Origin: a virus | IMG/VR virus record: IMGVR_UViG_3300045988_130366 | Direction: 5' to 3' (one strand) | Length of the DNA: 64,000 bases | Shown here: positions 1 to 64,000 of the stretch, piece by piece | Numbering within the stretch: the stretch's first letter is position 1 | Layout: every line of letters begins with the position of its first letter | Translations under genes and position numbers: made by a program | Notes under the pieces: generated by a model | Database searches by the model: none | Seen by the model: only the letters and a program-made list of their open reading frames with translations | Told to the model about the DNA's origin: nothing

Positions 1-35
1 TATATAATATATATGTAATAAATAATTAAAAGGAA

Positions 36-341
36 TTGATACTAATGGGACGAAGAAATGGAAAAATGATAATCAATGATTTTTATTGTATGAATTGCGG
101 TCATAAAAATATGAGTTTACCACGTCGGAATAGTCATCAGCATGGTAGATTTCATAGAAAGAAAATGTACTGTGTATTCTGCAAACAAGAAGTAAATCAT
201 ATTGAATGTAAATCATATGAGGATGTTCTTGAGTTTAAAGAAAATTTTGAAAATGGGGTGTATAAAGATGAAGCACAAGATTCTCTTTCTTATGTGCGGT
301 CTGAGCAAATAATAAAACCCAAAGTGGTTAATGTTGAGTAA
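36..341 (+). CDS. hypothetical Zn-ribbon protein (CxxC…CxxC); true start may be the internal Met at 48
   Basis: ORF with paired CxxC motifs (CMNCGH…CVFCKQ); no recognisable family. Confidence 0.4.
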   Translation: MILMGRRNGKMIINDFYCMNCGHKNMSLPRRNSHQHGRFHRKKMYCVFCKQEVNHIECKSYEDVLEFKENFENGVYKDEAQDSLSYVRSEQIIKPKVVNVE

Positions 342-407
342 AAGTCATTTTGGCGAATATTTTATTTTTCATATACAGTAAAGAAAAATAAAAAGGAGCG
401 TATTAAA

Positions 408-974
408 ATGGCAAAAATAAAAAATAGAGTTGGAGATCACTATGGACATTGGATTGTAGTAGCTCAAGACATTGAAAAAACTAATGAAACTGGAAAAGTT
501 TATTGGGACTGTGAATGTGATTGTGGATGTGGGACTCATAAATCCATTAGAACTGATGCATTATATCAAGTTAAAGTTGGCGGTTGTAATAATATGGTAA
601 GTTCAAAACCAAAAACTTGTGCAAAATGTAAAAAAATCTTTTATCCTAAAAAACAAGCTAAAACACGTCAATATTGTTATGATTGTGTTCCAGAAGCTAA
701 TTATAGTAGTACTCTGATTAGATCAAAAATAAAAGATTGGGCTTTAGAATATAAAGGTAATAAATGTTCTTGTTGTGGTTATGATAAATGTAAAGAAGCA
801 TTAGAATTTCATCATATTAACTCAAAAGAAAAAGATTTTATTATTTCAGATAGACATATTTCTTTTACTTGGGATGAAGCTAAAAAAGAACTGGATAAAT
901 GTATTGTAGTTTGTTCAAATTGTCACAGAGAAATTCATGCCGGAATCAGAAAGATAGAGGAATCGAATTTATGA
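408..974 (+). CDS. HNH endonuclease with N-terminal Cys-rich zinc module
   Basis: C-terminal HNH motif (CSCCGYDKC…EFHHI…CSNCHREIH); N-terminal WDCECDCGCG Cys cluster; AGGAG RBS upstream; paralog of 31948-32490. Confidence 0.75.
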   Translation: MAKIKNRVGDHYGHWIVVAQDIEKTNETGKVYWDCECDCGCGTHKSIRTDALYQVKVGGCNNMVSSKPKTCAKCKKIFYPKKQAKTRQYCYDCVPEANYSSTLIRSKIKDWALEYKGNKCSCCGYDKCKEALEFHHINSKEKDFIISDRHISFTWDEAKKELDKCIVVCSNCHREIHAGIRKIEESNL

Positions 975-1489
975 AACATAAAATTTTATTTTTACTTTGT
1001 GGACCCGCAGGATCCGGAAAGACGACTTACGTCAAGAAGGAAATGGCACAAGCAACAACTTACAAGTGTGTACATGTGTCAAGAGATGAAGTAAGAGCTG
1101 AGTTCTTAAAAGAAGATGATAAAAATATCTTTAAGTATGAAGATGATGTCTTTGATGAATTCTGTAATAGAATTAAAAATGCTTTAAATGAAGCAACTGA
1201 TGATATTGCAGTTTTTGCAGATGCAACTCATCTGAGTGAAAAAGCAAGAAATCGAGTTCTTGATAGGCTTGATTTAGATGGAGTAGATATTATTCCAGTT
1301 GTATTTAATTTACCACTCGCTCAGATTCTTGCTCAGAATGAGAATCGAAAAGGAATGGGACGTGCTTATGTTCCAAGAGGAACAATCAGAAGAATGTTTT
1401 ATACTTTTGATAAGCCAACTTATAATGAAAAATATACCTACAAACATATTTTGATTGTAGGAGATGCCGATAAGGAGTATGTAGAATGA
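971..1489 (+). CDS. P-loop polynucleotide kinase-like protein (AAA_33/Pnkp kinase-like)
   Basis: Walker A LLCGPAGSGKTT at N-terminus; ATGA overlap with upstream stop and with downstream phosphoesterase start (translational coupling). Confidence 0.6.
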   Translation: MKHKILFLLCGPAGSGKTTYVKKEMAQATTYKCVHVSRDEVRAEFLKEDDKNIFKYEDDVFDEFCNRIKNALNEATDDIAVFADATHLSEKARNRVLDRLDLDGVDIIPVVFNLPLAQILAQNENRKGMGRAYVPRGTIRRMFYTFDKPTYNEKYTYKHILIVGDADKEYVE

Positions 1490-2037
1490 TTTATGTGACT
1501 TCAGACCTTCACTTTGGTCATGATAAAGGTTTTATTTATGAGCCAAGAGGTTTTCCGAATATTGTTGACCATGACGAAGAAATTATTAAAAGATGGAATG
1601 AGCTAGTGCAGCCAGAAGATGAAGTGTATATCTTGGGCGATTTGATGCTGAAAGATAATGAACATGGACTCGAATGTTTAAAACGGCTGAATGGTAAAAA
1701 ATATTTTATCATTGGAAACCATGATACAAATACAAGAATTAATCTTTATAAAGAGAATGGTCTTGAATGCCTTGGATATTCGACAGTTTTAAAATATAAA
1801 AAATATAATTTTTATATGAGTCATTATCCAACATTAACTGGTAATGTTGATGATTCAGGATTACATCATATGACTTTAAACTTATTTGGTCATACACATC
1901 AGAATGTTAATTTTTATGAAGATAGCTTCTTTATGTATCATGTAGGAGTTGATTCTCATAACTGTTATCCAGTTTCACTTGATACAGTTATTGAAGATAT
2001 AAAAAATAAATATGAGGAGTGTAAAGATATGCTATGA
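1486..2037 (+). CDS. calcineurin-like metallophosphoesterase
   Basis: DLHFGH, GDLM, GNHD, GHTH metallophosphoesterase motifs in canonical order. Confidence 0.75.
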   Translation: MIYVTSDLHFGHDKGFIYEPRGFPNIVDHDEEIIKRWNELVQPEDEVYILGDLMLKDNEHGLECLKRLNGKKYFIIGNHDTNTRINLYKENGLECLGYSTVLKYKKYNFYMSHYPTLTGNVDDSGLHHMTLNLFGHTHQNVNFYEDSFFMYHVGVDSHNCYPVSLDTVIEDIKNKYEECKDML

Positions 2038-2303
2038 GCCATTTAATTGGGTATAAGAGCTATGACAGCTCTACAAAAGAATCCCAAATTTTACGAGATT
2101 TAAACAGTTTTGCTTATGACCCGCAAGAATCAAGTGGGTATCATGGAAATTTAACTTTTCATAAAAATGCAGTTTATAGAAATAAAACTGAAGCTGTTCA
2201 AAAACTTAAAAGTTTGGTAACAACGTCATATGATGACCATGCTGTTCTTTATAAAGAAGATGGCAAAGAATATTGGTTAGTGAAATATGAGTATCATTGT
2301 TGA
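2034..2303 (+). CDS. hypothetical protein
   Basis: ORF coupled by ATGA overlap to upstream gene. Confidence 0.45.
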   Translation: MSHLIGYKSYDSSTKESQILRDLNSFAYDPQESSGYHGNLTFHKNAVYRNKTEAVQKLKSLVTTSYDDHAVLYKEDGKEYWLVKYEYHC

Positions 2304-2351
2304 ACCTTGAAAATTAAATAAATTATTATAAGAGAAAAAGGAGTTAAGTAC

Positions 2352-3854
2352 ATGAATATTTTAAGTTCAATTCTTCCATTTATCCCTGTAATTATTATTG
2401 CAGTGGTGTTGATTGCGGTCCTTGCAACAGGATATGTAAAGTCCTCACCTGATGTAGCTTATATCATCTCTGGTCCGCACAAGAAACCTCGAATCTTGAT
2501 TGGTAAATCCGGTATTAAGATTCCTTTCTTTGAGAAACTTGATAAGTTATCTCTTGGTGCGATTCAGATTGATGTAAAAACTCGTACTGCTGTTCCAACA
2601 GCAGAGTACATTAACGTAAAAGTTGATTCTACTGTTTCTGTACAGGTTGGAAGAACTGATGAAATGATTGCACTTGCGGCTCAGAACTTCTTGAATGTTA
2701 AACGTGAAGTAATTGCAGAAAGAATTAATGACCTTCTGGAAGGTAATATTCGTGAAATCGTAGGTCAGATGAAACTGACTGAGATGGTATCTGACAGAAA
2801 AGCGTTTAGCGAAAAAGTTCAGCAGAATGTAGTTCCTGATCTTGCCAGATTCGGACTTGAGCTTGTTTCCTTTAATGTTCAGAACTTTTCTGATGAGGGC
2901 GGCGTTATTGATAACTTAGGTATTGATAACGTTGAGCAGATTAGAAAGAATGCGGCAATTGCTAAATCTGATGCACAAAGAGAAATCGCTGTTGCTGAGG
3001 CAGCCAACGCAAAGAAATCTAATGATGCTAAAGTTCAGGCAGCTGAGGAGATTGCAGTTCGTAACAACGAGTTTGAGATGAAGCAGGCAGATCTCAAAAA
3101 GACTGCTGATACTGCAAAGGCTCAGGCTAATGCGGCACAGGCAATTGAGGAAGAGAAACAGCGTCAGTTAAAAGACGTTGCTGCTACTGAAGCAGATATT
3201 GCTCGTCAGGAAAAACAGATTGAGTTGAAAGAGAGAGAAGTTGCTATTAAAGAGCGTGCTCTGGAAGCTGAAGTTAAGAAAACTGCTGAAGCTGAGAAAT
3301 ATGCAGTACAGCAGAGAGCAGATGCTAAACTGTATGAGACTCAGAAGAAATCTGAGGCTGAGTTGTTCGAGAGAACAAAGCAGGCAGAAGCTGCTCTTGC
3401 AGAAGCACAGAGAGATGCAGATGCTAAGAAAGCTCTTGCAGAAGCCGTAAAAGCACAGGGTGAAGCTGATGCAGCTGCAGCTCAGGCAAAAGGTGAAGCA
3501 GAAGCTGCTGCTATTAGAGCTAAACTTGAAGCCGAGGCTGAAGGTCTTCAGAAGAAGGCAGAAGCTATGAAACAATTCCAGTCTGCTGCTGTTATGGATA
3601 TGCAGATGAATGTATTGAAATCTTATTTTGAGCAGTTACCAGCAATTGCAAAAGCAGTTGGAGAGGGCTATAATGGTGTAGATAAAATTGTTATGCTTGG
3701 TGGAGATTCTAATCAGCTTGCAAACAACATTATGAACACTACGACTCAGGTTTCTGAAGGTCTTGCACAAAGCTTAGGAATTGATATTAAAACATTAATG
3801 TCTTCATTCTTTGGCAATATGGCTGCTGAAAAAATTATGGACAATAATGAATAA
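2352..3854 (+). CDS. SPFH/band-7 (flotillin-like) membrane protein with long Ala/Glu/Lys-rich coiled coil
   Basis: N-terminal TM helix, SPFH core (…IISGPHKKPRILIGKSG…IDVKTRTA…), ~200-aa A/E/K/Q heptad-rich segment; AGGAG RBS. Confidence 0.75.
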   Translation: MNILSSILPFIPVIIIAVVLIAVLATGYVKSSPDVAYIISGPHKKPRILIGKSGIKIPFFEKLDKLSLGAIQIDVKTRTAVPTAEYINVKVDSTVSVQVGRTDEMIALAAQNFLNVKREVIAERINDLLEGNIREIVGQMKLTEMVSDRKAFSEKVQQNVVPDLARFGLELVSFNVQNFSDEGGVIDNLGIDNVEQIRKNAAIAKSDAQREIAVAEAANAKKSNDAKVQAAEEIAVRNNEFEMKQADLKKTADTAKAQANAAQAIEEEKQRQLKDVAATEADIARQEKQIELKEREVAIKERALEAEVKKTAEAEKYAVQQRADAKLYETQKKSEAELFERTKQAEAALAEAQRDADAKKALAEAVKAQGEADAAAAQAKGEAEAAAIRAKLEAEAEGLQKKAEAMKQFQSAAVMDMQMNVLKSYFEQLPAIAKAVGEGYNGVDKIVMLGGDSNQLANNIMNTTTQVSEGLAQSLGIDIKTLMSSFFGNMAAEKIMDNNE

Positions 3855-3885
3855 TTTATAATCATTTGAATTTATTTATATATGG

Positions 3886-3920
3886 TGGGACGGCAAAAAA
3901 ACTGCCGTCCCATTTTATTT
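3886..3920 (+). terminator. rho-independent terminator
   Basis: GGGACGGCA-loop-TGCCGTCCC hairpin followed by T-run. Confidence 0.7.
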
Positions 3921-3944
3921 TATATAAATAAAGGAGATAAAATT

Positions 3945-4691
3945 ATGCCTATTAAAGATATTTCAAATCAAAAATTTTATAGATTAACAGCACTTTATCC
4001 CACAGAAAAAAGAGATAAAGATAGAAGCGTAATTTGGCATTGTAAATGTGAATGTGGAAATGAAGTAGATGTATCTGGAAAAAAATTGCGTCAAGGAAAT
4101 ACAAAATCTTGTGGTTGTTTAAATACTGAAACTCGAGCCGCATTAGGCAGAAGTAATAAAAAAGATTTAACTGGCATGACATTTGGCAAATTAACAGTTA
4201 TTGAAGATAGTGGAGAACGCTATGATAATAATATCTTATGGCGCTGTCAATGTGAATGCGGGAATCGTCCATTAATTAAAGGAACTTCATTGTTACATGG
4301 AGTTAAGTCTTGTGGATGCTTAAAATCAAAAGGAGAAGCTCGTATTGCTGAATTATTAACTAAAAATAATATTCCTTTTGAAACTCAAAAAACATTTGAA
4401 GATTGTTTATTTCCAGATAATAACTATCATGCTTATTTTGATTTTTGGGTAGATAACAAATACTTAATTGAATATGATGGTATTCAACATTTTAAAGCAA
4501 GCGATAATCTTAAAAGCTGGAATACAGATATTAATTTAATAGAAACTCAGCAAAGAGATAAATTTAAAAATGATTGGTGTATTAAAAAAAATATCGCTTT
4601 AATAAGAATTCCCTATACTAAATTAAAAAGTATTACAATTGAAGATTTAATATTAGAGACTTCCCAATTTAATATAACCACTCAAGATTAA
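3945..4691 (+). CDS. putative endonuclease: two Cys-rich repeats (WxCxCECGN…SCGC) fused to Vsr/DUF559-like (PD-(D/E)xK-type) C-terminal domain
   Basis: Tandem WHCKCECGN…KSCGC / WRCQCECGN…KSCGC modules; C-terminal YFDFWVDNKYLIEYDGIQH motif resembling DUF559/Vsr nucleases; RBS AAGGAG upstream of ATG 3945 (upstream ORF start at 3882 lies inside the terminator hairpin). Confidence 0.55.
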   Translation: MPIKDISNQKFYRLTALYPTEKRDKDRSVIWHCKCECGNEVDVSGKKLRQGNTKSCGCLNTETRAALGRSNKKDLTGMTFGKLTVIEDSGERYDNNILWRCQCECGNRPLIKGTSLLHGVKSCGCLKSKGEARIAELLTKNNIPFETQKTFEDCLFPDNNYHAYFDFWVDNKYLIEYDGIQHFKASDNLKSWNTDINLIETQQRDKFKNDWCIKKNIALIRIPYTKLKSITIEDLILETSQFNITTQD

Positions 4692-4708
4692 TTTATAAGG
4701 AGAAAAAC

Positions 4709-5095
4709 ATGGAAATTATTTATTTTGAAGTTAATGATTGGAGTCCAGGAAAAGATTGTCCAGATTGTGAGCCATTTGATACTTGGTTAGATGTTGATAA
4801 TTTAACTTTTAGAAATGAACAATGGTTAATTGAAAATAAAATTATTGCAGTTGAAACAATAATTGATATGTCATTAAATTATTGCGTTACAGCTCCAAAA
4901 GAATGGGTTGAGAAAAACTGTCCTTGTATTTTAAATTCTAAGTTTATTAGAGAACCAAATGAAAATAATGAAATATTTGGAAGATTTGGTTGTCCCTTTA
5001 AATCTTATACTGAAGAAAATTTAGGATACTGGTTTGCGGGCTGGGATGAATTTGAAAACTGGGAACCTAAACGAAAAGATGAAATAGAGTCTTAA
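4709..5095 (+). CDS. hypothetical protein
   Basis: ORF with RBS AAGGAG. Confidence 0.45.
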   Translation: MEIIYFEVNDWSPGKDCPDCEPFDTWLDVDNLTFRNEQWLIENKIIAVETIIDMSLNYCVTAPKEWVEKNCPCILNSKFIREPNENNEIFGRFGCPFKSYTEENLGYWFAGWDEFENWEPKRKDEIES

Positions 5096-5113
5096 AAGAC
5101 TCTATTTTTTTTT
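5085..5113 (+). terminator. rho-independent terminator
   Basis: AGAGTCTT-AA-AAGACTCT hairpin + T9. Confidence 0.75.
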
Positions 5114-5214
5114 GTGCCAGAAAATTCGGGCTCGTAGGCGCCCTCAGCGGTCGTTGCTGCTTAAAAATCGCACCCACCAATTTTTTTTAGCAAAATGTCC
5201 CCTTTTTGATTTTC

Positions 5215-5250
5215 CCTTATTTTTGTGATATAATATTTTTATATAATATA
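5215..5250 (+). promoter_or_regulatory. sigma-A-like promoter with extended -10 (TGTGATATAAT)
   Basis: TGnTATAAT element upstream of RBS AAGGAGG and ATG 5264. Confidence 0.45.
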
Positions 5251-5263
5251 AGGAGGACTTGAT

Positions 5264-5722
5264 ATGAAACAAGAACCTAAGTTCTACTGGGATGATACTA
5301 CTAAAACTGCAACTTGCATTTTAGCAGATGGAAATAATATATTTACTGGTATTGCCAGTGTACATCCAGATGATATGGATATGGCTAATGAAAAGACTGG
5401 GTATCAAATTGCTTTATGGAGAGCAGAGATTAAATATTATACTCATATTCGTGATAATGAATTAAAGCCAGCTCTTAAAGCATTAAAAAAAGTATTGGAT
5501 GAAATGAAATATAGTAAAAAGTTTAATCCAAAATCTTATGAAAATAGGTCTTTGCAGAGAAACTTCTATCAAATAGAATCTGACTTAGATACAGTTCGTG
5601 ATTTGCTAACTCACACTAAGCAAAAACTTAAACAGTATATCTCTGAAAAAGAAAAATTCTATCAAAAAATTAGAGCCAATAGAACAAAGAAGGACGATGT
5701 AGGACAAAAACCTTCAATTTAA
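5264..5722 (+). CDS. hypothetical protein
   Basis: ORF with strong RBS. Confidence 0.45.
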   Translation: MKQEPKFYWDDTTKTATCILADGNNIFTGIASVHPDDMDMANEKTGYQIALWRAEIKYYTHIRDNELKPALKALKKVLDEMKYSKKFNPKSYENRSLQRNFYQIESDLDTVRDLLTHTKQKLKQYISEKEKFYQKIRANRTKKDDVGQKPSI

Positions 5723-5768
5723 TCTCTCTATTTTCAAATATATATAAGGAGTTAAAAAGGAGGAACGA

Positions 5769-6017
5769 ATGATTCAAAACTTAATATTTTTTATTTTAGG
5801 AATAATTTTTATTGAATTAATAATTCCTGTAATAGAGGCTCTAACATTAGTAATTGTCACTGCTTTAGAGGTTGCCAAAGGCAAACTAAACATGACAATT
5901 TCTAAATATAATATACAAATTCAAAAGATGGCAGAAGAACTTGAGCCAGAAAATACACACGCCATTGGATTTGTAGTACAAAATAATGAACCAGAGGAAG
6001 AAGAGGAAGACGAATGA
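5769..6017 (+). CDS. small membrane protein with acidic C-terminal tail
   Basis: single TM helix, EPEEEEEDE tail; RBS AAAGGAGG. Confidence 0.4.
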   Translation: MIQNLIFFILGIIFIELIIPVIEALTLVIVTALEVAKGKLNMTISKYNIQIQKMAEELEPENTHAIGFVVQNNEPEEEEEDE

Positions 6018-7261
6018 AATTTTATGACACATGTGCATTATTAGATAACTTTGAAACTATGCCAGAAGAGAAGTTCATTATATCTTCTATTACATTAGCG
6101 GAACTTGAGAAGATTAAAACATCAACTTCTAAAGATTCTGAAGTTAAATATATTGCAAGAAAAATCTTATCTTTTTTAAATGCAAATCCCGCAAAATATG
6201 AAGTTGTATTATATAAAACATTTTTTACTTATTCTTTTACTGAAAAAGGATTTGAGATAAATAATGATATTAAAATTTTGGCAACTGCATATTCTTATTT
6301 CAATAATTTAAAAATAAGTGAAAGAGAAGATTTTTTCTTTGTAACGAATGATTTAACTTTAAAAGTTACTGCCGCCGCATTTTTACCAGTCCAATGCGTT
6401 ATATCTATATATCCTCCAAAAGATGATTACAGTGGATATAAAGAAATTATAATGGATGATGAAATGATGTCTGATTTTTATTCTAATCCTACTGAAAATA
6501 TTTATGATTTAAAAGTAAATGAATATATTATTGTAAAGAATAAAGATGGAAAACCAGTTGATTCTGCCGTATGGACAGGCTCTGAATATCGCCATACTCA
6601 ATTTAGAAGTTTTAATTCTAAATGGTTCGGTGAAGTTAAACCACTTAAAGGAGATATTTATCAAACACTTGTCGCAGATAGTTTTACAAATAATAAAATA
6701 ACTCTGGTAAAAGGACCTGCGGGCTCAGGTAAAACATATCTATCTCTTGGATACCTAATGAGTCAATTAGAGCGTGGTAAGATTGATAAGATTATTATTT
6801 TCTGTAATACAGTTGCTACAAAAAATTCTGCTAAATTAGGATATTTACCAGGTACTAAAGATGAAAAACTTTTAGATTCACAAATTGGAAATGTTCTTGC
6901 AAGTAAAATAGGAAGTAGAATTGAATTAGAGAGATTAATGGATGAAGAACAAATTGTTTTACTTCCATTTTCTGATATTAGAGGTTATGACACTACTGGA
7001 ATGAATGCTGGGATATATATTTCAGAAGCTCAAAACCTTGATATTACACTTATGAAGCTTGCTTTACAAAGAATTGGTGAAGATAGTGTATGTATTATAG
7101 ATGGAGATGAAAAAACACAAGTTGATGACATCGCATTCGCTGGAAATAATAATGGTATGAAACGAGTGTCAAAGGTCTATAGAGGCGAAGATATATATGG
7201 CGAAATTGAATTAAAAATGATTCATCGTTCTAAAATTGCTAAAATTGCAGAAAGAATGTAA
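6014..7261 (+). CDS. phoH: PIN-domain / PhoH-like ATPase fusion (PhoH2-type)
   Basis: N-terminal PIN-like acidic motifs (…FVTNDLTLKV…), C-terminal PhoH Walker A (LVKGPAGSGKTYLSLGY) and PhoH core. Confidence 0.8.
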   Translation: MKFYDTCALLDNFETMPEEKFIISSITLAELEKIKTSTSKDSEVKYIARKILSFLNANPAKYEVVLYKTFFTYSFTEKGFEINNDIKILATAYSYFNNLKISEREDFFFVTNDLTLKVTAAAFLPVQCVISIYPPKDDYSGYKEIIMDDEMMSDFYSNPTENIYDLKVNEYIIVKNKDGKPVDSAVWTGSEYRHTQFRSFNSKWFGEVKPLKGDIYQTLVADSFTNNKITLVKGPAGSGKTYLSLGYLMSQLERGKIDKIIIFCNTVATKNSAKLGYLPGTKDEKLLDSQIGNVLASKIGSRIELERLMDEEQIVLLPFSDIRGYDTTGMNAGIYISEAQNLDITLMKLALQRIGEDSVCIIDGDEKTQVDDIAFAGNNNGMKRVSKVYRGEDIYGEIELKMIHRSKIAKIAERM

Positions 7262-7267
7262 TATAAA

Positions 7268-7300
7268 CCAGAAGAGATTAATATCTCTTCTGGTTTTTTT
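7268..7300 (+). terminator. rho-independent terminator
   Basis: CCAGAAGAGAT-TAAT-ATCTCTTCTGG hairpin + T7. Confidence 0.8.
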
Positions 7301-7366
7301 ATTTATAATGGAAACATGTAAAAACCTTTGAAGAAGATATTTTGGAAGAGGAGGTTTATAATAAAT

Positions 7367-9073
7367 ATGGCTTCAATTGAAAAAAATATTTGGGATTATC
7401 TAATTAAAGAAATTAATAATCCATATGGTGTTGCCGGATTAATGGGTAATATCTATGCTGAGTCTGGTATGATTCCAAATAGAGTAGAAGTTTTATGCTT
7501 AAATAGATTAAAAGAACATGGTCAAGTATGGAATGATTCTACTTATACTGCGGCAGTCGATAGTGGAAAAATTTCAAGAGAAACTTTTTTACATCCACTC
7601 CCTAATAAGCAGTATGGATATGGACTTTGCCAATGGACCAGTCCAGGTCGTAAAGCAGGATTATACGATTTAGCAAAAATGAAACAAGCTTCTATTGGCA
7701 ATGAATTAATTCAATTGCAATGGCTTATAACTGAATTAAAAAATAATTATTCTACAGTTTTATCAACTTTAAAAAATGCAACAAGCGTAAGACAAGCTTC
7801 TGATATGGTCTTAACTCGTTTTGAATGTCCTGCTAATACAGGTGAAACTGTTAAAGCAACAAGAGCTAAATATGGTCAGAGGTATTATGATGCATATGCA
7901 TCTAATAAAGGAGGAAACTCAATAGTGGCAAATTATAATAACTATATTAATTCTACTGGCACTCATTATATTTCTAATTCAGGTTCAGATGAAAATGGTG
8001 GATATCATAGTGGAAGAGCTGGTGACCAGACTGGTAGAGAATGGTACTTACGTTCTTGGTATAATAGACCATGGAACTGTGTATTAAGATATGAAAAAGA
8101 CCCAAGAGTTGGTCAAAAGATGGCTGAATTAAGCTGTGCCGCAGCTCTTAATAATTTAGTTGGTTATGACCAATATGAAAGAGATACTTATTGGGCTCAT
8201 TTAAAAGCATCTAACTATGACCCTGCTCAAATTACTATTGCATGTGAAGCAGACTGTTCTGCAGGTGTAATTGCTAATATTAGAGCAGTAGGATATTTAC
8301 TTGGTATTCCAGCTTTACAACATATTAGTGCAAGCTATACTGGTGATATGAGAGCCGGTTTTAAAGCTGCTGGATTTACTGTTTTAACCGCAGACAAATA
8401 TCTTTCTGGGTATGATTATTTACTTCCTGGAGATGTTTTACTTAATGACGCTCATCATACAGCAACAAATGTTACAAGAGGACGTTTAGCAGCTAATTCT
8501 AACTCACCACAACCAAGCCCAGCTCCAGCAAAAACTAATATGACTTATGTTGGAAAAGGAATTGGTACTGCAACTGCAAAAACCGAGATGAATATTAGAA
8601 GTAATTCCAATACAAATAGCTCTTCTTATGGAACTATTTCTAAAGGAACTAAAGTAGAAGTATTAGAGATTTTATCTAATGGCTGGTATAAAATTGTATG
8701 GCCAGGTGCTTCATGCGGCTATGCTTATACTTCTAATTCTACTAAAACCTATTATTCATATGTAGCTAAAAAGAAGGCTCCTACAGCCACTAAACCAAAA
8801 CCATCCAGTAGTAAAAAAAGTATGACTGCAAAAGAAGGTGCAACTGGATTCAATAAATCTCTTGCAGGCACATATCGTACAACAGCTGATTTAAATATCC
8901 GTCATGGAGCAGGTACATCTAAAGCTCTTATGGTTACAGTTCCAAAAGGAACAAAAGTAGCTAATTATGGATATTACTCAGTTAGCAATGGTTGTAAATG
9001 GCTGTATGTCCAATTCACATATAAGAACGTAACTTATACAGGATTTGCTTCAAGCACATATTTACGTAAATAA
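7367..9073 (+). CDS. cell-wall hydrolase (phage lysozyme-like N-domain) with two C-terminal SH3b-type cell-wall-binding repeats
   Basis: N-terminal GLMGNIYAESG…CQWT lysozyme-like motif, Pro/Ser/Lys linker, two ~60-aa SH3b-like repeats (…GTKVEVLEILSNGWYKI… / …GTKVANYGYYSVSNGCKWLYV…); RBS GAGGAGG before ATG 7367. Confidence 0.7.
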   Translation: MASIEKNIWDYLIKEINNPYGVAGLMGNIYAESGMIPNRVEVLCLNRLKEHGQVWNDSTYTAAVDSGKISRETFLHPLPNKQYGYGLCQWTSPGRKAGLYDLAKMKQASIGNELIQLQWLITELKNNYSTVLSTLKNATSVRQASDMVLTRFECPANTGETVKATRAKYGQRYYDAYASNKGGNSIVANYNNYINSTGTHYISNSGSDENGGYHSGRAGDQTGREWYLRSWYNRPWNCVLRYEKDPRVGQKMAELSCAAALNNLVGYDQYERDTYWAHLKASNYDPAQITIACEADCSAGVIANIRAVGYLLGIPALQHISASYTGDMRAGFKAAGFTVLTADKYLSGYDYLLPGDVLLNDAHHTATNVTRGRLAANSNSPQPSPAPAKTNMTYVGKGIGTATAKTEMNIRSNSNTNSSSYGTISKGTKVEVLEILSNGWYKIVWPGASCGYAYTSNSTKTYYSYVAKKKAPTATKPKPSSSKKSMTAKEGATGFNKSLAGTYRTTADLNIRHGAGTSKALMVTVPKGTKVANYGYYSVSNGCKWLYVQFTYKNVTYTGFASSTYLRK

Positions 9074-9075
9074 TT

Positions 9076-9477
9076 ATGACTAAAGAAGAACGTGATATAA
9101 CTATCAAAGAACATCGCTGGCAAAGAGAAAAAGAGGTTCTTGAAAAAAAATATAAATTAAAACAAGAAAAAAGAGAATTTAAAAAACAATTCCTTCCTAA
9201 AATATCTACTTCAAAACTCCTTATTCTTTTCTTGTTTATAAATTGCACAATTATAGAACTTTTCACAGGCTTTGTAACTTTAAAGAGTCTTGATTTAACA
9301 ACTCTTACCATGGCGAATCCAGACTTTACTCCATTAGTAGCATTAATAGGTGCGGTCGTGAGTGAGGTCGTAGGATATGCGGTCTATGCATTGAAGTCCG
9401 CAAAAGAGAATACCGCAGGTGGTATTACATATGAAACAGCAATGCGTCAAATTGACGAAGATAAAGCTAAAGGATAA
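9076..9477 (+). CDS. holin-like membrane protein (2 TM helices) downstream of lysin
   Basis: two hydrophobic helices, charged N-terminus, position immediately after lysin gene. Confidence 0.4.
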   Translation: MTKEERDITIKEHRWQREKEVLEKKYKLKQEKREFKKQFLPKISTSKLLILFLFINCTIIELFTGFVTLKSLDLTTLTMANPDFTPLVALIGAVVSEVVGYAVYALKSAKENTAGGITYETAMRQIDEDKAKG

Positions 9478-9487
9478 TTAATTTTTA

Positions 9488-9528
9488 ACCCTAAAAGAGA
9501 AGATTTTCTCTTTTAGGGTATTTTTTTT
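9488..9528 (+). terminator. rho-independent terminator
   Basis: ACCCTAAAAGAGAA…TTCTCTTTTAGGGT hairpin + T8. Confidence 0.8.
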
Positions 9529-9551
9529 GACCGTAACTAAAATTTTAAGAA

Positions 9552-9580
9552 TTGATTTTATTATTTTTTTATGCTATAAT
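9552..9580 (+). promoter_or_regulatory. sigma-A-like promoter (TTGATT -35, 17-nt spacer, TATAAT -10)
   Basis: TTGATT at 9552-9557 and TATAAT at 9575-9580 upstream of gyrB. Confidence 0.5.
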
Positions 9581-9630
9581 ATATGTATGATAAGAAAAAA
9601 TGATGATTTTAAAGTTGAAAGGAGATTTAT

Positions 9631-11139
9631 ATGTCTGAGAACTATGGTGTAAAAGACATAAAAACTTTGGAAGGTATCGAAGCCATCAGGCTTAGACCTG
9701 GTATGTATATAGGCTCAATCGGACCAGATGGAGTTAGACATATTACTCTTGAAATTATTTCTAACGTAATTGATGAGTATTTAAACGGATATTGTACAAA
9801 GTGTAATATTGAGGTAACAGAAGATGACATGGTAAAAGTTTCTGATGATGGACGTGGTGTTCCTTTTGGAAAGGCGGCAGATGGTTCAGAAACTCTTGAA
9901 AATATTTTTACAAAGCTTCATACAGGAGCTAAATTTGATAGTTCTGGTAAAACTGGATATAATACATCTGGTGGTATGAATGGTGTTGGTGCAAAAGCAA
10001 CGAATGCATTGTCTGATAAATTTATTGTCACTTCCAAAAGAGATGGTAAAATTGCAACAATGACATTTGAAAAAGGTGAAAGAAAAGATTTTAAAGTTGA
10101 AAAGTATGCAGGAAAAGATACTGGAACAACTATTACTTTTCATCCCGATATTGAGATTTTTAAAGAAGGAATCTCACTTGATTATGAAGAATTAAAAAGA
10201 CAGATTCAGGAATTAGCATATCTTTCTCCTGGATTAACTTTTACATTAAAATATAAAGACAAAGCTGAAGATGTAATTGTTTCTCAGAATGGTATTCTGG
10301 ATTATATTCAAGATTTGAATAAAAAGAAAAATACTATTACATCTGTTTTTTATGCCGAGGCTTCCGAAGATAGAATTGGCGTAAAATTAGCAATGCTGTA
10401 TAACGATAGTTATACTGATACTTATAAATTATATACAAACTCAATTCCAAATACAGCTGGAACTCATCTTACTGGATTTAGAACTGCATTAACTTCTGCA
10501 ATTAATAATTATGCAAGAGAGAATAAACTTCTTAAAGAGAAAGATTCTAATATTGTAGGAGATGAGTTAAAAGAAGGTCTTGTATTAGTTCTTTCTTTTG
10601 TGATGCCAGACCCAGTCTTTTCAGGTCAGACAAAAGAGAAACTTGATTCAAGTGAAGGACGTACAATGGTCCAAAAGCTGGTGTCAAAAGAGATTGCGAT
10701 TTGGCTTGAAAGCCATCCGAATGATGCAAAAGCAATTATTAATAAGGCTTTATTGGCACGTGCCGCAAGAGAAAAAGCTAAAAAAGCTAAAGAGACAGTT
10801 CGTAAGGCGGATGTGAAGAAAAGAGCAGTAATGCCCGGTACATTAGCAGATGCAAGTTCTCGAAATAGAGCTTCTTGTGAAGTGTTTATTGTAGAGGGAA
10901 AGTCTGCTGCCGGTTCAACAAAAGAAGCCAGAGATAGAGCTACCCAGGCTGTGTTCCCCGTACGAGGAAAGATTCTTAACGTATTGAAGGCAGACCTTGC
11001 GAAGGCGTTAAAGAACGCAGAAATTGATGGTATGATTACTGCTTTTGGACTTGAAATTAAGGACGGAAAAGTAATTGTAAATAAAGATAAATTGCGTTAT
11101 GGTAAAATTGTTATTACAGCCGATGCGGATGTAGATGGT
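9631..11139 (+). CDS. gyrB: DNA gyrase subunit B, exon 1 (ATPase, transducer and TOPRIM up to …ITADADVDG)
   Basis: GyrB N-terminus (LEGIEAIRLRPGMYIGS), GHKL ATPase motifs, TOPRIM EGKSA(A)GS…, ends at DADVDG codon GGT (exon ends in U). Confidence 0.85.
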
Positions 11140-12229
11140 CAAATGTGGGCCAGTGAAAAACTTTTCGCTTAATCATCAAAGCGGGTATAAAATTTTTTGG
11201 TTAGAGATATTATATGTGATATGTACATTCATCATATAATATTGAGAAGAAAAGATTTTATGCTAACGGGGAAGGGTTATTAACTTAATCCCGTGGGAAA
11301 CTTATATTAATCCTTTCTTCTTAATATAATAATTAAGGAGAAATAAAAGTGATAGGTATATATAAAATTACAAACCTTGTAAATGGTAAAACTTATATTG
11401 GACAAAGTAATAATATAGAAAGAAGATTTAAAGAACATCAACAAAAAGGAGAATTGAGTAGAATTCCAGTTGATATTGCAATTAAAAAATATGGAAAAGA
11501 TATGTTTTCTTATGATATAGTTGAAGAATGTAAGTTAGAAGAATTAAATGAAAAAGAAACATATTGGATAAAAAAATATCATACAAAAGAAGATGGATAT
11601 AATTGCAATGACGGTGGGAGTTTTCAATCTTCTGGAGAAAATAATGGTAGAAGTAAATTAACCGAAAAAGATGTTATTTTAATTAGAAAAGCTTATAACA
11701 ATCATAAGAAACAATCTGAAATATATGAATTATTTTCTGATAAAATTTCTTTTGGACATTTCCAAAATGTTTGGCAAGGAAAGGTTTGGAGTAATGTAAT
11801 GCCAGAAGTTTTTACAGAAGAAAATAAAAATTATTATATCTATAAAAATAGTCAAGGACAAAATGGAAAAAATTCTAATCTTACAGATGAAGAAGTTATA
11901 AAAATAAGAAAAAGATATGTTAAAGAATCTGCAAGAGAGATTTATGAAGACTATAAGGATATAATGTCTTATCAAACTTTACAGCAATTATTATGGGGAA
12001 GACATTATTCTCATTTACCAATTTACAAGAAAAAAGAGAAAAAATGGATTAATATTTGAACCTGTATCGACTATCCCCCAGGCCTTTTGGGCGGGGGAGT
12101 AGGGCTGCTATTGATACGCAGCCAGGTTTTAGGAAACGAAGCCTGTTAAAAGCCGAAATGGTTTCCTTGATAAAATAAAATTTATCAAGTAAAAGATAGT
12201 CAGTGCCAATAGTAATATTGGAATAAATG
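11140..12229 (+). mobile_element. group I intron (gyrB intron 1) carrying GIY-YIG homing endonuclease ORF
   Basis: Interrupts DVDG|SHIR of GyrB; 3' core GTATCGACTATCC…CTATTGATACG…AGATAGTCAGTGCCAAT…AAATG ending in omega-G immediately before exon 2. Confidence 0.8.
11349..12059 (+). CDS. GIY-YIG homing endonuclease (intron-encoded, I-TevI-like)
   Basis: GIYKITNLVNGKTYIGQS…ERRFKEH motif; GTG start with AGGAG RBS; two NUMOD-like repeats. Confidence 0.85.
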   Translation: MIGIYKITNLVNGKTYIGQSNNIERRFKEHQQKGELSRIPVDIAIKKYGKDMFSYDIVEECKLEELNEKETYWIKKYHTKEDGYNCNDGGSFQSSGENNGRSKLTEKDVILIRKAYNNHKKQSEIYELFSDKISFGHFQNVWQGKVWSNVMPEVFTEENKNYYIYKNSQGQNGKNSNLTDEEVIKIRKRYVKESAREIYEDYKDIMSYQTLQQLLWGRHYSHLPIYKKKEKKWINI

Positions 12230-12407
12230 TCACATATTAGAGCGTTATTTTTAACCTTTATTTGGAAATTTGCTCCGCAATTAATTGAAGATGGATATAT
12301 TTATGCGGCAGTTCCTCCACTTTATAAAGTTACACAGGGAACTAAAATTACTTATCTAAAAGATGATGCGGCTCTTGAGGAATTTAGAAAGACAGCTAAA
12401 AAGTCTT
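12230..12407 (+). CDS. gyrB: DNA gyrase subunit B, exon 2 (SHIRALFLTF…GYIYAAVPPLYKV…TAKKS)
   Basis: Canonical GyrB PPLYK region; ORF 12227-12433 of the six-frame track = this exon plus read-through into intron 2. Confidence 0.75.
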
Positions 12408-13464
12408 TTGAGCTGGGTCGTATGAAAGGGTAAGAGATAGTCTGGCCCTTATCCACTTTTCCTCTAATCAGAGGGGTTATTATCTTAGATAATAGCTAAC
12501 GAGGCAGTCTTCAAAATATTTTGGGTATTTCAGGAAATCCTGAAATGGATAAAACTTAAATATTCTTGGAGATAATCTCGTGGGAAAAAACTATAAGAGA
12601 TTATCTTACATTTTATTATGTGAGGTATTCAATATGATAGGAATTTATAAGATAACAAACAAAATTAATGGAGATGCTTATATTGGACAAAGCACTCAAA
12701 TAGAAGAAAGATTTATAGAACATAAAAATCCTACAAATTGGGCAAGAGAATCTAATAAAAGTCTTTATAAAGCATTTATTCAATTTGGATTACAAAATTT
12801 TGATTTTTCCGTTTTAGAAGAATGCAAAAAAGAAGAATTAAATGATAAAGAACAATATTGGATTGGATATTATAGTACATATCCTAATCAATATAATATG
12901 ACTCCAGGAGGACAATTTAATGCAGGTGAATGTCATCCAAGTCATAAATTAACTGAAAAGGATGTGATTGATATTAGAACGAGATATAAAAATCACGAAA
13001 GAAAAAAAGACGTTTATTTATTATATGCTCATTTAATTGGGGAATCTGGCTTTCATAAAATTTGGAATGGTTCAACATGGAAAACAATAATGCCAGAAGT
13101 TTATACAAAAGAAAATAAAGATTTTCATGCTCATAATACTTCAAATGTAGGTTCTAAAAATGGAAGGTCTAAATTAACAGAAGAAGATGTTAAAAATATT
13201 CGCTTAAGAAAGAAAAATGGAGAGCAGTTATCTTCCGTTTATAATGATTATTCTGACAAATTAACTTATAAATCTTTTGAAAATGTTTGGTCTTATAGAA
13301 ACTGGAAAAAAATTATAGTTTAAGCCTGTATCGACTATTCCCTTTGTCGGGAAGTAGAAATACTATTGATACGTATTTCAAAAAGGTGGACATGATGAAG
13401 GCAGTTAATACGTTAGCCGGAGTGAAGAAATAGTCAGTACCAATGGTGACATTGGAGTAATACG
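12408..13464 (+). mobile_element. group I intron (gyrB intron 2) carrying GIY-YIG homing endonuclease ORF
   Basis: Splits …KKS|LGEMDP… (GyrB YKGLGEM motif restored on splicing); 3' core GCCTGTATCGACTATTCC…CTATTGATACG…AATAGTCAGTACCAATGG…AATACG omega-G. Confidence 0.7.
12580..13323 (+). CDS. GIY-YIG homing endonuclease (intron-encoded)
   Basis: GIYKITNKINGDAYIGQS…ERFIEHK motif. Confidence 0.85.
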   Translation: MGKNYKRLSYILLCEVFNMIGIYKITNKINGDAYIGQSTQIEERFIEHKNPTNWARESNKSLYKAFIQFGLQNFDFSVLEECKKEELNDKEQYWIGYYSTYPNQYNMTPGGQFNAGECHPSHKLTEKDVIDIRTRYKNHERKKDVYLLYAHLIGESGFHKIWNGSTWKTIMPEVYTKENKDFHAHNTSNVGSKNGRSKLTEEDVKNIRLRKKNGEQLSSVYNDYSDKLTYKSFENVWSYRNWKKIIV

Positions 13465-13652
13465 TAGGCGAGATGGACCCGTCCGAAATGGCTGAAACAG
13501 TTATGAATCCAGAAACCAGAACTCTTAAACAAATATGTATGGAAGATGCAGAAGAAGCTGCTAAAACTTTCATGGGATTGATGGGTGAGTCGGTTGTTTA
13601 TAGAAAGAAATTTATCGAAGAGAATGCATGGAGAGCAAATATTGACGTATAA
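13465..13652 (+). CDS. gyrB: DNA gyrase subunit B, exon 3 (C-terminal LGEMDPSEMAETVMNPETRTL…FIEENAWRANIDV*)
   Basis: Unmistakable GyrB C-terminus; total spliced length 1875 nt = 624 aa. Confidence 0.75.
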
Positions 13653-13748
13653 TGATGCAATGTATCTGGCCGTTGGAGTTGAAGACGGCTGGATACATGT
13701 AACTCCAAAAGTGTGGAAGGAATATTTAAAAGCTAAAGAGGTTATTAA

Positions 13749-14108
13749 ATGGAAGCAAAAATATTTGAATTTGTACCAGAAGAGTCAGAACACTTTGAAT
13801 CCCAATTTTTAAAATGGTATGATGCGGGTAAACCTAAAAATAATTTTAATGAGGCTTATGATTATAGTGCAATAACTCAATTCCTTATATGGGAATATGG
13901 ATTATCAGATGAATCATATGATGAACCTCGTAGATGGAATCAAATTGTAGAAGGAATTGTTTGTATTAATGGACGCTATTTTTCTGTTTGTTACGACAGA
14001 GGTTTAACAGAAATGCAAGAAGATTATTATGACTTTGATGATGATATTACTGAAGTTGAAAAACGCACAGTTTTAAAAGAGGTAACAGAATGGAAGAAAA
14101 AAAGATAA
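13749..14108 (+). CDS. hypothetical protein
   Basis: ORF with RBS AAAGAGG. Confidence 0.45.
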   Translation: MEAKIFEFVPEESEHFESQFLKWYDAGKPKNNFNEAYDYSAITQFLIWEYGLSDESYDEPRRWNQIVEGIVCINGRYFSVCYDRGLTEMQEDYYDFDDDITEVEKRTVLKEVTEWKKKR

Positions 14109-14329
14109 TTGAATTAGCTGGAGATTTTTCTCAGAAGCCAGATATGGCCGCAATTACTAAAATAACTCCTATAAAAGATGGGGACAAAGTAATCTTACAT
14201 TTTGATGCAATGAAATATGATTTAGATATAGATACTGTTGTTGAACAATTTAAACTATGGCAGCAATGTTTTCCACATAATGATGTAATTGGAGATTTGT
14301 GTAATACAGACATTGAAGTAAAGGAGTAA
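14090..14329 (+). CDS. hypothetical protein
   Basis: ORF with RBS AAGAGG. Confidence 0.4.
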   Translation: MEEKKIIELAGDFSQKPDMAAITKITPIKDGDKVILHFDAMKYDLDIDTVVEQFKLWQQCFPHNDVIGDLCNTDIEVKE

Positions 14330-14331
14330 AT

Positions 14332-14778
14332 ATGATATTTTATACAGACGGTTCTGCGAGTCCAAATCCAGGCCCAGGTGGCTTTGGAGTTGTTCAAGTC
14401 GATACAGAAGGTAATATTTTAAGTACATATTCCAGTAGACAGGATAATACGACTAACAATGAACAGGAAATGAAAGCTATTCTTTATGCGGCCTGTCAAG
14501 GAGTATTAGCTAAAGAAGATGTATTAATTTACTCTGATTCTGCATATGCAATTAATACTTTTTCAAACTGGATGTATAGTTGGGAAAGAAATGGATGGAT
14601 TAAAGGAGATGGAAAAGTGCCTGAAAATTTAGAAGTTGTGCAGGCTTTTTTTGAAGTATCTAAAATGATTGAAGTTACTTTTGTAAAAGTAAAAGGACAT
14701 TCTAAAAATCCATTCAATGAGCTGGCAGATAATCTGGCAACTGGCAAGGTTAAACCTGGTAACTATTTGACAATTTAA
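14332..14778 (+). CDS. rnhA: ribonuclease HI
   Basis: FYTDGSASPNPGPGGFGVV… RNase H catalytic motif, DSxY, C-terminal H…ELAD. Confidence 0.85.
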   Translation: MIFYTDGSASPNPGPGGFGVVQVDTEGNILSTYSSRQDNTTNNEQEMKAILYAACQGVLAKEDVLIYSDSAYAINTFSNWMYSWERNGWIKGDGKVPENLEVVQAFFEVSKMIEVTFVKVKGHSKNPFNELADNLATGKVKPGNYLTI

Positions 14779-14802
14779 TTTTTTTATGGTAATATATTAT
14801 AT

Positions 14803-15081
14803 ATGGATAAGAATAAAGAACAGTTAAAAAAACAATTACTACAATTTGTTAAATCAGTTGAAGAACCTATAACAAAAGAAGAATATGATAAATATATGAA
14901 AAAATATCATAAACAAAATCCTCTTTTAAATACTGGTTCTGGTTATTTATATGTTCCATCAGAAGATGTTGTTGTTAGTGCTGATTCAATTTATAATTTT
15001 ATAGAAAAAGTTATAGATGAAAGTTTGATGGATGTAAAAATGCAATATTATAAAGAATTATTTGATAAGGGAGAGTCTTAA
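14803..15081 (+). CDS. hypothetical protein
   Basis: ORF preceded by TATGGTAATAT -10-like element. Confidence 0.4.
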   Translation: MDKNKEQLKKQLLQFVKSVEEPITKEEYDKYMKKYHKQNPLLNTGSGYLYVPSEDVVVSADSIYNFIEKVIDESLMDVKMQYYKELFDKGES

Positions 15082-17459
15082 TGAGTGAGAATATTATTCA
15101 AGTAAATATTAAAGATGAAATTGAACAGAGTTTACTTGATTATGGAATGAGTATCATTTCAGATCGAGCTTTACCTTCAGCAGAAGATGGATTAAAACCT
15201 GTTAATAGACGTATCTTATATGATATGTTTGATAAAGGTTTTATGAATAATAAGAAATTTGTAAAGTGCGCTCAGCCGGTCGGAGATACAATGGGTAGAT
15301 TTCATCCGCATGGTGATAGTTCTATTTATGGTGCATTAGTATGGATGTCACAGGAATGGAATATGAGATATCCACTCATTTCTTGGCATGGGAATAACGG
15401 AAGTCGAGATGGTGATGAACCGGCTGCATACAGATATACAGAATGTAAGCTTTCTAAACTCGGAGAAGAGATGCTTGCTGATATTAAAAAGAATACAGTA
15501 GATTGGATGAATGCTTATACAGATGAAGAGCAAGAACCAGTTTATTTACCTGGCCGCATTCCAAATCTTATCGTGAATGGTACTTCTGGAATTGCGTGGG
15601 CGATGGCTTGTTCATTTGCACCACATAATTTATCAGAAGTTATGGATGCAGCTATTCATCTTTTGGAAAATCCAGAATGCGACATTAGAGAGCTTTTAAA
15701 CTATATTAAAGGTCCAGATTTTCCAACAGGTGGATTACTTATTAATAAAGATGAACTTGAAACAGCTTATCTTACAGGAAAAGGTCGTGCAAGATTAAGA
15801 GGTGAATATACAATCGAATCTTCCAAAAGTGGAGATAGCATTGTTTTTACTTCAATGCCTTATAAGGTTTCAAAGGAGGATTTAATTGTTGAAATTGACA
15901 ACCTTTGCGAACAAGGTGAGATTAATGGCATTACAACGATTCGCGATGAATCAAACCAAAAAGGTGTCAGGTTTGTCATTGAATTGGGAAAAGGAGTGTC
16001 AACAGCTCCAATTATTGCAAAACTTTTTAAGTCCACAAGACTTGAAAGTACGTATTCATTCAACCAAGTTGCACTGGTTGACAAAAAGCCAAGACTTCTT
16101 AATATCAAACAATTATTAGAGAATTATATTGAACATCAAAAAGATGTCCTTTTAAGAAAAACTAAATTTGATATTGAAAAAGTTCAAGCTAAAATTCATA
16201 TTCTTGAAGGATTGCTTATTGCTTTAGAGGATATTGATAATATCATTTCACTCATTAAAAAGTCTTCAAGTGCGGCTGAAGCTAAAGTTGTTCTTATGAA
16301 TAAATATAATCTTAGTGAGGCACAGTCTAAAGCAATCTTAGATATGAAATTATCTCGTTTAGCAAAATTAGAGTCTGTTGAAATAAGGAATGAAAAAGAT
16401 TCTTTATTAATTAAAGAAGGTGAATTAAATCAGATTCTTTTAAATCCAGTTCCAGAAATGAAAAAGAACTTTACAGAGATTAAAACCTCATATGGAGATG
16501 CTCGTAGAACTACAATCACACAGGTAAATATCACAAAAGAAGAAAAAGAGATTGAATATGTAGAACCAGAAAAATGTGTTGTTGTAATGACAGAAGATGG
16601 TTTAATTAAACGTATTCCTTCTACAAGTTTCAGAACTCAGAGAAGGAATGGAAAAGGTGTTAAAACACAGGGTGATGTTGTTAAAACTACTATCCGTACA
16701 AATACTATTGATTCTCTGATGGTATTTACAACAAAAGGAAAAATGTATCGTATCCTTGTAAATGATATTCCAGTAGGTACAAATGTATCTAAAGGTCAGT
16801 CAATTAAATCTTTAATTGCGATGGATATTGATGAAGAACCTAATTTAATTTATTCTATTTATAGAGATACTGATGCGAAGTATTTATTATTTGTAACAAA
16901 GAATGGAATTACAAAGAAAACCTCCTTAGAGGAATATACAAATACAAAGAAAAAGACTGGAATTATTGCTATTAATCTTAAAGAGGATGATACATTAGTA
17001 TCTGTAAATCTTGTTAAAGATGAAGATTTAGTCCTTTTAACCTCTAATGGTATGGGAATTAAGATTAATTCTGGAGAGATTTCAGCTTCTGGTAGAGCAA
17101 CAGCAGGTGTTAAAGGAATCACTTTAAAGAAAGATGATTTTGTGGTTGCAGCATTACCAGTTCGTAATAAGACAGATTACATTGCAATCTTTTCATCTAA
17201 AGGTCTTGGAAAGAAGATTGAAATGGATGAATTAGTTCTTCAGAAACGTGCGGGAAAAGGCTTGATTATTTATAAACCAACAGAAGAAACAGGAACAGTT
17301 ATTTCTGGTGCTCTGGTTGCGGATGAGGATAATATTCTTGTTGTTGGCAAATTAAGTTCAATTTGTATTTCCGCAAAAGATATTCCTCTTGCAAGTAGAA
17401 TTGCAACAGGTAATCAGTTAATTAAAAACGGTGAAATTACTTCTGTGACAAAAATTTAA
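15081..17459 (+). CDS. gyrA: DNA gyrase subunit A (type IIA topoisomerase A subunit)
   Basis: GLKPVNRRILYDM, HPHGDSSIYGALVWMSQEW, active-site tyrosine region AAYRYTE; C-terminal beta-pinwheel repeats. Confidence 0.9.
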   Translation: MSENIIQVNIKDEIEQSLLDYGMSIISDRALPSAEDGLKPVNRRILYDMFDKGFMNNKKFVKCAQPVGDTMGRFHPHGDSSIYGALVWMSQEWNMRYPLISWHGNNGSRDGDEPAAYRYTECKLSKLGEEMLADIKKNTVDWMNAYTDEEQEPVYLPGRIPNLIVNGTSGIAWAMACSFAPHNLSEVMDAAIHLLENPECDIRELLNYIKGPDFPTGGLLINKDELETAYLTGKGRARLRGEYTIESSKSGDSIVFTSMPYKVSKEDLIVEIDNLCEQGEINGITTIRDESNQKGVRFVIELGKGVSTAPIIAKLFKSTRLESTYSFNQVALVDKKPRLLNIKQLLENYIEHQKDVLLRKTKFDIEKVQAKIHILEGLLIALEDIDNIISLIKKSSSAAEAKVVLMNKYNLSEAQSKAILDMKLSRLAKLESVEIRNEKDSLLIKEGELNQILLNPVPEMKKNFTEIKTSYGDARRTTITQVNITKEEKEIEYVEPEKCVVVMTEDGLIKRIPSTSFRTQRRNGKGVKTQGDVVKTTIRTNTIDSLMVFTTKGKMYRILVNDIPVGTNVSKGQSIKSLIAMDIDEEPNLIYSIYRDTDAKYLLFVTKNGITKKTSLEEYTNTKKKTGIIAINLKEDDTLVSVNLVKDEDLVLLTSNGMGIKINSGEISASGRATAGVKGITLKKDDFVVAALPVRNKTDYIAIFSSKGLGKKIEMDELVLQKRAGKGLIIYKPTEETGTVISGALVADEDNILVVGKLSSICISAKDIPLASRIATGNQLIKNGEITSVTKI

Positions 17460-17460
17460 G

Positions 17461-17488
17461 TGGGATTTATTTCCCACTTATCTTTTCC
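17461..17488 (+). terminator. rho-independent terminator
   Basis: GTGGGA-TTTATT-TCCCAC hairpin + T-rich tail. Confidence 0.6.
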
Positions 17489-17505
17489 AAAAGGAGAATA
17501 TATAA

Positions 17506-19446
<1,941 letters not shown>

Positions 19447-19470
19447 TTTAAAAAAAATGTTATAATTAAA
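19447..19470 (+). promoter_or_regulatory. conserved promoter motif AAAAAAATGTTATAAT (extended -10)
   Basis: Identical 16-mer recurs at 22668-22690. Confidence 0.5.
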
Positions 19471-19499
19471 TTGTAATAAAGATAAGGATAGAAAAAAAT

Positions 19500-19694
19500 A
19501 TGAATAAGAAAGAAATCAAGAATTTAGCTAAACAAATCGCAAAAGCTGAATCAACTATTCAGAATTCCACTGATCAAAAGGAAAGAAAATATGCGATGGA
19601 TACAATAATTGCTTTATCCAGTAAGCTCTCCTCATTAGAGGAAATAGAACGTGTCGATGAGATGGTTCAAAAAATTTTAAAAAATAATTCTTGA
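19500..19694 (+). CDS. hypothetical small protein
   Basis: ORF after promoter motif. Confidence 0.4.
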   Translation: MNKKEIKNLAKQIAKAESTIQNSTDQKERKYAMDTIIALSSKLSSLEEIERVDEMVQKILKNNS

Positions 19695-19792
19695 CTTAAA
19701 AATATTTTTTTGATATAATAATTACATAAGCTAAGAGAGCTTAGAAAATTACACAAACAATAAAATTATTTAATTAAAGGAGATTTGTTATT

Positions 19793-20068
19793 ATGGCAAA
19801 AATGAAAGAAAATTCACGTAAAGTATTTGAGTATTTAAAGACTATCGGAGATGCAAAGGTTACAGCAGCAGATGTAGCAGAAGCACTCGGAATTGAGAAG
19901 AAACGTGTAGATGGAATCTTTACTTCCGCTATTCAGAGAAAAGGTCTTGGAGTTCGTACTCCTGCAGAAGTTGAGCTTGAGGACGGAAGTCATAAGGCAG
20001 TTAAGTTCTTGTCTCTTACACCAGCTGGCATGAGCTTCGACCCAGACGCTGAAGATGAAGCTGAGTAA
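19793..20068 (+). CDS. hypothetical protein with acidic C-terminal tail (DPDAEDEAE)
   Basis: ORF with RBS AAAGGAG. Confidence 0.45.
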   Translation: MAKMKENSRKVFEYLKTIGDAKVTAADVAEALGIEKKRVDGIFTSAIQRKGLGVRTPAEVELEDGSHKAVKFLSLTPAGMSFDPDAEDEAE

Positions 20069-20095
20069 TTAAATTATTTTTGTAATATAAATTAA

Positions 20096-20126
20096 AAGAG
20101 ATAAGGTAACACTTATCTCTTTTTTT
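20096..20126 (+). terminator. rho-independent terminator
   Basis: AGAGATAAG-GTAACAC-CTTATCTCT hairpin + T7. Confidence 0.8.
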
Positions 20127-20134
20127 AACAAAAT

Positions 20135-21127
20135 ATGATTACTGCAATTATAGCAATTTTTTGTCTTATATTGGGGGCTGGGTTAGTATATCTGTTTATG
20201 CAACCAAAAGTCAAAGTTACTCAAGAGGAAGATAAAGAAATTCTCGAAAAGAATAAAGCCGTTCAATTTGAGTTACAAGCAATGGAGCAAAGAACGGATT
20301 ACTTAAAAGAACAATATGAACAAAAATTGCAAGAATATAAACAATTAAAACAAGATGTTGATAAAGAATATAAAACTTCAGAAGAAAGTGCAAAGAAATA
20401 TTATCAACAAATGCTTGATTTTTATAAACAGAAATTTCACACTGATACAGAAGAAATTCATGCTATTTTCATGGACACCAAACACAGTTTAGAAGATAGT
20501 TATGAAGAATTGGCTAAAGATTTAGTACAGGATTATTTGGATAAAGAGCAAGAAAGTGTCCAAAAGATAAAGAAGTTAAATGAAAAAATTCAATTTGAAG
20601 AATCTCAGTTAGAAGATTTGCGGCATAAGGTAGAGGCCGCAGTTGCATATGATAAACGCAATGAAGAGAACAAGAATAAAACTGATTTTTACAAATTAAA
20701 TTTAACTCAAGATGATTTAGATGAAATTTGTGAATTAAGAAAAATTATTTCTCATTTCAGAAATCCTGAACCTGTTAATAAGGTTATATGGAAAACATAT
20801 TATGAGAAGCCTTATACTGATTTAATTGGTAGAGTAATTGGTTCTGGCGTTCATTGCGGCATTTATAAAATCACAAATTTACAAAATAATATGTGTTATG
20901 TCGGACAGAGTACGAATATTGCTGAACGTTGGAAACAGCATATTAAGCGTGGATTGGGCGCAGATACTCCGACCCGCAATAAACTTTATCCTATTATGCA
21001 GGCTGTTGGAGTTGAAAATTTTTCATTTGAAATCATTGAAGAATGTACAAAATCTCAATTAAATGATAGAGAAGATTATTGGCAAGATTTTTTTAAAGCA
21101 AAAGAATTCGGTTATAGTATAAAATAA
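20135..21127 (+). CDS. membrane-anchored coiled-coil protein with C-terminal minimal GIY-YIG nuclease domain
   Basis: N-terminal TM helix (ITAIIAIFCLILGAGLVYLF), ~200 aa E/K/Q coiled-coil, C-terminal GIYKITNLQNNMCYVGQSTNIAERWKQHIKRG…. Confidence 0.6.
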   Translation: MITAIIAIFCLILGAGLVYLFMQPKVKVTQEEDKEILEKNKAVQFELQAMEQRTDYLKEQYEQKLQEYKQLKQDVDKEYKTSEESAKKYYQQMLDFYKQKFHTDTEEIHAIFMDTKHSLEDSYEELAKDLVQDYLDKEQESVQKIKKLNEKIQFEESQLEDLRHKVEAAVAYDKRNEENKNKTDFYKLNLTQDDLDEICELRKIISHFRNPEPVNKVIWKTYYEKPYTDLIGRVIGSGVHCGIYKITNLQNNMCYVGQSTNIAERWKQHIKRGLGADTPTRNKLYPIMQAVGVENFSFEIIEECTKSQLNDREDYWQDFFKAKEFGYSIK

Positions 21128-21142
21128 AAGGAGAAAATTGTT

Positions 21143-21436
21143 ATGTATAGAATTATTGATGGACGAGGAACAGGAAAAACTTCTCGATTATTCTTACTTG
21201 CAAAAGAAGCAGGTGTTCCGATTATTTGTCAGTGTCCGCAAGATATGAGAGAAAGAGCTTATTCTTATGGAATAACTGGCATTGATTTTATTAGTTATCA
21301 AGAAGCCCTTACCGCAGGAGACATGTCTGATACTGCTAAAGAGGTCTTTATTGATAATATTGAACAATTTTCTTATTATATATTAATGAAGAATCATTTT
21401 AAGTTGAAAGGATTTACAGTATCAAATGAAGATTAA
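21143..21436 (+). CDS. hypothetical protein (degenerate P-loop GRGTGKTS)
   Basis: ORF with RBS AAAGGAG. Confidence 0.4.
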   Translation: MYRIIDGRGTGKTSRLFLLAKEAGVPIICQCPQDMRERAYSYGITGIDFISYQEALTAGDMSDTAKEVFIDNIEQFSYYILMKNHFKLKGFTVSNED

Positions 21437-21749
21437 AGTATTTACAACTGACCAAAAAGGCTATATTACTTTAACGCAGAAAGAACTTCAAGAACTTTTA
21501 AATGAAGCTTATTGGGAAGGTTATAATGAGGGAAATAGACCTATACCAACTTATCCTAATCGTCCAAATCCTTACTATTGGACTACTGCAACAAACGGTA
21601 ATGTAACTTTATTAAATAATCCAGATGTTACTAATAATGCTAAAATTAGTACACCCACAGTAACAACTACTACTGGAAATTTATCAATTAAAGCAGAAGA
21701 TATGAAACCATATTCAATTAGTTATGATACAAAAATCAGAGGTAAATAA
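21426..21749 (+). CDS. hypothetical protein
   Basis: overlapping-start ORF. Confidence 0.4.
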   Translation: MKIKVFTTDQKGYITLTQKELQELLNEAYWEGYNEGNRPIPTYPNRPNPYYWTTATNGNVTLLNNPDVTNNAKISTPTVTTTTGNLSIKAEDMKPYSISYDTKIRGK

Positions 21750-21752
21750 AGA

Positions 21753-22649
21753 ATGAAATTTGAAAATATAAAAGTTTATAATTTTGAAAATGCTTTAAGA
21801 GGAATGAGAAATCCAAAAAACTCTTGGAATTTAAGCGATAGTTATTTTGGGCTTATCAATATAGACGATGATGAGCACGATTATGAGGTTGCTGAAGAGT
21901 GGGTTCAGAAAAAGTTTCCTAATTATCCATCTGATACAGATAATGAGGCTCTTATGGCTCAAGAGGAATATGATAGATGGCTTTTAAGCAATGGTATTCT
22001 TGAAATTAATTTTGACCATCAGTTAGCTAATGTCGCTTTTATTGGTCCGAATGATATGAAGCTTGCTAAAGCTCTTATTAATGGCGGTTCCGAGCATAGA
22101 AAATTTTTAAGACAAATTATGGTAACAGTTGACATTACAGCCCCACTTTACTGGTTCAAAGAATTTGATACTTACAAAATTGGCACAACTGCAAATTCTA
22201 CATCTACAATGCATAAACTTACGAGCAAGCCAATCACAAAAGATTGTTTTGAAATTGATGATTATGACCAAGATTTATCTGTCGATTTTACAGACCAATC
22301 TCTTGCTGGAGAAAATGGTTTTACTGACCACTGGCATATGGATATGTTTGTTGATGACCTTATTGATAGATTAGAAGAGCTTAGACTTGCTTATTTACAA
22401 ACTAAAGATAAACGCTATTGGAAAGAACTCGTTCGTTGGTTACCAGAGTCTTGGCTTCAGACAAGAACTGTCACAATGAATTATGAAAACGTTCTGGCTA
22501 TGGTTCATCAGAGGGGCCATCATAAACTTACAGAATGGTCTGGAGATGGCGAAGAATTTATCAATGAAAGTTTCATTAAATTTGCTCATTCTTTACCTTA
22601 TTCTGACGATTTTATCTTTACAGACAACAATACAACAGAAAGTAAGTAA
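21753..22649 (+). CDS. ThyX-like (flavin-dependent thymidylate synthase fold) protein, divergent
   Basis: Pattern HRKFLRQIMVTVDITAPLYWFKEFDTYKIG parallels ThyX …[24 protein letters not shown]… but RHR replaced; C-terminal …R.GHH..EW resembles ThyX LRxD.HAQWEI; from memory only. Confidence 0.35.
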   Translation: MKFENIKVYNFENALRGMRNPKNSWNLSDSYFGLINIDDDEHDYEVAEEWVQKKFPNYPSDTDNEALMAQEEYDRWLLSNGILEINFDHQLANVAFIGPNDMKLAKALINGGSEHRKFLRQIMVTVDITAPLYWFKEFDTYKIGTTANSTSTMHKLTSKPITKDCFEIDDYDQDLSVDFTDQSLAGENGFTDHWHMDMFVDDLIDRLEELRLAYLQTKDKRYWKELVRWLPESWLQTRTVTMNYENVLAMVHQRGHHKLTEWSGDGEEFINESFIKFAHSLPYSDDFIFTDNNTTESK

Positions 22650-22667
22650 AACAATATTGATTTTTAT

Positions 22668-22690
22668 TTAAAAAAATGTTATAATATACT
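22668..22690 (+). promoter_or_regulatory. conserved promoter motif AAAAAAATGTTATAAT with TTGATT -35
   Basis: Same 16-mer as at 19447; TTGATT 17 nt upstream. Confidence 0.5.
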
Positions 22691-22696
22691 TATAAG

Positions 22697-23080
22697 ATGA
22701 AAGATGAAAGCGAGTTAAAGAGAATGAGTAAAAAAGAAAAATTTATTGAATGTATAGATTCATTATTTGCAGATTTAGATATGGCAGATATTGACCCAGA
22801 TGTAATTGCTTATTGGGAGGCTTTTAAAGGTAAAGGTACTTCTGATAAACCATTATTTACTGATAATGGAAAAATGATTTTAAAATATATGCAAGAGCAT
22901 ATTTCTGATATGCCAATGGGTAAAGCAAAAGATATTGCTGAAGGAATGTTTGTTTCTTCAAGAACTGTATCTGGTGCAATTCAGAAACTTGTTAAAGATG
23001 GATATGTTGAGAAGATTGGGTCAGACCCAGTTGTCTATGCTTTAACAGATAATGGAAAAACAGTTAATATTAATGATTAA
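22697..23080 (+). CDS. putative winged-helix DNA-binding protein
   Basis: C-terminal …SSRTVSGAIQKLVKDGYVEKIG… wHTH-like segment. Confidence 0.4.
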   Translation: MKDESELKRMSKKEKFIECIDSLFADLDMADIDPDVIAYWEAFKGKGTSDKPLFTDNGKMILKYMQEHISDMPMGKAKDIAEGMFVSSRTVSGAIQKLVKDGYVEKIGSDPVVYALTDNGKTVNIND

Positions 23081-23122
23081 TTAAATAAAAAGAATAAATA
23101 TAATTAAGGAGAATAGAATAAT

Positions 23123-24070
23123 ATGAAGAGTATGGTGAATCGTACACATTTGGAAGGGTTTATTTATGAGCATGACTTACAGTTAAGAGAGTCTGGTGCA
23201 AATTCAAAACATCCAGGAACTAAATTTATCATGGGTAATCTTAGTATTGCTACTGATAATGATATGACAAATATTGTACCTGTTCATTTTACATATGTAA
23301 CAGCAACAACTGCAAAAGGAAATTCCAATGCAACATTTGGTATTCTTAATCAGATTATCAATGGAGAACTTGGTTCTGTAATGGAGCATGGTAAAGAGAA
23401 TGCAGCAAAAGTTCGTGTTGATTCCGCAGTTGGCTTAAATGAGTTTTATTCTGATAAAAATGGTGAAGAGAAGCTTGTTTCTGTTAAAAGAAATGAAGGC
23501 GGATTTGTTCATACTTGTGTTGATTTGAATGAAGACGAGAAAATGAGAAATACTTTTGAAGCTGATATTCTTATCACAAATGTAAGAACTATTGATGCAA
23601 ATGAGGAGCAGAATACTCCTGAGAAAGCTATCATCAAAGGTGCGATTTTTGATTTCAGAGGTGCGGTTCTTCCTGTTGAATTTTCAGCAATTAATCCAGG
23701 AGCTATCTCTTATTTTGAGGGACTTGGCGCGTCTGCAAAAGAGCCTGTATTTACAAAAGTAAAAGGTCGTCAGGTATCTGAAGTAATTACTCGTACAATT
23801 ACTGAAGAGTCTGCATTTGGTGAGCCTTATGTAAGAACAGTTCAGTCTAATAGAAAAGATTGGGTTATCACTTGGGCTCTTCCAGATCCGTATGTATGGG
23901 ATGATGCAAGCACAATTACTGCGGCAGAGCTGACTGAAGCTCTTGCAAACAGAGAAGTTTATCTTGCTGATGTAAAGAAACGTCAGGATGAGTATAAAGC
24001 TTCTAAAGGACAGGCAGCTGCTCCAACTTCTGCAACTCCTGCAAAGGGCGGCGGCGCATTTAACTTCTAA
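23123..24070 (+). CDS. hypothetical protein (possibly ssDNA-binding/recombination-associated by position upstream of Sak4)
   Basis: ORF with RBS AAGGAG; no recognisable motifs. Confidence 0.45.
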   Translation: MKSMVNRTHLEGFIYEHDLQLRESGANSKHPGTKFIMGNLSIATDNDMTNIVPVHFTYVTATTAKGNSNATFGILNQIINGELGSVMEHGKENAAKVRVDSAVGLNEFYSDKNGEEKLVSVKRNEGGFVHTCVDLNEDEKMRNTFEADILITNVRTIDANEEQNTPEKAIIKGAIFDFRGAVLPVEFSAINPGAISYFEGLGASAKEPVFTKVKGRQVSEVITRTITEESAFGEPYVRTVQSNRKDWVITWALPDPYVWDDASTITAAELTEALANREVYLADVKKRQDEYKASKGQAAAPTSATPAKGGGAFNF

Positions 24071-24293
24071 TGACAGTTTCTGAATTTATTATTTTACTAC
24101 AGTCGTATCCAAAAGATGCGATTGTAGTAAATGATATGGGAATTATATCAAAAGAAGATATTTATATACAAAATGAATTTTATAATGGTGACAGTGCAAA
24201 TCCTAATTGTGAAATTTTAAAAGATGTTGTAAGAATTGATTAAAATAAAAATTGCGGGTGGTCGGATGCCAATGCCGCAAGAAGGAGAAAAGA

Positions 24294-25271
24294 ATGGGAA
24301 TTAATTTATTAAATATTGAGCCACATAAGGTTAGTAAAGATTTAAGTGGATATATCACTTATATCTATGGGGCTCCTAAAACAGGAAAAACAACTTTAGC
24401 AGTTCAGATGCCAAAAACACTTTTACTCGCTTTTGAACGTGGATACAATGCATTGCCTGGTGTAATCGCTCAGGATGTTACCTCTTGGGGAGACATGAAA
24501 CAGGTTATGAGAGAGCTTAAAAAACCAGAAGTTAAGGCTAATTTTGATGCCGTAGTTGTTGATACTATTGATATTGCTTCTGATTTTTGTCAGAAATATA
24601 TTTGTCAGCAAAAAGGTATTGAGGCTCTTGGAGACCTTGGATATGGAAAAGGTTGGACTGCTTTCAAAGATGAATTTAATGATGTATTTAGAGGTTTAAC
24701 TCAGTTAGGATATGCAGTATTTTTCATCGGTCACCACAAAGAGCAGACAATTACAAATGATGATGGAACAGAAAAAATTGTAATTCGTCCTGCACTTAGT
24801 AATTCAACAAGACAGGTTATTGAAGGTATGGCTGATATTTATGGATATGCTCATCAGTCTAATAAGAATGAAATGTCTGTATTAACACTTCGTTGTCCAG
24901 ATGATTCTATTAGCTGTGGTGGTCGTTTTAAATATATCGCAAGTGAGTTTCCAATGAGTTATGATAATCTCGTAGAAGAGATTCATAGAGCTATTGATAA
25001 AGAAGCTCTTGAGCATGGTAATCAGTATGTTACAGATGAACGTGAAAAACCTGTTGAGAAAGAGGAATTAAATTATGATGCATTAATGAATAAGTTCCAG
25101 GAGTTAGTTGGTAATTTAATGCAGACTTCTGAGGCTAATGGACCTAAGATTACAAAGATTATTGAGAAATATCTTGGCAAAGGTCGTAAAATTGCGGATG
25201 CAACTCCAGAGCAAGTTGAGATGATTAACTTAATTGTAACTGAGATTGAAGATGAATTAATGCATAGCTAA
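24294..25271 (+). CDS. Sak4-like / RecA-superfamily ATPase (AAA_24)
   Basis: Walker A YGAPKTGKTT, Walker B VVVDTID; RBS AAGGAGAAAAGA before ATG 24294. Confidence 0.75.
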   Translation: MGINLLNIEPHKVSKDLSGYITYIYGAPKTGKTTLAVQMPKTLLLAFERGYNALPGVIAQDVTSWGDMKQVMRELKKPEVKANFDAVVVDTIDIASDFCQKYICQQKGIEALGDLGYGKGWTAFKDEFNDVFRGLTQLGYAVFFIGHHKEQTITNDDGTEKIVIRPALSNSTRQVIEGMADIYGYAHQSNKNEMSVLTLRCPDDSISCGGRFKYIASEFPMSYDNLVEEIHRAIDKEALEHGNQYVTDEREKPVEKEELNYDALMNKFQELVGNLMQTSEANGPKITKIIEKYLGKGRKIADATPEQVEMINLIVTEIEDELMHS

Positions 25272-25286
25272 GATATATAATCTTAA

Positions 25287-25323
25287 AGTCAATCCAAGTT
25301 ATATCCTTGGATTGACTTTTTTA
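25287..25323 (+). terminator. rho-independent terminator
   Basis: AGTCAATCCAAG…CTTGGATTGACT hairpin + T6. Confidence 0.8.
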
Positions 25324-25374
25324 TTGAAAAATGATATAATATTATTATAGATTGGGAGAAAGGAGTAAGAATAT

Positions 25375-25902
25375 TTGGCACATAAAGTAAAATGTATATA
25401 TTGTCATCAAACGTTTGATAGAGATAAATATTCTTTTGTTCAAGTCTCACCAAGAAGATACGCTCATACTGAATGTGCAAGTAAAGAGCAAAGTCGATTA
25501 AAACAAGAAGAAGCTGATAAAATAGCTTTAGAAGAATATATCATTAAATTGTTGGGCGATGACTTTATAACTCCAAGAGTTAGAAAACAAATAAATACAT
25601 ACATTGAACAATACCAATATACTTATTCAGGAATTAGAAAAGCTTTAGTTTATTTTTATGAGATAAAAGGTAATTCTACAGAAAAGGCAAATGGCGGCAT
25701 AGGTATCGTTCCTTATGTTTATAAAGATGCTTTTAATTATTATTATTCCATTTGGGAAGCGAATCAAAAAAATCAAGATAAAGATGTTCAAGAGTTTGTT
25801 TCAAAGGAAAAAGTTATAAAAATCGAACCCCCAAAAAGGAATTTGAGAAAACGGAGATTATTTGCATTTTTAGACGAGGAGGAAGCTGAGAGTGGCGAGT
25901 AA
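25375..25902 (+). CDS. hypothetical zinc-finger protein (candidate helicase-loader/replication accessory by position)
   Basis: CIYCHQ…HTEC; directly upstream and overlapping DnaB-like gene. Confidence 0.4.
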   Translation: MAHKVKCIYCHQTFDRDKYSFVQVSPRRYAHTECASKEQSRLKQEEADKIALEEYIIKLLGDDFITPRVRKQINTYIEQYQYTYSGIRKALVYFYEIKGNSTEKANGGIGIVPYVYKDAFNYYYSIWEANQKNQDKDVQEFVSKEKVIKIEPPKRNLRKRRLFAFLDEEEAESGE

Positions 25903-27433
25903 GTATGTCGATGTGACTGCAATAATGCAGGTAATTGGATGTGTTTATAATAATCCTCAGATTTTGGAGTTTGAAGATAAATATACTATTACAGATGAAG
26001 ATTTTCCAGATGAATTTCATAGAACTGTATTTGGTGCTATTTATAAAGTTTATGAACTTGGAGCAAAAACTATCACGTTAGAAAACTTAGCGGATTTTTT
26101 AAGTTCAAGACCAAAATCTGCGGCAATATATAAAAAAAATGATGGCGATAAATGGCTATTAAAAGTAGCTGATGTTGCATCTCAGTTATCTTTTGATTTC
26201 TATTATAATAGATTAAAGAAGATGACATTATTAAGAGCGTATGATAATTATGGAGTAGATGTTTCTGATATCTATGACCCAGACAATATCTTAGATATAA
26301 AAAAGAAACAACTTCAAGAAGATTTGTTAGATAATTCTTCTTTAGAGGAAATTGCGGATAAGGTTGACCGCAAGATAAGTGATATTCGTTTAAAATATGT
26401 TGATGACACTACTGGAGAAGCTATTCAAGCTGGAAAAGGTGTTTTACAATTAATTCAGAAATTTAAAGACCATCCAGAAGTAGGAGTGCCTCTTTATGGA
26501 AGGTTAGTAAATACAGTTACTCGTGGAGCAAGATTAAAGAAGTTTTATTTACGTTCTGCGGCAACTGGTATAGGAAAGACTCGTTCAATGATTGCGGACG
26601 CTTGTAATATAGCTTGTAATAAGATATATGATGAGTCTTTTGGATGGATTAAGAATGGTACATCTGAGCCAACTTTGTTTATTACAACAGAGCAGGAACT
26701 TGAAGAAATCCAAACAATGATGTTAGCTTTTCTTTCTAATGTAAATGAAGAACATATCATTAATGGTGAGTATGAGGGCGATGAAGAAGAGCGAGTCATT
26801 AAAGCTGGAGAGATTCTTGAAAGCAGTCCATTATATGTAGAAGAGTTACCAGATTTTTCATTGAAAGATGTCGAGAATGTAATTAAGAAAAATATTCGTG
26901 ACCATGATGTTAAGTATATTTTTCACGATTATATTCATACCAGTTTGAAAATTTTAGAAGAAATCACAAAAAGAAGTGGTGGAGTTAAACTTCGTGAAGA
27001 TAATATCTTATTTATGTTATCAAATAAATTAAAAGATATTTGTAATCAGTATGGAGTCTTTATTATGTCTGCAACGCAGTTAAATGGAGATTATCAAGAA
27101 GCTAAAACTCCTGACCAGAATTTACTTCGTGGTGCAAAATCTATTGCTGATAAGATTGATTATGGTTCAATTTTATTAAGTGTTAAAGAAGAAGATATTG
27201 ATGCTCTTGATTCAATTCTTTCTTCAAATATTTTTGAAAAGCCTACTATTAAAATGTCTGTTTACAAGAATAGACGTGGTAGATATAAAGGAATTATTAT
27301 GTGGTGTAAAGCAGATTTAGGTACTTGTAGAATCCAACCTATGTTCTGTACTACATATGATTATGAACTTATTAACATGGATGATATAAAAATTATTGTA
27401 GAGAAAGGTGCTTGGGACGATGATGAAGAGTGA
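25892..27433 (+). CDS. dnaB: DnaB-like replicative helicase
   Basis: DnaB N-terminal domain, RecA-like core with Walker A SAATGIGKTR, arginine finger region. Confidence 0.8.
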   Translation: MASKYVDVTAIMQVIGCVYNNPQILEFEDKYTITDEDFPDEFHRTVFGAIYKVYELGAKTITLENLADFLSSRPKSAAIYKKNDGDKWLLKVADVASQLSFDFYYNRLKKMTLLRAYDNYGVDVSDIYDPDNILDIKKKQLQEDLLDNSSLEEIADKVDRKISDIRLKYVDDTTGEAIQAGKGVLQLIQKFKDHPEVGVPLYGRLVNTVTRGARLKKFYLRSAATGIGKTRSMIADACNIACNKIYDESFGWIKNGTSEPTLFITTEQELEEIQTMMLAFLSNVNEEHIINGEYEGDEEERVIKAGEILESSPLYVEELPDFSLKDVENVIKKNIRDHDVKYIFHDYIHTSLKILEEITKRSGGVKLREDNILFMLSNKLKDICNQYGVFIMSATQLNGDYQEAKTPDQNLLRGAKSIADKIDYGSILLSVKEEDIDALDSILSSNIFEKPTIKMSVYKNRRGRYKGIIMWCKADLGTCRIQPMFCTTYDYELINMDDIKIIVEKGAWDDDEE

Positions 27434-27710
27434 AAAAACTTACAGCAAGAAAAATTATAAGGTAAACAATTTTACAAAAAAGAAAACTAAAAAGAAAGAA
27501 AGCAGAGTGGCAAAAATTGCTCGTCAGTATGTAGCTCCAAAAGAAATTAGAGCTGGTATGCAGTTTGAGTATAAAATGCCTATTCCTATGTATGAGGACA
27601 TTCTTAAAGAGTGCAAAAAAGATGGCGGCGAGGCTCAGGTATATCTTTGCAATTGGGTAAATGAGCAGTTCGGATTGCTTGGAACTTGCGTAAGAGTTAT
27701 CCCAGGTTAA
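27408..27710 (+). CDS. hypothetical basic protein
   Basis: ORF. Confidence 0.35.
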   Translation: MLGTMMKSEKTYSKKNYKVNNFTKKKTKKKESRVAKIARQYVAPKEIRAGMQFEYKMPIPMYEDILKECKKDGGEAQVYLCNWVNEQFGLLGTCVRVIPG

Positions 27711-27714
27711 TATT

Positions 27715-27903
27715 ATGGATAAGCAAGAAATAACAATTCTTCGACTTATGGGACAAGATAAATTCGTTGCTGGCAGAAAATTAACTCTGTCAGCAGACGA
27801 ATATAAAATAACTGGTCCAATGAAAGAGTTTGAAGAACAAACTGGAATAGATTTGACCGCAATAACAGATTTAACATTCTTTTGGCCAGAAAGTGAAAAG
27901 TAA
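27715..27903 (+). CDS. hypothetical small protein
   Basis: ORF. Confidence 0.3.
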   Translation: MDKQEITILRLMGQDKFVAGRKLTLSADEYKITGPMKEFEEQTGIDLTAITDLTFFWPESEK

Positions 27904-29010
27904 ATGATTAATTATGATAAGAGTGAAATTAGAGAAGTTTTAGAATTAGAAAATATATTTGAGTTATTGCAAGAGTGGGGAGGAGACCCAGAGTATACTG
28001 GCTTTGGAATCCTCTCTTCTACTATATGTCATAATGAACCAGGAGAAGGAAGTCGTAAACTGTATTATTATAATAATTCAGGTTTATTTAGATGTTATAC
28101 TGGTTGTGATAGTTATTTCGATATTTTTGAATTAACAAGAAAAGTTGCTAAAATTCAATGGTCAGAAGAATATGACTTAAATGATGCGGTGCGATGGGTT
28201 GCAAGAAGATTCGGTATCGCAGGAAAAAATGAAGATGGTTCTGAATCTGATGATAAAATTGAAGATTGGAAACTTTTAGCGAATTATGAAAAAATAAAAG
28301 AAATAGAATTAAGAGAAAATAAGATAGAATTAAAAGAATTTAATACAGATATTTTAACACGATTTAATTATAATGTTCTTATTATGCCTTGGATAAAAGA
28401 AGGAATAACTAATGAAGTTATGAAACTTGCTCAGATAGGTTATTATCCAGGAGCAGACCAAATTACAATTCCACATTTCGATGTTAATGGTAGGTTTATT
28501 GGTTTAAGAGGTCGAACTTTAATTGCGGATGAGGCTGAAATATATGGAAAATATAGACCTATGCGAATTAATAAACTATTATATAATCATCCTCTTGGAA
28601 TGAATCTATATGGTTTAAATTGGAGCAAAGATAATATTAAAACAATGGGAAAAGCCATTGTTTTTGAATCTGAAAAATCTGTATTAATGTATGCAAGTTA
28701 TTTTGGTTGGGATAATAATATTTCGGTTGCTTGTTGCGGTTCAAGTTTGTCCGCAAGGCAAATTCAATTATTGAAAGATGCTGGGGCAAAAGAAATTATT
28801 ATTGCTTTTGATAGACAGTTTCAAGAAATTGGAGATAAAGAATTTAAACACTTAACAAGAAATCTTACAAGAATTAATGATAAATATAAAAATGATGTAA
28901 ATATTAGCTTTATATTTGATAAAAATATGATTACTGGATATAAAGCAAGTCCAATAGACGAAGGCTCTGAAAAATTTCTCACATTATTTAAAGAAAGGAT
29001 TTTATTATGA
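27904..29010 (+). CDS. dnaG: DnaG-like DNA primase (Zn-binding + TOPRIM)
   Basis: CHNEPGEG…FRCYTGCD zinc-binding motif; TOPRIM (…IVFESEKSVLM… CCGSS…IIIAFD). Confidence 0.75.
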   Translation: MINYDKSEIREVLELENIFELLQEWGGDPEYTGFGILSSTICHNEPGEGSRKLYYYNNSGLFRCYTGCDSYFDIFELTRKVAKIQWSEEYDLNDAVRWVARRFGIAGKNEDGSESDDKIEDWKLLANYEKIKEIELRENKIELKEFNTDILTRFNYNVLIMPWIKEGITNEVMKLAQIGYYPGADQITIPHFDVNGRFIGLRGRTLIADEAEIYGKYRPMRINKLLYNHPLGMNLYGLNWSKDNIKTMGKAIVFESEKSVLMYASYFGWDNNISVACCGSSLSARQIQLLKDAGAKEIIIAFDRQFQEIGDKEFKHLTRNLTRINDKYKNDVNISFIFDKNMITGYKASPIDEGSEKFLTLFKERILL

Positions 29011-29309
29011 TAGTAGATGAACCTTTTAACCCTAATAAATACCCATTAAGAGATTACGCAGGATTTAGTATAGAAGTGCCTATTCATGGAGATAGATATA
29101 GCGCCAGAGGTAAATTTTCTCGGGCGCATAGGGAAATGTTAGATATTATTGATGCAAATATGATTAGTTTTACTTTTCAAGATTATTGGGAGTTTAATGA
29201 ATTTGTAGGTATGTTAAATGAAATGAAAAAATCCCTTGAAGAAAAAGCTGGATATGGAAAAGAAGTTAGTTCAGTGAATAAAATTAATTTTGATGATAAG
29301 GGAGTGTGA
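29007..29309 (+). CDS. hypothetical protein
   Basis: ORF overlapping primase stop. Confidence 0.4.
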   Translation: MIVDEPFNPNKYPLRDYAGFSIEVPIHGDRYSARGKFSRAHREMLDIIDANMISFTFQDYWEFNEFVGMLNEMKKSLEEKAGYGKEVSSVNKINFDDKGV

Positions 29310-29327
29310 TGGACAAATGAAAGGAGG

Positions 29328-31121
29328 TTGAAATCAAATATGGATTATCAACTTAAAACGCCATTGCTCCCAATTAAAAATGAATATACAGTGGTAGAGC
29401 GGGTATTTGCAATACGAGGAGTAGACCCAAAAGATATTCCTCATTATCTTAATACAACTAAAGAAGATATTTTAGACCCTGGTTTAATTATGAATATAGA
29501 TGAAGGAGTAAGAATGTTGGCAAAACATATTAGCCAACAGGATAAGATTTATATTCAAGTAGATAGTGACTGTGATGGTTTCACATCTGCGGCGTTCCTT
29601 ATTAACTATTTAAACCGATTATTTCCAGGATATACTCAGACAAAAATTTCATATGGATTGCATTCTGGTAAACAACATGGACTTTATGAAGAGTTTATTT
29701 CAGATTTTATAAATGAAGATTATAAATTAATTATTGCGCCAGATTCGTCAAGCAATAATTATGAAGTACATAAAAAACTTAAAGAACTTGGAATTGATGT
29801 ATTGGTTATTGACCACCATGAAGCTGAAAAAATTTCAGAAGATGCATGTGTAATAAATAATCAATTATGTGATTATCCAACTAAGTCCTTATCTGGTGTA
29901 GGTATGGTTTATAAATTCTGTTCTTATTTTGATTCAATTATGGGTACAGATTGGGCAAGTTACTATCTTGATTTGGCAGCACTTGGAATCATTGCAGATA
30001 TGATGGATATTAGAGATTTTGAAACAAGAGAAATTATTAATCTTGGTTTAGCATCTGTTGAAAACCCATTCTTTAAAGAGATGGTAAAGGTACAAGATTA
30101 TTCCATTAGCCGAGCAGGAGGCTTATGTCCATTTGCAGTTAGCTTTTATATTGCGCCGCAGATAAATGGAACTATTCGTATGGGTTCTGCAAATGAGAAA
30201 CTTATGCTTTTTGAATCTATGTTAGACTTTAAAGCTTATGACCAAATTCCTTCTACTAAAAGAGGATGTAAAGGCCAGTTTGAAACTCGTGTAGAGCAGG
30301 CTTGCCGCAATTGCACAAATATTAAACGTAATCAGTCTAAAGCCATTGATGCAAGTCTTCAAACGATTGAAGGAATTATAAAGGATAAATCTCTTGAAGA
30401 AAATAAAATTATTGCGGTTAAGCTTGCTGCTGGAGCAATAAATAAAAATTTAACTGGACTTATTGCAAATCAATTAATGGCTAAATATAATCATCCATTC
30501 CTTATTCTTATGGAACACCCACAAGAGGATGGCAGTATTAGTTTAGAAGGTTCTGGTAGAAGTTATGAAACTTCTAATTTTAATGATTTAAGAACATTTA
30601 TTCGAGATAGCGGTTATGCCAGTCTTGCAGAAGGTCATCCTAATGCATTTGGTGCAGCTATTCCAGAAGATAAGTTTAGTGATTTTATTCAATATTCAAA
30701 TGAAGCTTTAAAAGAATGTTCATTTACACCATGTCAGAAAGTTGATTTTATCTGGGATGCAAATGACTTTAAAGCAAATGATATTATTGATTTAGCTGAA
30801 TTAAATACTATTTGGGGACAAGAGCTTGCGGAACCGATTGTTGTAATTAAAAATGTTAAAGTAACCAAAGATAATTTATCTTATATGGGAAAAGGCGGCA
30901 GATGTCCTTCATTTAAAATCACTTTGCCTAATGGAACAAGCTTAATTAAGTTTAGAATTACTGATGAAGAATTTGATTCATTACTTCCTACTAATGCTAC
31001 TGGTAGTAAAAATGTTACAGTTATAGGAACTTGTGCAATTAATGAGTGGAATGGTCGTATAACTCCTCAGATTAAAGTTAGTGATTATGAAATCACAGGA
31101 GAGACTAAATATTATTTTTGA
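29328..31121 (+). CDS. recJ: RecJ-like DHH-family exonuclease
   Basis: DHH motifs: DSDCDGFTS, APDSS, VIDHHE; DHHA1-like C-terminal half. Confidence 0.8.
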   Translation: MKSNMDYQLKTPLLPIKNEYTVVERVFAIRGVDPKDIPHYLNTTKEDILDPGLIMNIDEGVRMLAKHISQQDKIYIQVDSDCDGFTSAAFLINYLNRLFPGYTQTKISYGLHSGKQHGLYEEFISDFINEDYKLIIAPDSSSNNYEVHKKLKELGIDVLVIDHHEAEKISEDACVINNQLCDYPTKSLSGVGMVYKFCSYFDSIMGTDWASYYLDLAALGIIADMMDIRDFETREIINLGLASVENPFFKEMVKVQDYSISRAGGLCPFAVSFYIAPQINGTIRMGSANEKLMLFESMLDFKAYDQIPSTKRGCKGQFETRVEQACRNCTNIKRNQSKAIDASLQTIEGIIKDKSLEENKIIAVKLAAGAINKNLTGLIANQLMAKYNHPFLILMEHPQEDGSISLEGSGRSYETSNFNDLRTFIRDSGYASLAEGHPNAFGAAIPEDKFSDFIQYSNEALKECSFTPCQKVDFIWDANDFKANDIIDLAELNTIWGQELAEPIVVIKNVKVTKDNLSYMGKGGRCPSFKITLPNGTSLIKFRITDEEFDSLLPTNATGSKNVTVIGTCAINEWNGRITPQIKVSDYEITGETKYYF

Positions 31122-31263
31122 AATTATATGGCGTATATAATGTACACCATATTTTTGTACCCATATGCGAGAATAGCAGGTCTTCCGGCGGTGATGGGCC
31201 CTAACAACCGTAATCCAAAATAAAAAGTGGTCTTAGAAATTTTTCACCAAAAATGCCTTATAT

Positions 31264-31292
31264 TGATTTTTTACTTAAAAAATGGTATAATA
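31264..31292 (+). promoter_or_regulatory. promoter (TTGATT … TGGTATAAT)
   Basis: -35/extended -10 pair upstream of 31323 ORF. Confidence 0.45.
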
Positions 31293-31322
31293 TTTATATA
31301 ATCAAAAGGGATGGTATATATT

Positions 31323-31616
31323 ATGATAAGAGAAGCTGAAGAATTAAAAAATAAATTAGATGTAACAGTAATCAATAGAGACCAATTAAATAAAATTTTA
31401 CTTGAAAGAATTAATTTTGCTTTTGATAGTTTATATTTTCGATATGCTATGGCTATCAAAGAGCTTGGTGAATATAAAGAAAGAGAAGCATTAAAAGAAG
31501 GTAGACATTTTTCCCGTAAAACTTGGGAAGATGGTCAGTGTATGCATTTTTATAACGTATTAGAGGAGATATTAGAAGCCCATGCAGAAGACCACCCACT
31601 TCGATCAAACAAATAA
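31323..31616 (+). CDS. hypothetical protein
   Basis: ORF after promoter. Confidence 0.4.
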   Translation: MIREAEELKNKLDVTVINRDQLNKILLERINFAFDSLYFRYAMAIKELGEYKEREALKEGRHFSRKTWEDGQCMHFYNVLEEILEAHAEDHPLRSNK

Positions 31617-31947
31617 TGACTCAATTAGAGTTTTTAAATTAACTAAAAGCGATATATTCTCAATTTCCATGAAAACATATATGAAAAGTTCATATTTATG
31701 GAATGGAAATTTTAAGATAATGGGATTTAAAAAAGAGCGAGTATGTTTATATTGGTGTTATCATAGGATTCCAACGCCGTTTAAACAGCAAATGATCAGA
31801 TTAATGTATATGAAAGAGAGTAATGAAATAAATGGTTAGATACGCGGAAAGAGAAAAAAGTTAGGACAAAACTAACGAAAGTATTATTTAAAAATTTTAA
31901 TAATATATAAGAAATAAAATATATTATTAAAAAGGAGAATTTATGAA

Positions 31948-32490
31948 ATGAAAGTAATTTGTACAGTGTGCGGAAAAGAATTTGAAGCACAGAAATCAAC
32001 TAAAAAATATTGCAGTAATGAATGTATGAATGCTGCAAGACGAAAAAAATATGCTGAAGCTAAAGCAGCTGGATTAGATCCTCATAATAAAGGGTTGCAA
32101 GAAAAAGAATGTCCGATATGTGGTAAAAAATTTATTCCTAAAAGTGCTGCAGCTAATCAAAGAATATGTTGTTATGATTGTATGCCAGAAGGCGTTCAAC
32201 TAACAAGAGGAGCTTTTTTAGCAAAAATAAAAGAGGCCAGAGGTGGAAAATGCATAAGATGTGGGTATAATAAATGTCTTAAAGCGCTTGAATTTCATCA
32301 TTTAGACCCGTCTCAGAAGGATTTTACTATTAGCAATGACCATTTTAAATTAAAAGAGGCTGTTGAAGAAAGTAAAAAATGTATTCTATTATGTTCTAAT
32401 TGCCATAAAGAATTCCATGCAGGACTTTGGTCTTTAGATGAGTTAAATTTAGAAGAAAAGGAGGAAGTAGAATCTTATGGAGTTAACTAA
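31948..32490 (+). CDS. HNH endonuclease (paralog of 408-974)
   Basis: CIRCGYNKC…EFHHLDPSQKDF…CSNCHKEFHAG nearly collinear with C-terminus of ORF 408-974. Confidence 0.8.
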   Translation: MKVICTVCGKEFEAQKSTKKYCSNECMNAARRKKYAEAKAAGLDPHNKGLQEKECPICGKKFIPKSAAANQRICCYDCMPEGVQLTRGAFLAKIKEARGGKCIRCGYNKCLKALEFHHLDPSQKDFTISNDHFKLKEAVEESKKCILLCSNCHKEFHAGLWSLDELNLEEKEEVESYGVN

Positions 32491-32572
32491 AAAACAACTC
32501 GAAGGTTTGAAAATTGCCGTAGCCAGATTTCACAGTAATGAAAAATATACTGTGATTGCTGGCTACGCCTAA
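32477..32572 (+). CDS. dda: Dda-like SF1 helicase, N-terminal 31 codons (frame A) ending at in-frame UAA
   Basis: MELTKKQLEGLKIAVARFHSNEKYTVIAGYA* aligns with T4 Dda LTEGQKNAFNIVMKAIKEKKHHVTINGPA. Confidence 0.6.
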   Translation: MELTKKQLEGLKIAVARFHSNEKYTVIAGYA

Positions 32573-33665
32573 GGTAGGTACTGGTAAGTCCACACTTGTG
32601 AAGTTCATCATCGAGGCCCTTGATGTTGATCCGAGTAAAGTGGCATATGCTACTTTTACCGGTAAGGCAGCAGAAGTTCTTCGTAAAAAGGGAAATAAGA
32701 ATGCTTGCACTTTACATAAATTACTTTATGAGCATATCCCAAGACCAGGTGGAGGTTTTTTTAGAAAACCAAAATCTACTATTGAATATAGCATTATTGT
32801 AGTGGATGAGATTTCAATGGTGCCAGTAGGCATGATGCAACAGCTTTTTAAACATAAAGTGTATGTTATTTGTTTAGGTGACCCATTCCAGATTCCTCCA
32901 ATAGAGAAAGATCAAGATAATCACTTACTTGATAACCCTCATATTTTCTTAGATGAAATTATGCGGCAGGCCGCAGATTCTGAAATTATTAGACTTAGCA
33001 TTGACATTCGAGAAATGAAACCTTTAGAGTTATTTAAAGGAAAAAATGTTCAAGTAATTGACCAAAAAGATTATGAAGCTGGTATGGTTCTTTGGGCTGA
33101 TCAGATTATTTGTGGAACCAATGCCGCAGTTGAAGAGATTAATGTTTATGCAAGAAATCTGTTGGGAAGAGGCCCGCTTCCAGAAGATGGAGATAAAATT
33201 CTTTGTAGACAAAATTATTGGGAAGATATTAGTGATGACCATAATGCCTTAGTTAATGGTACCATTGGTTATTTAAAAAACCCTAAAAATAGATTTATTT
33301 ATTTCCCATATTGGATTGGAACTTCTGTCCCATCAGTACAAGCCATTCAATGTGATATAGAGACTGATGAAGGAGATATTTATAAAGATTTATATCTGGA
33401 TAAAACTATGCTTACTCATGGAGCAAGATGTCTTGATAATAGAGATATTTATAAAATTGGTAAGCATCGTGAAAGAGTTGGAGATTTAGTTCCAAAATTT
33501 TTTACTTATGGATATGGAATTACTGGACATAAGGCTCAAGGTTCTGAATGGGATAATGTTTTAGTTCTTGAAGAGCCATTTCCAAGAGTAAGGTTGGAAC
33601 ATGCAAGATGGCTTTATACTGCAATAACCAGAGCATCTGAAAAAGTAATTGTAAGGAGAAAATAA
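32571..33665 (+). CDS. dda: Dda-like SF1 helicase, remainder (frame B, +1 relative to N-terminal piece)
   Basis: KVGTGKSTLVKFIIEAL (cf. T4 Dda AGTGKTTLTKFIIEAL), motif II VVDEISMV, later helicase motifs; requires +1 shift at GCC-U-AAG. Confidence 0.75.
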   Translation, partial: KVGTGKSTLVKFIIEALDVDPSKVAYATFTGKAAEVLRKKGNKNACTLHKLLYEHIPRPGGGFFRKPKSTIEYSIIVVDEISMVPVGMMQQLFKHKVYVICLGDPFQIPPIEKDQDNHLLDNPHIFLDEIMRQAADSEIIRLSIDIREMKPLELFKGKNVQVIDQKDYEAGMVLWADQIICGTNAAVEEINVYARNLLGRGPLPEDGDKILCRQNYWEDISDDHNALVNGTIGYLKNPKNRFIYFPYWIGTSVPSVQAIQCDIETDEGDIYKDLYLDKTMLTHGARCLDNRDIYKIGKHRERVGDLVPKFFTYGYGITGHKAQGSEWDNVLVLEEPFPRVRLEHARWLYTAITRASEKVIVRRK

Positions 33666-33666
33666 T

Positions 33667-34308
33667 ATGAATGTAGTTACAATAGATTTTGATATTATTA
33701 TGGAGCCAAGTATTAGTTTTTATAATAATATGGTGGATATTGAAGACCCAATGAAAGATTATGTAGATAAATTTTCATTTCTTACAAATATCCCCGCCAA
33801 TTTATATATTTATGATTATCTAACTCGTTATATCGTACGTGCGGCAAAGCAAAATCAAGAGATTTATTTTGTAAATAGTCATGATAAAGTGATTGATATT
33901 CTTAAAACGATTCCTCACGATGAGCAGATTGATTTATATAATATTGACTATCATCATGACTTAGGATATGATATGGAGTCTGCGGACTGGATGCGCCCAA
34001 TGTTTAAATATGATTTAAGTAATTGGGTCAAATATGCAAGAGATAAAAAAATGGTTGATACTTTTTATTGGATTCACAATGAAAATTCTGACCCTTATCC
34101 AAGCGAGGCCGCAAGATATGTTACAGAAGATTATATCTTAAAGGACTTTAATTTAGAAGATGACAAAAATGCTCCAGATGTTTTAATTATTTGTTCTTCT
34201 TTTGAATGGATTCCGCCTGTTTATCAGCCATTGTTTTATTCATGGAATACTATCTGTAGTGAAATCACAGGAAAAGAATATCCTTTTGACAGCATTGAAA
34301 AAATATGA
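33667..34308 (+). CDS. hypothetical protein
   Basis: ORF overlapping upstream stop. Confidence 0.45.
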   Translation: MNVVTIDFDIIMEPSISFYNNMVDIEDPMKDYVDKFSFLTNIPANLYIYDYLTRYIVRAAKQNQEIYFVNSHDKVIDILKTIPHDEQIDLYNIDYHHDLGYDMESADWMRPMFKYDLSNWVKYARDKKMVDTFYWIHNENSDPYPSEAARYVTEDYILKDFNLEDDKNAPDVLIICSSFEWIPPVYQPLFYSWNTICSEITGKEYPFDSIEKI

Positions 34309-34356
34309 TATAATATTTATATAATTGAGAATAGTATAGATAGAGGAAGATAATAA

Positions 34357-36881
34357 ATGAGCAAAAAGTGGTTTAATTGTCATAACCATACAGAGTATTC
34401 AAACTTACGTCTTTTGGATTCAACCAATCACCCAAAAGATTTAATCAATAAAGCAATCGAATTAGGACTTAGTGGTATCTGTATAACTGACCATGAGGCC
34501 CTTTGTGCGCACGTTGAAATAAATAAAATTGCAACAGAGTTAAGAGAAACAAATCCTGATTTTGTGATTGGATTAGGAAATGAGATTTATTTAACTGATA
34601 CAAGAAATCATGGTCAGAAATATTATCATTTTATTTTGATTGCTAAAGATGCAATCGGTCATAAAGCGTTAAGAGAGTTAAGTTCTACAGCTTGGTATTA
34701 TTCATATATGGATAGAGGTATGGAAAGAGTTCCAACTTTAAAAGATGAATTAACTGAGATTGTAAGACATTATAAAGGTCATTTAATTGCAACAAGTGCA
34801 TGTATTGGTGGAGAATTATCTTCATGGTCTTTATTATATGCAGAAGCATTAAAGGTAAATGACCAAAAGATGGCAATGGAGTTTCAGAAAAAGATTCAAG
34901 ATTTTATGAATTTTGTTCTTGATTTATTTGGAGATGATTTTTATATTGAATGTGCTCCATCTAATAAAGAAGATCAAATGACTGTAAATTCTCAGTTGTT
35001 TAAAATTGCAACTGCATATAATGTTAAAATGGTTGTTGGAACTGACTCTCATTATTTAACAAAAGAAGATAGAATGGTTCATAAAGCATATCTTAATTCA
35101 AAAGGTGGAGAGCGTGAAGTTGATGACTTTTATGAATTTGCCAGACTTATGGATAGCGATGAAGTGGAAGAATTATTATCTCCATGTTTTCCAGATGGAT
35201 ATGTAGATGTAATTTTTGAAAACACTTTAGATTTACAAAATAAAATTGAATATTATAGTCTTTTTCATAAGCAGGATATTCCATCTGTAGAAGTTAAAGA
35301 TTATCCAAAAGTAAGAGGATTTAAACAATATCCACATTTATCTGCAATGTTAATGGATGATGATATTCAGAATCGTTATTGGGTAAATGAATGTTTAAAT
35401 CAGCTTGAAAAACTTGAAAAAATTAATGATAGACGTTATCTTGATGAGCTTGAAGAAGAAGCACGAGTTAAAAGTATCATTAGTGAAAAACTTGAAACAA
35501 ATATGTTTCGTTATCCAAATACACTTCAGCATTATATTGATATGATTTGGGATTGCGGTTCAATGGTAGGTGCTGGTCGTGGTTCCAGTTGTGCCGCGCT
35601 TAATCATTACCTTATGGGAATTACTCAGTTGGATCCTATTGAATGGGATTTACCTTTCTTCCGTTATCTTAATGAAGAGAGAATTGAGCTTGGTGATATT
35701 GATATTGACATATGCCCGTCTAAACGTCCGGAAATTCTTCGTAAAATTAAAGAAGAGCGTGGAAAGATGTTCTATGATAATATCATGGAATGGGCAAAGA
35801 AAAATCTTGGATGTACTCTTGTAGCAACATTCGGTACAGAAGGAACCAAATCTGCAATTCAGACAGCTTGTAGAGGTTATAGAAGTGAGGATTATCCAGA
35901 AGGAATTGATGTTGATGAAGCTCAGTATATGAGTTCATTAATTCCAGAGGAAAGGGGTTTTTTATGGACAATTAAAGAAGTTGTTTATGGAAATCCAGAA
36001 AAAGGTCGTAAACCTGTTAAGACATTTGTAAATGAAGTAAATAAATATCCAGGTTTATTGGATATTATTGTAGCTATTGAAGGTCTTGTAAACCATAGAG
36101 GCTCTCATGCATCTGGTGTAATTTTATTTGGAGATGACCCATTTGAGCATAGTGCTTTTATGAAAACTCCAAAAGGTGAGATTACTACTCAGTTTGACTT
36201 ACATGATGCAGAGTATATGGGATTAACAAAATATGATTTTCTTGTAACTGAGGTTCAGGATAAGTTGGTTCAAACTATTCAATTACTCCAAGAGGATAAT
36301 GAAATTGAGCCAGAATTAAGTTTGCGGGAAGTCTATGATAAATATTTTCATCCTAATGTTTTACCTTTAAATGATCAAAAGATTTGGGATGCATTGGGTA
36401 AAGTATCTGTTATTAATACTTTCCAGTTTGATTCTCAGGTTGGTGCGCAGGTTGCAAAGAAATTAAAACCTCAGAATGTATTGGAAATGGCGGATGCGAA
36501 TGGTCTAATGAGACTTATGGGCGAAGATGGAGAAGAACGCCCAATGGATAAATATTATCGTTTTAAACAAAACATTCAGTTATGGTATGATGAAATGACA
36601 AAATTTGGTCTTACCAAAGAAGAGCAGAAAACTCTTGAACCTTACTTTAAGAGTTCTTATGGAGTTCCGCCTTCACAGGAACAGTTAATGAGAATGTTGA
36701 TGGATGATAAGATTTGTCACTTCAGTCTTGGAGAAGCAAATGCGGCTCGTAAGATTGTTGGTAAAAAGCAGATGAATAAAATTCCAGCTTTGCATGAAAA
36801 GGTATTGGCACAGGCGGCAAGTGAGAAGCTTGGCCAGTATGTATGGAAATGTGGAGTTGGCCCGCAGATGGGTTATTCATT
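34357..36881 (+). CDS. dnaE: DNA polymerase III alpha (DnaE-type), exon 1 (PHP, palm, fingers up to …QMGYSF)
   Basis: PHP motif CHNHTEYS…ITDHEAL, DnaE palm/fingers similarity, ends in conserved GYxF of the GYGFNKSH region; exact 5' splice site +/- few nt. Confidence 0.75.
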
Positions 36882-38115
36882 TAGCGTTGTGTAAATGGCG
36901 CTTACACACTTAACCACTTATCGGTGGGGTAATTAAAACATTAATATATTTGGCAAATATAGTTTTAATTGCTAACGAGGGTAAAATCTCGTGACAAATT
37001 TCTTTAATAGAGGTATAGTGTTTTTCATTTATACATGAGAACAATAGCCATGTATAAAGGAGAATATTTATGTATTATATTTATAAATTCACAAATAAAA
37101 CAAATGGTAAGATTTATATTGGGCAAACTAATAATATTCAAAAACGAAAAAATGGTCATAGAAGTGATTCTTTTAATGAAAAAAGTTCTGGATATAATTT
37201 ACCATTTCATTCTGCAATAAGAAAATATGGTTGGGATAATTTTAATTTTGATATTCTTGAAGAAATATCAGATGGAGAGTCTCAAGATTATATTGATGAA
37301 AGAGAAATTTTTTTCATTCAATATTATCATTCTTTAAAAGACGAAAATGGATATAATATTTCTATTGGGGGTCAAGGATATAAAAGACAACCCTTAACTT
37401 ATGAAGAAAGATTGAATCTATCTAAGTTATTTAAAAAAGAAGAGATTATTGATATTCAAAATCGTTTAATGAATGATGAAGAATATGATGATATTGAAAA
37501 AATTTATTATCCTAAATTAAAACGAACATTTTTAGTCAATATAAATACTGGAACAAATTATTTTAATGAAAAATTTGATTATCCTTTAAAGAAAAATTCC
37601 AGAAGTCGTTTTTCTCAAAAAGAAATTCGAGAAATAAAAGATAGAATTAAAAGTGGAGAGAAATATAAATCCATTCAAGAAGATTTTAATATTAAATCCG
37701 CAGGATTTTTATCTATGATAAATACTGGAAAATATTTTTATAGTAATCAAGATACATATCCACTTTGTGATAAAGGAAGTAATAAAGCTAAAAATGAAGT
37801 TTGGGTTCAAGGTATTATAAAAGATATCTTAGAAACAGAATTATCATTAAAAGATATTTCTAAAAAATGGAATAAAAGTTACGCTACAGTTAAAAATATT
37901 AACTCTGGTCGTTCTCATAAAAAAGAAAAATATAAATACCCTCTTAGAGATAATAAATAAATCTATTAAAAGAAAAATGTTGTATCGACTATCCTGGGTT
38001 AGACCGGGAGTACTGGAACTATTGATACGTTCTGGGAAATAGTGTGCGGATAAGGGGTATGCCAAAACCTCACTACAACATCCGTAAAAAATAGTCAGTA
38101 ATTTAAAAAATTATG
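36882..38115 (+). mobile_element. group I intron in dnaE carrying GIY-YIG homing endonuclease ORF
   Basis: Shared core TGTATCGACTATCC…CTATTGATACG…AATAGTCAGTAATTT…TTATG omega-G; exon 2 resumes (F)IHALAYSFIGVQTLY matching DnaE [13 protein letters not shown]. Confidence 0.7.
37070..37960 (+). CDS. GIY-YIG homing endonuclease (intron-encoded)
   Basis: YIYKFTNKTNGKIYIGQTNNIQKRKNGH motif. Confidence 0.8.
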   Translation: MYYIYKFTNKTNGKIYIGQTNNIQKRKNGHRSDSFNEKSSGYNLPFHSAIRKYGWDNFNFDILEEISDGESQDYIDEREIFFIQYYHSLKDENGYNISIGGQGYKRQPLTYEERLNLSKLFKKEEIIDIQNRLMNDEEYDDIEKIYYPKLKRTFLVNINTGTNYFNEKFDYPLKKNSRSRFSQKEIREIKDRIKSGEKYKSIQEDFNIKSAGFLSMINTGKYFYSNQDTYPLCDKGSNKAKNEVWVQGIIKDILETELSLKDISKKWNKSYATVKNINSGRSHKKEKYKYPLRDNK

Positions 38116-39511
38116 TATACACGCTTTAGCTTATAGTTTCATTGGTGTTCAAACATTATATATTGCAACAAATTGGAATCCTATTTATTGGGATTGTGCA
38201 TGTTTAATTGTAAACAGTGGTTCACTTGAAGATAATAGTGAGTTAGAGATTGATGAGGATAATGAATCTGAATCTATTTCCGTGAAGAAAACAGCTTCAA
38301 CTGATTATGGAAAAATCGCAAAGGCGATGGGTGAAATTATATCTGCGGGAATTAAAATGAGCCTTGTTGATATAAATAATTCAGATTATGGATTTAAACC
38401 TGATGCTAAAAATAATCAGATTCTTTATGGAATGAAAGGTTTATTGAATGTCAGTGATGCGGTAATTGATGATATTATCAAAAATAGACCTTATATTTCA
38501 CCTAAAGACTTTTTATTAAAAGTGCGTCCAAATAAACAGGCAATGATTTCACTTATTAAAGGTGGAGCATTTGATACAATGATTGACCGCAAGATTTGTA
38601 TGGGTTGGTATATTTGGGAAACTTGTGATAAGAAGAAACGAATTACTTTACAAAACATGGGAGGTTTGATTAAATATAATCTTCTTCCAGAAAAAAATGA
38701 ACAACAGATTATGGCGAGAAGAGTTTATGAATTTAATCGTTATCTAAAATCTGTTTGTAAGATTAAAGGTGATACAACTAATTATCATATAGATGATAGA
38801 GCAATGAATTTTTTGATTGAAATGGAACATGATGATTTATTAGAGGGTTATTCTTTAAATATGAAAGCATGGGACAAAGTATATCAGAAATGGATGGATG
38901 TATTCAGAGAGTGGATTGCGGAAGAAAAAGAACAGATTCTTCAGAACTTAAATGAAAAAATCTTTAAGGATGATTGGGATAAATATGCTCAAGGAACTTT
39001 ATCAGCTTGGGAAATGCAGGCATTATGTTTCTATTACCATGAACATGAATTATCTCATGTTGATACTCAAAGATATGGTTTTGTTGATTTTGATAAGCTG
39101 CCGCAAGAACCTATTGTAGAAAGAACATTTACAAAAGGTGCAAAGCAAATTAATATATTCAAATTGAATAAAATTTGCGGAACTTGTATTGCTAAAAATA
39201 AAACTAAAAGTACAGTAACTATATTGACAACTTCTGGAGTAGTTAATGTTAAATTTAGAAAAGAATATTTCTCATTATTTGATAAGCAGATTTCTGAAAA
39301 ACAAGAAGATGGAACTAAAAAAGTTCGAGAAAAATCTTGGTTCAATCGAGGAAATATGATTATAGTAATGGGCATTAGGTCAGGGGATGATTTCATTTCT
39401 AAGAAATATGCTTCTTCTAATGGACATCAATTATATAAGATTGATAAAATTAATGAAGATGGAAGTTTGGAAATTAGAAGTGATAGATACCAAGGAGAAG
39501 ATGTTTTTTAA
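38116..39511 (+). CDS. dnaE: DNA polymerase III alpha (DnaE-type), exon 2 (C-terminal: HhH, beta-binding region, OB fold)
   Basis: …IHALAYSFIGVQTLYIA… then DINNSDYGFKP / GMKGL (cf. DnaE DINRSD…GLGAIKG). Confidence 0.7.
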
Positions 39512-39550
39512 CATCTTCTCTAATATATCAATAAAAAGGAGAATAAAGAT

Positions 39551-39892
39551 ATGAGTCAAGTAGTAAAAAGAGTTTGTGATTTATGTGGACATGAAATTAC
39601 AGAAAATTTAGACACTGGTAATATTAATTTTAATTATGCAAATTCTATGGGCTATATGTGTAGTCATAACATGGATATTTGTAAAGAGTGTGCCCCAAAG
39701 ATTGTTCCTGCTCTTCACAAAACCTTAACAGATTTGTTTAAATTAAAAGAAAGTGATAATGAGGTTTCTGATTTAGCTACATTCTTCCAAAGAGAAAGTA
39801 TTATGCAGGAAGAGATAGATAAAGCAAATAAGCCAGGTGGAAATACTACACCAGGAGAGTCAACAGATAAAGAGGAAGAAGCAAGCGTATGA
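39551..39892 (+). CDS. hypothetical zinc-ribbon protein
   Basis: CDLCGH…CKEC. Confidence 0.4.
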   Translation: MSQVVKRVCDLCGHEITENLDTGNINFNYANSMGYMCSHNMDICKECAPKIVPALHKTLTDLFKLKESDNEVSDLATFFQRESIMQEEIDKANKPGGNTTPGESTDKEEEASV

Positions 39893-40461
39893 TAGGTTCT
39901 TATAAAATTCTTGCCATTATTGGAGAAGCTGGTAGCGGAAAAGATACTCTTATGCAAGAGGTTTTAAAAGTTAATCATAATCTCCATGAGATAGTTAGTT
40001 TTACAACAAGACCTCCAAGAGAAGGAGAAAAAGACGGAATTAATTATCATTTTGTTTCTGGTGAAGAATTTGCAGAAAAGCTTCTGGCAGGTGAAATGCT
40101 GGAAGCTGCCTGCTTCAATGATTGGTTTTATGGAACTGGTTTTGGCTCATTGCGCTCTGATTGTGTTAATATCGGAGTCTTTAATCCAGAAGGAATTGAT
40201 AGTTTAATGGCTCATAAAAATATTGAGATTGTTGTATATTATGTAACTGCTAAAGATAAGACTCGATTATTGCGGCAATTGAATAGAGAAGAAAATCCAA
40301 ATGTTGATGAAATTATTAGAAGATATAAAGCTGATAAAGATGATTTTGCTGATTTAGATTTTCATTATAATGAAATAGTAAATGAAGATAGAAAAGATAT
40401 GAACTTCAATGTGAAAGTTGTATCTGCTGCGGCACAGCGGTTGGAGAACAGGATTGGATAA
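39889..40461 (+). CDS. guanylate-kinase-family (d)NMP kinase
   Basis: P-loop GEAGSGKDT, …SFTTRPPREGEKDGINYHFVS… guanylate kinase signature. Confidence 0.7.
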   Translation: MIGSYKILAIIGEAGSGKDTLMQEVLKVNHNLHEIVSFTTRPPREGEKDGINYHFVSGEEFAEKLLAGEMLEAACFNDWFYGTGFGSLRSDCVNIGVFNPEGIDSLMAHKNIEIVVYYVTAKDKTRLLRQLNREENPNVDEIIRRYKADKDDFADLDFHYNEIVNEDRKDMNFNVKVVSAAAQRLENRIG

Positions 40462-40520
40462 TTTATCCATCACAAAAACCATATATAGTGTTAAGACTTA
40501 AAAAATTTTACTAAATATAG

Positions 40521-41816
40521 ATGGAGGGATACAATATGTTAGAAGTTCAAAAACGAAATGGTGATATTGTCCCATTTGATAAAGAAAAAATTATTGATGC
40601 AGTAAACAGAGCAATGATTGAAGTAGATAAAATCCTTTATGAGACAGATACTTCAGAAGATATTGCTACTGAAATTGAAGAAATGGCTAAACGCTCTAAG
40701 ACAACTATTTCTGTAGAAACTATTCAAGATTGTGTAGAAGATTTATTAATGCAATCTGAAAGAAGAGATGTTGCAAGAGCGTATATTCGTTATAGATATA
40801 AACAAGAAGCAAAGAGAGAGCATGAGGCAGTTTTTGTTAAAACTTATAGTGAAAAATTGGAAGCCCGCAATGTTCAAAATCAAAATGCTAATGTAGATGA
40901 ACACTCTTTTGGCGGACGTATGGGTGAAGCAAGCTCAGTTATGACAAAGAAATATGCTTTAGATTATATTGTATCTAAAATGTCAAGAGATAATCATTTA
41001 AACAATGAAATTTATATTCACGATTTAGATAGTTATGCTGTTGGAATGCATAATTGTTTGTCATTACCTATAGATGATTTACTTAGAAATGGTTTTAATA
41101 CTCGTCAAACTGATGTTCGTCCTGCTCAATCTGTTAATACAGCTTTTCAGCTTTTGGCAGTATTATTTCAGTTACAATCATTACAGCAGTTTGGAGGAGT
41201 ATCTGCTACTCACTTAGATTGGAGCATGGTTCCTTATGTTCGTAGAAGTTTTTATAAGCATTTCTTAGATGGCATTAAATATTGTCAAAAAGGTCAGATG
41301 CTTGGATTAGCTGGAACTTATGAAGATTTTGATTTATCTAATGCAAAAGAGGCGTGGATTAAAGCTGATGCTTCTATTAATGATGATGTATTTGTTAGAA
41401 ATGAAGCAGCTTATCAATATGCCGTAGATATGACAATAAAAGAAACTTATCAAGCTGTAGAAGGAATGTATCATAATCTTAATACATTACAATCTCGAAG
41501 TGGAAACCAGTTACCTTTTACTTCTATTAACTATGGTACATGTACTTTACCAGAAGGAAGATTAGTAACAGAGGCTTTATTAAATGTATCTATTAAAGGT
41601 ATTGGAAAGCTTCATAAAACTTCTATTTTTCCTTGTGGAATTTTCCAGTGTATGAAAGGAGTCAATCGTGAAGAAGGAGACCCAAATTACGATTTATTTA
41701 AACTCGCATTACGTTCAACCGCCACAAGACTGTACCCAAATTATGCTAATGTCGACTGGTCTGGAAACGCAGGATATGACATCAACGACCCTCGTACCTA
41801 CTTCTCTACAATGGGT
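40521..41816 (+). CDS. nrdD: anaerobic ribonucleoside-triphosphate reductase NrdD, exon 1 (ATP-cone … YFSTMG)
   Basis: ATP-cone VQKRNGDIVPFD, IYIHDLD…HNC, ends at …TMG just before conserved radical-loop Cys (cf. E. coli SPMG|CRSF). Confidence 0.8.
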
Positions 41817-42706
41817 AAGCGAAAACTCAGCCCATTTAAAATCTTTTGAACTGTGCTAACAGGTGTTTATATATTCTAATATATAGGCTAACGGTTAGGT
41901 CTTAATGACTTTGCAGTTTGTTGTTAAGATGAGACCGTGCTAAGATTCATTATAATATTCACACATAGAAGGAGGCTATATGTGGATATATAAAATAACA
42001 AATATTCAAAATAATAAAGTTTATATTGGTCAAACAATACGACCAATAAATCAAAGATTTCATCGGCATTTGAATGATGCTATCAATAATATTTTAGATA
42101 CACACTTTGCCAGAGCAATTAGAAAATATGGTAAAGATAATTTTATCATAGAAGAAATTGATACCGCTCAAACTCAAGATGAATTAAACCAAAAAGAACA
42201 ATATTGGATTAGATTTTATAATTCAGTTGAAGAAGGATATAATGAAACAGATGCAATATCTAAGTGCGGGGGTAATACATATCGTTCTAAAACTGAAGAA
42301 GAGATGGAAATTATCAAAGAAAAAATTCGACAAACAAAAATAGGTACTAAAAACCCTATGGCACGAAAAATTAAACGAACAAACATTATTACTAATGAAG
42401 TAGATATATTTAATACTGTTATTAGTTGTGCTAAAGCTTGTGGAATTAAAAATGGTAAAACATCTATCTCAACAAGATTAAATGGACAAATAAAAAGTCC
42501 TTATAAAAATACTTGGATTTTTGAATATTATAATGAATAAAGTGTATCGACTATCCCTGATGAATGTATGGGAGTAGGGACGGAGATAAGCACCGTCGTT
42601 GTTTTAGGAAACGAAGCAACTGAGAACCGAAGCGGAAGACAACTCTATTTACTTTTAAATAGAATGATAATATAGTCAGTGCTGATGGTGACATCAGATA
42701 AACACG
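41817..42706 (+). mobile_element. group I intron (nrdD intron 1) with GIY-YIG homing endonuclease ORF
   Basis: Core GTGTATCGACTATCC…; 3' end …ATATAGTCAGTGCTGATGG…AACACG omega-G; splicing joins MG|CRTANGYDINGFGQLKDGRGN (cf. MGCRSFLGVWENENGEQIHDGRNN). Confidence 0.75.
41980..42540 (+). CDS. GIY-YIG homing endonuclease (intron-encoded)
   Basis: MWIYKITNIQNNKVYIGQT…RFHRH motif. Confidence 0.8.
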   Translation: MWIYKITNIQNNKVYIGQTIRPINQRFHRHLNDAINNILDTHFARAIRKYGKDNFIIEEIDTAQTQDELNQKEQYWIRFYNSVEEGYNETDAISKCGGNTYRSKTEEEMEIIKEKIRQTKIGTKNPMARKIKRTNIITNEVDIFNTVISCAKACGIKNGKTSISTRLNGQIKSPYKNTWIFEYYNE

Positions 42707-43225
42707 TGCAGAACTGCCAATGGGTACGATATTAACGGTTTCGGTCAGTTAAAAGATGGACGTGGAAATATTTGTCCTGTAACAATTATTTTACCTACAT
42801 TAGCAATGGAAGCTAAACAGAACTTTATGTCTCAATATGCTTTAACTGGCGAAGATGCAAAAGAAGCTTTTGCAGTTGAATATTTCATGACTCTTTTAGA
42901 TGAAAAAATTCATCAGGCAAAAGATATGTTGATTGAACGCTTCGATTGGATTTGTTCTCAGGATGCTTCTGCCGCAGTCTTTATGTATGAGAATGGCACA
43001 ATGAAGGGGTATATTCCAGAGGAAGGAATAAGAAGCGCATTAAAACATGGAACTTTAGCGGTAGGTCAGTTAGGACTCGCTGAGACTCTTCAAATTCTTA
43101 TTGGCACAGACCATACGACTTCAGAAGGAATGAAACTGGCTAAAAGAATTGAACAGTTATTTAAAGATAGATGTGCGGAATTTAAAGAAGAATATAAGCT
43201 TAATTTTGGTGTATATTATACTCCT
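42707..43225 (+). CDS. nrdD: NrdD exon 2 (CRTANGYDING…ILPTLAMEAK…VYYTP)
   Basis: Matches E. coli NrdD DGRNNLGVISLNLPRIALEAK block; ends at …YYTP (cf. LYSTPSENLC). Confidence 0.75.
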
Positions 43226-44198
43226 AAACTTTTCGGATTGGGAGTCGCACAAGTGATTGTGTGAAAAAACAACTCTGTTAAACGGGCAATCGTAATAAGA
43301 TGATAAGAGAGACTAAACCTGTAATAAGGCAAGTTAATCCCGTAGGGTAAATTCATTGGACACAAGTTTTCAGTCGTGTATAATAAAAATTCATATAATA
43401 TAGAAGGAGAGTGAATTTTTTTATGGCACGTAGAAAAATGACAGATAAATTAATTAAAAGAAGTCAAATTAATGAAGAAATACGATTAATTAATGGAAGT
43501 GAAACTGATTATATTTCTTCAAAAGGTAATATTTATAAAGATTATGGAAATGATTTATTTTATCCCAAAGCAAATTTTATAAATAAAAATAATGGATATT
43601 TATATTCCAGTATAACTTATCCAGAAGGACAAAGACAAAGAAGAGTGCATATTTTAGTTGCAGAAGCTTTTTTGCCTAATCCAAATAATTATACAGTAGT
43701 AATGCATAAAGATAATAATAAAGCAAACCCTGAAGTATCTAATCTTGAATGGGGGACTAATTCAAAAAATACTAAAGATGCTTATAAAGATGGTCTTGCT
43801 AAAAATGATAAAAGCTGGGATGATAATCAATCAATTCATATTTGTAGTTTTGATTTACAGGGCAACCTATTAAAGATGTATGGCTCTGTAGGAGAAGCTT
43901 CAAGAGAATTACACGTTACAAAAACAACAATATTAAATCAATGTAATCACAATGTAAAAACAAAACCTCGTTGTGGATATTGGTTTAGATACTTGACTGA
44001 ATACAAAACCAATGGATTTGTTCTCTAACGACTATCGAAAACATAGTTATAAAAGAAATATTTATAATGAAGAAGTGAGTAGAGTAGGATATTATATCCG
44101 AAAGACAGAGCTCTTATTATTTGGTAATAGGATAATAAGATGATAATATAGTCTAATCCCCTTTTTTATGAAATATCGGGAAACCGAGGGTTCGAATG
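43226..44198 (+). mobile_element. group I intron (nrdD intron 2) with HNH-type homing endonuclease ORF
   Basis: 3' end …AATATAGTCTAATCC…GGGTTCGAATG omega-G; joins YYTP|AENLCYK. Confidence 0.7.
43411..44028 (+). CDS. HNH-family homing endonuclease (I-HmuI-like, with AP2-like DNA-binding C-terminus)
   Basis: …VHILVAEAFLPNPNNYTVVMHKDNNKANPEVSNLEWGT… HNH_3-type motif; RBS GAAGGAG. Confidence 0.65.
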   Translation: MNFFMARRKMTDKLIKRSQINEEIRLINGSETDYISSKGNIYKDYGNDLFYPKANFINKNNGYLYSSITYPEGQRQRRVHILVAEAFLPNPNNYTVVMHKDNNKANPEVSNLEWGTNSKNTKDAYKDGLAKNDKSWDDNQSIHICSFDLQGNLLKMYGSVGEASRELHVTKTTILNQCNHNVKTKPRCGYWFRYLTEYKTNGFVL

Positions 44199-44717
44199 GC
44201 CGAAAACCTTTGCTATAAAGCTTTAAAGAATTTTAAAGCAAAATATGGAGTAATTGAAAATGTAAGTGATAAAGAGTTTTTTACTAATTCAATTCATGTT
44301 CCAGTTTGGAAAGAAATGTCTCCATTTGAGAAGATTGATATTGAGTCTCAATTAACCGGTTATTCATCTGCGGGATGTATTACTTATGTTGAATTAGATT
44401 CTGGTATTAAAAACAATCTTGAAGCATTAGAGCAAATTGTAAATTATGCTATGGATAAAGACATTCCATATTTTGCAGTTAATGTACCAAACGATACATG
44501 TCTTGAGTGCGGATACACAGATGAATTTAATGATAGATGTCCTATCTGCGGAAGCACTCATATTCAACAGCTTAGAAGAGTTACTGGATATTTAACAGGA
44601 AATTATAAAACTGCTTTTAACCTTGGTAAGCAAGATGAAGTTGAGCATCGTGTTAAACATGGAGGAAAAAGAGAATGGGCGCAGATAAAACCTGGCACGA
44701 CAAAGAAGAATACTTAA
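44199..44717 (+). CDS. nrdD: NrdD exon 3 (…ENLCYK…Zn ribbon CLECGY…CPICG…glycyl-radical RRVTGYLTG…)
   Basis: C-terminal Zn ribbon and glycyl radical motif RVxGY; spliced total 2334 nt = 777 aa. Confidence 0.8.
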   Translation, partial: AENLCYKALKNFKAKYGVIENVSDKEFFTNSIHVPVWKEMSPFEKIDIESQLTGYSSAGCITYVELDSGIKNNLEALEQIVNYAMDKDIPYFAVNVPNDTCLECGYTDEFNDRCPICGSTHIQQLRRVTGYLTGNYKTAFNLGKQDEVEHRVKHGGKREWAQIKPGTTKKNT

Positions 44718-44872
44718 AACAAGCAAAAGAATGCAGATATTGTAGAGAATTAGATGCAGATGATACTTTATATATGGCAAATGACTGGGATGGTGGAATA
44801 GGATTTGAATATATCAGACATATTAAATACTGTCCTATCTGCGGCCGCAAGCTTTTTAATTGGGAGGAATAA
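44675..44872 (+). CDS. small CxxC zinc-ribbon protein overlapping nrdD 3' end
   Basis: CRYC…CPICG in alternate frame; overlaps nrdD by 43 nt; uncertain. Confidence 0.3.
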   Translation: MGADKTWHDKEEYLKQAKECRYCRELDADDTLYMANDWDGGIGFEYIRHIKYCPICGRKLFNWEE

Positions 44873-44877
44873 TTATA

Positions 44878-45357
44878 ATGCGTTATGCAGGAATTATTAA
44901 AAATGATTTTTCTGCCGCTCCTGGAACAAGTGTAACTTTTTTTACACAGGGTTGCCCTCACAGATGTGAGGGTTGCCATAATCCAGAGACTTGGGATTTT
45001 GAAGGCGGAGAAGAAGTCACTCATGATACTATTTTAGAGGTTATTGAAGCTATTACTGCTAATGGATTACATCGTAATTTATGTATTATGGGAGGAGAGC
45101 CTCTTTGTCCAGAAAATCAATTTTTGACTAATTTAATTATTAATTCTGTTAAAGAAAAACTTCCTGACACTAAAATTTATTTATGGACAGGATATTGTTT
45201 AGAAGATTTAGATATGAGTAATAATAGAGTTAAATCAATACTTGAACAAGTAGATTGCCTTATTGACGGTCCTTATGATAAAACAAAAAGAGATGTTTCT
45301 TTATTTATGAGAGGTTCATCTAATCAACGAATTTTATATAAGGGAACTGATTATTGA
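44878..45357 (+). CDS. nrdG: anaerobic RNR activating protein NrdG (radical SAM)
   Basis: GCPHRCEGCHNPETW cluster, …IMGGEPL…; RBS GGGAGG before ATG 44878. Confidence 0.85.
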   Translation: MRYAGIIKNDFSAAPGTSVTFFTQGCPHRCEGCHNPETWDFEGGEEVTHDTILEVIEAITANGLHRNLCIMGGEPLCPENQFLTNLIINSVKEKLPDTKIYLWTGYCLEDLDMSNNRVKSILEQVDCLIDGPYDKTKRDVSLFMRGSSNQRILYKGTDY

Positions 45358-45410
45358 TTTTCTAAAAAAAATATGATATTATATACTTATAAATGATAAG
45401 GAGATTAAAA

Positions 45411-45938
45411 ATGAAACATATTAAAGATAATAAAGAATTAGATGAAATTAAAGAGCCAGAAGATGGCCAGATTGTATATAATGAAACAGATGAAAGTTAT
45501 TTTATCTATAAAAATGAAAAATGGTTTCCAGTAGAAGCTCAAATGACTTCTCAGGGACTTGAACTTAATTTATATGAATTAAATAGAAGTATTATTGAGC
45601 AACTTCCAGATTATGAAGATTCTCAATGGGAAGGTGCTGAAAAGATTTTTGGTGATTGGTTAATGGAACAGTCTTCTACATATTATATGCTTTATGGTAG
45701 AGAGATTAATTACTTTACAATCTTTAAGAAAGGAAACATCGGAGAGTCAGATTTCGCAACATTCTGGGATGGACTTAAAGAATGCTTAACTGCGCTTGGT
45801 ACAGTTCGTTCTATCGGTGTTAATAAATTAGAAGATGGTAGTGCTTCTTCTGTCGAAATCTGGATTAAATATAATGATGTAGTTACTTGCATGTATTTAT
45901 TTAATTACGATGAAGGTATTGTAACTTATGAACAGTAA
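45411..45938 (+). CDS. hypothetical protein
   Basis: RBS AAGGAG; promoter TATGATATTAT upstream. Confidence 0.45.
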   Translation: MKHIKDNKELDEIKEPEDGQIVYNETDESYFIYKNEKWFPVEAQMTSQGLELNLYELNRSIIEQLPDYEDSQWEGAEKIFGDWLMEQSSTYYMLYGREINYFTIFKKGNIGESDFATFWDGLKECLTALGTVRSIGVNKLEDGSASSVEIWIKYNDVVTCMYLFNYDEGIVTYEQ

Positions 45939-46182
45939 TGAGATTGTATGTTTTATTGATATGTTCTCTATTTATCAAAAAGTTCAGTATAATGATGGTC
46001 AAGAAGAACAGGTTTCTTTAGCAAACTTACCTGGCTTCTTGCCGCAGGTTTGTTCAGCAGAGAATATCAGTAAAATTCATTTATATGGTGATGCTATTTT
46101 TTGTAATGGCGTTGCTGATAAAATTAGAACAAGTGAAATTACAACATATGGAGAAAATAATTTAGAAATCGAGGTAAATTAA
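45928..46182 (+). CDS. hypothetical protein
   Basis: ORF. Confidence 0.35.
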   Translation: MNSNEIVCFIDMFSIYQKVQYNDGQEEQVSLANLPGFLPQVCSAENISKIHLYGDAIFCNGVADKIRTSEITTYGENNLEIEVN

Positions 46183-46185
46183 TTT

Positions 46186-46434
46186 ATGAATAAATATTTA
46201 ATTAACAATACATTAGTATTTAGAGTTCCAACAGTAGAAGATGCTTTAGCTTTAAGAGATGAACTTTCTGAGAATCCTTATGGAGAATTAACAAACTTTA
46301 GTTATACAACTAAGTACATTAAAGCTAAAGGTGAGATTATTGAAGAGTATCAGCTTGTAAAAGCTAAGATTGAATTTACTCCAGAAAAAGATCCAGAGCA
46401 GCATATTAATGTTACTTATGAGGAGGGAATCTAA
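46186..46434 (+). CDS. hypothetical protein
   Basis: ORF. Confidence 0.4.
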   Translation: MNKYLINNTLVFRVPTVEDALALRDELSENPYGELTNFSYTTKYIKAKGEIIEEYQLVKAKIEFTPEKDPEQHINVTYEEGI

Positions 46435-46435
46435 T

Positions 46436-47032
46436 TTGGCTAAATTTGAGTTAATTAAAAAATTTCAAGGCGAAAATGATTTACTTCCTAAAAGAAAGAC
46501 TATAGAATCTGCTGGATATGACTTTATTGTAGCAGAAGATACAATAATTCTTCCATATCATTATCATTTTTCAAATCTTTCACAGGGTATTTTTGCAGAA
46601 ATGCTGTCTAAAAAACTTGAAGAAAAATATCTTGAAAGACCTATGACGCTTGATGAAGTTGCTGCTTTTACTAAAGAAACTTTATCAAAACCTACTTTAG
46701 TTCCAACAGGTGTTAAAGTTAAACTTGACCCTGGCACATACTTAGAACTTTCAGTTCGTAGTTCTTGTCCGCTTAAATATTGGTTAGTAATGGCTAATAG
46801 TGTGGGAATTATAGATGGTGATTATTATAATAATCCAGATAATGAGGGACATATCTTTTTTCAGATGATTAATTTTTCCCCTGTTCCTATTATCTTAAAG
46901 AAAGGTGACTGTATTGGTCAAGGTATTATTAAACCTTATTTAAAAACTGAGGATGATAATACAGTTGATTTGCGGGAAGGTGGTTTTGGTTCTACAGATG
47001 CGGCAAGTCAGCCAGTACTGCAAGAAGCTTAA
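46436..47032 (+). CDS. dut: dUTPase (trimeric dUTP pyrophosphatase)
   Basis: SAGYDF, …GIIDGDYYN…, probable TTG start after RBS GAGGAGGG. Confidence 0.8.
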   Translation: MAKFELIKKFQGENDLLPKRKTIESAGYDFIVAEDTIILPYHYHFSNLSQGIFAEMLSKKLEEKYLERPMTLDEVAAFTKETLSKPTLVPTGVKVKLDPGTYLELSVRSSCPLKYWLVMANSVGIIDGDYYNNPDNEGHIFFQMINFSPVPIILKKGDCIGQGIIKPYLKTEDDNTVDLREGGFGSTDAASQPVLQEA

Positions 47033-47529
47033 TGAGCCGATTACTCGCATTAGACCAGGCAAGTCGAATTTCAGGTTGGGCCTTCTTTAATGAAGGTCAA
47101 CTTGAAGCTCATGGTAAATTTAATGCTACTCAAGAAGATATTGGGGAAAGACTTTTTTTTATTAAAAACGAAGTAAATAAACTTATTGAAGAATTTAATA
47201 TTAATGAAGTAGCTTTTGAAGATATTCAACTTCAAGGAAATGTTACTAATAATGTTCAAACCTTTAAGATTTTGGCAGAAGTGTTCGGAGTTATTTATGA
47301 ATTAGTAACAGAATTAAAGATACCAAATAGTGCAACTTTAGCAAGCGTATGGAAGTCTGCATTAAATATAAAAGGGCGTACTCGTCCCGAGCAGAAAAGA
47401 AATGCTCAACAATATGTTCTTGATACATATGGAATAAAAGCTACTCAAGATGAATGCGATGCAATTTGTATTGGGACATATATTGTTAATGAAAAAGCAA
47501 GAGAAAAGATACATGACTGGTCTGATTAA
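47032..47529 (+). CDS. RuvC-like Holliday junction resolvase
   Basis: LALDQASRISGWAFF (cf. RuvC LGIDPGSRVTGYGV), acidic catalytic residues E…D…D spaced as in RuvC. Confidence 0.65.
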   Translation: MSRLLALDQASRISGWAFFNEGQLEAHGKFNATQEDIGERLFFIKNEVNKLIEEFNINEVAFEDIQLQGNVTNNVQTFKILAEVFGVIYELVTELKIPNSATLASVWKSALNIKGRTRPEQKRNAQQYVLDTYGIKATQDECDAICIGTYIVNEKAREKIHDWSD

Positions 47530-47579
47530 AGAAAGTATTTTCTCTTTTTTTTCATTTCTTAAAAAGGAGAGAGAAAATT

Positions 47580-47954
47580 ATGTACACTTTAATTATAAAT
47601 AATGGCGAATTACAATGCCATATTAAAAGCTTTACAGAGGGCTTAGAATTAAAAGACTTACCAGATAATTCTGGTAAGAAAGAAACTACAGCGGCTTTAT
47701 ATATTACTACTTATATCTCCGCAGAGGATGGTGAAGGAGTAAATACTTTTGATAATATTAGTTTAGTAGATTTTCTTCCATATTTTAAAGTTGAAAATTC
47801 TATCAGCAATATAACTATAAAAGATGGAGAAAAAATAGTTTTTGAATCTACTAAATATACATCTATTTCAAATGCAAAAGGAGATTATGACCAAACCGCT
47901 GAAACTCCAGAATATTATATAGACATTTCTTTTCAGACAAACCCAAGACTTTAA
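47580..47954 (+). CDS. hypothetical protein
   Basis: RBS AAAGGAGAGAG. Confidence 0.45.
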   Translation: MYTLIINNGELQCHIKSFTEGLELKDLPDNSGKKETTAALYITTYISAEDGEGVNTFDNISLVDFLPYFKVENSISNITIKDGEKIVFESTKYTSISNAKGDYDQTAETPEYYIDISFQTNPRL

Positions 47955-47968
47955 AGAGAGGTGATTGA

Positions 47969-49210
47969 ATGGCAAGAATAGAATATACAGGTAAGCCAAT
48001 TCAAGCCTCTACTATTAATGATTATTATAGAAGATTAGATGCTATTAGAACTTGGAATGGTAGATATTCTGCTATTTCTAATCGAGGAAGCGTTGGCGCT
48101 GGTGTTAAAATCACCAGCGCGCAAGTTATGAATGAAATTTTTAAAAGTGTTGTAGATACAAAAAATACTGTTTCATTTGTAAATGGCGTTTCAATTTTAG
48201 TTCCTATTGGAGTTACTCAAGGTAGTTCCGCAATTGGAAAAAAATCTATGGCTCAAATTGAAAAAAGTATTGGAATGATGGAACAAGCTTGTCGAGAGCA
48301 TTTTTCAAGTAAACGTAATGGTTTTAATAGTTCCAATTATGGTATTTTCGGAAGTTTTAGTTCTAATAGGTCTGGATTTAATGGTACTAATAGAACTTCT
48401 AATAATACAAGCTTCAATGTAATTGATAATAATTCTAATAGAAGCGGATATTTTAATGGTCATAGAAATGGTTACTGTGGTGGTAACAGAAGTAGTAATA
48501 ATGCTACTAATAGAAGTGGTTATAATAATGCTTTTAGAAACGGATATCATCATACTTTTAATAGTGGATTTTTTAGTACTAAATGGGCATCTAATGATGG
48601 TTCAAATTTTAGTGCTTTTGGAGATAATAGTGCTAAGTTTTCAAAAGTTCATAATGGTAATAAAAGTGGATTTGCAACTGGAAAATACCATCATCATTAT
48701 TCTTATTGGGTATTTAATTGGGCTGGAAATGGAAATAAAGACGTTCAATTAACAGGTAATGCTATTAAAAGAGGTAATTTTGATGGACATAATGCTTCTA
48801 AATTTTCTGGAAATGGAACAAATAGCACTAATAGAACTACTGTGAATCATGCTAATAGAAGTCCTTTTCATAAAGGTGGTTATACTGCAAATAATGATAC
48901 TAAATATACAGGGCATACAATAAGTTGTTCTGGAAATAATGGTAGTCATTTTTCCAGAGTAGGTACTTCATGCGTAGGAGATAACGCTTCCAATTATTCT
49001 GGAAACGCTACTGGATATTCAAGCTTTTTTACTTCTAATTGTCCTGTTAATCATGCTACGAATGATGCCAGTGTAAATACTTGTCCAAGTAATTTCTCTG
49101 GAGTATTTAGTGGTAATTATAATGTTGTTTGTCCAAGTAATTTTAGTAATGTTGATAGAAAATGCTTTACAGTTCATAGTAGTTATACTGTAGAAGGTGT
49201 TGATTTTTAG
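47969..49210 (+). CDS. Asn/Ser/Gly-rich repetitive protein with C-terminal Cys repeats (CPxNxS modules); candidate substrate of downstream radical-SAM enzymes
   Basis: ~110-aa ordinary N-domain then ~300 aa low-complexity (N 20%+, dozens of N-x-S/T sequons; repeats NRSGFNG / NRSGYFNG / NRSGYNNA; C-terminal CPVNHATN…CPSNFSGV…CPSNFSNV). Confidence 0.55.
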   Translation: MARIEYTGKPIQASTINDYYRRLDAIRTWNGRYSAISNRGSVGAGVKITSAQVMNEIFKSVVDTKNTVSFVNGVSILVPIGVTQGSSAIGKKSMAQIEKSIGMMEQACREHFSSKRNGFNSSNYGIFGSFSSNRSGFNGTNRTSNNTSFNVIDNNSNRSGYFNGHRNGYCGGNRSSNNATNRSGYNNAFRNGYHHTFNSGFFSTKWASNDGSNFSAFGDNSAKFSKVHNGNKSGFATGKYHHHYSYWVFNWAGNGNKDVQLTGNAIKRGNFDGHNASKFSGNGTNSTNRTTVNHANRSPFHKGGYTANNDTKYTGHTISCSGNNGSHFSRVGTSCVGDNASNYSGNATGYSSFFTSNCPVNHATNDASVNTCPSNFSGVFSGNYNVVCPSNFSNVDRKCFTVHSSYTVEGVDF

Positions 49211-49236
49211 ATATATTTAAAGAGTAAAAGGAGTCA

Positions 49237-50664
49237 TTGATGATAGAGAATAATGATAAAATTTATTTTACAAATATAACATTATTTACTACAGCTTTAT
49301 GTAATCTTAATTGCGGATATTGTTATATTTGTAAAGATGCTACTGGATGTTTAAAACAAATAGATGATGACCTTGCGAAAGATTTTGAAGAAGGAAATCA
49401 AATTAAACAGGTATATGATGTAGATCCAGAAGCAGATAAACATATTAATCATATTACTTTATGGGGAGGAGAGCCTTTCCTTCATCTGGAACGTTTTATA
49501 GACCATTTTGAAGAATACTTAAATGCTTTTCCAAACTTTACTGAAATAGATACTTCAACAAATTTTACTCTTCCAAATCAAATTGAATCTTTAAAGAAAA
49601 TGTTTGATGCAATTATTAAACATTATCATGGTAATAAAAAATTTCATTTTGATCTTCAGGTCTCAATTGATGGGCCTGAAGAGATGAATGATTTTGGAAG
49701 AGGTAAAGGAGTTACTCAAAAATTCTTAAAGAATTTTAGAGATTTATGTGAATTAGAATTTGACGATTCTAAAATTGATTTATTTGTTCATACTAAACCA
49801 ACTTTTTCAAAACCTACATTCCATTTTGTAGATACACCAGAGAAAGCATATGAATGGTTTGAATTTTTTGATAAAGAAATGTATCAGTATTATAAAAATA
49901 GAAAAACTAAAAAATGGTTTTTCTTGCCATGTCTTTTTAATTATGCAACTCCAGCAGAATGGACAAAAGAAGATGGACTTGAAGTGGCAAAAATCTATCG
50001 TTCAATTCAAGAAGTAACACCAAAAATAAAACAATTGGATGGATGGATTCCAAACTATGAAACATATATTCCAGGTGTAGAATTTTTATTAGGTAGATTA
50101 AAAGATGATAATTCTTTTAATAAAAAAAAGTGTTTAGATTGTTCTAAACCATTCTGCGGCGGAGGGTGTGGTTCATTTTCTCATGTAGTAGTTCCTATTC
50201 ATGATGGTAAATATACTATGTGTCATAGAGGTATGTTTGATGATTATGTTGATTATCATAACAATATGAAAGACCATGCTGATATGAATGGACTTGCCGC
50301 AAAATATGTTCAAACAAATAATGAATCTGCTTGGATTTATGATAAAGACCAATTCTTAAATCTTAAAAAGACTTTTGATAATCTTATTTTATATCCTCAT
50401 CAAATTTTCTATACAGATTATGTTAAGTTTGTATATGAATATGCAAAAGCAGGTATCATTGATGAAAAATGGACTGATATGAGTAAGATTGATAAAACGG
50501 TAGCTATTTTCGTTGATAAATCATGTTGTTTACAAGATTCATATATTATTACTGGCTCTTGGATAACATCAAATCCGTTAGAAATTCCATTGTGGTATAA
50601 TGGAGCTATGGATGTAGTTGAAGAAGAAATTGACAGAATAATGGCGGAAAGAGGTATAGTATGA
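49237..50664 (+). CDS. radical SAM enzyme with C-terminal SPASM-like domain (anSME/peptide-maturase-like)
   Basis: CNLNCGYC (Cx3Cx2C), GGEP, C-terminal CLDCSKPFCGGGC (Cx2Cx4Cx3C). Confidence 0.75.
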   Translation: MMIENNDKIYFTNITLFTTALCNLNCGYCYICKDATGCLKQIDDDLAKDFEEGNQIKQVYDVDPEADKHINHITLWGGEPFLHLERFIDHFEEYLNAFPNFTEIDTSTNFTLPNQIESLKKMFDAIIKHYHGNKKFHFDLQVSIDGPEEMNDFGRGKGVTQKFLKNFRDLCELEFDDSKIDLFVHTKPTFSKPTFHFVDTPEKAYEWFEFFDKEMYQYYKNRKTKKWFFLPCLFNYATPAEWTKEDGLEVAKIYRSIQEVTPKIKQLDGWIPNYETYIPGVEFLLGRLKDDNSFNKKKCLDCSKPFCGGGCGSFSHVVVPIHDGKYTMCHRGMFDDYVDYHNNMKDHADMNGLAAKYVQTNNESAWIYDKDQFLNLKKTFDNLILYPHQIFYTDYVKFVYEYAKAGIIDEKWTDMSKIDKTVAIFVDKSCCLQDSYIITGSWITSNPLEIPLWYNGAMDVVEEEIDRIMAERGIV

Positions 50665-52055
50665 CATTTCAAGAGCAGCAAGATTTACTTTTAGAAAATT
50701 ATTTATTTAGATATGATAAAGATGAAGCTTCTGTTGAATTTATCATCACATCTATATGCAATCAAAAATGTGAGTATTGTTATTTATATAGATATGGTAA
50801 CGAGATGTATCCTCCAGAAGCTAATAAAAAAGAAAACATTCTTAGAAATTTAGCATTGTTATTAGATTGGTTAGATGAGAATGGATATAAATATACAACC
50901 TTTGATATTTTTTCAGGAGAATTTTTTCAGATTCCTTATTGGGAAGAAATTTTGAGTGTTTTTTATGAGCATCAAATAAACACTCCTAATATTCCATCAA
51001 GAGATTTTGTTATTCCTACAAATATGTCTTTTCTCATGGACGAAGAGAAAACTGCAAGAGTTGAATATTGGATAAATAGGGTTAGAAATGATACAAAACA
51101 TTTTAATGGCTTTTGGTTGAGCGCTTCGGTAGATGGACCAACAGAATTAGAATCTGTTGAAAGAGGATTGAGAAACGGTCAAACGAAACAAGATTTATTC
51201 TATGATAAATTTTTTAAGTTTATTGCGAAGTATTCTTTTTCTTGCCATCCTATGATTACAAAAGAATTCGTTAAAGATTATAAACGTAATTATGATTGGT
51301 GGATTGATAATCTTATTAAATATAATGCTACCTTTAAAAAAGAAAATGGATATGAAGTATGCTCAATTCCAATGATGTTAGAGGTTAGAAATGCAGAACA
51401 ATGGGATAAAGAGTCTTTACAGAATTATAGAGATTTTCTTTTCTATGTAGCAGAAAAAGATTTGAATACACTTCATAAAGGAGATTTAACTGATTTTGCA
51501 TATCATATGGCAGATAACTTCTCTGATGGAATGATGAATATTGGAACATATAATCATGTACAGCCATATATATTAGCCCTTCCAGAAGTACAACATAGAA
51601 TGCCATGTTCAATTCAAGGCGGTACAATTTTCAGAGTTGGAGATTTAGCAGTCGTACCTTGTCACAGAACTTGCTATCCAGATAAAGTTTATGGATTCCT
51701 TGAATTAAATGAAGATAAAACTAAAATTGTGGGCGTTTATGGAGAAAATCCTATGCTGGCATATAAGATTAAAACCATTAATCAGAATCGTTCTTTTATG
51801 AAATGTGCGGGCTGTCCTATTAAAAGCTTTTGTATGAAAGGCTGCTTAGGAGCACAATATGAAGATAGAAAAGAATTATTTTGTGCTATTGATGAAGTGT
51901 GTGAAATGTTTAAAACTAAGTATCGTACTGTTAATGATATAGCTGAAAAATATGGCATTTATGATATTATTTTAAATGATTTAAAAATCTCAAAAGAGAG
52001 AAGGGAGTTCATAAAATATGCAAGAGATATTATCAACAGATGCTTGTATGACTGA
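50661..52055 (+). CDS. radical SAM enzyme with SPASM domain, paralog of upstream gene
   Basis: CNQKCEYC, C-terminal CAGCPIKSFCMKGC (Cx2Cx5Cx3C canonical SPASM); ATGA overlap with upstream. Confidence 0.75.
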   Translation: MTFQEQQDLLLENYLFRYDKDEASVEFIITSICNQKCEYCYLYRYGNEMYPPEANKKENILRNLALLLDWLDENGYKYTTFDIFSGEFFQIPYWEEILSVFYEHQINTPNIPSRDFVIPTNMSFLMDEEKTARVEYWINRVRNDTKHFNGFWLSASVDGPTELESVERGLRNGQTKQDLFYDKFFKFIAKYSFSCHPMITKEFVKDYKRNYDWWIDNLIKYNATFKKENGYEVCSIPMMLEVRNAEQWDKESLQNYRDFLFYVAEKDLNTLHKGDLTDFAYHMADNFSDGMMNIGTYNHVQPYILALPEVQHRMPCSIQGGTIFRVGDLAVVPCHRTCYPDKVYGFLELNEDKTKIVGVYGENPMLAYKIKTINQNRSFMKCAGCPIKSFCMKGCLGAQYEDRKELFCAIDEVCEMFKTKYRTVNDIAEKYGIYDIILNDLKISKERREFIKYARDIINRCLYD

Positions 52056-52701
52056 TGAGAATGTAGAAGTTTCTATTTTTGATTTAACTCAAGACATTAT
52101 GTTTAAAAAGCAATTTGCATTAATAGATGAATTAGATTTTAGACTTGGCAAAGTTAATGATGAAGATGACGTACTTGAATCAGCCAGGTTAAAAATTTAT
52201 TATATTTATTATTTTATGCTTGATGATAAAGAAAAAGAGTATTTCACTCATATAAAGAATTTTATTATTGCATCTAATAATAAGTTAATTAAACGAATTA
52301 AAAATAGCACTGTTGAAGGCTTCCTTGATGAAGATACAAATACCATTGAAGAAGTTCATTTAAACAAACTGTTTTTAGTTCTTTTGAAAGAATACGCTCC
52401 AGAGTTAAGATATACAGATTATAAAGATGATGTTTTATCTAATATAAATCAATATATTTATCTTTTAAATGAAACTTATTTTGATGATTTTAGTTTGTTT
52501 CAAGATAATGTATTATATGGAATTTGTATTGGAAAATCTATAGTTGATTATAAAAAGTTCTTGAGTCCTGCAGAATGGGATAGATTTCAATATAGTTTTT
52601 ATCATTTGTTTTATAGTATTCAAGAATTTCCAACAGACGATGAAATATTAGATATTGAAAAAGATATTGAAAATAAAGTAGACCTTCTTTATGTAAAATA
52701 A
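52048..52701 (+). CDS. hypothetical acidic protein (operon member)
   Basis: ORF overlapping rSAM stop; start uncertain (52018 or 52048). Confidence 0.4.
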   Translation: MTDENVEVSIFDLTQDIMFKKQFALIDELDFRLGKVNDEDDVLESARLKIYYIYYFMLDDKEKEYFTHIKNFIIASNNKLIKRIKNSTVEGFLDEDTNTIEEVHLNKLFLVLLKEYAPELRYTDYKDDVLSNINQYIYLLNETYFDDFSLFQDNVLYGICIGKSIVDYKKFLSPAEWDRFQYSFYHLFYSIQEFPTDDEILDIEKDIENKVDLLYVK

Positions 52702-52732
52702 TAAGAAGTAAAGAGTAAAAGGAGTATAGTAA

Positions 52733-53524
52733 ATGATTTTTATATTGCCATCTATTTATTATAATTTTGAAGATAATATAAATATTTTAAATATGTATAG
52801 CAATACAGTGAAAATCAAAGGCATTGAGGGTAACTTCCCGTCTAACATTATGTGCGGCGGGATTAACGCCCTTGACACCAGATATTTTGCGCTGTATGAT
52901 GATATTATAGGTTGTGTAAATAGTTATCCAATAACATCTAAAATGTTATTTGTTGATTGCGGCAACCTCTTTCTTAATGAAAAAGAATATCTAAATCGTT
53001 TTGATAAGATATTATTTGAAGAATGGGAAAATAATAATTCTACATATTATGAAATTGCTGATTTTAATTTGATTGATTATGTAGTAAAACGTTATCCTAA
53101 TATTCAAATTGCGTTACATCAAAATGCTTTATTAAAATATAGCTTAAAAGAGATTCAAGATAAAATTGATAGTTGTAAAAATATCAAATACATAATTTTA
53201 CCAAGATGTTATGCTCATTTAAAAATAAAAGGTACTCAAAAAATTTATTTAATGAGTTTTACAAAATGTAAAGATTGTGTAAATTACTGCGATTGTTTAT
53301 TTGAAGAGTCTCATAATATATTGGAATATAGTGGTAATTCTGTCTTTAGAAAATGTACTCAAAGGTTTTATAAAGATGATGATGAGTTCTTTGAAGAATA
53401 TAGAAATATTCCAAAAGATTTCTCATATGTTTTATTTGATAATATTATTCCAGAAGAGACAAATGAATGCTATACATTAATGATTAATTTATTTGAGAGA
53501 GGGCTTAAAAATGATTTATTATAA
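52733..53524 (+). CDS. hypothetical protein (operon member)
   Basis: RBS AAAGGAG. Confidence 0.45.
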   Translation: MIFILPSIYYNFEDNINILNMYSNTVKIKGIEGNFPSNIMCGGINALDTRYFALYDDIIGCVNSYPITSKMLFVDCGNLFLNEKEYLNRFDKILFEEWENNNSTYYEIADFNLIDYVVKRYPNIQIALHQNALLKYSLKEIQDKIDSCKNIKYIILPRCYAHLKIKGTQKIYLMSFTKCKDCVNYCDCLFEESHNILEYSGNSVFRKCTQRFYKDDDEFFEEYRNIPKDFSYVLFDNIIPEETNECYTLMINLFERGLKNDLL

Positions 53525-54509
53525 TTTACCTGGATTTTATGAACACTTTACTTTAAATAAGTTTATTTTAGAATTACATGACACAAATCCTGAATATTTC
53601 AGAGATGGAATTAAGATTGCAACTTTCTTTGGTAATTTCCCATTCTGCACTTGGGATGGCGGCAGAAACTTTCCATTTTATCGTCAAATCACAAAAGAGG
53701 AAATTGAAAAGATTAGAGATTTTTATAAATTCTACAATATTCCTATGAGATTAATTTTTACCAATTCTGCAATCGAAGAAGAAGATTTATATGATCCATT
53801 TTGTAATCTTCAAATGAGGCTGCTTGAAGATGGTAATAATGAAGTTGTTGTAAATTCTCCTCTTTTGGAGCAATATTTAAGAGAGACTTATCCAGATTTT
53901 AAATATATTAGTTCTACAACTAAATGTTTAAATAAGGAAAAATTTCTTAAAGAGCTTCAAAATCCAGATTATTATCAAGTTTGTTTAGATTATAATTTGA
54001 ATAAAAATATGGATATGCTTGAAAACATTCCTCAAGAGTTACGAAGTAAATGTGAATTTTTATCAAATGCGATTTGTCATAGTCATTGCCCTGTTAGAAA
54101 ATCACATTATCTTGACACCAGTAAAACTAATTTAACATATGGCAGACATAAATACAGTATTACCGCAAGATGTCAAATTAAAGGTGGTATTAATGACCCT
54201 GATACTCTTGGAAAACAAAACAATTTGACTTGGGAAAATATTCAAGAATATAATTCAATGGGATATAAATACTTTAAATTTGAAGGAAGAACATTGCCAA
54301 GTGCAGATATTTTTGCTAATTATTTATATTATTTATTTAAACCTGAATATATCCCAACTATTGTAAGTCAATCTTCATATGTACCAGGAATATTTTTTAA
54401 TAATCCAAATTCTCAGTTTTATTTAGAGATGGTAAAAAGAACCGATGCTTCATTAGAAGCTGATAATGGCGTATATGCAAATGAATGTGTAATGAGTTGG
54501 CCATTCTAA
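53493..54509 (+). CDS. hypothetical protein (operon member, weakly similar to upstream gene)
   Basis: ORF overlapping upstream by 32 nt. Confidence 0.45.
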   Translation: MREGLKMIYYNLPGFYEHFTLNKFILELHDTNPEYFRDGIKIATFFGNFPFCTWDGGRNFPFYRQITKEEIEKIRDFYKFYNIPMRLIFTNSAIEEEDLYDPFCNLQMRLLEDGNNEVVVNSPLLEQYLRETYPDFKYISSTTKCLNKEKFLKELQNPDYYQVCLDYNLNKNMDMLENIPQELRSKCEFLSNAICHSHCPVRKSHYLDTSKTNLTYGRHKYSITARCQIKGGINDPDTLGKQNNLTWENIQEYNSMGYKYFKFEGRTLPSADIFANYLYYLFKPEYIPTIVSQSSYVPGIFFNNPNSQFYLEMVKRTDASLEADNGVYANECVMSWPF

Positions 54510-54578
54510 TAGAATTAGCCCTTCTTGTTTTTTAAAATCTGTAGAGAGAAAGTTTAAAAATAAGGAGGGCTTTTAACT

Positions 54579-55163
54579 ATGCTGGAAACAATTGGATCAA
54601 TTGTCTTAAAGTATTGGGTTGAACTTATTTTAGGTTTGATTGTAACTGGCGGCGGTTTTTTAATAAAACGTTATTTAAGACTTGAAAAAGAAGAACGTCA
54701 AAGAGAGCAAAAAGAATATTTTGATAATGTGCTTAAAAAAATTCAAAGTGAAAATCAACAGGTATTAAAATCTTTAGAAGAAGAACATGATAAGATGAAT
54801 CAAAATTCTGAAGATAAGTATGATGAAATTAATACCAAGGTTGATCAAGCTTTAGAAGCAGGTCGTGAAGAATCTAAATCTGATGATGCGGTTCTTGAAA
54901 AAGAAATTTCAGCATTGGAAAAAAATATTACAGCTTTGACCGCAGGCGTTTTATCAATACAAGGAAAAGAGTTTAGAAATAATTGTAGAAAACTTTTAGC
55001 TGAAGATCATGTTATTACTCTTGATGAATGGGAAGAATTAGATAAAGACCATATGGCTTATAATGGGTTAGGTGGTAATCATAAAGGTGACCATTTATTT
55101 TCATTAGTAAAAAAGAAAGTCGAAGCCGGCTTTGCAGAAGACCAACGTCCAAAAGAAGAATAA
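54579..55163 (+). CDS. membrane-anchored coiled-coil protein
   Basis: N-terminal TM helix, E/K-rich coiled coil; RBS AAGGAGGG. Confidence 0.45.
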   Translation: MLETIGSIVLKYWVELILGLIVTGGGFLIKRYLRLEKEERQREQKEYFDNVLKKIQSENQQVLKSLEEEHDKMNQNSEDKYDEINTKVDQALEAGREESKSDDAVLEKEISALEKNITALTAGVLSIQGKEFRNNCRKLLAEDHVITLDEWEELDKDHMAYNGLGGNHKGDHLFSLVKKKVEAGFAEDQRPKEE

Positions 55164-55207
55164 AAAAGAGGGGATAGAATTAAATTCTATCCCCTATTAT
55201 TTTTTAT
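55164..55207. terminator. bidirectional rho-independent terminator between convergent transcription units
   Basis: GGGGATAGAAT-TTA-ATTCTATCCCC hairpin flanked by A6 and T7. Confidence 0.8.
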
Positions 55208-55507
55208 CTTAGAAAAAATCTTATTGGTTATATCAATTACCTCTTGTCCATAAGTAGCGAGTAAATCAGCTAATAACTCCTCTTGGTCATAAGTTAATTG
55301 AATATCATAGCTAAACATTGCGGCGTGTGTTATTTCATGGCATAAAACTTTTTTAATTTTTTCGAGAGAAAGTTTATTATTAATATAGATTTTCTTTGTA
55401 TCATCAACGCAAGCTCCAAGAGTATAAGAGCCATCTTTCTTTTTAAGCATTGGGTGATATGGGGATACAAAGACGACTCGCCAATTATCCCCATTAATTT
55501 TAAACAT
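55187..55507 (-). CDS. putative HExxH zinc metallopeptidase
   Basis: …VLCHEITHAAMF… motif in ~100-aa protein. Confidence 0.5.
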   Translation of the reverse strand: MFKINGDNWRVVFVSPYHPMLKKKDGSYTLGACVDDTKKIYINNKLSLEKIKKVLCHEITHAAMFSYDIQLTYDQEELLADLLATYGQEVIDITNKIFSKIKNNRG

Positions 55508-56012
55508 TTATTTTAGTTGCTAATAAAGCAATTTTCTTTTGAAGTAACTGTTTTTCCTCTTGGCTTGCGCCCTCAATCATTTCAAGAATATCTGCATTAA
55601 GTTCTTGCATATATTCTTCAAGTTCTTTTAATTTTTTAGCTTGATCATGATGAAGTTCTTTGGATTCCATATACATACGTCTGCGCTCAGGGCTTTTACC
55701 TTCACGGCTGTCGTATATTTTGATTGGATATTCTCTTTCGTCTTCATCTTCGTATCTATCATAGTAGTCCATAGGTATATTACGTTTTTTCTTACGAATG
55801 CTTTCTTTATAGTACATTCTCTGAGGTTCTTCATCGTCAGATTTTTCTTTCATAGCTTTAGTGATTGTACAATAATAGATAGCTTGTTCAATATCCTTAA
55901 TCATATCAATAACTTTGCCTAATTCTTCAGCGTCACAATTCTGAAGATTAGACATTTGAGATTGGGCCGCACTAATTAAACAATTTTTCATTTCGCAAAG
56001 TCTTTTCATCAT
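55500..56012 (-). CDS. hypothetical acidic coiled-coil protein
   Basis: ORF overlapping neighbours (operon). Confidence 0.45.
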   Translation of the reverse strand: MMKRLCEMKNCLISAAQSQMSNLQNCDAEELGKVIDMIKDIEQAIYYCTITKAMKEKSDDEEPQRMYYKESIRKKKRNIPMDYYDRYEDEDEREYPIKIYDSREGKSPERRRMYMESKELHHDQAKKLKELEEYMQELNADILEMIEGASQEEKQLLQKKIALLATKINV

Positions 56013-56013
56013 A

Positions 56014-56436
56014 TTAAGCCACCCTTTCTACGATTAGATTAGCATTTTGAACATTAATCGTTTGATTTGATGTATTAGTTACTCCAGCTGTTGAGCAATA
56101 TCCAGTAGGCACATCAATGTATACACATGAAGCTACATTAAAATATTGTTCTACTGCGGCAGGGGTAACAATCATCTGGGCAGTGCGAACTGCCTCACCG
56201 TCTATAGTGATAGTTAATGAGATAGCTCCTGCGGTACCGCCAGTTGGGACTGCAATATTACCTGTAAAAGTTACTTTGAATCTTGAGCGGCATTGATTAT
56301 TAGACAAGCCTCTCATTTTGATATTTCCGCTTCCCTCGGTATGAATAACTGAACAATTACCAGGGATTCGAGTTGTAATAAATACAACATTTCCATTTGC
56401 ATTTACTGTTTGTACTACATTGCTTGTGAGTTCCAT
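56014..56436 (-). CDS. hypothetical beta-rich structural protein (Gly/Thr/Val-rich)
   Basis: RBS AAAGGAGAC; composition typical of fibre/knob domains. Confidence 0.45.
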   Translation of the reverse strand: MELTSNVVQTVNANGNVVFITTRIPGNCSVIHTEGSGNIKMRGLSNNQCRSRFKVTFTGNIAVPTGGTAGAISLTITIDGEAVRTAQMIVTPAAVEQYFNVASCVYIDVPTGYCSTAGVTNTSNQTINVQNANLIVERVA

Positions 56437-56507
56437 AAATAGTCTCCTTTCAGGAATTTAATAGGTTAGAGGGTTGGCAGACCCTCTAACCATTAAACTA
56501 ATTTAGA

Positions 56508-57278
56508 TTAAAGTGTACCACATCCGCAGTTATGATATCCAGAATATGGATTAGCAACTGTATATGCAGGGATAGGTGTTGGATTTAAAGCATTAATTAA
56601 ATAGCTATTTTGAGCTGCTTGACTTGCTTGTAATCTAAGATTAGAATTTGCTGCAGTTAATTCACTAATCTTATCATGTAAAGCTTGTGTCTGCATCTCT
56701 TGGATAGCACCTAAAACGCTTCTGGTATTAGCGTTTTGATTTTCCATTAGGTCTCTGGTTGCATCAGAAACTGTTCTACGAGTTGAGCACTCTTGGTCTG
56801 CTAAATTATAATTTAATTGAGCAAAGTTTTGAGCGTCCTCATATCTGTTTTGGCAGCAACACTGTTGCAACTGAGTTCCTAAACTGGTAATACCTGCATT
56901 AATGGTATTAATATTTTGCATGTCTGCGATTGTTTGCTGAGTAATATTATTATTAATACCAGCAAATCCATTCAACATACCTGTGTTCATGGCATAAAAG
57001 CCATCACAGAGTCCACTATTTACATTGTCAATTTTTCTTTCAATGTTAGCGAAATCTGAGGTTAAAATATAACCATCTGTAATTCCAGAACCTGTGGAAC
57101 CTCCTCCGAAGAGTCCATTTCCATTTCCTCCCCATCCTGCGAAGCAGAAAAGGAATAAAATTATAATCCACCAGGCTCCAGAGTCTCCACCGAATCCAAA
57201 TCCATTATCATTTCTATTGGTTCCAGTAGCTGCGGCAATGTCGGCTAAACTATAGCCATTTGTTGCGTTATTGAACAT
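56508..57278 (-). CDS. glycine-rich membrane protein with Cys cluster (CCCQ…NCGCG)
   Basis: internal TM helix WWIIILFLFCFAGW flanked by Gly-rich segments; RBS AAAGGAGGAC. Confidence 0.45.
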   Translation of the reverse strand: MFNNATNGYSLADIAAATGTNRNDNGFGFGGDSGAWWIIILFLFCFAGWGGNGNGLFGGGSTGSGITDGYILTSDFANIERKIDNVNSGLCDGFYAMNTGMLNGFAGINNNITQQTIADMQNINTINAGITSLGTQLQQCCCQNRYEDAQNFAQLNYNLADQECSTRRTVSDATRDLMENQNANTRSVLGAIQEMQTQALHDKISELTAANSNLRLQASQAAQNSYLINALNPTPIPAYTVANPYSGYHNCGCGTL

Positions 57279-57303
57279 ATTAATGTCCTCCTTTTAAAAT
57301 ATA

Positions 57304-57552
57304 TTATTTAATCCCAAGCATTTGCTTAAAGGCATTAAATTCTTTATCAAAATCTTTACCATTTTGACTGCATATATTTCGAGCGATTTGTTCAATATCT
57401 GCACTTCTATTCTGCTTTGCTAAAGACAATAGATTAGCTCCCATTGGAGTATTTTGCATTTGTTGCTCTAACATATCCATTACTAATTGTTGAGGATTCT
57501 GGCCTCCTTTAATCATTTGAATTAATTGCATTGGGTTAATATTCATTGACAT
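57304..57552 (-). CDS. hypothetical protein
   Basis: RBS AGGAGG. Confidence 0.4.
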   Translation of the reverse strand: MSMNINPMQLIQMIKGGQNPQQLVMDMLEQQMQNTPMGANLLSLAKQNRSADIEQIARNICSQNGKDFDKEFNAFKQMLGIK

Positions 57553-57563
57553 AAGAATTCCTC

Positions 57564-57989
57564 CTAAAATTTAATATCCTCTTTTTTAACTGGTTGCGGC
57601 GAAGGAACTGAAGGAGTAGTCTTTTGCGGCGCTTGCTCTGGTACCTGACCCGCAAATATAGCTCTTATTTTTTCCATTTGTTCATTAAATTCATCTCTTG
57701 TTATATAATCTGTCATTTGTGGCTGTGCGGTTGGTTGTTGTAATATTTTTAATTCATACACATTAATTGATGCGGTTCCATCTAAATTGATTTGTTTAGT
57801 ATAAATTTGTTTATTCGCTATATCTGGAAAAATAAAAATAGAGCCATCAAAGTCTATTGGAATGGCTTTAACCTCTTCAATGGAAGAAACTGGCCTGCCT
57901 TTTAGGTACAAAATACTTTGGTTTTGCATTGGTGGTTGCTGTCTAATAGGTTGTTGATTCTGCGGGAAATAGTTGTAATTAGGATACAT
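57564..57989 (-). CDS. hypothetical Gln/Pro-rich protein
   Basis: RBS AAGGAGG. Confidence 0.4.
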   Translation of the reverse strand: MYPNYNYFPQNQQPIRQQPPMQNQSILYLKGRPVSSIEEVKAIPIDFDGSIFIFPDIANKQIYTKQINLDGTASINVYELKILQQPTAQPQMTDYITRDEFNEQMEKIRAIFAGQVPEQAPQKTTPSVPSPQPVKKEDIKF

Positions 57990-58112
57990 TTTTTAATCCT
58001 CCTTCTTAAAATTATTTTTCTTTCTTTCCTTCAATAGTATGTAAAATTTTTACTAATAATCTTAATACGAAAAGTCCAGTCTTTTTAAATCTTTTTTTGT
58101 ACTACAAAATTA

Positions 58113-58154
58113 GACAAAAAAAATAGGGATACAGAATATATATTCTGTATCCCT
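58113..58154 (-). terminator. rho-independent terminator (minus strand)
   Basis: AGGGATACAGAATATATATTCTGTATCCCT hairpin; T8 on minus strand (A8 at 58116-58123). Confidence 0.75.
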
Positions 58155-58159
58155 TATTC

Positions 58160-58561
58160 TTATTTAGGCATTTTATTTTTATTAACAGCCGCTTCAATTT
58201 GTTTTGTAATATATGTATTCAAATCGCCATAGATTGCTGTCAGGTATTCTTTCGCTTCGTCATTTAAGATAGAAAGAACTGCAGTTAAGGTCATGTTAAA
58301 TGCCTTTTTCTGAGCTTCGGCATCGAATTTTCCTTGGGCTTTTAAGCTATCTACATATGTTTGATTTGTGGCAATTACACAATCAGTAATTGTCTTTGAT
58401 AACATTGTAATATATTTTGCTGCTAAAGCATTATCATTCTGCTTAATTAAAGCATCTTTTTTTGTTGCAATATACTGTACTAAGTAAGCTGTTAAAATTC
58501 CTAATAATGGAATTATACATACCTCAAAAATTTGTGATAACATCTGTAAAAAATTCTCCAT
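58160..58561 (-). CDS. hypothetical membrane protein (N-terminal TM)
   Basis: ORF; hydrophobic N-terminus. Confidence 0.4.
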   Translation of the reverse strand: MENFLQMLSQIFEVCIIPLLGILTAYLVQYIATKKDALIKQNDNALAAKYITMLSKTITDCVIATNQTYVDSLKAQGKFDAEAQKKAFNMTLTAVLSILNDEAKEYLTAIYGDLNTYITKQIEAAVNKNKMPK

Positions 58562-58563
58562 AA

Positions 58564-58746
58564 TTATTCCTCACTTTCTAACCATTTATTATATTTGGTT
58601 AATATACATTTAGGGCATAAATCACTTGAGAAAGAACCTATTGTTCTTTCATCAAGTTTAATATTTATATCAACTTCATTTAATTCTTCATGCCGAAGGC
58701 CAGTAAACCAAATGAAGTTTAAATTAAATTTATCTTTATTTTTCAT
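58564..58746 (-). CDS. hypothetical small protein
   Basis: ORF. Confidence 0.35.
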   Translation of the reverse strand: MKNKDKFNLNFIWFTGLRHEELNEVDINIKLDERTIGSFSSDLCPKCILTKYNKWLESEE

Positions 58747-58750
58747 AATA

Positions 58751-61700
58751 TTATTTTACCTTTATCCAAATTCTACCATTAATTTTAACTGGATCTCTAT
58801 CAGCATTTTTTCCTCCGCCCCATTCTTCATAATCTGGAACACAAGAAACTATACCAACAATACGATCTGGAAACTTTATAATTTCTTCTCTTGTCATAAT
58901 ATCAATAGTTCCATCTGGAGCAGCGCATACACAATCACCAGGTTTATAATTATTACGATTTTGATAAGTATAAACTAAAACTCGTCCTGCAACAGCAATA
59001 TTAGTTTTAGCTTTATCAGTTTCACCTTGACTAAATCCCCATGTATCGGAAATTACACCAGCAAAATGTTGAAGTCTTTTTTCTGTTTTTGTTAGAGTAT
59101 CATCACCTTTTTCAAAAACAACTCGTCCTGGCTCACTACAATCTGATTGACGACATTCTGCATAATCATTCCAAACTGCACCAGTAACAGAATTTCCTTG
59201 ACACCAAATTCTATTCCATGAATACCAATCATCACAGCAATCTCGAAGACCTCTCATCCATAATCCAGAACTTCCAGTCCATTGACCAGCAATTTCGATA
59301 TGTCCGCTAGTTCCATTTCCGAATCCAACTACAGACAAATAAGTAGTAGGTGCTCCATTAGCAGTTTGATCATTCATATTATATGTATAAACACCGCCTC
59401 TCGCTGCAGTTCTCCCAGATTCTGCTTTTTGATTACCCATACTTCTTATATAACCAGCATTACTAACACTAAAATTAGACGGACTATAAACATACATATT
59501 AGTTCCATCATTGCCACCCCAAATCCAATTTGGCTGTCCGCCTTGTCCATTCCAATAGAATGTCATAGGTATAGCAACGTTTCCACTCTGACCTAATTTA
59601 GCAGCTACATCAGAATTTTTTGTTGCAAGGGCACTGCGTCTTACAGCTTTAATTTTTTTACCATCCGCGCTCCATCCGGCAATCCAATCTGTTGCAGATG
59701 CAGCTTGTTCGCCAGACCATTCTAAATGTACTCCATCGGTAGTGTCTGCATTATCTGCATTTGTAGCATGTGTTGCATTTGTAGCAGTTCCTGATAAAGA
59801 ACCTACAAAAGTATTTGCATAAACATAATCTACAAGTCCTTGTTGACCATTTCCAAATCTATATTCAGAAATTAAACTACTATTTTTGCTACCTGGAGTT
59901 GGGCGACTCCAACTTTGATAATTAAACCATAGTTTATTATTATAACTATCTGGAATAAAATTAAACTCATTGCTCGCACAAATAAATATATTTGCATGAG
60001 GAGAATAAATACCTCCTGCAGTATATATAGGTTTATCATTATAAGAACGCATCCAAATAGAATCACTCATATACCAGCCACCGCCATAAGATTCAGAATA
60101 CCATCCAGTTGAGCCAGTAGTTCTTAACCAACCATCTTGAACATAAACGTCTCCCTTACAAGTTATACTATAACCACTTAATGAAGATGTTCTAATTCCG
60201 ACTTGATTACTGGATTTTTTAAAATAAACAATCCAATTAAATCCTTGCTGAAATAGTCCTTTATGCTCACCAGAATCTATAATAGTCATATAATTAGTAT
60301 CTTTTCCTAAATGAATTCCAGAATAACCACCCTTAGATCCATTTATAGCCCATTGACCATAGGTAGAAACATTATTAGGAAATAAATGAGCATCATTATT
60401 TGGAGAATATAATCCTGTATAATTATCAAATTGAATCCACTCTTTTTCATATAATCTACAATTTATAATAACCTTATTTCCTGTCATTTGCATAGGATTA
60501 TAAACAGTTGAGTTTTCAGGTGTATCAGACCAATCTTTAAATTCAAAATCTAACCAATCTGTAGTAGCATTATCTCCAACTTTAATTTTTAATCTGCCAT
60601 TATCCTCTGTTCCAGAACCAATAATTTCCCAATAATCTGAGCCGCCTGCCATTGATCCGTGGATACCTTTATTATTGGTAAAATTAAGGTTACCTGTCAT
60701 AGTATCGCCAGTTTTTAAAACATATCTACCATCCAATGTATAGGTATAATTATTAACATCTAACACTTGAATCCATTTAGAATATGCAACACTTCCATTT
60801 CTAACAATTTTATAATAAATACTATTATCATTAAAAGGAATTGCAATATCCGTATAATAGTTATTGCTTGTATTTGTATGACGATTCCTTAAAACATACC
60901 ACCAAGCACTTGAAGGAGTATCATTAGTATCTACTGCAGCTCCAGCAGTACCTTCTATATCAAACCAAGTTAATCCACCTACATTTCCAGAATTTGTACT
61001 ACTATTTGACCCCAATATACCTGTAAAGCATGATTTATTAGGGATAGTAAGATTTCCATCTATATAAGAAGCTCCATTAACTCGTAATCTATAACCAGAA
61101 TCCCTTGAATCATATTGATATCCGATATTAGTATAATTAAACCATGAATAACCACTTATATTAATAGCCCAATTACTCGCTCCAGAATGAGAACAAATAT
61201 CTTGCGTAAAAACCCAATTACTATTATCTGCATTTCCAAGATACAATGGTTGTGTAGAACGATTCATTACACGAGTTGCACCAGATAATTGTCCTGTAAC
61301 ATCTGCGGTTCCATCAAAAGGTTGTCCCCAAATATTTCTGGTATTTAATAACTTAGTTGCTGCATAACTACTATTTGGTTTGTCAACTGAGCCAGTTACA
61401 TTTTCTAAAGTAGTAACAAAATCAATATTCCAATTACAACACCATTTTTTATATTCATAATTATTAAATCCAACGGTAACATCATGAATCTGAATTTGTG
61501 GATAACGCCAATTAGTTGCAACATCTCCAATATAAATTACATTATTAGAAGCTGTTTCTCCATAACGGACTGGTAAATTAGATATTGAAAGATTTCCATT
61601 ATGTCCTATAGAATAGGCAGTGCAATTATGCCAAACACCATCTTGATAATTATAACCTTTAATAACGTATTCACAACTTGTATCTGAAGAATAATTATAA

Positions 61701-64000
61701 ATAGAAATTTTAAAACCTAACATCGTATTAGAACGTCGTTGTGGCAAAGTAATTCTTAAATACCCTGTTTTAACTTCAGTTTTAGTTGTATAGCTTCCTC
61801 CATCTGGGAAAGCAATAAAATTATCTCGTCCTGTTGCATTAAAAGCTGCATAACCTTTATTATTAATAGAAGCAACATTAGTATTACCAGCTCTAAAAAT
61901 CCATCCTCTATTAGAAGTACTATCCATAGTAAAATAAGTTGCCCAATCATTACAAACAGCTCCATGAGAATCAAATGTGCCAACTCCTGAAAAAGCAATT
62001 CCATAAGTAGGAAGTGACCCAGTTCCTCCATAGTTACCTCCAAATAAAGAGATACCCTTTCCAGTCTTATCAGATGTATTTGTAATTCCAATATGAGTTG
62101 CATATAATGTATCAGAAAAATATCCTGTACCAGAAACCATTAAACGATGACTTCCATTAGCATCTGTACCTATTCCAACTTGACCATTTTGATTAATTCC
62201 AATAGCAATTATATCTGCCTGACCTTGATTATCAGCATATAATCTTAATACATTGCTGACTCCAGAACCAGTTCCAATATATTTTAATCCATATTCATAA
62301 TATTGTTTAGTAGAAGTCCCCGAACTAATTTGCCATAGCCAGTTGTCAGTATCATTTCCATTCATCCAGATTACTGGATTTTGATTATTTGCGGTAAAGT
62401 TTTTATAAATACCGCCTGAATTTGCTAATGGTTCAATAACTCCATTATCTCTAATAACTAATAAATTTTTCCAACTGGATGCCGCATCTTCACTTTGTTG
62501 AAAAGTAAATACAGGAGTATTTGCAGTTGAATCATCTGTGGTTAATAATCTTTGTCTATATGTATCTGAGTCCCAATAAATACTTGTTCTTGCCCCAGTC
62601 ATATATATATTATTAGCTACTCTTATATTACCTTGAAATAAAGAATCACCTTTAACATAAAAAGTATAACTTCCTACAGGAGAAGTGTCTCCAATAGAGA
62701 TTTGAGTTGAACTGGCATAATGATGAGAAGCTTGTATGGCATTAGCTCCATTAGTCCATACTAATCTATTTGCGGTTTGTCCATATAAATTAAGATTAGT
62801 TACATAAAGAGTTCTCCATGCTAATGCTTGTGTGCCTAAATCATATGCATTAGTTTGATTAGGATTTACATGGCTATTAAAAGTAAAATATCCTCCACCC
62901 TCTTTCACAAAACGCATATTTCCGTTATCAGAAATATCCGTTTGAATATATCCATATCTTTTAGAAGAGGTATCTCCTTTTTTAGTGTACCATCCAATCC
63001 AGTTATCTCCAGACAAATATTTTTGACCAAACCATCCTGCATTAGCTTGAATACTTGCTGTACCAGTCTCACCACCAAAAATAAATATTGATGGAATTTC
63101 TTTAGAAGTCTTTTTTCTATATCCAAAATAAATTCTGGTAGAAGGATTTGTTCCACCAAAGTTTATTTCATTATTATTCTCAACATAAACTTTTATAGTG
63201 CCGCTATCTGAAGTAAAACCATCTGAAGCTTTTACTCCACCAGTAGTATTTATAGAGTCAGAATCTGTATTTTCTACAGCAAATTTTTTTCCACCATAAA
63301 TTCTAACATAACTACTGTCTTTCATATAAATACCGCCACCATGAGCGGAATTTTGCCATCCTGTAGAAGGTGCATTTGAGAAAAACCAGCCTGAAGAAGT
63401 AACATTGAAAAAATTTGGATTAGTCTTTGCATTAGCTGTTGTAGAAACTTTGACATCTGCCCAATAATAATTATTTATATAAGAGGTATAATTTGAAGAA
63501 TCTAAAACTGTACTCCAAGTTTCATCCCAAATAGAGACACCTTTTTCACCAGCTTTTGCACCTCTTATTGCCATATGCGGTTTGGCATCTGCAGTAATCG
63601 CTAATTGAGCACCCCATCCAGAACCATCCCAACCAAAAGTCAAAACATGTGAGTCTCCTACTGGAGGCTTTCCTGTTTTTGTAATTGAACTGGCTAATGA
63701 ATAAGTCACTCTACTTTGATATTTATCTGAATTTATTTGATAATCAATATTTTCTTGTCTATTACTTGGATTTAAAAATAAGCTATTTGCTCTACTGGCT
63801 ATAGTCGCACTGTCTGCATTACCTTGAAATCTTGTAGATTGAATTAAATTAAAACCAGAAATACTGGCTGGTAAAATTAATTCCAATAAAGCACCAGTTA
63901 ACTTAGTAACTACACCTGTTTCACCAGTAGTTGCATTAGCAACTTTACTAATTTTAAAAGTAACATCGTGGTCTAATCCAGCTGTATTTACAGAATGAGC
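58751..64000 (-). CDS. giant tail fibre / receptor-binding structural protein (partial; N-terminus lies beyond window end)
   Basis: Open frame continues without stop to position 64000; >1750 aa, Gly/Ser/Thr/Asn/Trp/Tyr-rich beta-type composition typical of phage fibres. Confidence 0.6.
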   Translation of the reverse strand, partial: AHSVNTAGLDHDVTFKISKVANATTGETGVVTKLTGALLELILPASISGFNLIQSTRFQGNADSATIASRANSLFLNPSNRQENIDYQINSDKYQSRVTYSLASSITKTGKPPVGDSHVLTFGWDGSGWGAQLAITADAKPHMAIRGAKAGEKGVSIWDETWSTVLDSSNYTSYINNYYWADVKVSTTANAKTNPNFFNVTSSGWFFSNAPSTGWQNSAHGGGIYMKDSSYVRIYGGKKFAVENTDSDSINTTGGVKASDGFTSDSGTIKVYVENNNEINFGGTNPSTRIYFGYRKKTSKEIPSIFIFGGETGTASIQANAGWFGQKYLSGDNWIGWYTKKGDTSSKRYGYIQTDISDNGNMRFVKEGGGYFTFNSHVNPNQTNAYDLGTQALAWRTLYVTNLNLYGQTANRLVWTNGANAIQASHHYASSTQISIGDTSPVGSYTFYVKGDSLFQGNIRVANNIYMTGARTSIYWDSDTYRQRLLTTDDSTANTPVFTFQQSEDAASSWKNLLVIRDNGVIEPLANSGGIYKNFTANNQNPVIWMNGNDTDNWLWQISSGTSTKQYYEYGLKYIGTGSGVSNVLRLYADNQGQADIIAIGINQNGQVGIGTDANGSHRLMVSGTGYFSDTLYATHIGITNTSDKTGKGISLFGGNYGGTGSLPTYGIAFSGVGTFDSHGAVCNDWATYFTMDSTSNRGWIFRAGNTNVASINNKGYAAFNATGRDNFIAFPDGGSYTTKTEVKTGYLRITLPQRRSNTMLGFKISIYNYSSDTSCEYVIKGYNYQDGVWHNCTAYSIGHNGNLSISNLPVRYGETASNNVIYIGDVATNWRYPQIQIHDVTVGFNNYEYKKWCCNWNIDFVTTLENVTGSVDKPNSSYAATKLLNTRNIWGQPFDGTADVTGQLSGATRVMNRSTQPLYLGNADNSNWVFTQDICSHSGASNWAINISGYSWFNYTNIGYQYDSRDSGYRLRVNGASYIDGNLTIPNKSCFTGILGSNSSTNSGNVGGLTWFDIEGTAGAAVDTNDTPSSAWWYVLRNRHTNTSNNYYTDIAIPFNDNSIYYKIVRNGSVAYSKWIQVLDVNNYTYTLDGRYVLKTGDTMTGNLNFTNNKGIHGSMAGGSDYWEIIGSGTEDNGRLKIKVGDNATTDWLDFEFKDWSDTPENSTVYNPMQMTGNKVIINCRLYEKEWIQFDNYTGLYSPNNDAHLFPNNVSTYGQWAINGSKGGYSGIHLGKDTNYMTIIDSGEHKGLFQQGFNWIVYFKKSSNQVGIRTSSLSGYSITCKGDVYVQDGWLRTTGSTGWYSESYGGGWYMSDSIWMRSYNDKPIYTAGGIYSPHANIFICASNEFNFIPDSYNNKLWFNYQSWSRPTPGSKNSSLISEYRFGNGQQGLVDYVYANTFVGSLSGTATNATHATNADNADTTDGVHLEWSGEQAASATDWIAGWSADGKKIKAVRRSALATKNSDVAAKLGQSGNVAIPMTFYWNGQGGQPNWIWGGNDGTNMYVYSPSNFSVSNAGYIRSMGNQKAESGRTAARGGVYTYNMNDQTANGAPTTYLSVVGFGNGTSGHIEIAGQWTGSSGLWMRGLRDCCDDWYSWNRIWCQGNSVTGAVWNDYAECRQSDCSEPGRVVFEKGDDTLTKTEKRLQHFAGVISDTWGFSQGETDKAKTNIAVAGRVLVYTYQNRNNYKPGDCVCAAPDGTIDIMTREEIIKFPDRIVGIVSCVPDYEEWGGGKNADRDPVKINGRIWIKVK

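What the first reader, a model, noticed from the sequence alone, without database searches (positions are those of the whole stretch)
47969..49210. Protein saturated with N-x-S/T sequons and NRSG(F/Y)N repeats
Beyond residue ~110 the protein is extremely rich in Asn, Ser and Gly. It contains dozens of N-x-S/T tripeptides, for example NSS, NGT, NRT, NNT, NAT, NRS, NGS, NAS and NST. It has recurrent NRSGFNG / NRSGYFNG / NRSGYNNA units and ends in three spaced CP-x-N modules.

This composition is unlike ordinary phage structural proteins. It suggests either a heavily post-translationally modified (glycosylated or cross-linked) product or a repetitive precursor.
Basis: seen in the sequence. Interest (0 to 1): 0.6.

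Follow-up and report, generated by a model that had tools for sequence, protein, structure and literature searches.

The report
Phage repeat protein with radical-SAM maturases
This Asn/Ser/Gly-rich phage protein is most likely the substrate of a conserved operon of iron-sulfur enzymes (two radical-SAM, two U32-type) found only in uncultured gut phages, making it an apparently undescribed type of heavily modified viral protein, not a glycoprotein.

Summary
ORF 47969..49210 encodes 413 aa. After residue 110 it is 45% Asn+Ser+Gly, with 25 N-x-S/T sites (12 expected), three NRSG units and three CPxN modules.

It is a real gene. Nineteen homologues are exactly 413 aa, without indels, and dN/dS is about 0.3.

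In every locus with usable context the gene sits in one co-directional block:
- a ~120-aa protein
- this protein
- a radical-SAM/twitch enzyme
- a radical-SAM/SPASM enzyme
- an acidic ~225-aa protein
- two paralogous U32-fold proteins

Distant versions keep the ~105-aa N-terminal domain, which ends at an invariant Cys. Their cores are swapped for other repeats: TFHS, SHRSSY, NGTNS, NANYSNN. In one locus the gene in that position is a CxxxC-repeat protein instead. Some clusters add YcaO or a glycosyltransferase.

I therefore read the protein as a giant leader-plus-core precursor matured by the adjacent Fe-S enzymes. The sequon excess is part of an N-x-S-x-aromatic and [N/H]-R-[S/T] repeat grammar. 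No glycosyltransferase was found in the operon or in 20 other large ORFs.

The closest known analogue is the HXS antiphage system: two radical-SAM enzymes, a small protein, and an effector modified on SHRSS. Family membership tests fail. The chemistry and the benefit to the phage remain unknown.

The parts
47580..47954 (+). Small acidic protein (124 aa, pI 4.4) directly upstream of the repeat protein. Its role is unknown; it may be an accessory or chaperone protein, positionally analogous to HxsD.
   Evidence: A protein of about 105-125 aa occupies this position in L001-L018, L003, L019 (two copies), L020, L022 (two copies) and L032. It has no Pfam, PHROG, NCBIfam or PADLOC hit.
47969..49210 (+). 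The 413-aa Asn/Ser/Gly/aromatic-rich protein, taken here as the inferred substrate (precursor) of the operon.
   Evidence: Nineteen of the 22 homologues found by word-indexed search are exactly 413 aa, and the 19 aligned ones have no indels. dN/dS is 0.14-0.36. The family has only 40 clusters among 1.84 billion representative proteins.
47969..48292 (+). N-terminal domain, residues 1-108. It is predicted helical, has ordinary composition, and ends at the invariant E-x-x-C (E105, C108). I read it as a leader-like recognition domain.
   Evidence: It is 91% identical in the close clade, against 78% for the core. R22, E98, E105 and C108 are invariant across the whole family. hhalign to the N-terminal domains of distant substrates gives probability 98.2%, E 3.5e-14, ending at the same Cys.
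48317..48580 (+). Eleven degenerate 8-residue repeats, [N/H/F]-R-[S/N/T]-G-[F/Y]-x-x-x, at residues 117-204.
   Evidence: Autocorrelation at lag 8 gives z 4.4 and at lag 24 gives z 4.7. Tandem Repeats Finder reports a 24-nt period at 48511-48569. The [HN]R[ST] motif occurs 7 times against 0.7 expected.
49040..49141 (+). Three CPxN modules, starting at residues 358, 372 and 388.
   Evidence: C358/P359/N361 and C372/P373 are at least 90% conserved among the aligned homologues. The third module is not conserved.
49163..49207 (+). Conserved C-terminal motif C-F-x-V-H-S-S-Y-T-V-E-G-V-D-F.
   Evidence: V402, S405, Y406, T407, V408, E409 and G410 are invariant in alignment A2. [F/Y]-x-V-E-G-[I/V/L]-D-F recurs in distant family members.
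49237..50664 (+). R1: radical-SAM enzyme with a twitch-like auxiliary-cluster region. The true start is probably the ATG at 49240.
   Evidence: PF04055 scores 33 bits, above its gathering score of 29.5. The best NCBIfam hits are peptide maturases, all far below their cut-offs. Invariant Cys are C21/C25/C28 plus C310, C328 and C430.
50661..52055 (+). R2: radical-SAM enzyme with a full seven-Cys SPASM-type C-terminal region. It overlaps R1 by 4 nt.
   Evidence: C33/C37/C40 are invariant, as are C316, C334, C382, C385, C391, C395 and C414. It gives weak hits to the QhpD and StsB SPASM regions and to TIGR04085. It is adjacent to R1 in every locus examined.
52018..52701 (+). P4: acidic 227-aa protein (pI 4.4) of unknown function.
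   Evidence: It occupies the same position in L001-L018 and L003. No significant family hit was found.
52733..53524 (+). P5: 263-aa paralogue of P6 (U32-like), with an invariant C-x2-C-x5-C.
   Evidence: hhalign of A4 against A3 gives probability 97.9%, E 3.3e-13. C179, C182 and C188 are invariant. It pairs with P6 in L017, L018, L028, L032, L033 and L035.
53511..54509 (+). P6: 332-aa U32-fold TIM-barrel protein with four invariant Cys. The mechanical ORF starts at the TTG at 53493.
54579..55163 (+). P8: 194-aa protein at the end of the co-directional block. Its link to the module is loose.
   Evidence: It is conserved at 90-97% in the close clade. In L017 its homologue lies upstream of the module. 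Only weak coiled-coil-type hits were found.
55169..55195 (.). Bidirectional intrinsic terminator that closes the + strand block.
   Evidence: It has a 12-bp stem with T-runs on both strands. No terminator-like site lies between 47700 and 55160 on the + strand.

Best explanation
The 413-aa protein is the dedicated substrate of a phage-borne post-translational maturation operon. In effect it is a giant RiPP-like precursor protein.

**Proposed mechanism**
- Residues 1-108 form a conserved helical domain that ends at an invariant Cys. This domain is the handle by which the modifying machinery recognises the protein.
- The basic core, rich in Asn, Ser, Gly and aromatic residues (residues ~110-400), carries the modification sites. 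It includes the 8-residue [N/H/F]-R-[S/N/T]-G-[F/Y] repeats and the Cys-containing C-terminal part.
- Two radical-SAM enzymes are encoded immediately downstream. One has a twitch-type auxiliary cluster and the other a full SPASM domain. They would abstract hydrogen atoms and install covalent changes, either cross-links or small-mass modifications, at repeated motifs.
- The paralogous pair of U32-fold proteins, each with invariant Cys, would add a further step. That step is either O2-independent hydroxylation, as in UbiU/UbiV, or proteolytic processing.

The N-x-S/T excess reflects this repeat grammar (N-x-S-x-F/Y and [N/H]-R-[S/T]) and not glycosylation sequons.

**Shown**
- The gene is real and under purifying selection.
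- The operon architecture is conserved.
- The enzymes belong to the families named above.
- The substrates share the N-terminal domain while their cores are hypervariable.

**Inferred**
- The enzymes act on this protein.
- Which residues are modified, and what chemistry is used.
- What the mature product does for the phage. Candidates are an HXS-like block of incoming DNA (superinfection exclusion), or a role at the cell envelope or on the virion.
For: **1. Synteny.** The order small protein, repeat protein, R1, R2, P4, P5, P6 is found in all of these:
- the window;
- 14 close loci;
- L017, where R1 is 51% identical but the repeat protein only 28%;
- L018;
- the amber-recoded L003/L004;
- L044.

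Genes overlap or abut, and only one terminator closes the block.

**2. Leader-plus-core pattern.** R1/R2 pairs at 25-36% identity are still preceded by a protein with the homologous N-terminal domain. hhalign gives probability 98.2%, E 3.5e-14, ending at the same Cys. The cores are entirely different:
- SHRSSY repeats in L019;
- NANYSNN in L022;
- NGTNS pentads in L024 and L036;
- NSSFNSSNYGY in L032.

In L021 the upstream protein is instead a 21%-Cys CxxxC-repeat protein, a repeat type that NCBIfam names as a radical-SAM target. Its hit to TIGR04117 is weak (28.8 bits against a cut-off of 50), and it was not part of the N-terminal-domain comparison.

**3. Variant clusters carry classic RiPP tailoring enzymes.** YcaO appears in L023 and L031 (E 1e-29), and a radical-SAM+GT2 fusion appears in L032.

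**4. Enzyme families.**
- The best NCBIfam hits of R1 and R2 are almost all peptide or protein maturases: GggB, PapB, YhhB, AmcB, DynA, QhpD, HxsB/C and the CXXX-repeat maturase.
- R2 keeps the seven-Cys SPASM pattern.
- R1 keeps three extra invariant Cys.

**5. Evolutionary rates.** The repeat protein evolves 4-6 times faster than its enzymes but is still constrained. dN/dS is about 0.3, against 0.02-0.09 for the enzymes. It is 80% identical where R1 is 94.5%. There are no indels across the 19 aligned 413-aa homologues.

**6. Motifs.**
- [HN]R[ST] occurs 53 times against 11 expected over 35 substrates, and 7 times against 0.7 in the window.
- SHRSS is the experimentally modified motif of HxsA (PMC13128918).
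- Most cores are basic while all the enzymes are acidic.
Against: - There is no experimental evidence, and no modification has been observed.
- No RRE/PqqD-like recognition domain was detected in R1, R2 or the accessory proteins.
- All radical-SAM hits to characterised maturase families are far below the curated cut-offs, so chemistry cannot be transferred.
- AlphaFold2 gave no usable model of the substrate (pLDDT 26.7). A folded, unmodified structural role therefore cannot be excluded on structural grounds.
- A core of about 300 residues is far larger than any known RiPP core.
- Adjacency, however well conserved, is not proof of an enzyme-substrate relation.
- The [HN]R[ST] motif is absent from several family members and from the most distant substrates. 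It cannot be the universal modification site.
Confidence: 0.7

Rival explanations
1. The protein is an N-glycoprotein. The N-x-S/T tripeptides are true sequons that are glycosylated, by a cytoplasmic N-glycosyltransferase or by a host enzyme, and this is the main modification.
For: - The window protein has 25 sequons against 12.1 +/- 2.8 expected.
- The excess recurs across the family (mean z 2.3) and in distant substrates built of NGT, NGS and NSS units.
- L032 has a radical-SAM+GT2 fusion next to its substrate.
- L020 has GT8, GT2 and GT2 genes 3-5 kb from its radical-SAM pair.
Against: - No glycosyltransferase family was hit in the seven operon proteins or in 20 other large ORFs of the window.
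- P6 has a U32 fold and P5 is its paralogue.
- Only 12 of the 25 sequons are well conserved among close homologues.
- The strongest enriched patterns are NxxxF, SxN, SxF and RS, so N-x-S belongs to a longer unit.
- Several family members show no sequon excess: P0118, P0127 and P0137.
Confidence: 0.08
2. The protein is an ordinary, unmodified structural or adhesive phage protein, such as a fibre, decoration or low-complexity spacer. The neighbouring radical-SAM and U32 genes act on something else, such as a nucleotide, cofactor or host target.
For: - Two family members (P0127, P0137) are fused behind a Laminin_G_3 lectin-type domain typical of phage fibres (E 9.8e-24).
- In L024 and L036 the module lies among genes that I judged, by eye only, to look tail-fibre-like.
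- In the window it faces a convergent tail-fibre and holin block.
- It evolves fast, as receptor-binding proteins do.
Against: - The tight adjacency survives very deep divergence and swaps of the core. One locus has a Cys-rich CxxxC-repeat protein in this position.
- The radical-SAM enzymes resemble peptide or protein maturases rather than nucleotide or cofactor enzymes.
- In the window the gene is transcribed with the replication block, not with the late genes on the opposite strand.
- A structural role and radical-SAM maturation are not mutually exclusive.
Confidence: 0.12
3. The protein is a multi-core polyprecursor. The 8-residue units are excised, perhaps by the U32 'peptidase' pair, to give many copies of a small modified peptide.
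For: - A period-8 repeat spans residues 117-204.
- U32 proteins were historically annotated as collagenase-type peptidases, and one homologue carries that name in JGI.
- Lineage-specific tandem units occur in other substrates.
Against: - The repeats cover only about 90 of the ~300 core residues, and the rest is non-periodic.
- The units are degenerate and lack conserved flanking cleavage motifs.
- The whole 413-aa length is indel-free, and a conserved C-terminal motif and a central HHHYSYWVFNW block are kept. This argues for a single product.
- No transporter or C39-type peptidase is present in the operon.
Confidence: 0.07

Closest known systems
HXS antiphage system (HxsD-HxsB-HxsC-HxsA; PMC13128918, Nat Commun 2026)
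   Same: - It has two adjacent radical-SAM enzymes, a small accessory protein and a repeat-bearing protein effector.
- The effector is matured in a radical-SAM-dependent way.
- The modified motif there is SHRSS. Here [N/H]-R-[S/T] is strongly over-represented (SNRSGF, SNRSGY, GNRSSN and others), and a distant relative (L019) carries literal SHRSS units.
- The repeat region is basic in both.
- R1 and R2 give weak hits to HxsC and HxsB.
   Different: - The HxsB, HxsC, HxsA and HxsD models are not matched at their cut-offs (18-20 bits against 268-370; no hit for HxsA or HxsD).
- HXS is chromosomal, and 99.7% of its occurrences are in Pseudomonadota. This module is phage-borne in low-GC gut phages.
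- No signal peptide or peptidoglycan-binding domain was detected here by inspection or family search, although no dedicated predictor was run.
- This substrate is twice as long, with a core of about 300 residues.
- The gene order differs.
- A U32-like pair and an acidic 227-aa protein are added.
Radical-SAM/SPASM RiPP systems with repeat precursors (CXXX-repeat system TIGR04115/04117, GrrM/OscB Gly-rich-repeat and other three-residue cyclophane 'triceptide' systems, PapB/SCIFF ranthipeptides, streptosactin GggB)
   Same: - The precursor is encoded next to a SPASM/twitch radical-SAM maturase.
- The N-terminal part is conserved and the repeat core is hypervariable.
- The core is rich in aromatic-x-x, Cys and Asn positions, which such enzymes cross-link.
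- These families are the best NCBIfam hits of R1.
- One distant locus (L021) has a CxxxC-repeat protein in the substrate position.
   Different: - All hits are far below their cut-offs.
- The leader-like domain is about 105 residues and the core about 300, against tens of residues in known RiPPs.
- No RRE was detected.
- Two maturases of different auxiliary-cluster type are always paired.
- The module is phage-encoded.
Radical-SAM/SPASM enzymes that act on whole proteins: QhpD on QhpC, and anaerobic sulfatase-maturing enzymes
   Same: A SPASM radical-SAM enzyme modifies a full-length protein rather than a short peptide. R2's SPASM region gives its best hit to QhpD, and R1 gives weak hits to anSME.
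   Different: - There is no sulfatase or amine dehydrogenase context.
- Scores are far below cut-offs.
- The substrate here is a low-complexity repeat protein with many potential sites.
U32 family Fe-S proteins UbiU-UbiV, RlhA, TrhP (PMC6747719, PMC10990095)
   Same: - P6 has the U32 fold, and its homologues hit PF01136.
- P5 and P6 are adjacent paralogues, as ubiU and ubiV are.
- Each has invariant Cys that include a C-x3-C or C-x2-C-x5-C element, as expected for a 4Fe-4S site.
   Different: - The Cys spacing in P6 (C-x30-C-x3-C-x27-C) is not the published CX6CX15CX3/4C or UbiV CXnCX12CX3C pattern.
- The window's own P6 does not reach the Pfam threshold.
- Known substrates are quinone precursors and RNA, not proteins.
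- I found no U32 pair described in a peptide- or protein-maturation cluster in the papers I searched.
Long-leader RiPP precursors (nitrile-hydratase-like NHLP/proteusin and Nif11 leaders; from my own knowledge)
   Same: A large, conserved, folded N-terminal leader of about 80-100 residues precedes a variable core, with radical-SAM tailoring.
   Different: The N-terminal domain has no sequence match to the NHLP or Nif11 models (no NCBIfam or Pfam hit). The core is an order of magnitude longer.

Membership tests
HXS system (HxsA/B/C/D) | Two adjacent radical-SAM genes next to a repeat-bearing effector and a small accessory protein | tested here: met
   R1 and R2 are adjacent in all loci. The repeat protein and a protein of about 120 aa lie directly upstream.
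HXS system (HxsA/B/C/D) | The radical-SAM proteins match the HxsB (TIGR03978) and HxsC (TIGR03977) equivalog models at their cut-offs | tested here: not met
   R2 against HxsB scores 18.2 bits (cut-off 370). R1 against HxsC scores 19.9 bits (cut-off 267.9).
HXS system (HxsA/B/C/D) | The effector has His-Xaa-Ser repeats, a cleaved N-terminal signal and a peptidoglycan-binding domain; HxsD has the LYW and LLNDYxLRE motifs | tested here: not met
   The target and the 124-aa protein give no NCBIfam or Pfam hit. The repeats are N-R-S, with H-R-N or H-R-S in some units or homologues, rather than H-x-S. No signal-peptide-like N-terminus is visible by inspection; no predictor was run. The distant L019 substrate does carry SHRS five times.
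HXS system (HxsA/B/C/D) | Radical-SAM-dependent N-terminal processing and covalent modification of the repeat motif; block of phage DNA entry | not testable with these tools
   This needs expression, mass spectrometry and infection assays.
Radical-SAM/SPASM peptide-maturase (RiPP-type) cluster | Radical-SAM core with a CX3CX2C motif | tested here: met
   R1 has C21-x3-C25-x2-C28 and scores 33 bits on PF04055, above the 29.5 gathering score. R2 has C33-x3-C37-x2-C40 but scores 23.2 bits, below the gathering score. Both motifs are invariant.
Radical-SAM/SPASM peptide-maturase (RiPP-type) cluster | C-terminal SPASM (seven Cys) or twitch auxiliary-cluster domain | tested here: inconclusive
   R2 has invariant C316, C334, C382-x2-C385-x5-C391-x3-C395 and C414, which fits the SPASM pattern. 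However, TIGR04085 scores only 16.8 bits against a cut-off of 27. R1 has three extra invariant Cys (C310, C328, C430) and a weak hit to the twitch model, 43 bits against 170.
Radical-SAM/SPASM peptide-maturase (RiPP-type) cluster | An adjacent precursor with a conserved leader and a variable core | tested here: met
   The N-terminal domain is homologous across substrates (hhalign 98.2%). The cores are unrelated between lineages.
Radical-SAM/SPASM peptide-maturase (RiPP-type) cluster | An RRE (PqqD-like) recognition element in a maturase or as a stand-alone protein | tested here: not met
   No PqqD or RRE family was hit in R1, R2, the 124-aa protein or P4. The radical-SAM motifs start at residues 21 and 33, which leaves no room for an N-terminal RRE. 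Structure-based detection was not possible.
Any named maturase equivalog (GggB, PapB, YhhB, XyeB, GrrM, FxsB, DynA, QhpD, anSME, CXXX-repeat maturase) | The score reaches the curated NCBIfam cut-off | tested here: not met
   The best hit is GggB at 58.9 bits against a cut-off of 650. All other hits score 45 bits or less against cut-offs of 170-650. The same holds for distant homologues.
Peptidase U32 family (for P6 and P5) | U32 TIM-barrel fold or a PF01136 match | tested here: met
Peptidase U32 family (for P6 and P5) | The four-Cys 4Fe-4S motif of the Fe-S U32 proteins (CX6CX15CX3/4C, or the UbiV type CXnCX12CX3C) | tested here: inconclusive
   P6 has four invariant Cys, but they are spaced C-x30-C-x3-C-x27-C. 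P5 has an invariant C-x2-C-x5-C. The published motifs come from PMC6747719. Spatial clustering in the model could not be inspected.
Bacterial N-glycoprotein | N-x-S/T sequons in excess, together with a cognate oligosaccharyltransferase or N-glycosyltransferase | tested here: not met
   The sequon excess is present. No glycosyltransferase or OST family was found in the operon or in 20 other large ORFs of the window. P4, the 124-aa protein and P8 were not tested by structure.
Collagen-like or classical fibre protein | G-x-y triplet repeats or a recognised fibre domain | tested here: not met
   There is no period-3 signal (the lag-3 z is 0.8). No Pfam or PHROG fibre family was hit.

The most novel reading that the evidence does not exclude
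Large gut phages of Firmicutes encode a previously undescribed class of 'RiPP-like proteins'.
- Each has a ~105-aa recognition domain followed by a hypervariable repeat core of up to 300 residues.
- The core is modified at many sites by a fixed pair of radical-SAM enzymes.
- In many lineages a UbiU/UbiV-like pair of U32 Fe-S proteins also takes part. If these hydroxylate or process the protein, it would be the first protein substrate for that enzyme class.
- The mature basic product would act as a phage weapon analogous to the bacterial HXS effector, for example by blocking DNA entry of competing phages. Alternatively it could be a cross-linked adhesive component of the envelope or virion.
Probability: 0.3. 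Interest if true: 0.85.

Novelty: new variant of a known kind. Interest (0 to 1): 0.68.

Why it matters
If the inference holds, it extends radical-SAM 'RiPP' logic from short peptides to a protein core of about 300 residues. It also places that logic in phage genomes.

It links U32-family Fe-S proteins to protein maturation. Their only established activities are O2-independent hydroxylation of quinone precursors and RNA.

It offers a phage-side counterpart to the recently described HXS defence system, which uses a radical-SAM-matured repeat effector.

The system is compact, at seven genes and about 7.5 kb. It is conserved across many uncultured gut phages, some of them amber-recoded. It is directly testable by anaerobic co-expression and mass spectrometry. 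The lineage-specific cores offer a natural library for learning the substrate rules of the enzymes.

Tried and rejected
**Searches that found nothing**
- AlphaFold2 of the target with its 21-sequence alignment gave pLDDT 26.7, with only N-terminal helices. No fold search was therefore possible.
- Sequence and profile searches of the PDB for the target, R1, R2 and P6 found nothing.
- Pfam, PHROGs, NCBIfam and PADLOC gave no hit for the target.
- GenBank phages had no DNA match to 47000-55000 and no tblastn match for the target or R2. P6 matched only three unannotated faecal 'Bacteriophage sp.' records.
- IMG/VR scans for distant subfamilies (P0127, P0107, A7, A8) found nothing, so the context of the LamG fusions is unknown.
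- Four literature searches for phage radical-SAM, RiPP or YcaO clusters found no description of this module. The library is not exhaustive.

R2 was used instead.
- The afdb50 fold library was unavailable.

**Ideas considered and rejected**
- Glycosyltransferase in the operon: rejected, see the rival explanations.
- Collagen-like protein: rejected, because there is no triplet period.
- Artefactual ORF in low-complexity DNA: rejected on dN/dS of about 0.3, the strong Shine-Dalgarno sequence and the length-exact homologues.
- PADLOC viperin hits of R1 and R2 cover only the radical-SAM core. I disregarded them.
Full report
**Observation**

ORF 47969..49210 (+) encodes 413 aa and has a strong Shine-Dalgarno sequence. 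Residues 1-110 have ordinary composition. Residues 111-413 are 17.8% Asn, 15.2% Ser, 12.2% Gly and 19.5% aromatic (F, Y, H, W), with almost no Leu, Glu or Gln.

There are 25 N-x-S/T tripeptides, all in the second part. Shuffles of that part give 12.1 +/- 2.8, and none of 2000 reached 25.

The NRSG units belong to eleven degenerate octads, [N/H/F]-R-[S/N/T]-G-[F/Y]-x-x-x, at residues 117-204. Autocorrelation z is 4.4 at lag 8 and 4.7 at lag 24. A 24-nt period is visible at the DNA level. The remainder of the core is not periodic. The description is therefore accurate, and the excess is not a chance effect of composition.

**It is a real, constrained gene**

- A word-indexed search of 5.8 billion proteins found 22 relatives. 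Nineteen are exactly 413 aa at 67-96% identity, and the 19 aligned ones have no indels.
- An exhaustive profile search of 1.84 billion cluster representatives found only 40 clusters.
- Pairwise dN/dS against 13 close loci is 0.14-0.36. The neighbouring enzymes give 0.02-0.09.
- In the core, Trp, Phe and Gly are the best conserved residues, followed by Val, Arg and Tyr. Asn, Ser and Thr are more variable, and only 12 of the 25 sequons are well conserved.

Across the wider family the architecture is constant:
- an N-terminal domain of about 105-125 residues, with the motifs DFYxRLNxLR and TKNAxSFL, ending at IExxIGxLExxC with C108 invariant;
- a hypervariable core rich in N, S, T, G, aromatic residues and sometimes Cys, with lineage-specific repeats;
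- a C-terminal [F/Y]-x-V-E-G-[I/V/L]-D-F motif.

AlphaFold2 gave no usable model (pLDDT 26.7).

**Context**

The window is a low-GC (about 31%) phage genome fragment. It carries DNA polymerase III alpha, gyrase, ligase, DnaB, RecJ, NrdD/NrdG, dUTPase and RuvC on the + strand. A convergent holin and tail-fibre block lies on the - strand.

Relatives in IMG/VR are contigs of 118-196 kb. The polymerase is only about 44% identical to those of Enterococcus phages and about 40% to SPbeta. No GenBank phage carries the target or R2.

The target lies in a tight co-directional block with overlapping or abutting genes. One bidirectional terminator at 55169-55195 closes it. The block contains:
- a 124-aa protein;
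- the target;
- R1, a radical-SAM enzyme;
- R2, a radical-SAM enzyme;
- P4, an acidic 227-aa protein;
- P5, 263 aa;
- P6, 332 aa;
- P8, 194 aa.

**The enzymes**

- *R1.* It reaches the Pfam Radical_SAM threshold. Its invariant Cys are C21/C25/C28 plus three further ones, which fits a twitch-type auxiliary cluster.
- *R2.* It has the CX3CX2C motif and seven further invariant Cys in the SPASM arrangement.
- *Family hits.* The best NCBIfam hits of both are almost all peptide or protein maturases: GggB, PapB, YhhB, AmcB, DynA, QhpD, HxsB/C and the CXXX-repeat maturase. All lie far below the curated cut-offs.
- *P5.* It is a paralogue of P6 (hhalign probability 97.9%) with an invariant C-x2-C-x5-C.

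This adjacent paralogous pair recalls UbiU-UbiV. Those are U32 proteins that each bind a 4Fe-4S cluster and carry out O2-independent hydroxylation with prephenate as oxygen donor (PMC6747719, PMC10990095). The Cys spacing here differs from theirs. None of the proteins examined is a glycosyltransferase.

**Comparative evidence for a substrate-enzyme relationship**

The same gene order is found in:
- 14 close loci;
- L017, where R1 is 51%, R2 60% and P6 55% identical but the target only 28%;
- L018;
- the amber-recoded L003/L004;
- L044.

R1/R2 pairs at only 25-36% identity were examined in further phage contigs and in MAGs or isolates of Oscillospiraceae, Lachnospiraceae, Roseburia, Faecalibacterium and Clostridiales Family XIII. 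Most are still preceded by a small protein and a repeat protein.

The N-terminal domains of those proteins are homologous to that of the target family. hhalign gives probability 98.2%, E 3.5e-14, ending at the same boundary Cys. Their cores, however, are unrelated:
- TFHS or TVHS with many Cys;
- NRSTYTAxxNGSNFS;
- SHRSSY;
- NANYSNN;
- NGTNS pentads;
- NSSFNSSNYGY.

In L021 the gene in that position is a 21%-Cys CxxxC-repeat protein instead. It hits the NCBIfam CXXX radical-SAM-target model only weakly and was not included in the N-terminal-domain comparison.

Some variant clusters add a YcaO cyclodehydratase (E 1e-29) or a radical-SAM+GT2 fusion. The U32-like pair follows R1-R2 in several of them.

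A conserved recognition domain, a fast-evolving core, and a fixed set of tailoring enzymes with optional extras is the signature of RiPP-type maturation, here at protein scale.

**What the sequons are**

Pooled over 27 family cores, the most enriched gapped pairs are NxxxF (z 11.4), SxN, SxxxS, SxF, NxS, RS and FxS. N-x-S is therefore one face of an N-x-S-x-F/Y unit.

The tripeptide [H/N]-R-[S/T] occurs 53 times against 11 expected over 35 substrates, and 7 times against 0.7 in the window protein.

Most cores are basic (pI 8.3-10.3), while every enzyme and accessory protein is acidic.

**Closest known system**

The HXS antiphage system (PMC13128918) consists of:
[quoted passage not shown] - the effector HxsA.

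HxsA carries basic His-Xaa-Ser repeats that are required for defence. It undergoes radical-SAM-dependent N-terminal processing and a +8 Da modification on the motif SHRSS. The mature effector blocks phage DNA entry.

The architecture and the motif resemble what is seen here. The L019 substrate even carries SHRSS. Membership fails, however:
- the HxsB and HxsC models score 18-20 bits against cut-offs of 268-370;
- there is no HxsA or HxsD match;
- I saw no signal peptide and no family search found a peptidoglycan-binding domain;
- the taxonomy and gene order differ.

**Interpretation**

With confidence of about 0.7, I conclude that the 413-aa protein is the precursor or substrate of the adjacent Fe-S enzyme set.

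The chemistry cannot be read from sequence. Candidates are:
- modification of [N/H]-R-S units, as in HxsA;
- aromatic-to-C-beta cyclophane links;
- Cys thioethers, given that C320 and C335 are invariant;
- hydroxylation or proteolysis by the U32 pair.

The benefit to the phage is also unknown. Co-transcription with the replication block and the HXS parallel suggest an intracellular or envelope role such as superinfection exclusion. The Laminin_G_3 fusions and what I judged by eye to be tail-fibre neighbourhoods in L024 and L036 suggest a virion or adhesive role.

Glycosylation as the main modification is unlikely but not excluded. An unmodified structural protein and a multi-core polyprecursor are the other rivals.

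**Novelty**

I found no description of this module in the searchable literature or in the curated family libraries. I rate it a new variant of a known kind, namely radical-SAM-matured repeat substrates. Three features are unusual: its phage origin, a core of about 300 residues, and the associated U32-like pair.

Noticed in passing
window 9631..13323, 20135..21127, 34357..39511, 40521..44717: The replication module is full of homing endonucleases. GIY-YIG ORFs lie at 11349..12059, 12580..13323, 20135..21127 and 37070..37960, and an HNH-like ORF at 43411..44028. Host-type genes appear split around them: DNA polymerase III alpha into 34357..36894 and 38282..39511, NrdD into 40521..41849 and 44196..44717, and GyrB ends at 11172 just before two GIY-YIG genes.
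   Followed up: partly
L003, L004, L019, L020 (and probably L044): Relatives of the module come from phages with in-frame TAG codons in every gene. In L003, for example, the R2 homologue has 10 and the target homologue has 4. This indicates amber-recoded genomes (TAG read as an amino acid, Gln in the database translation). The module is therefore shared between standard-code and recoded phage lineages.
   Followed up: partly
window 55169..55195: A perfect 12-bp-stem hairpin has T-runs on both strands. It sits exactly where the + strand block (ending at 55163) meets the - strand block (starting at 55187), so it is a bidirectional terminator.
   Followed up: no
L021 5968..12925 (277-kb contig): A 243-aa protein is 21% Cys, arranged as CxxxC repeats. 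It sits among four radical-SAM genes and an aldo-keto-reductase/ferredoxin fusion, with a 62-aa 'LWID' protein between it and the first maturase. This is a Cys-repeat version of the same module in a probable jumbo phage.
   Followed up: partly
L023 77..1552; L031 3430..4776; L032 2889..4958; L020 2103..4598: Variant clusters carry extra tailoring genes next to the substrate. L023 and L031 have YcaO (PF02624, E 1e-29). L032 has a radical-SAM+GT2 fusion. L020 has three glycosyltransferases (GT8, GT2, GT2) beside a P6 homologue.
   Followed up: partly
P0127 (668 aa), P0137 (373 aa): Two family members have the N-terminal domain and repeat core fused behind a Laminin_G_3 (concanavalin-like lectin) domain (E 9.8e-24). 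Their cores use SWSVNC-type repeats. Their genomic context could not be retrieved.
   Followed up: partly
window 2352..3854, 6014..7261, 7328..9073: Other notable phage genes are an SPFH/flotillin-like protein, a PIN+PhoH fusion, and a 581-aa tail-lysozyme/endolysin-like/SH3 protein.
   Followed up: no
window 48305..48553 (-), 48423..48752 (+), 48749..48949 (-), 49019..49177 (-): Several 50-110-aa ORFs overlap the target in other frames and are rich in Ile, Thr and Ser. They are by-products of the biased codon content of the repeat gene, not genes.
   Followed up: no
window 47969..49210 compared with 50661..52055 in the close loci: Synonymous divergence of the repeat gene (dS about 0.32-0.38) is lower than that of R2 and P6 in the same genome pairs (dS about 0.5-0.6), although its dN is about three times higher. 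Possible causes are codon or sequence constraint in the repeat DNA, or recombination.
   Followed up: no
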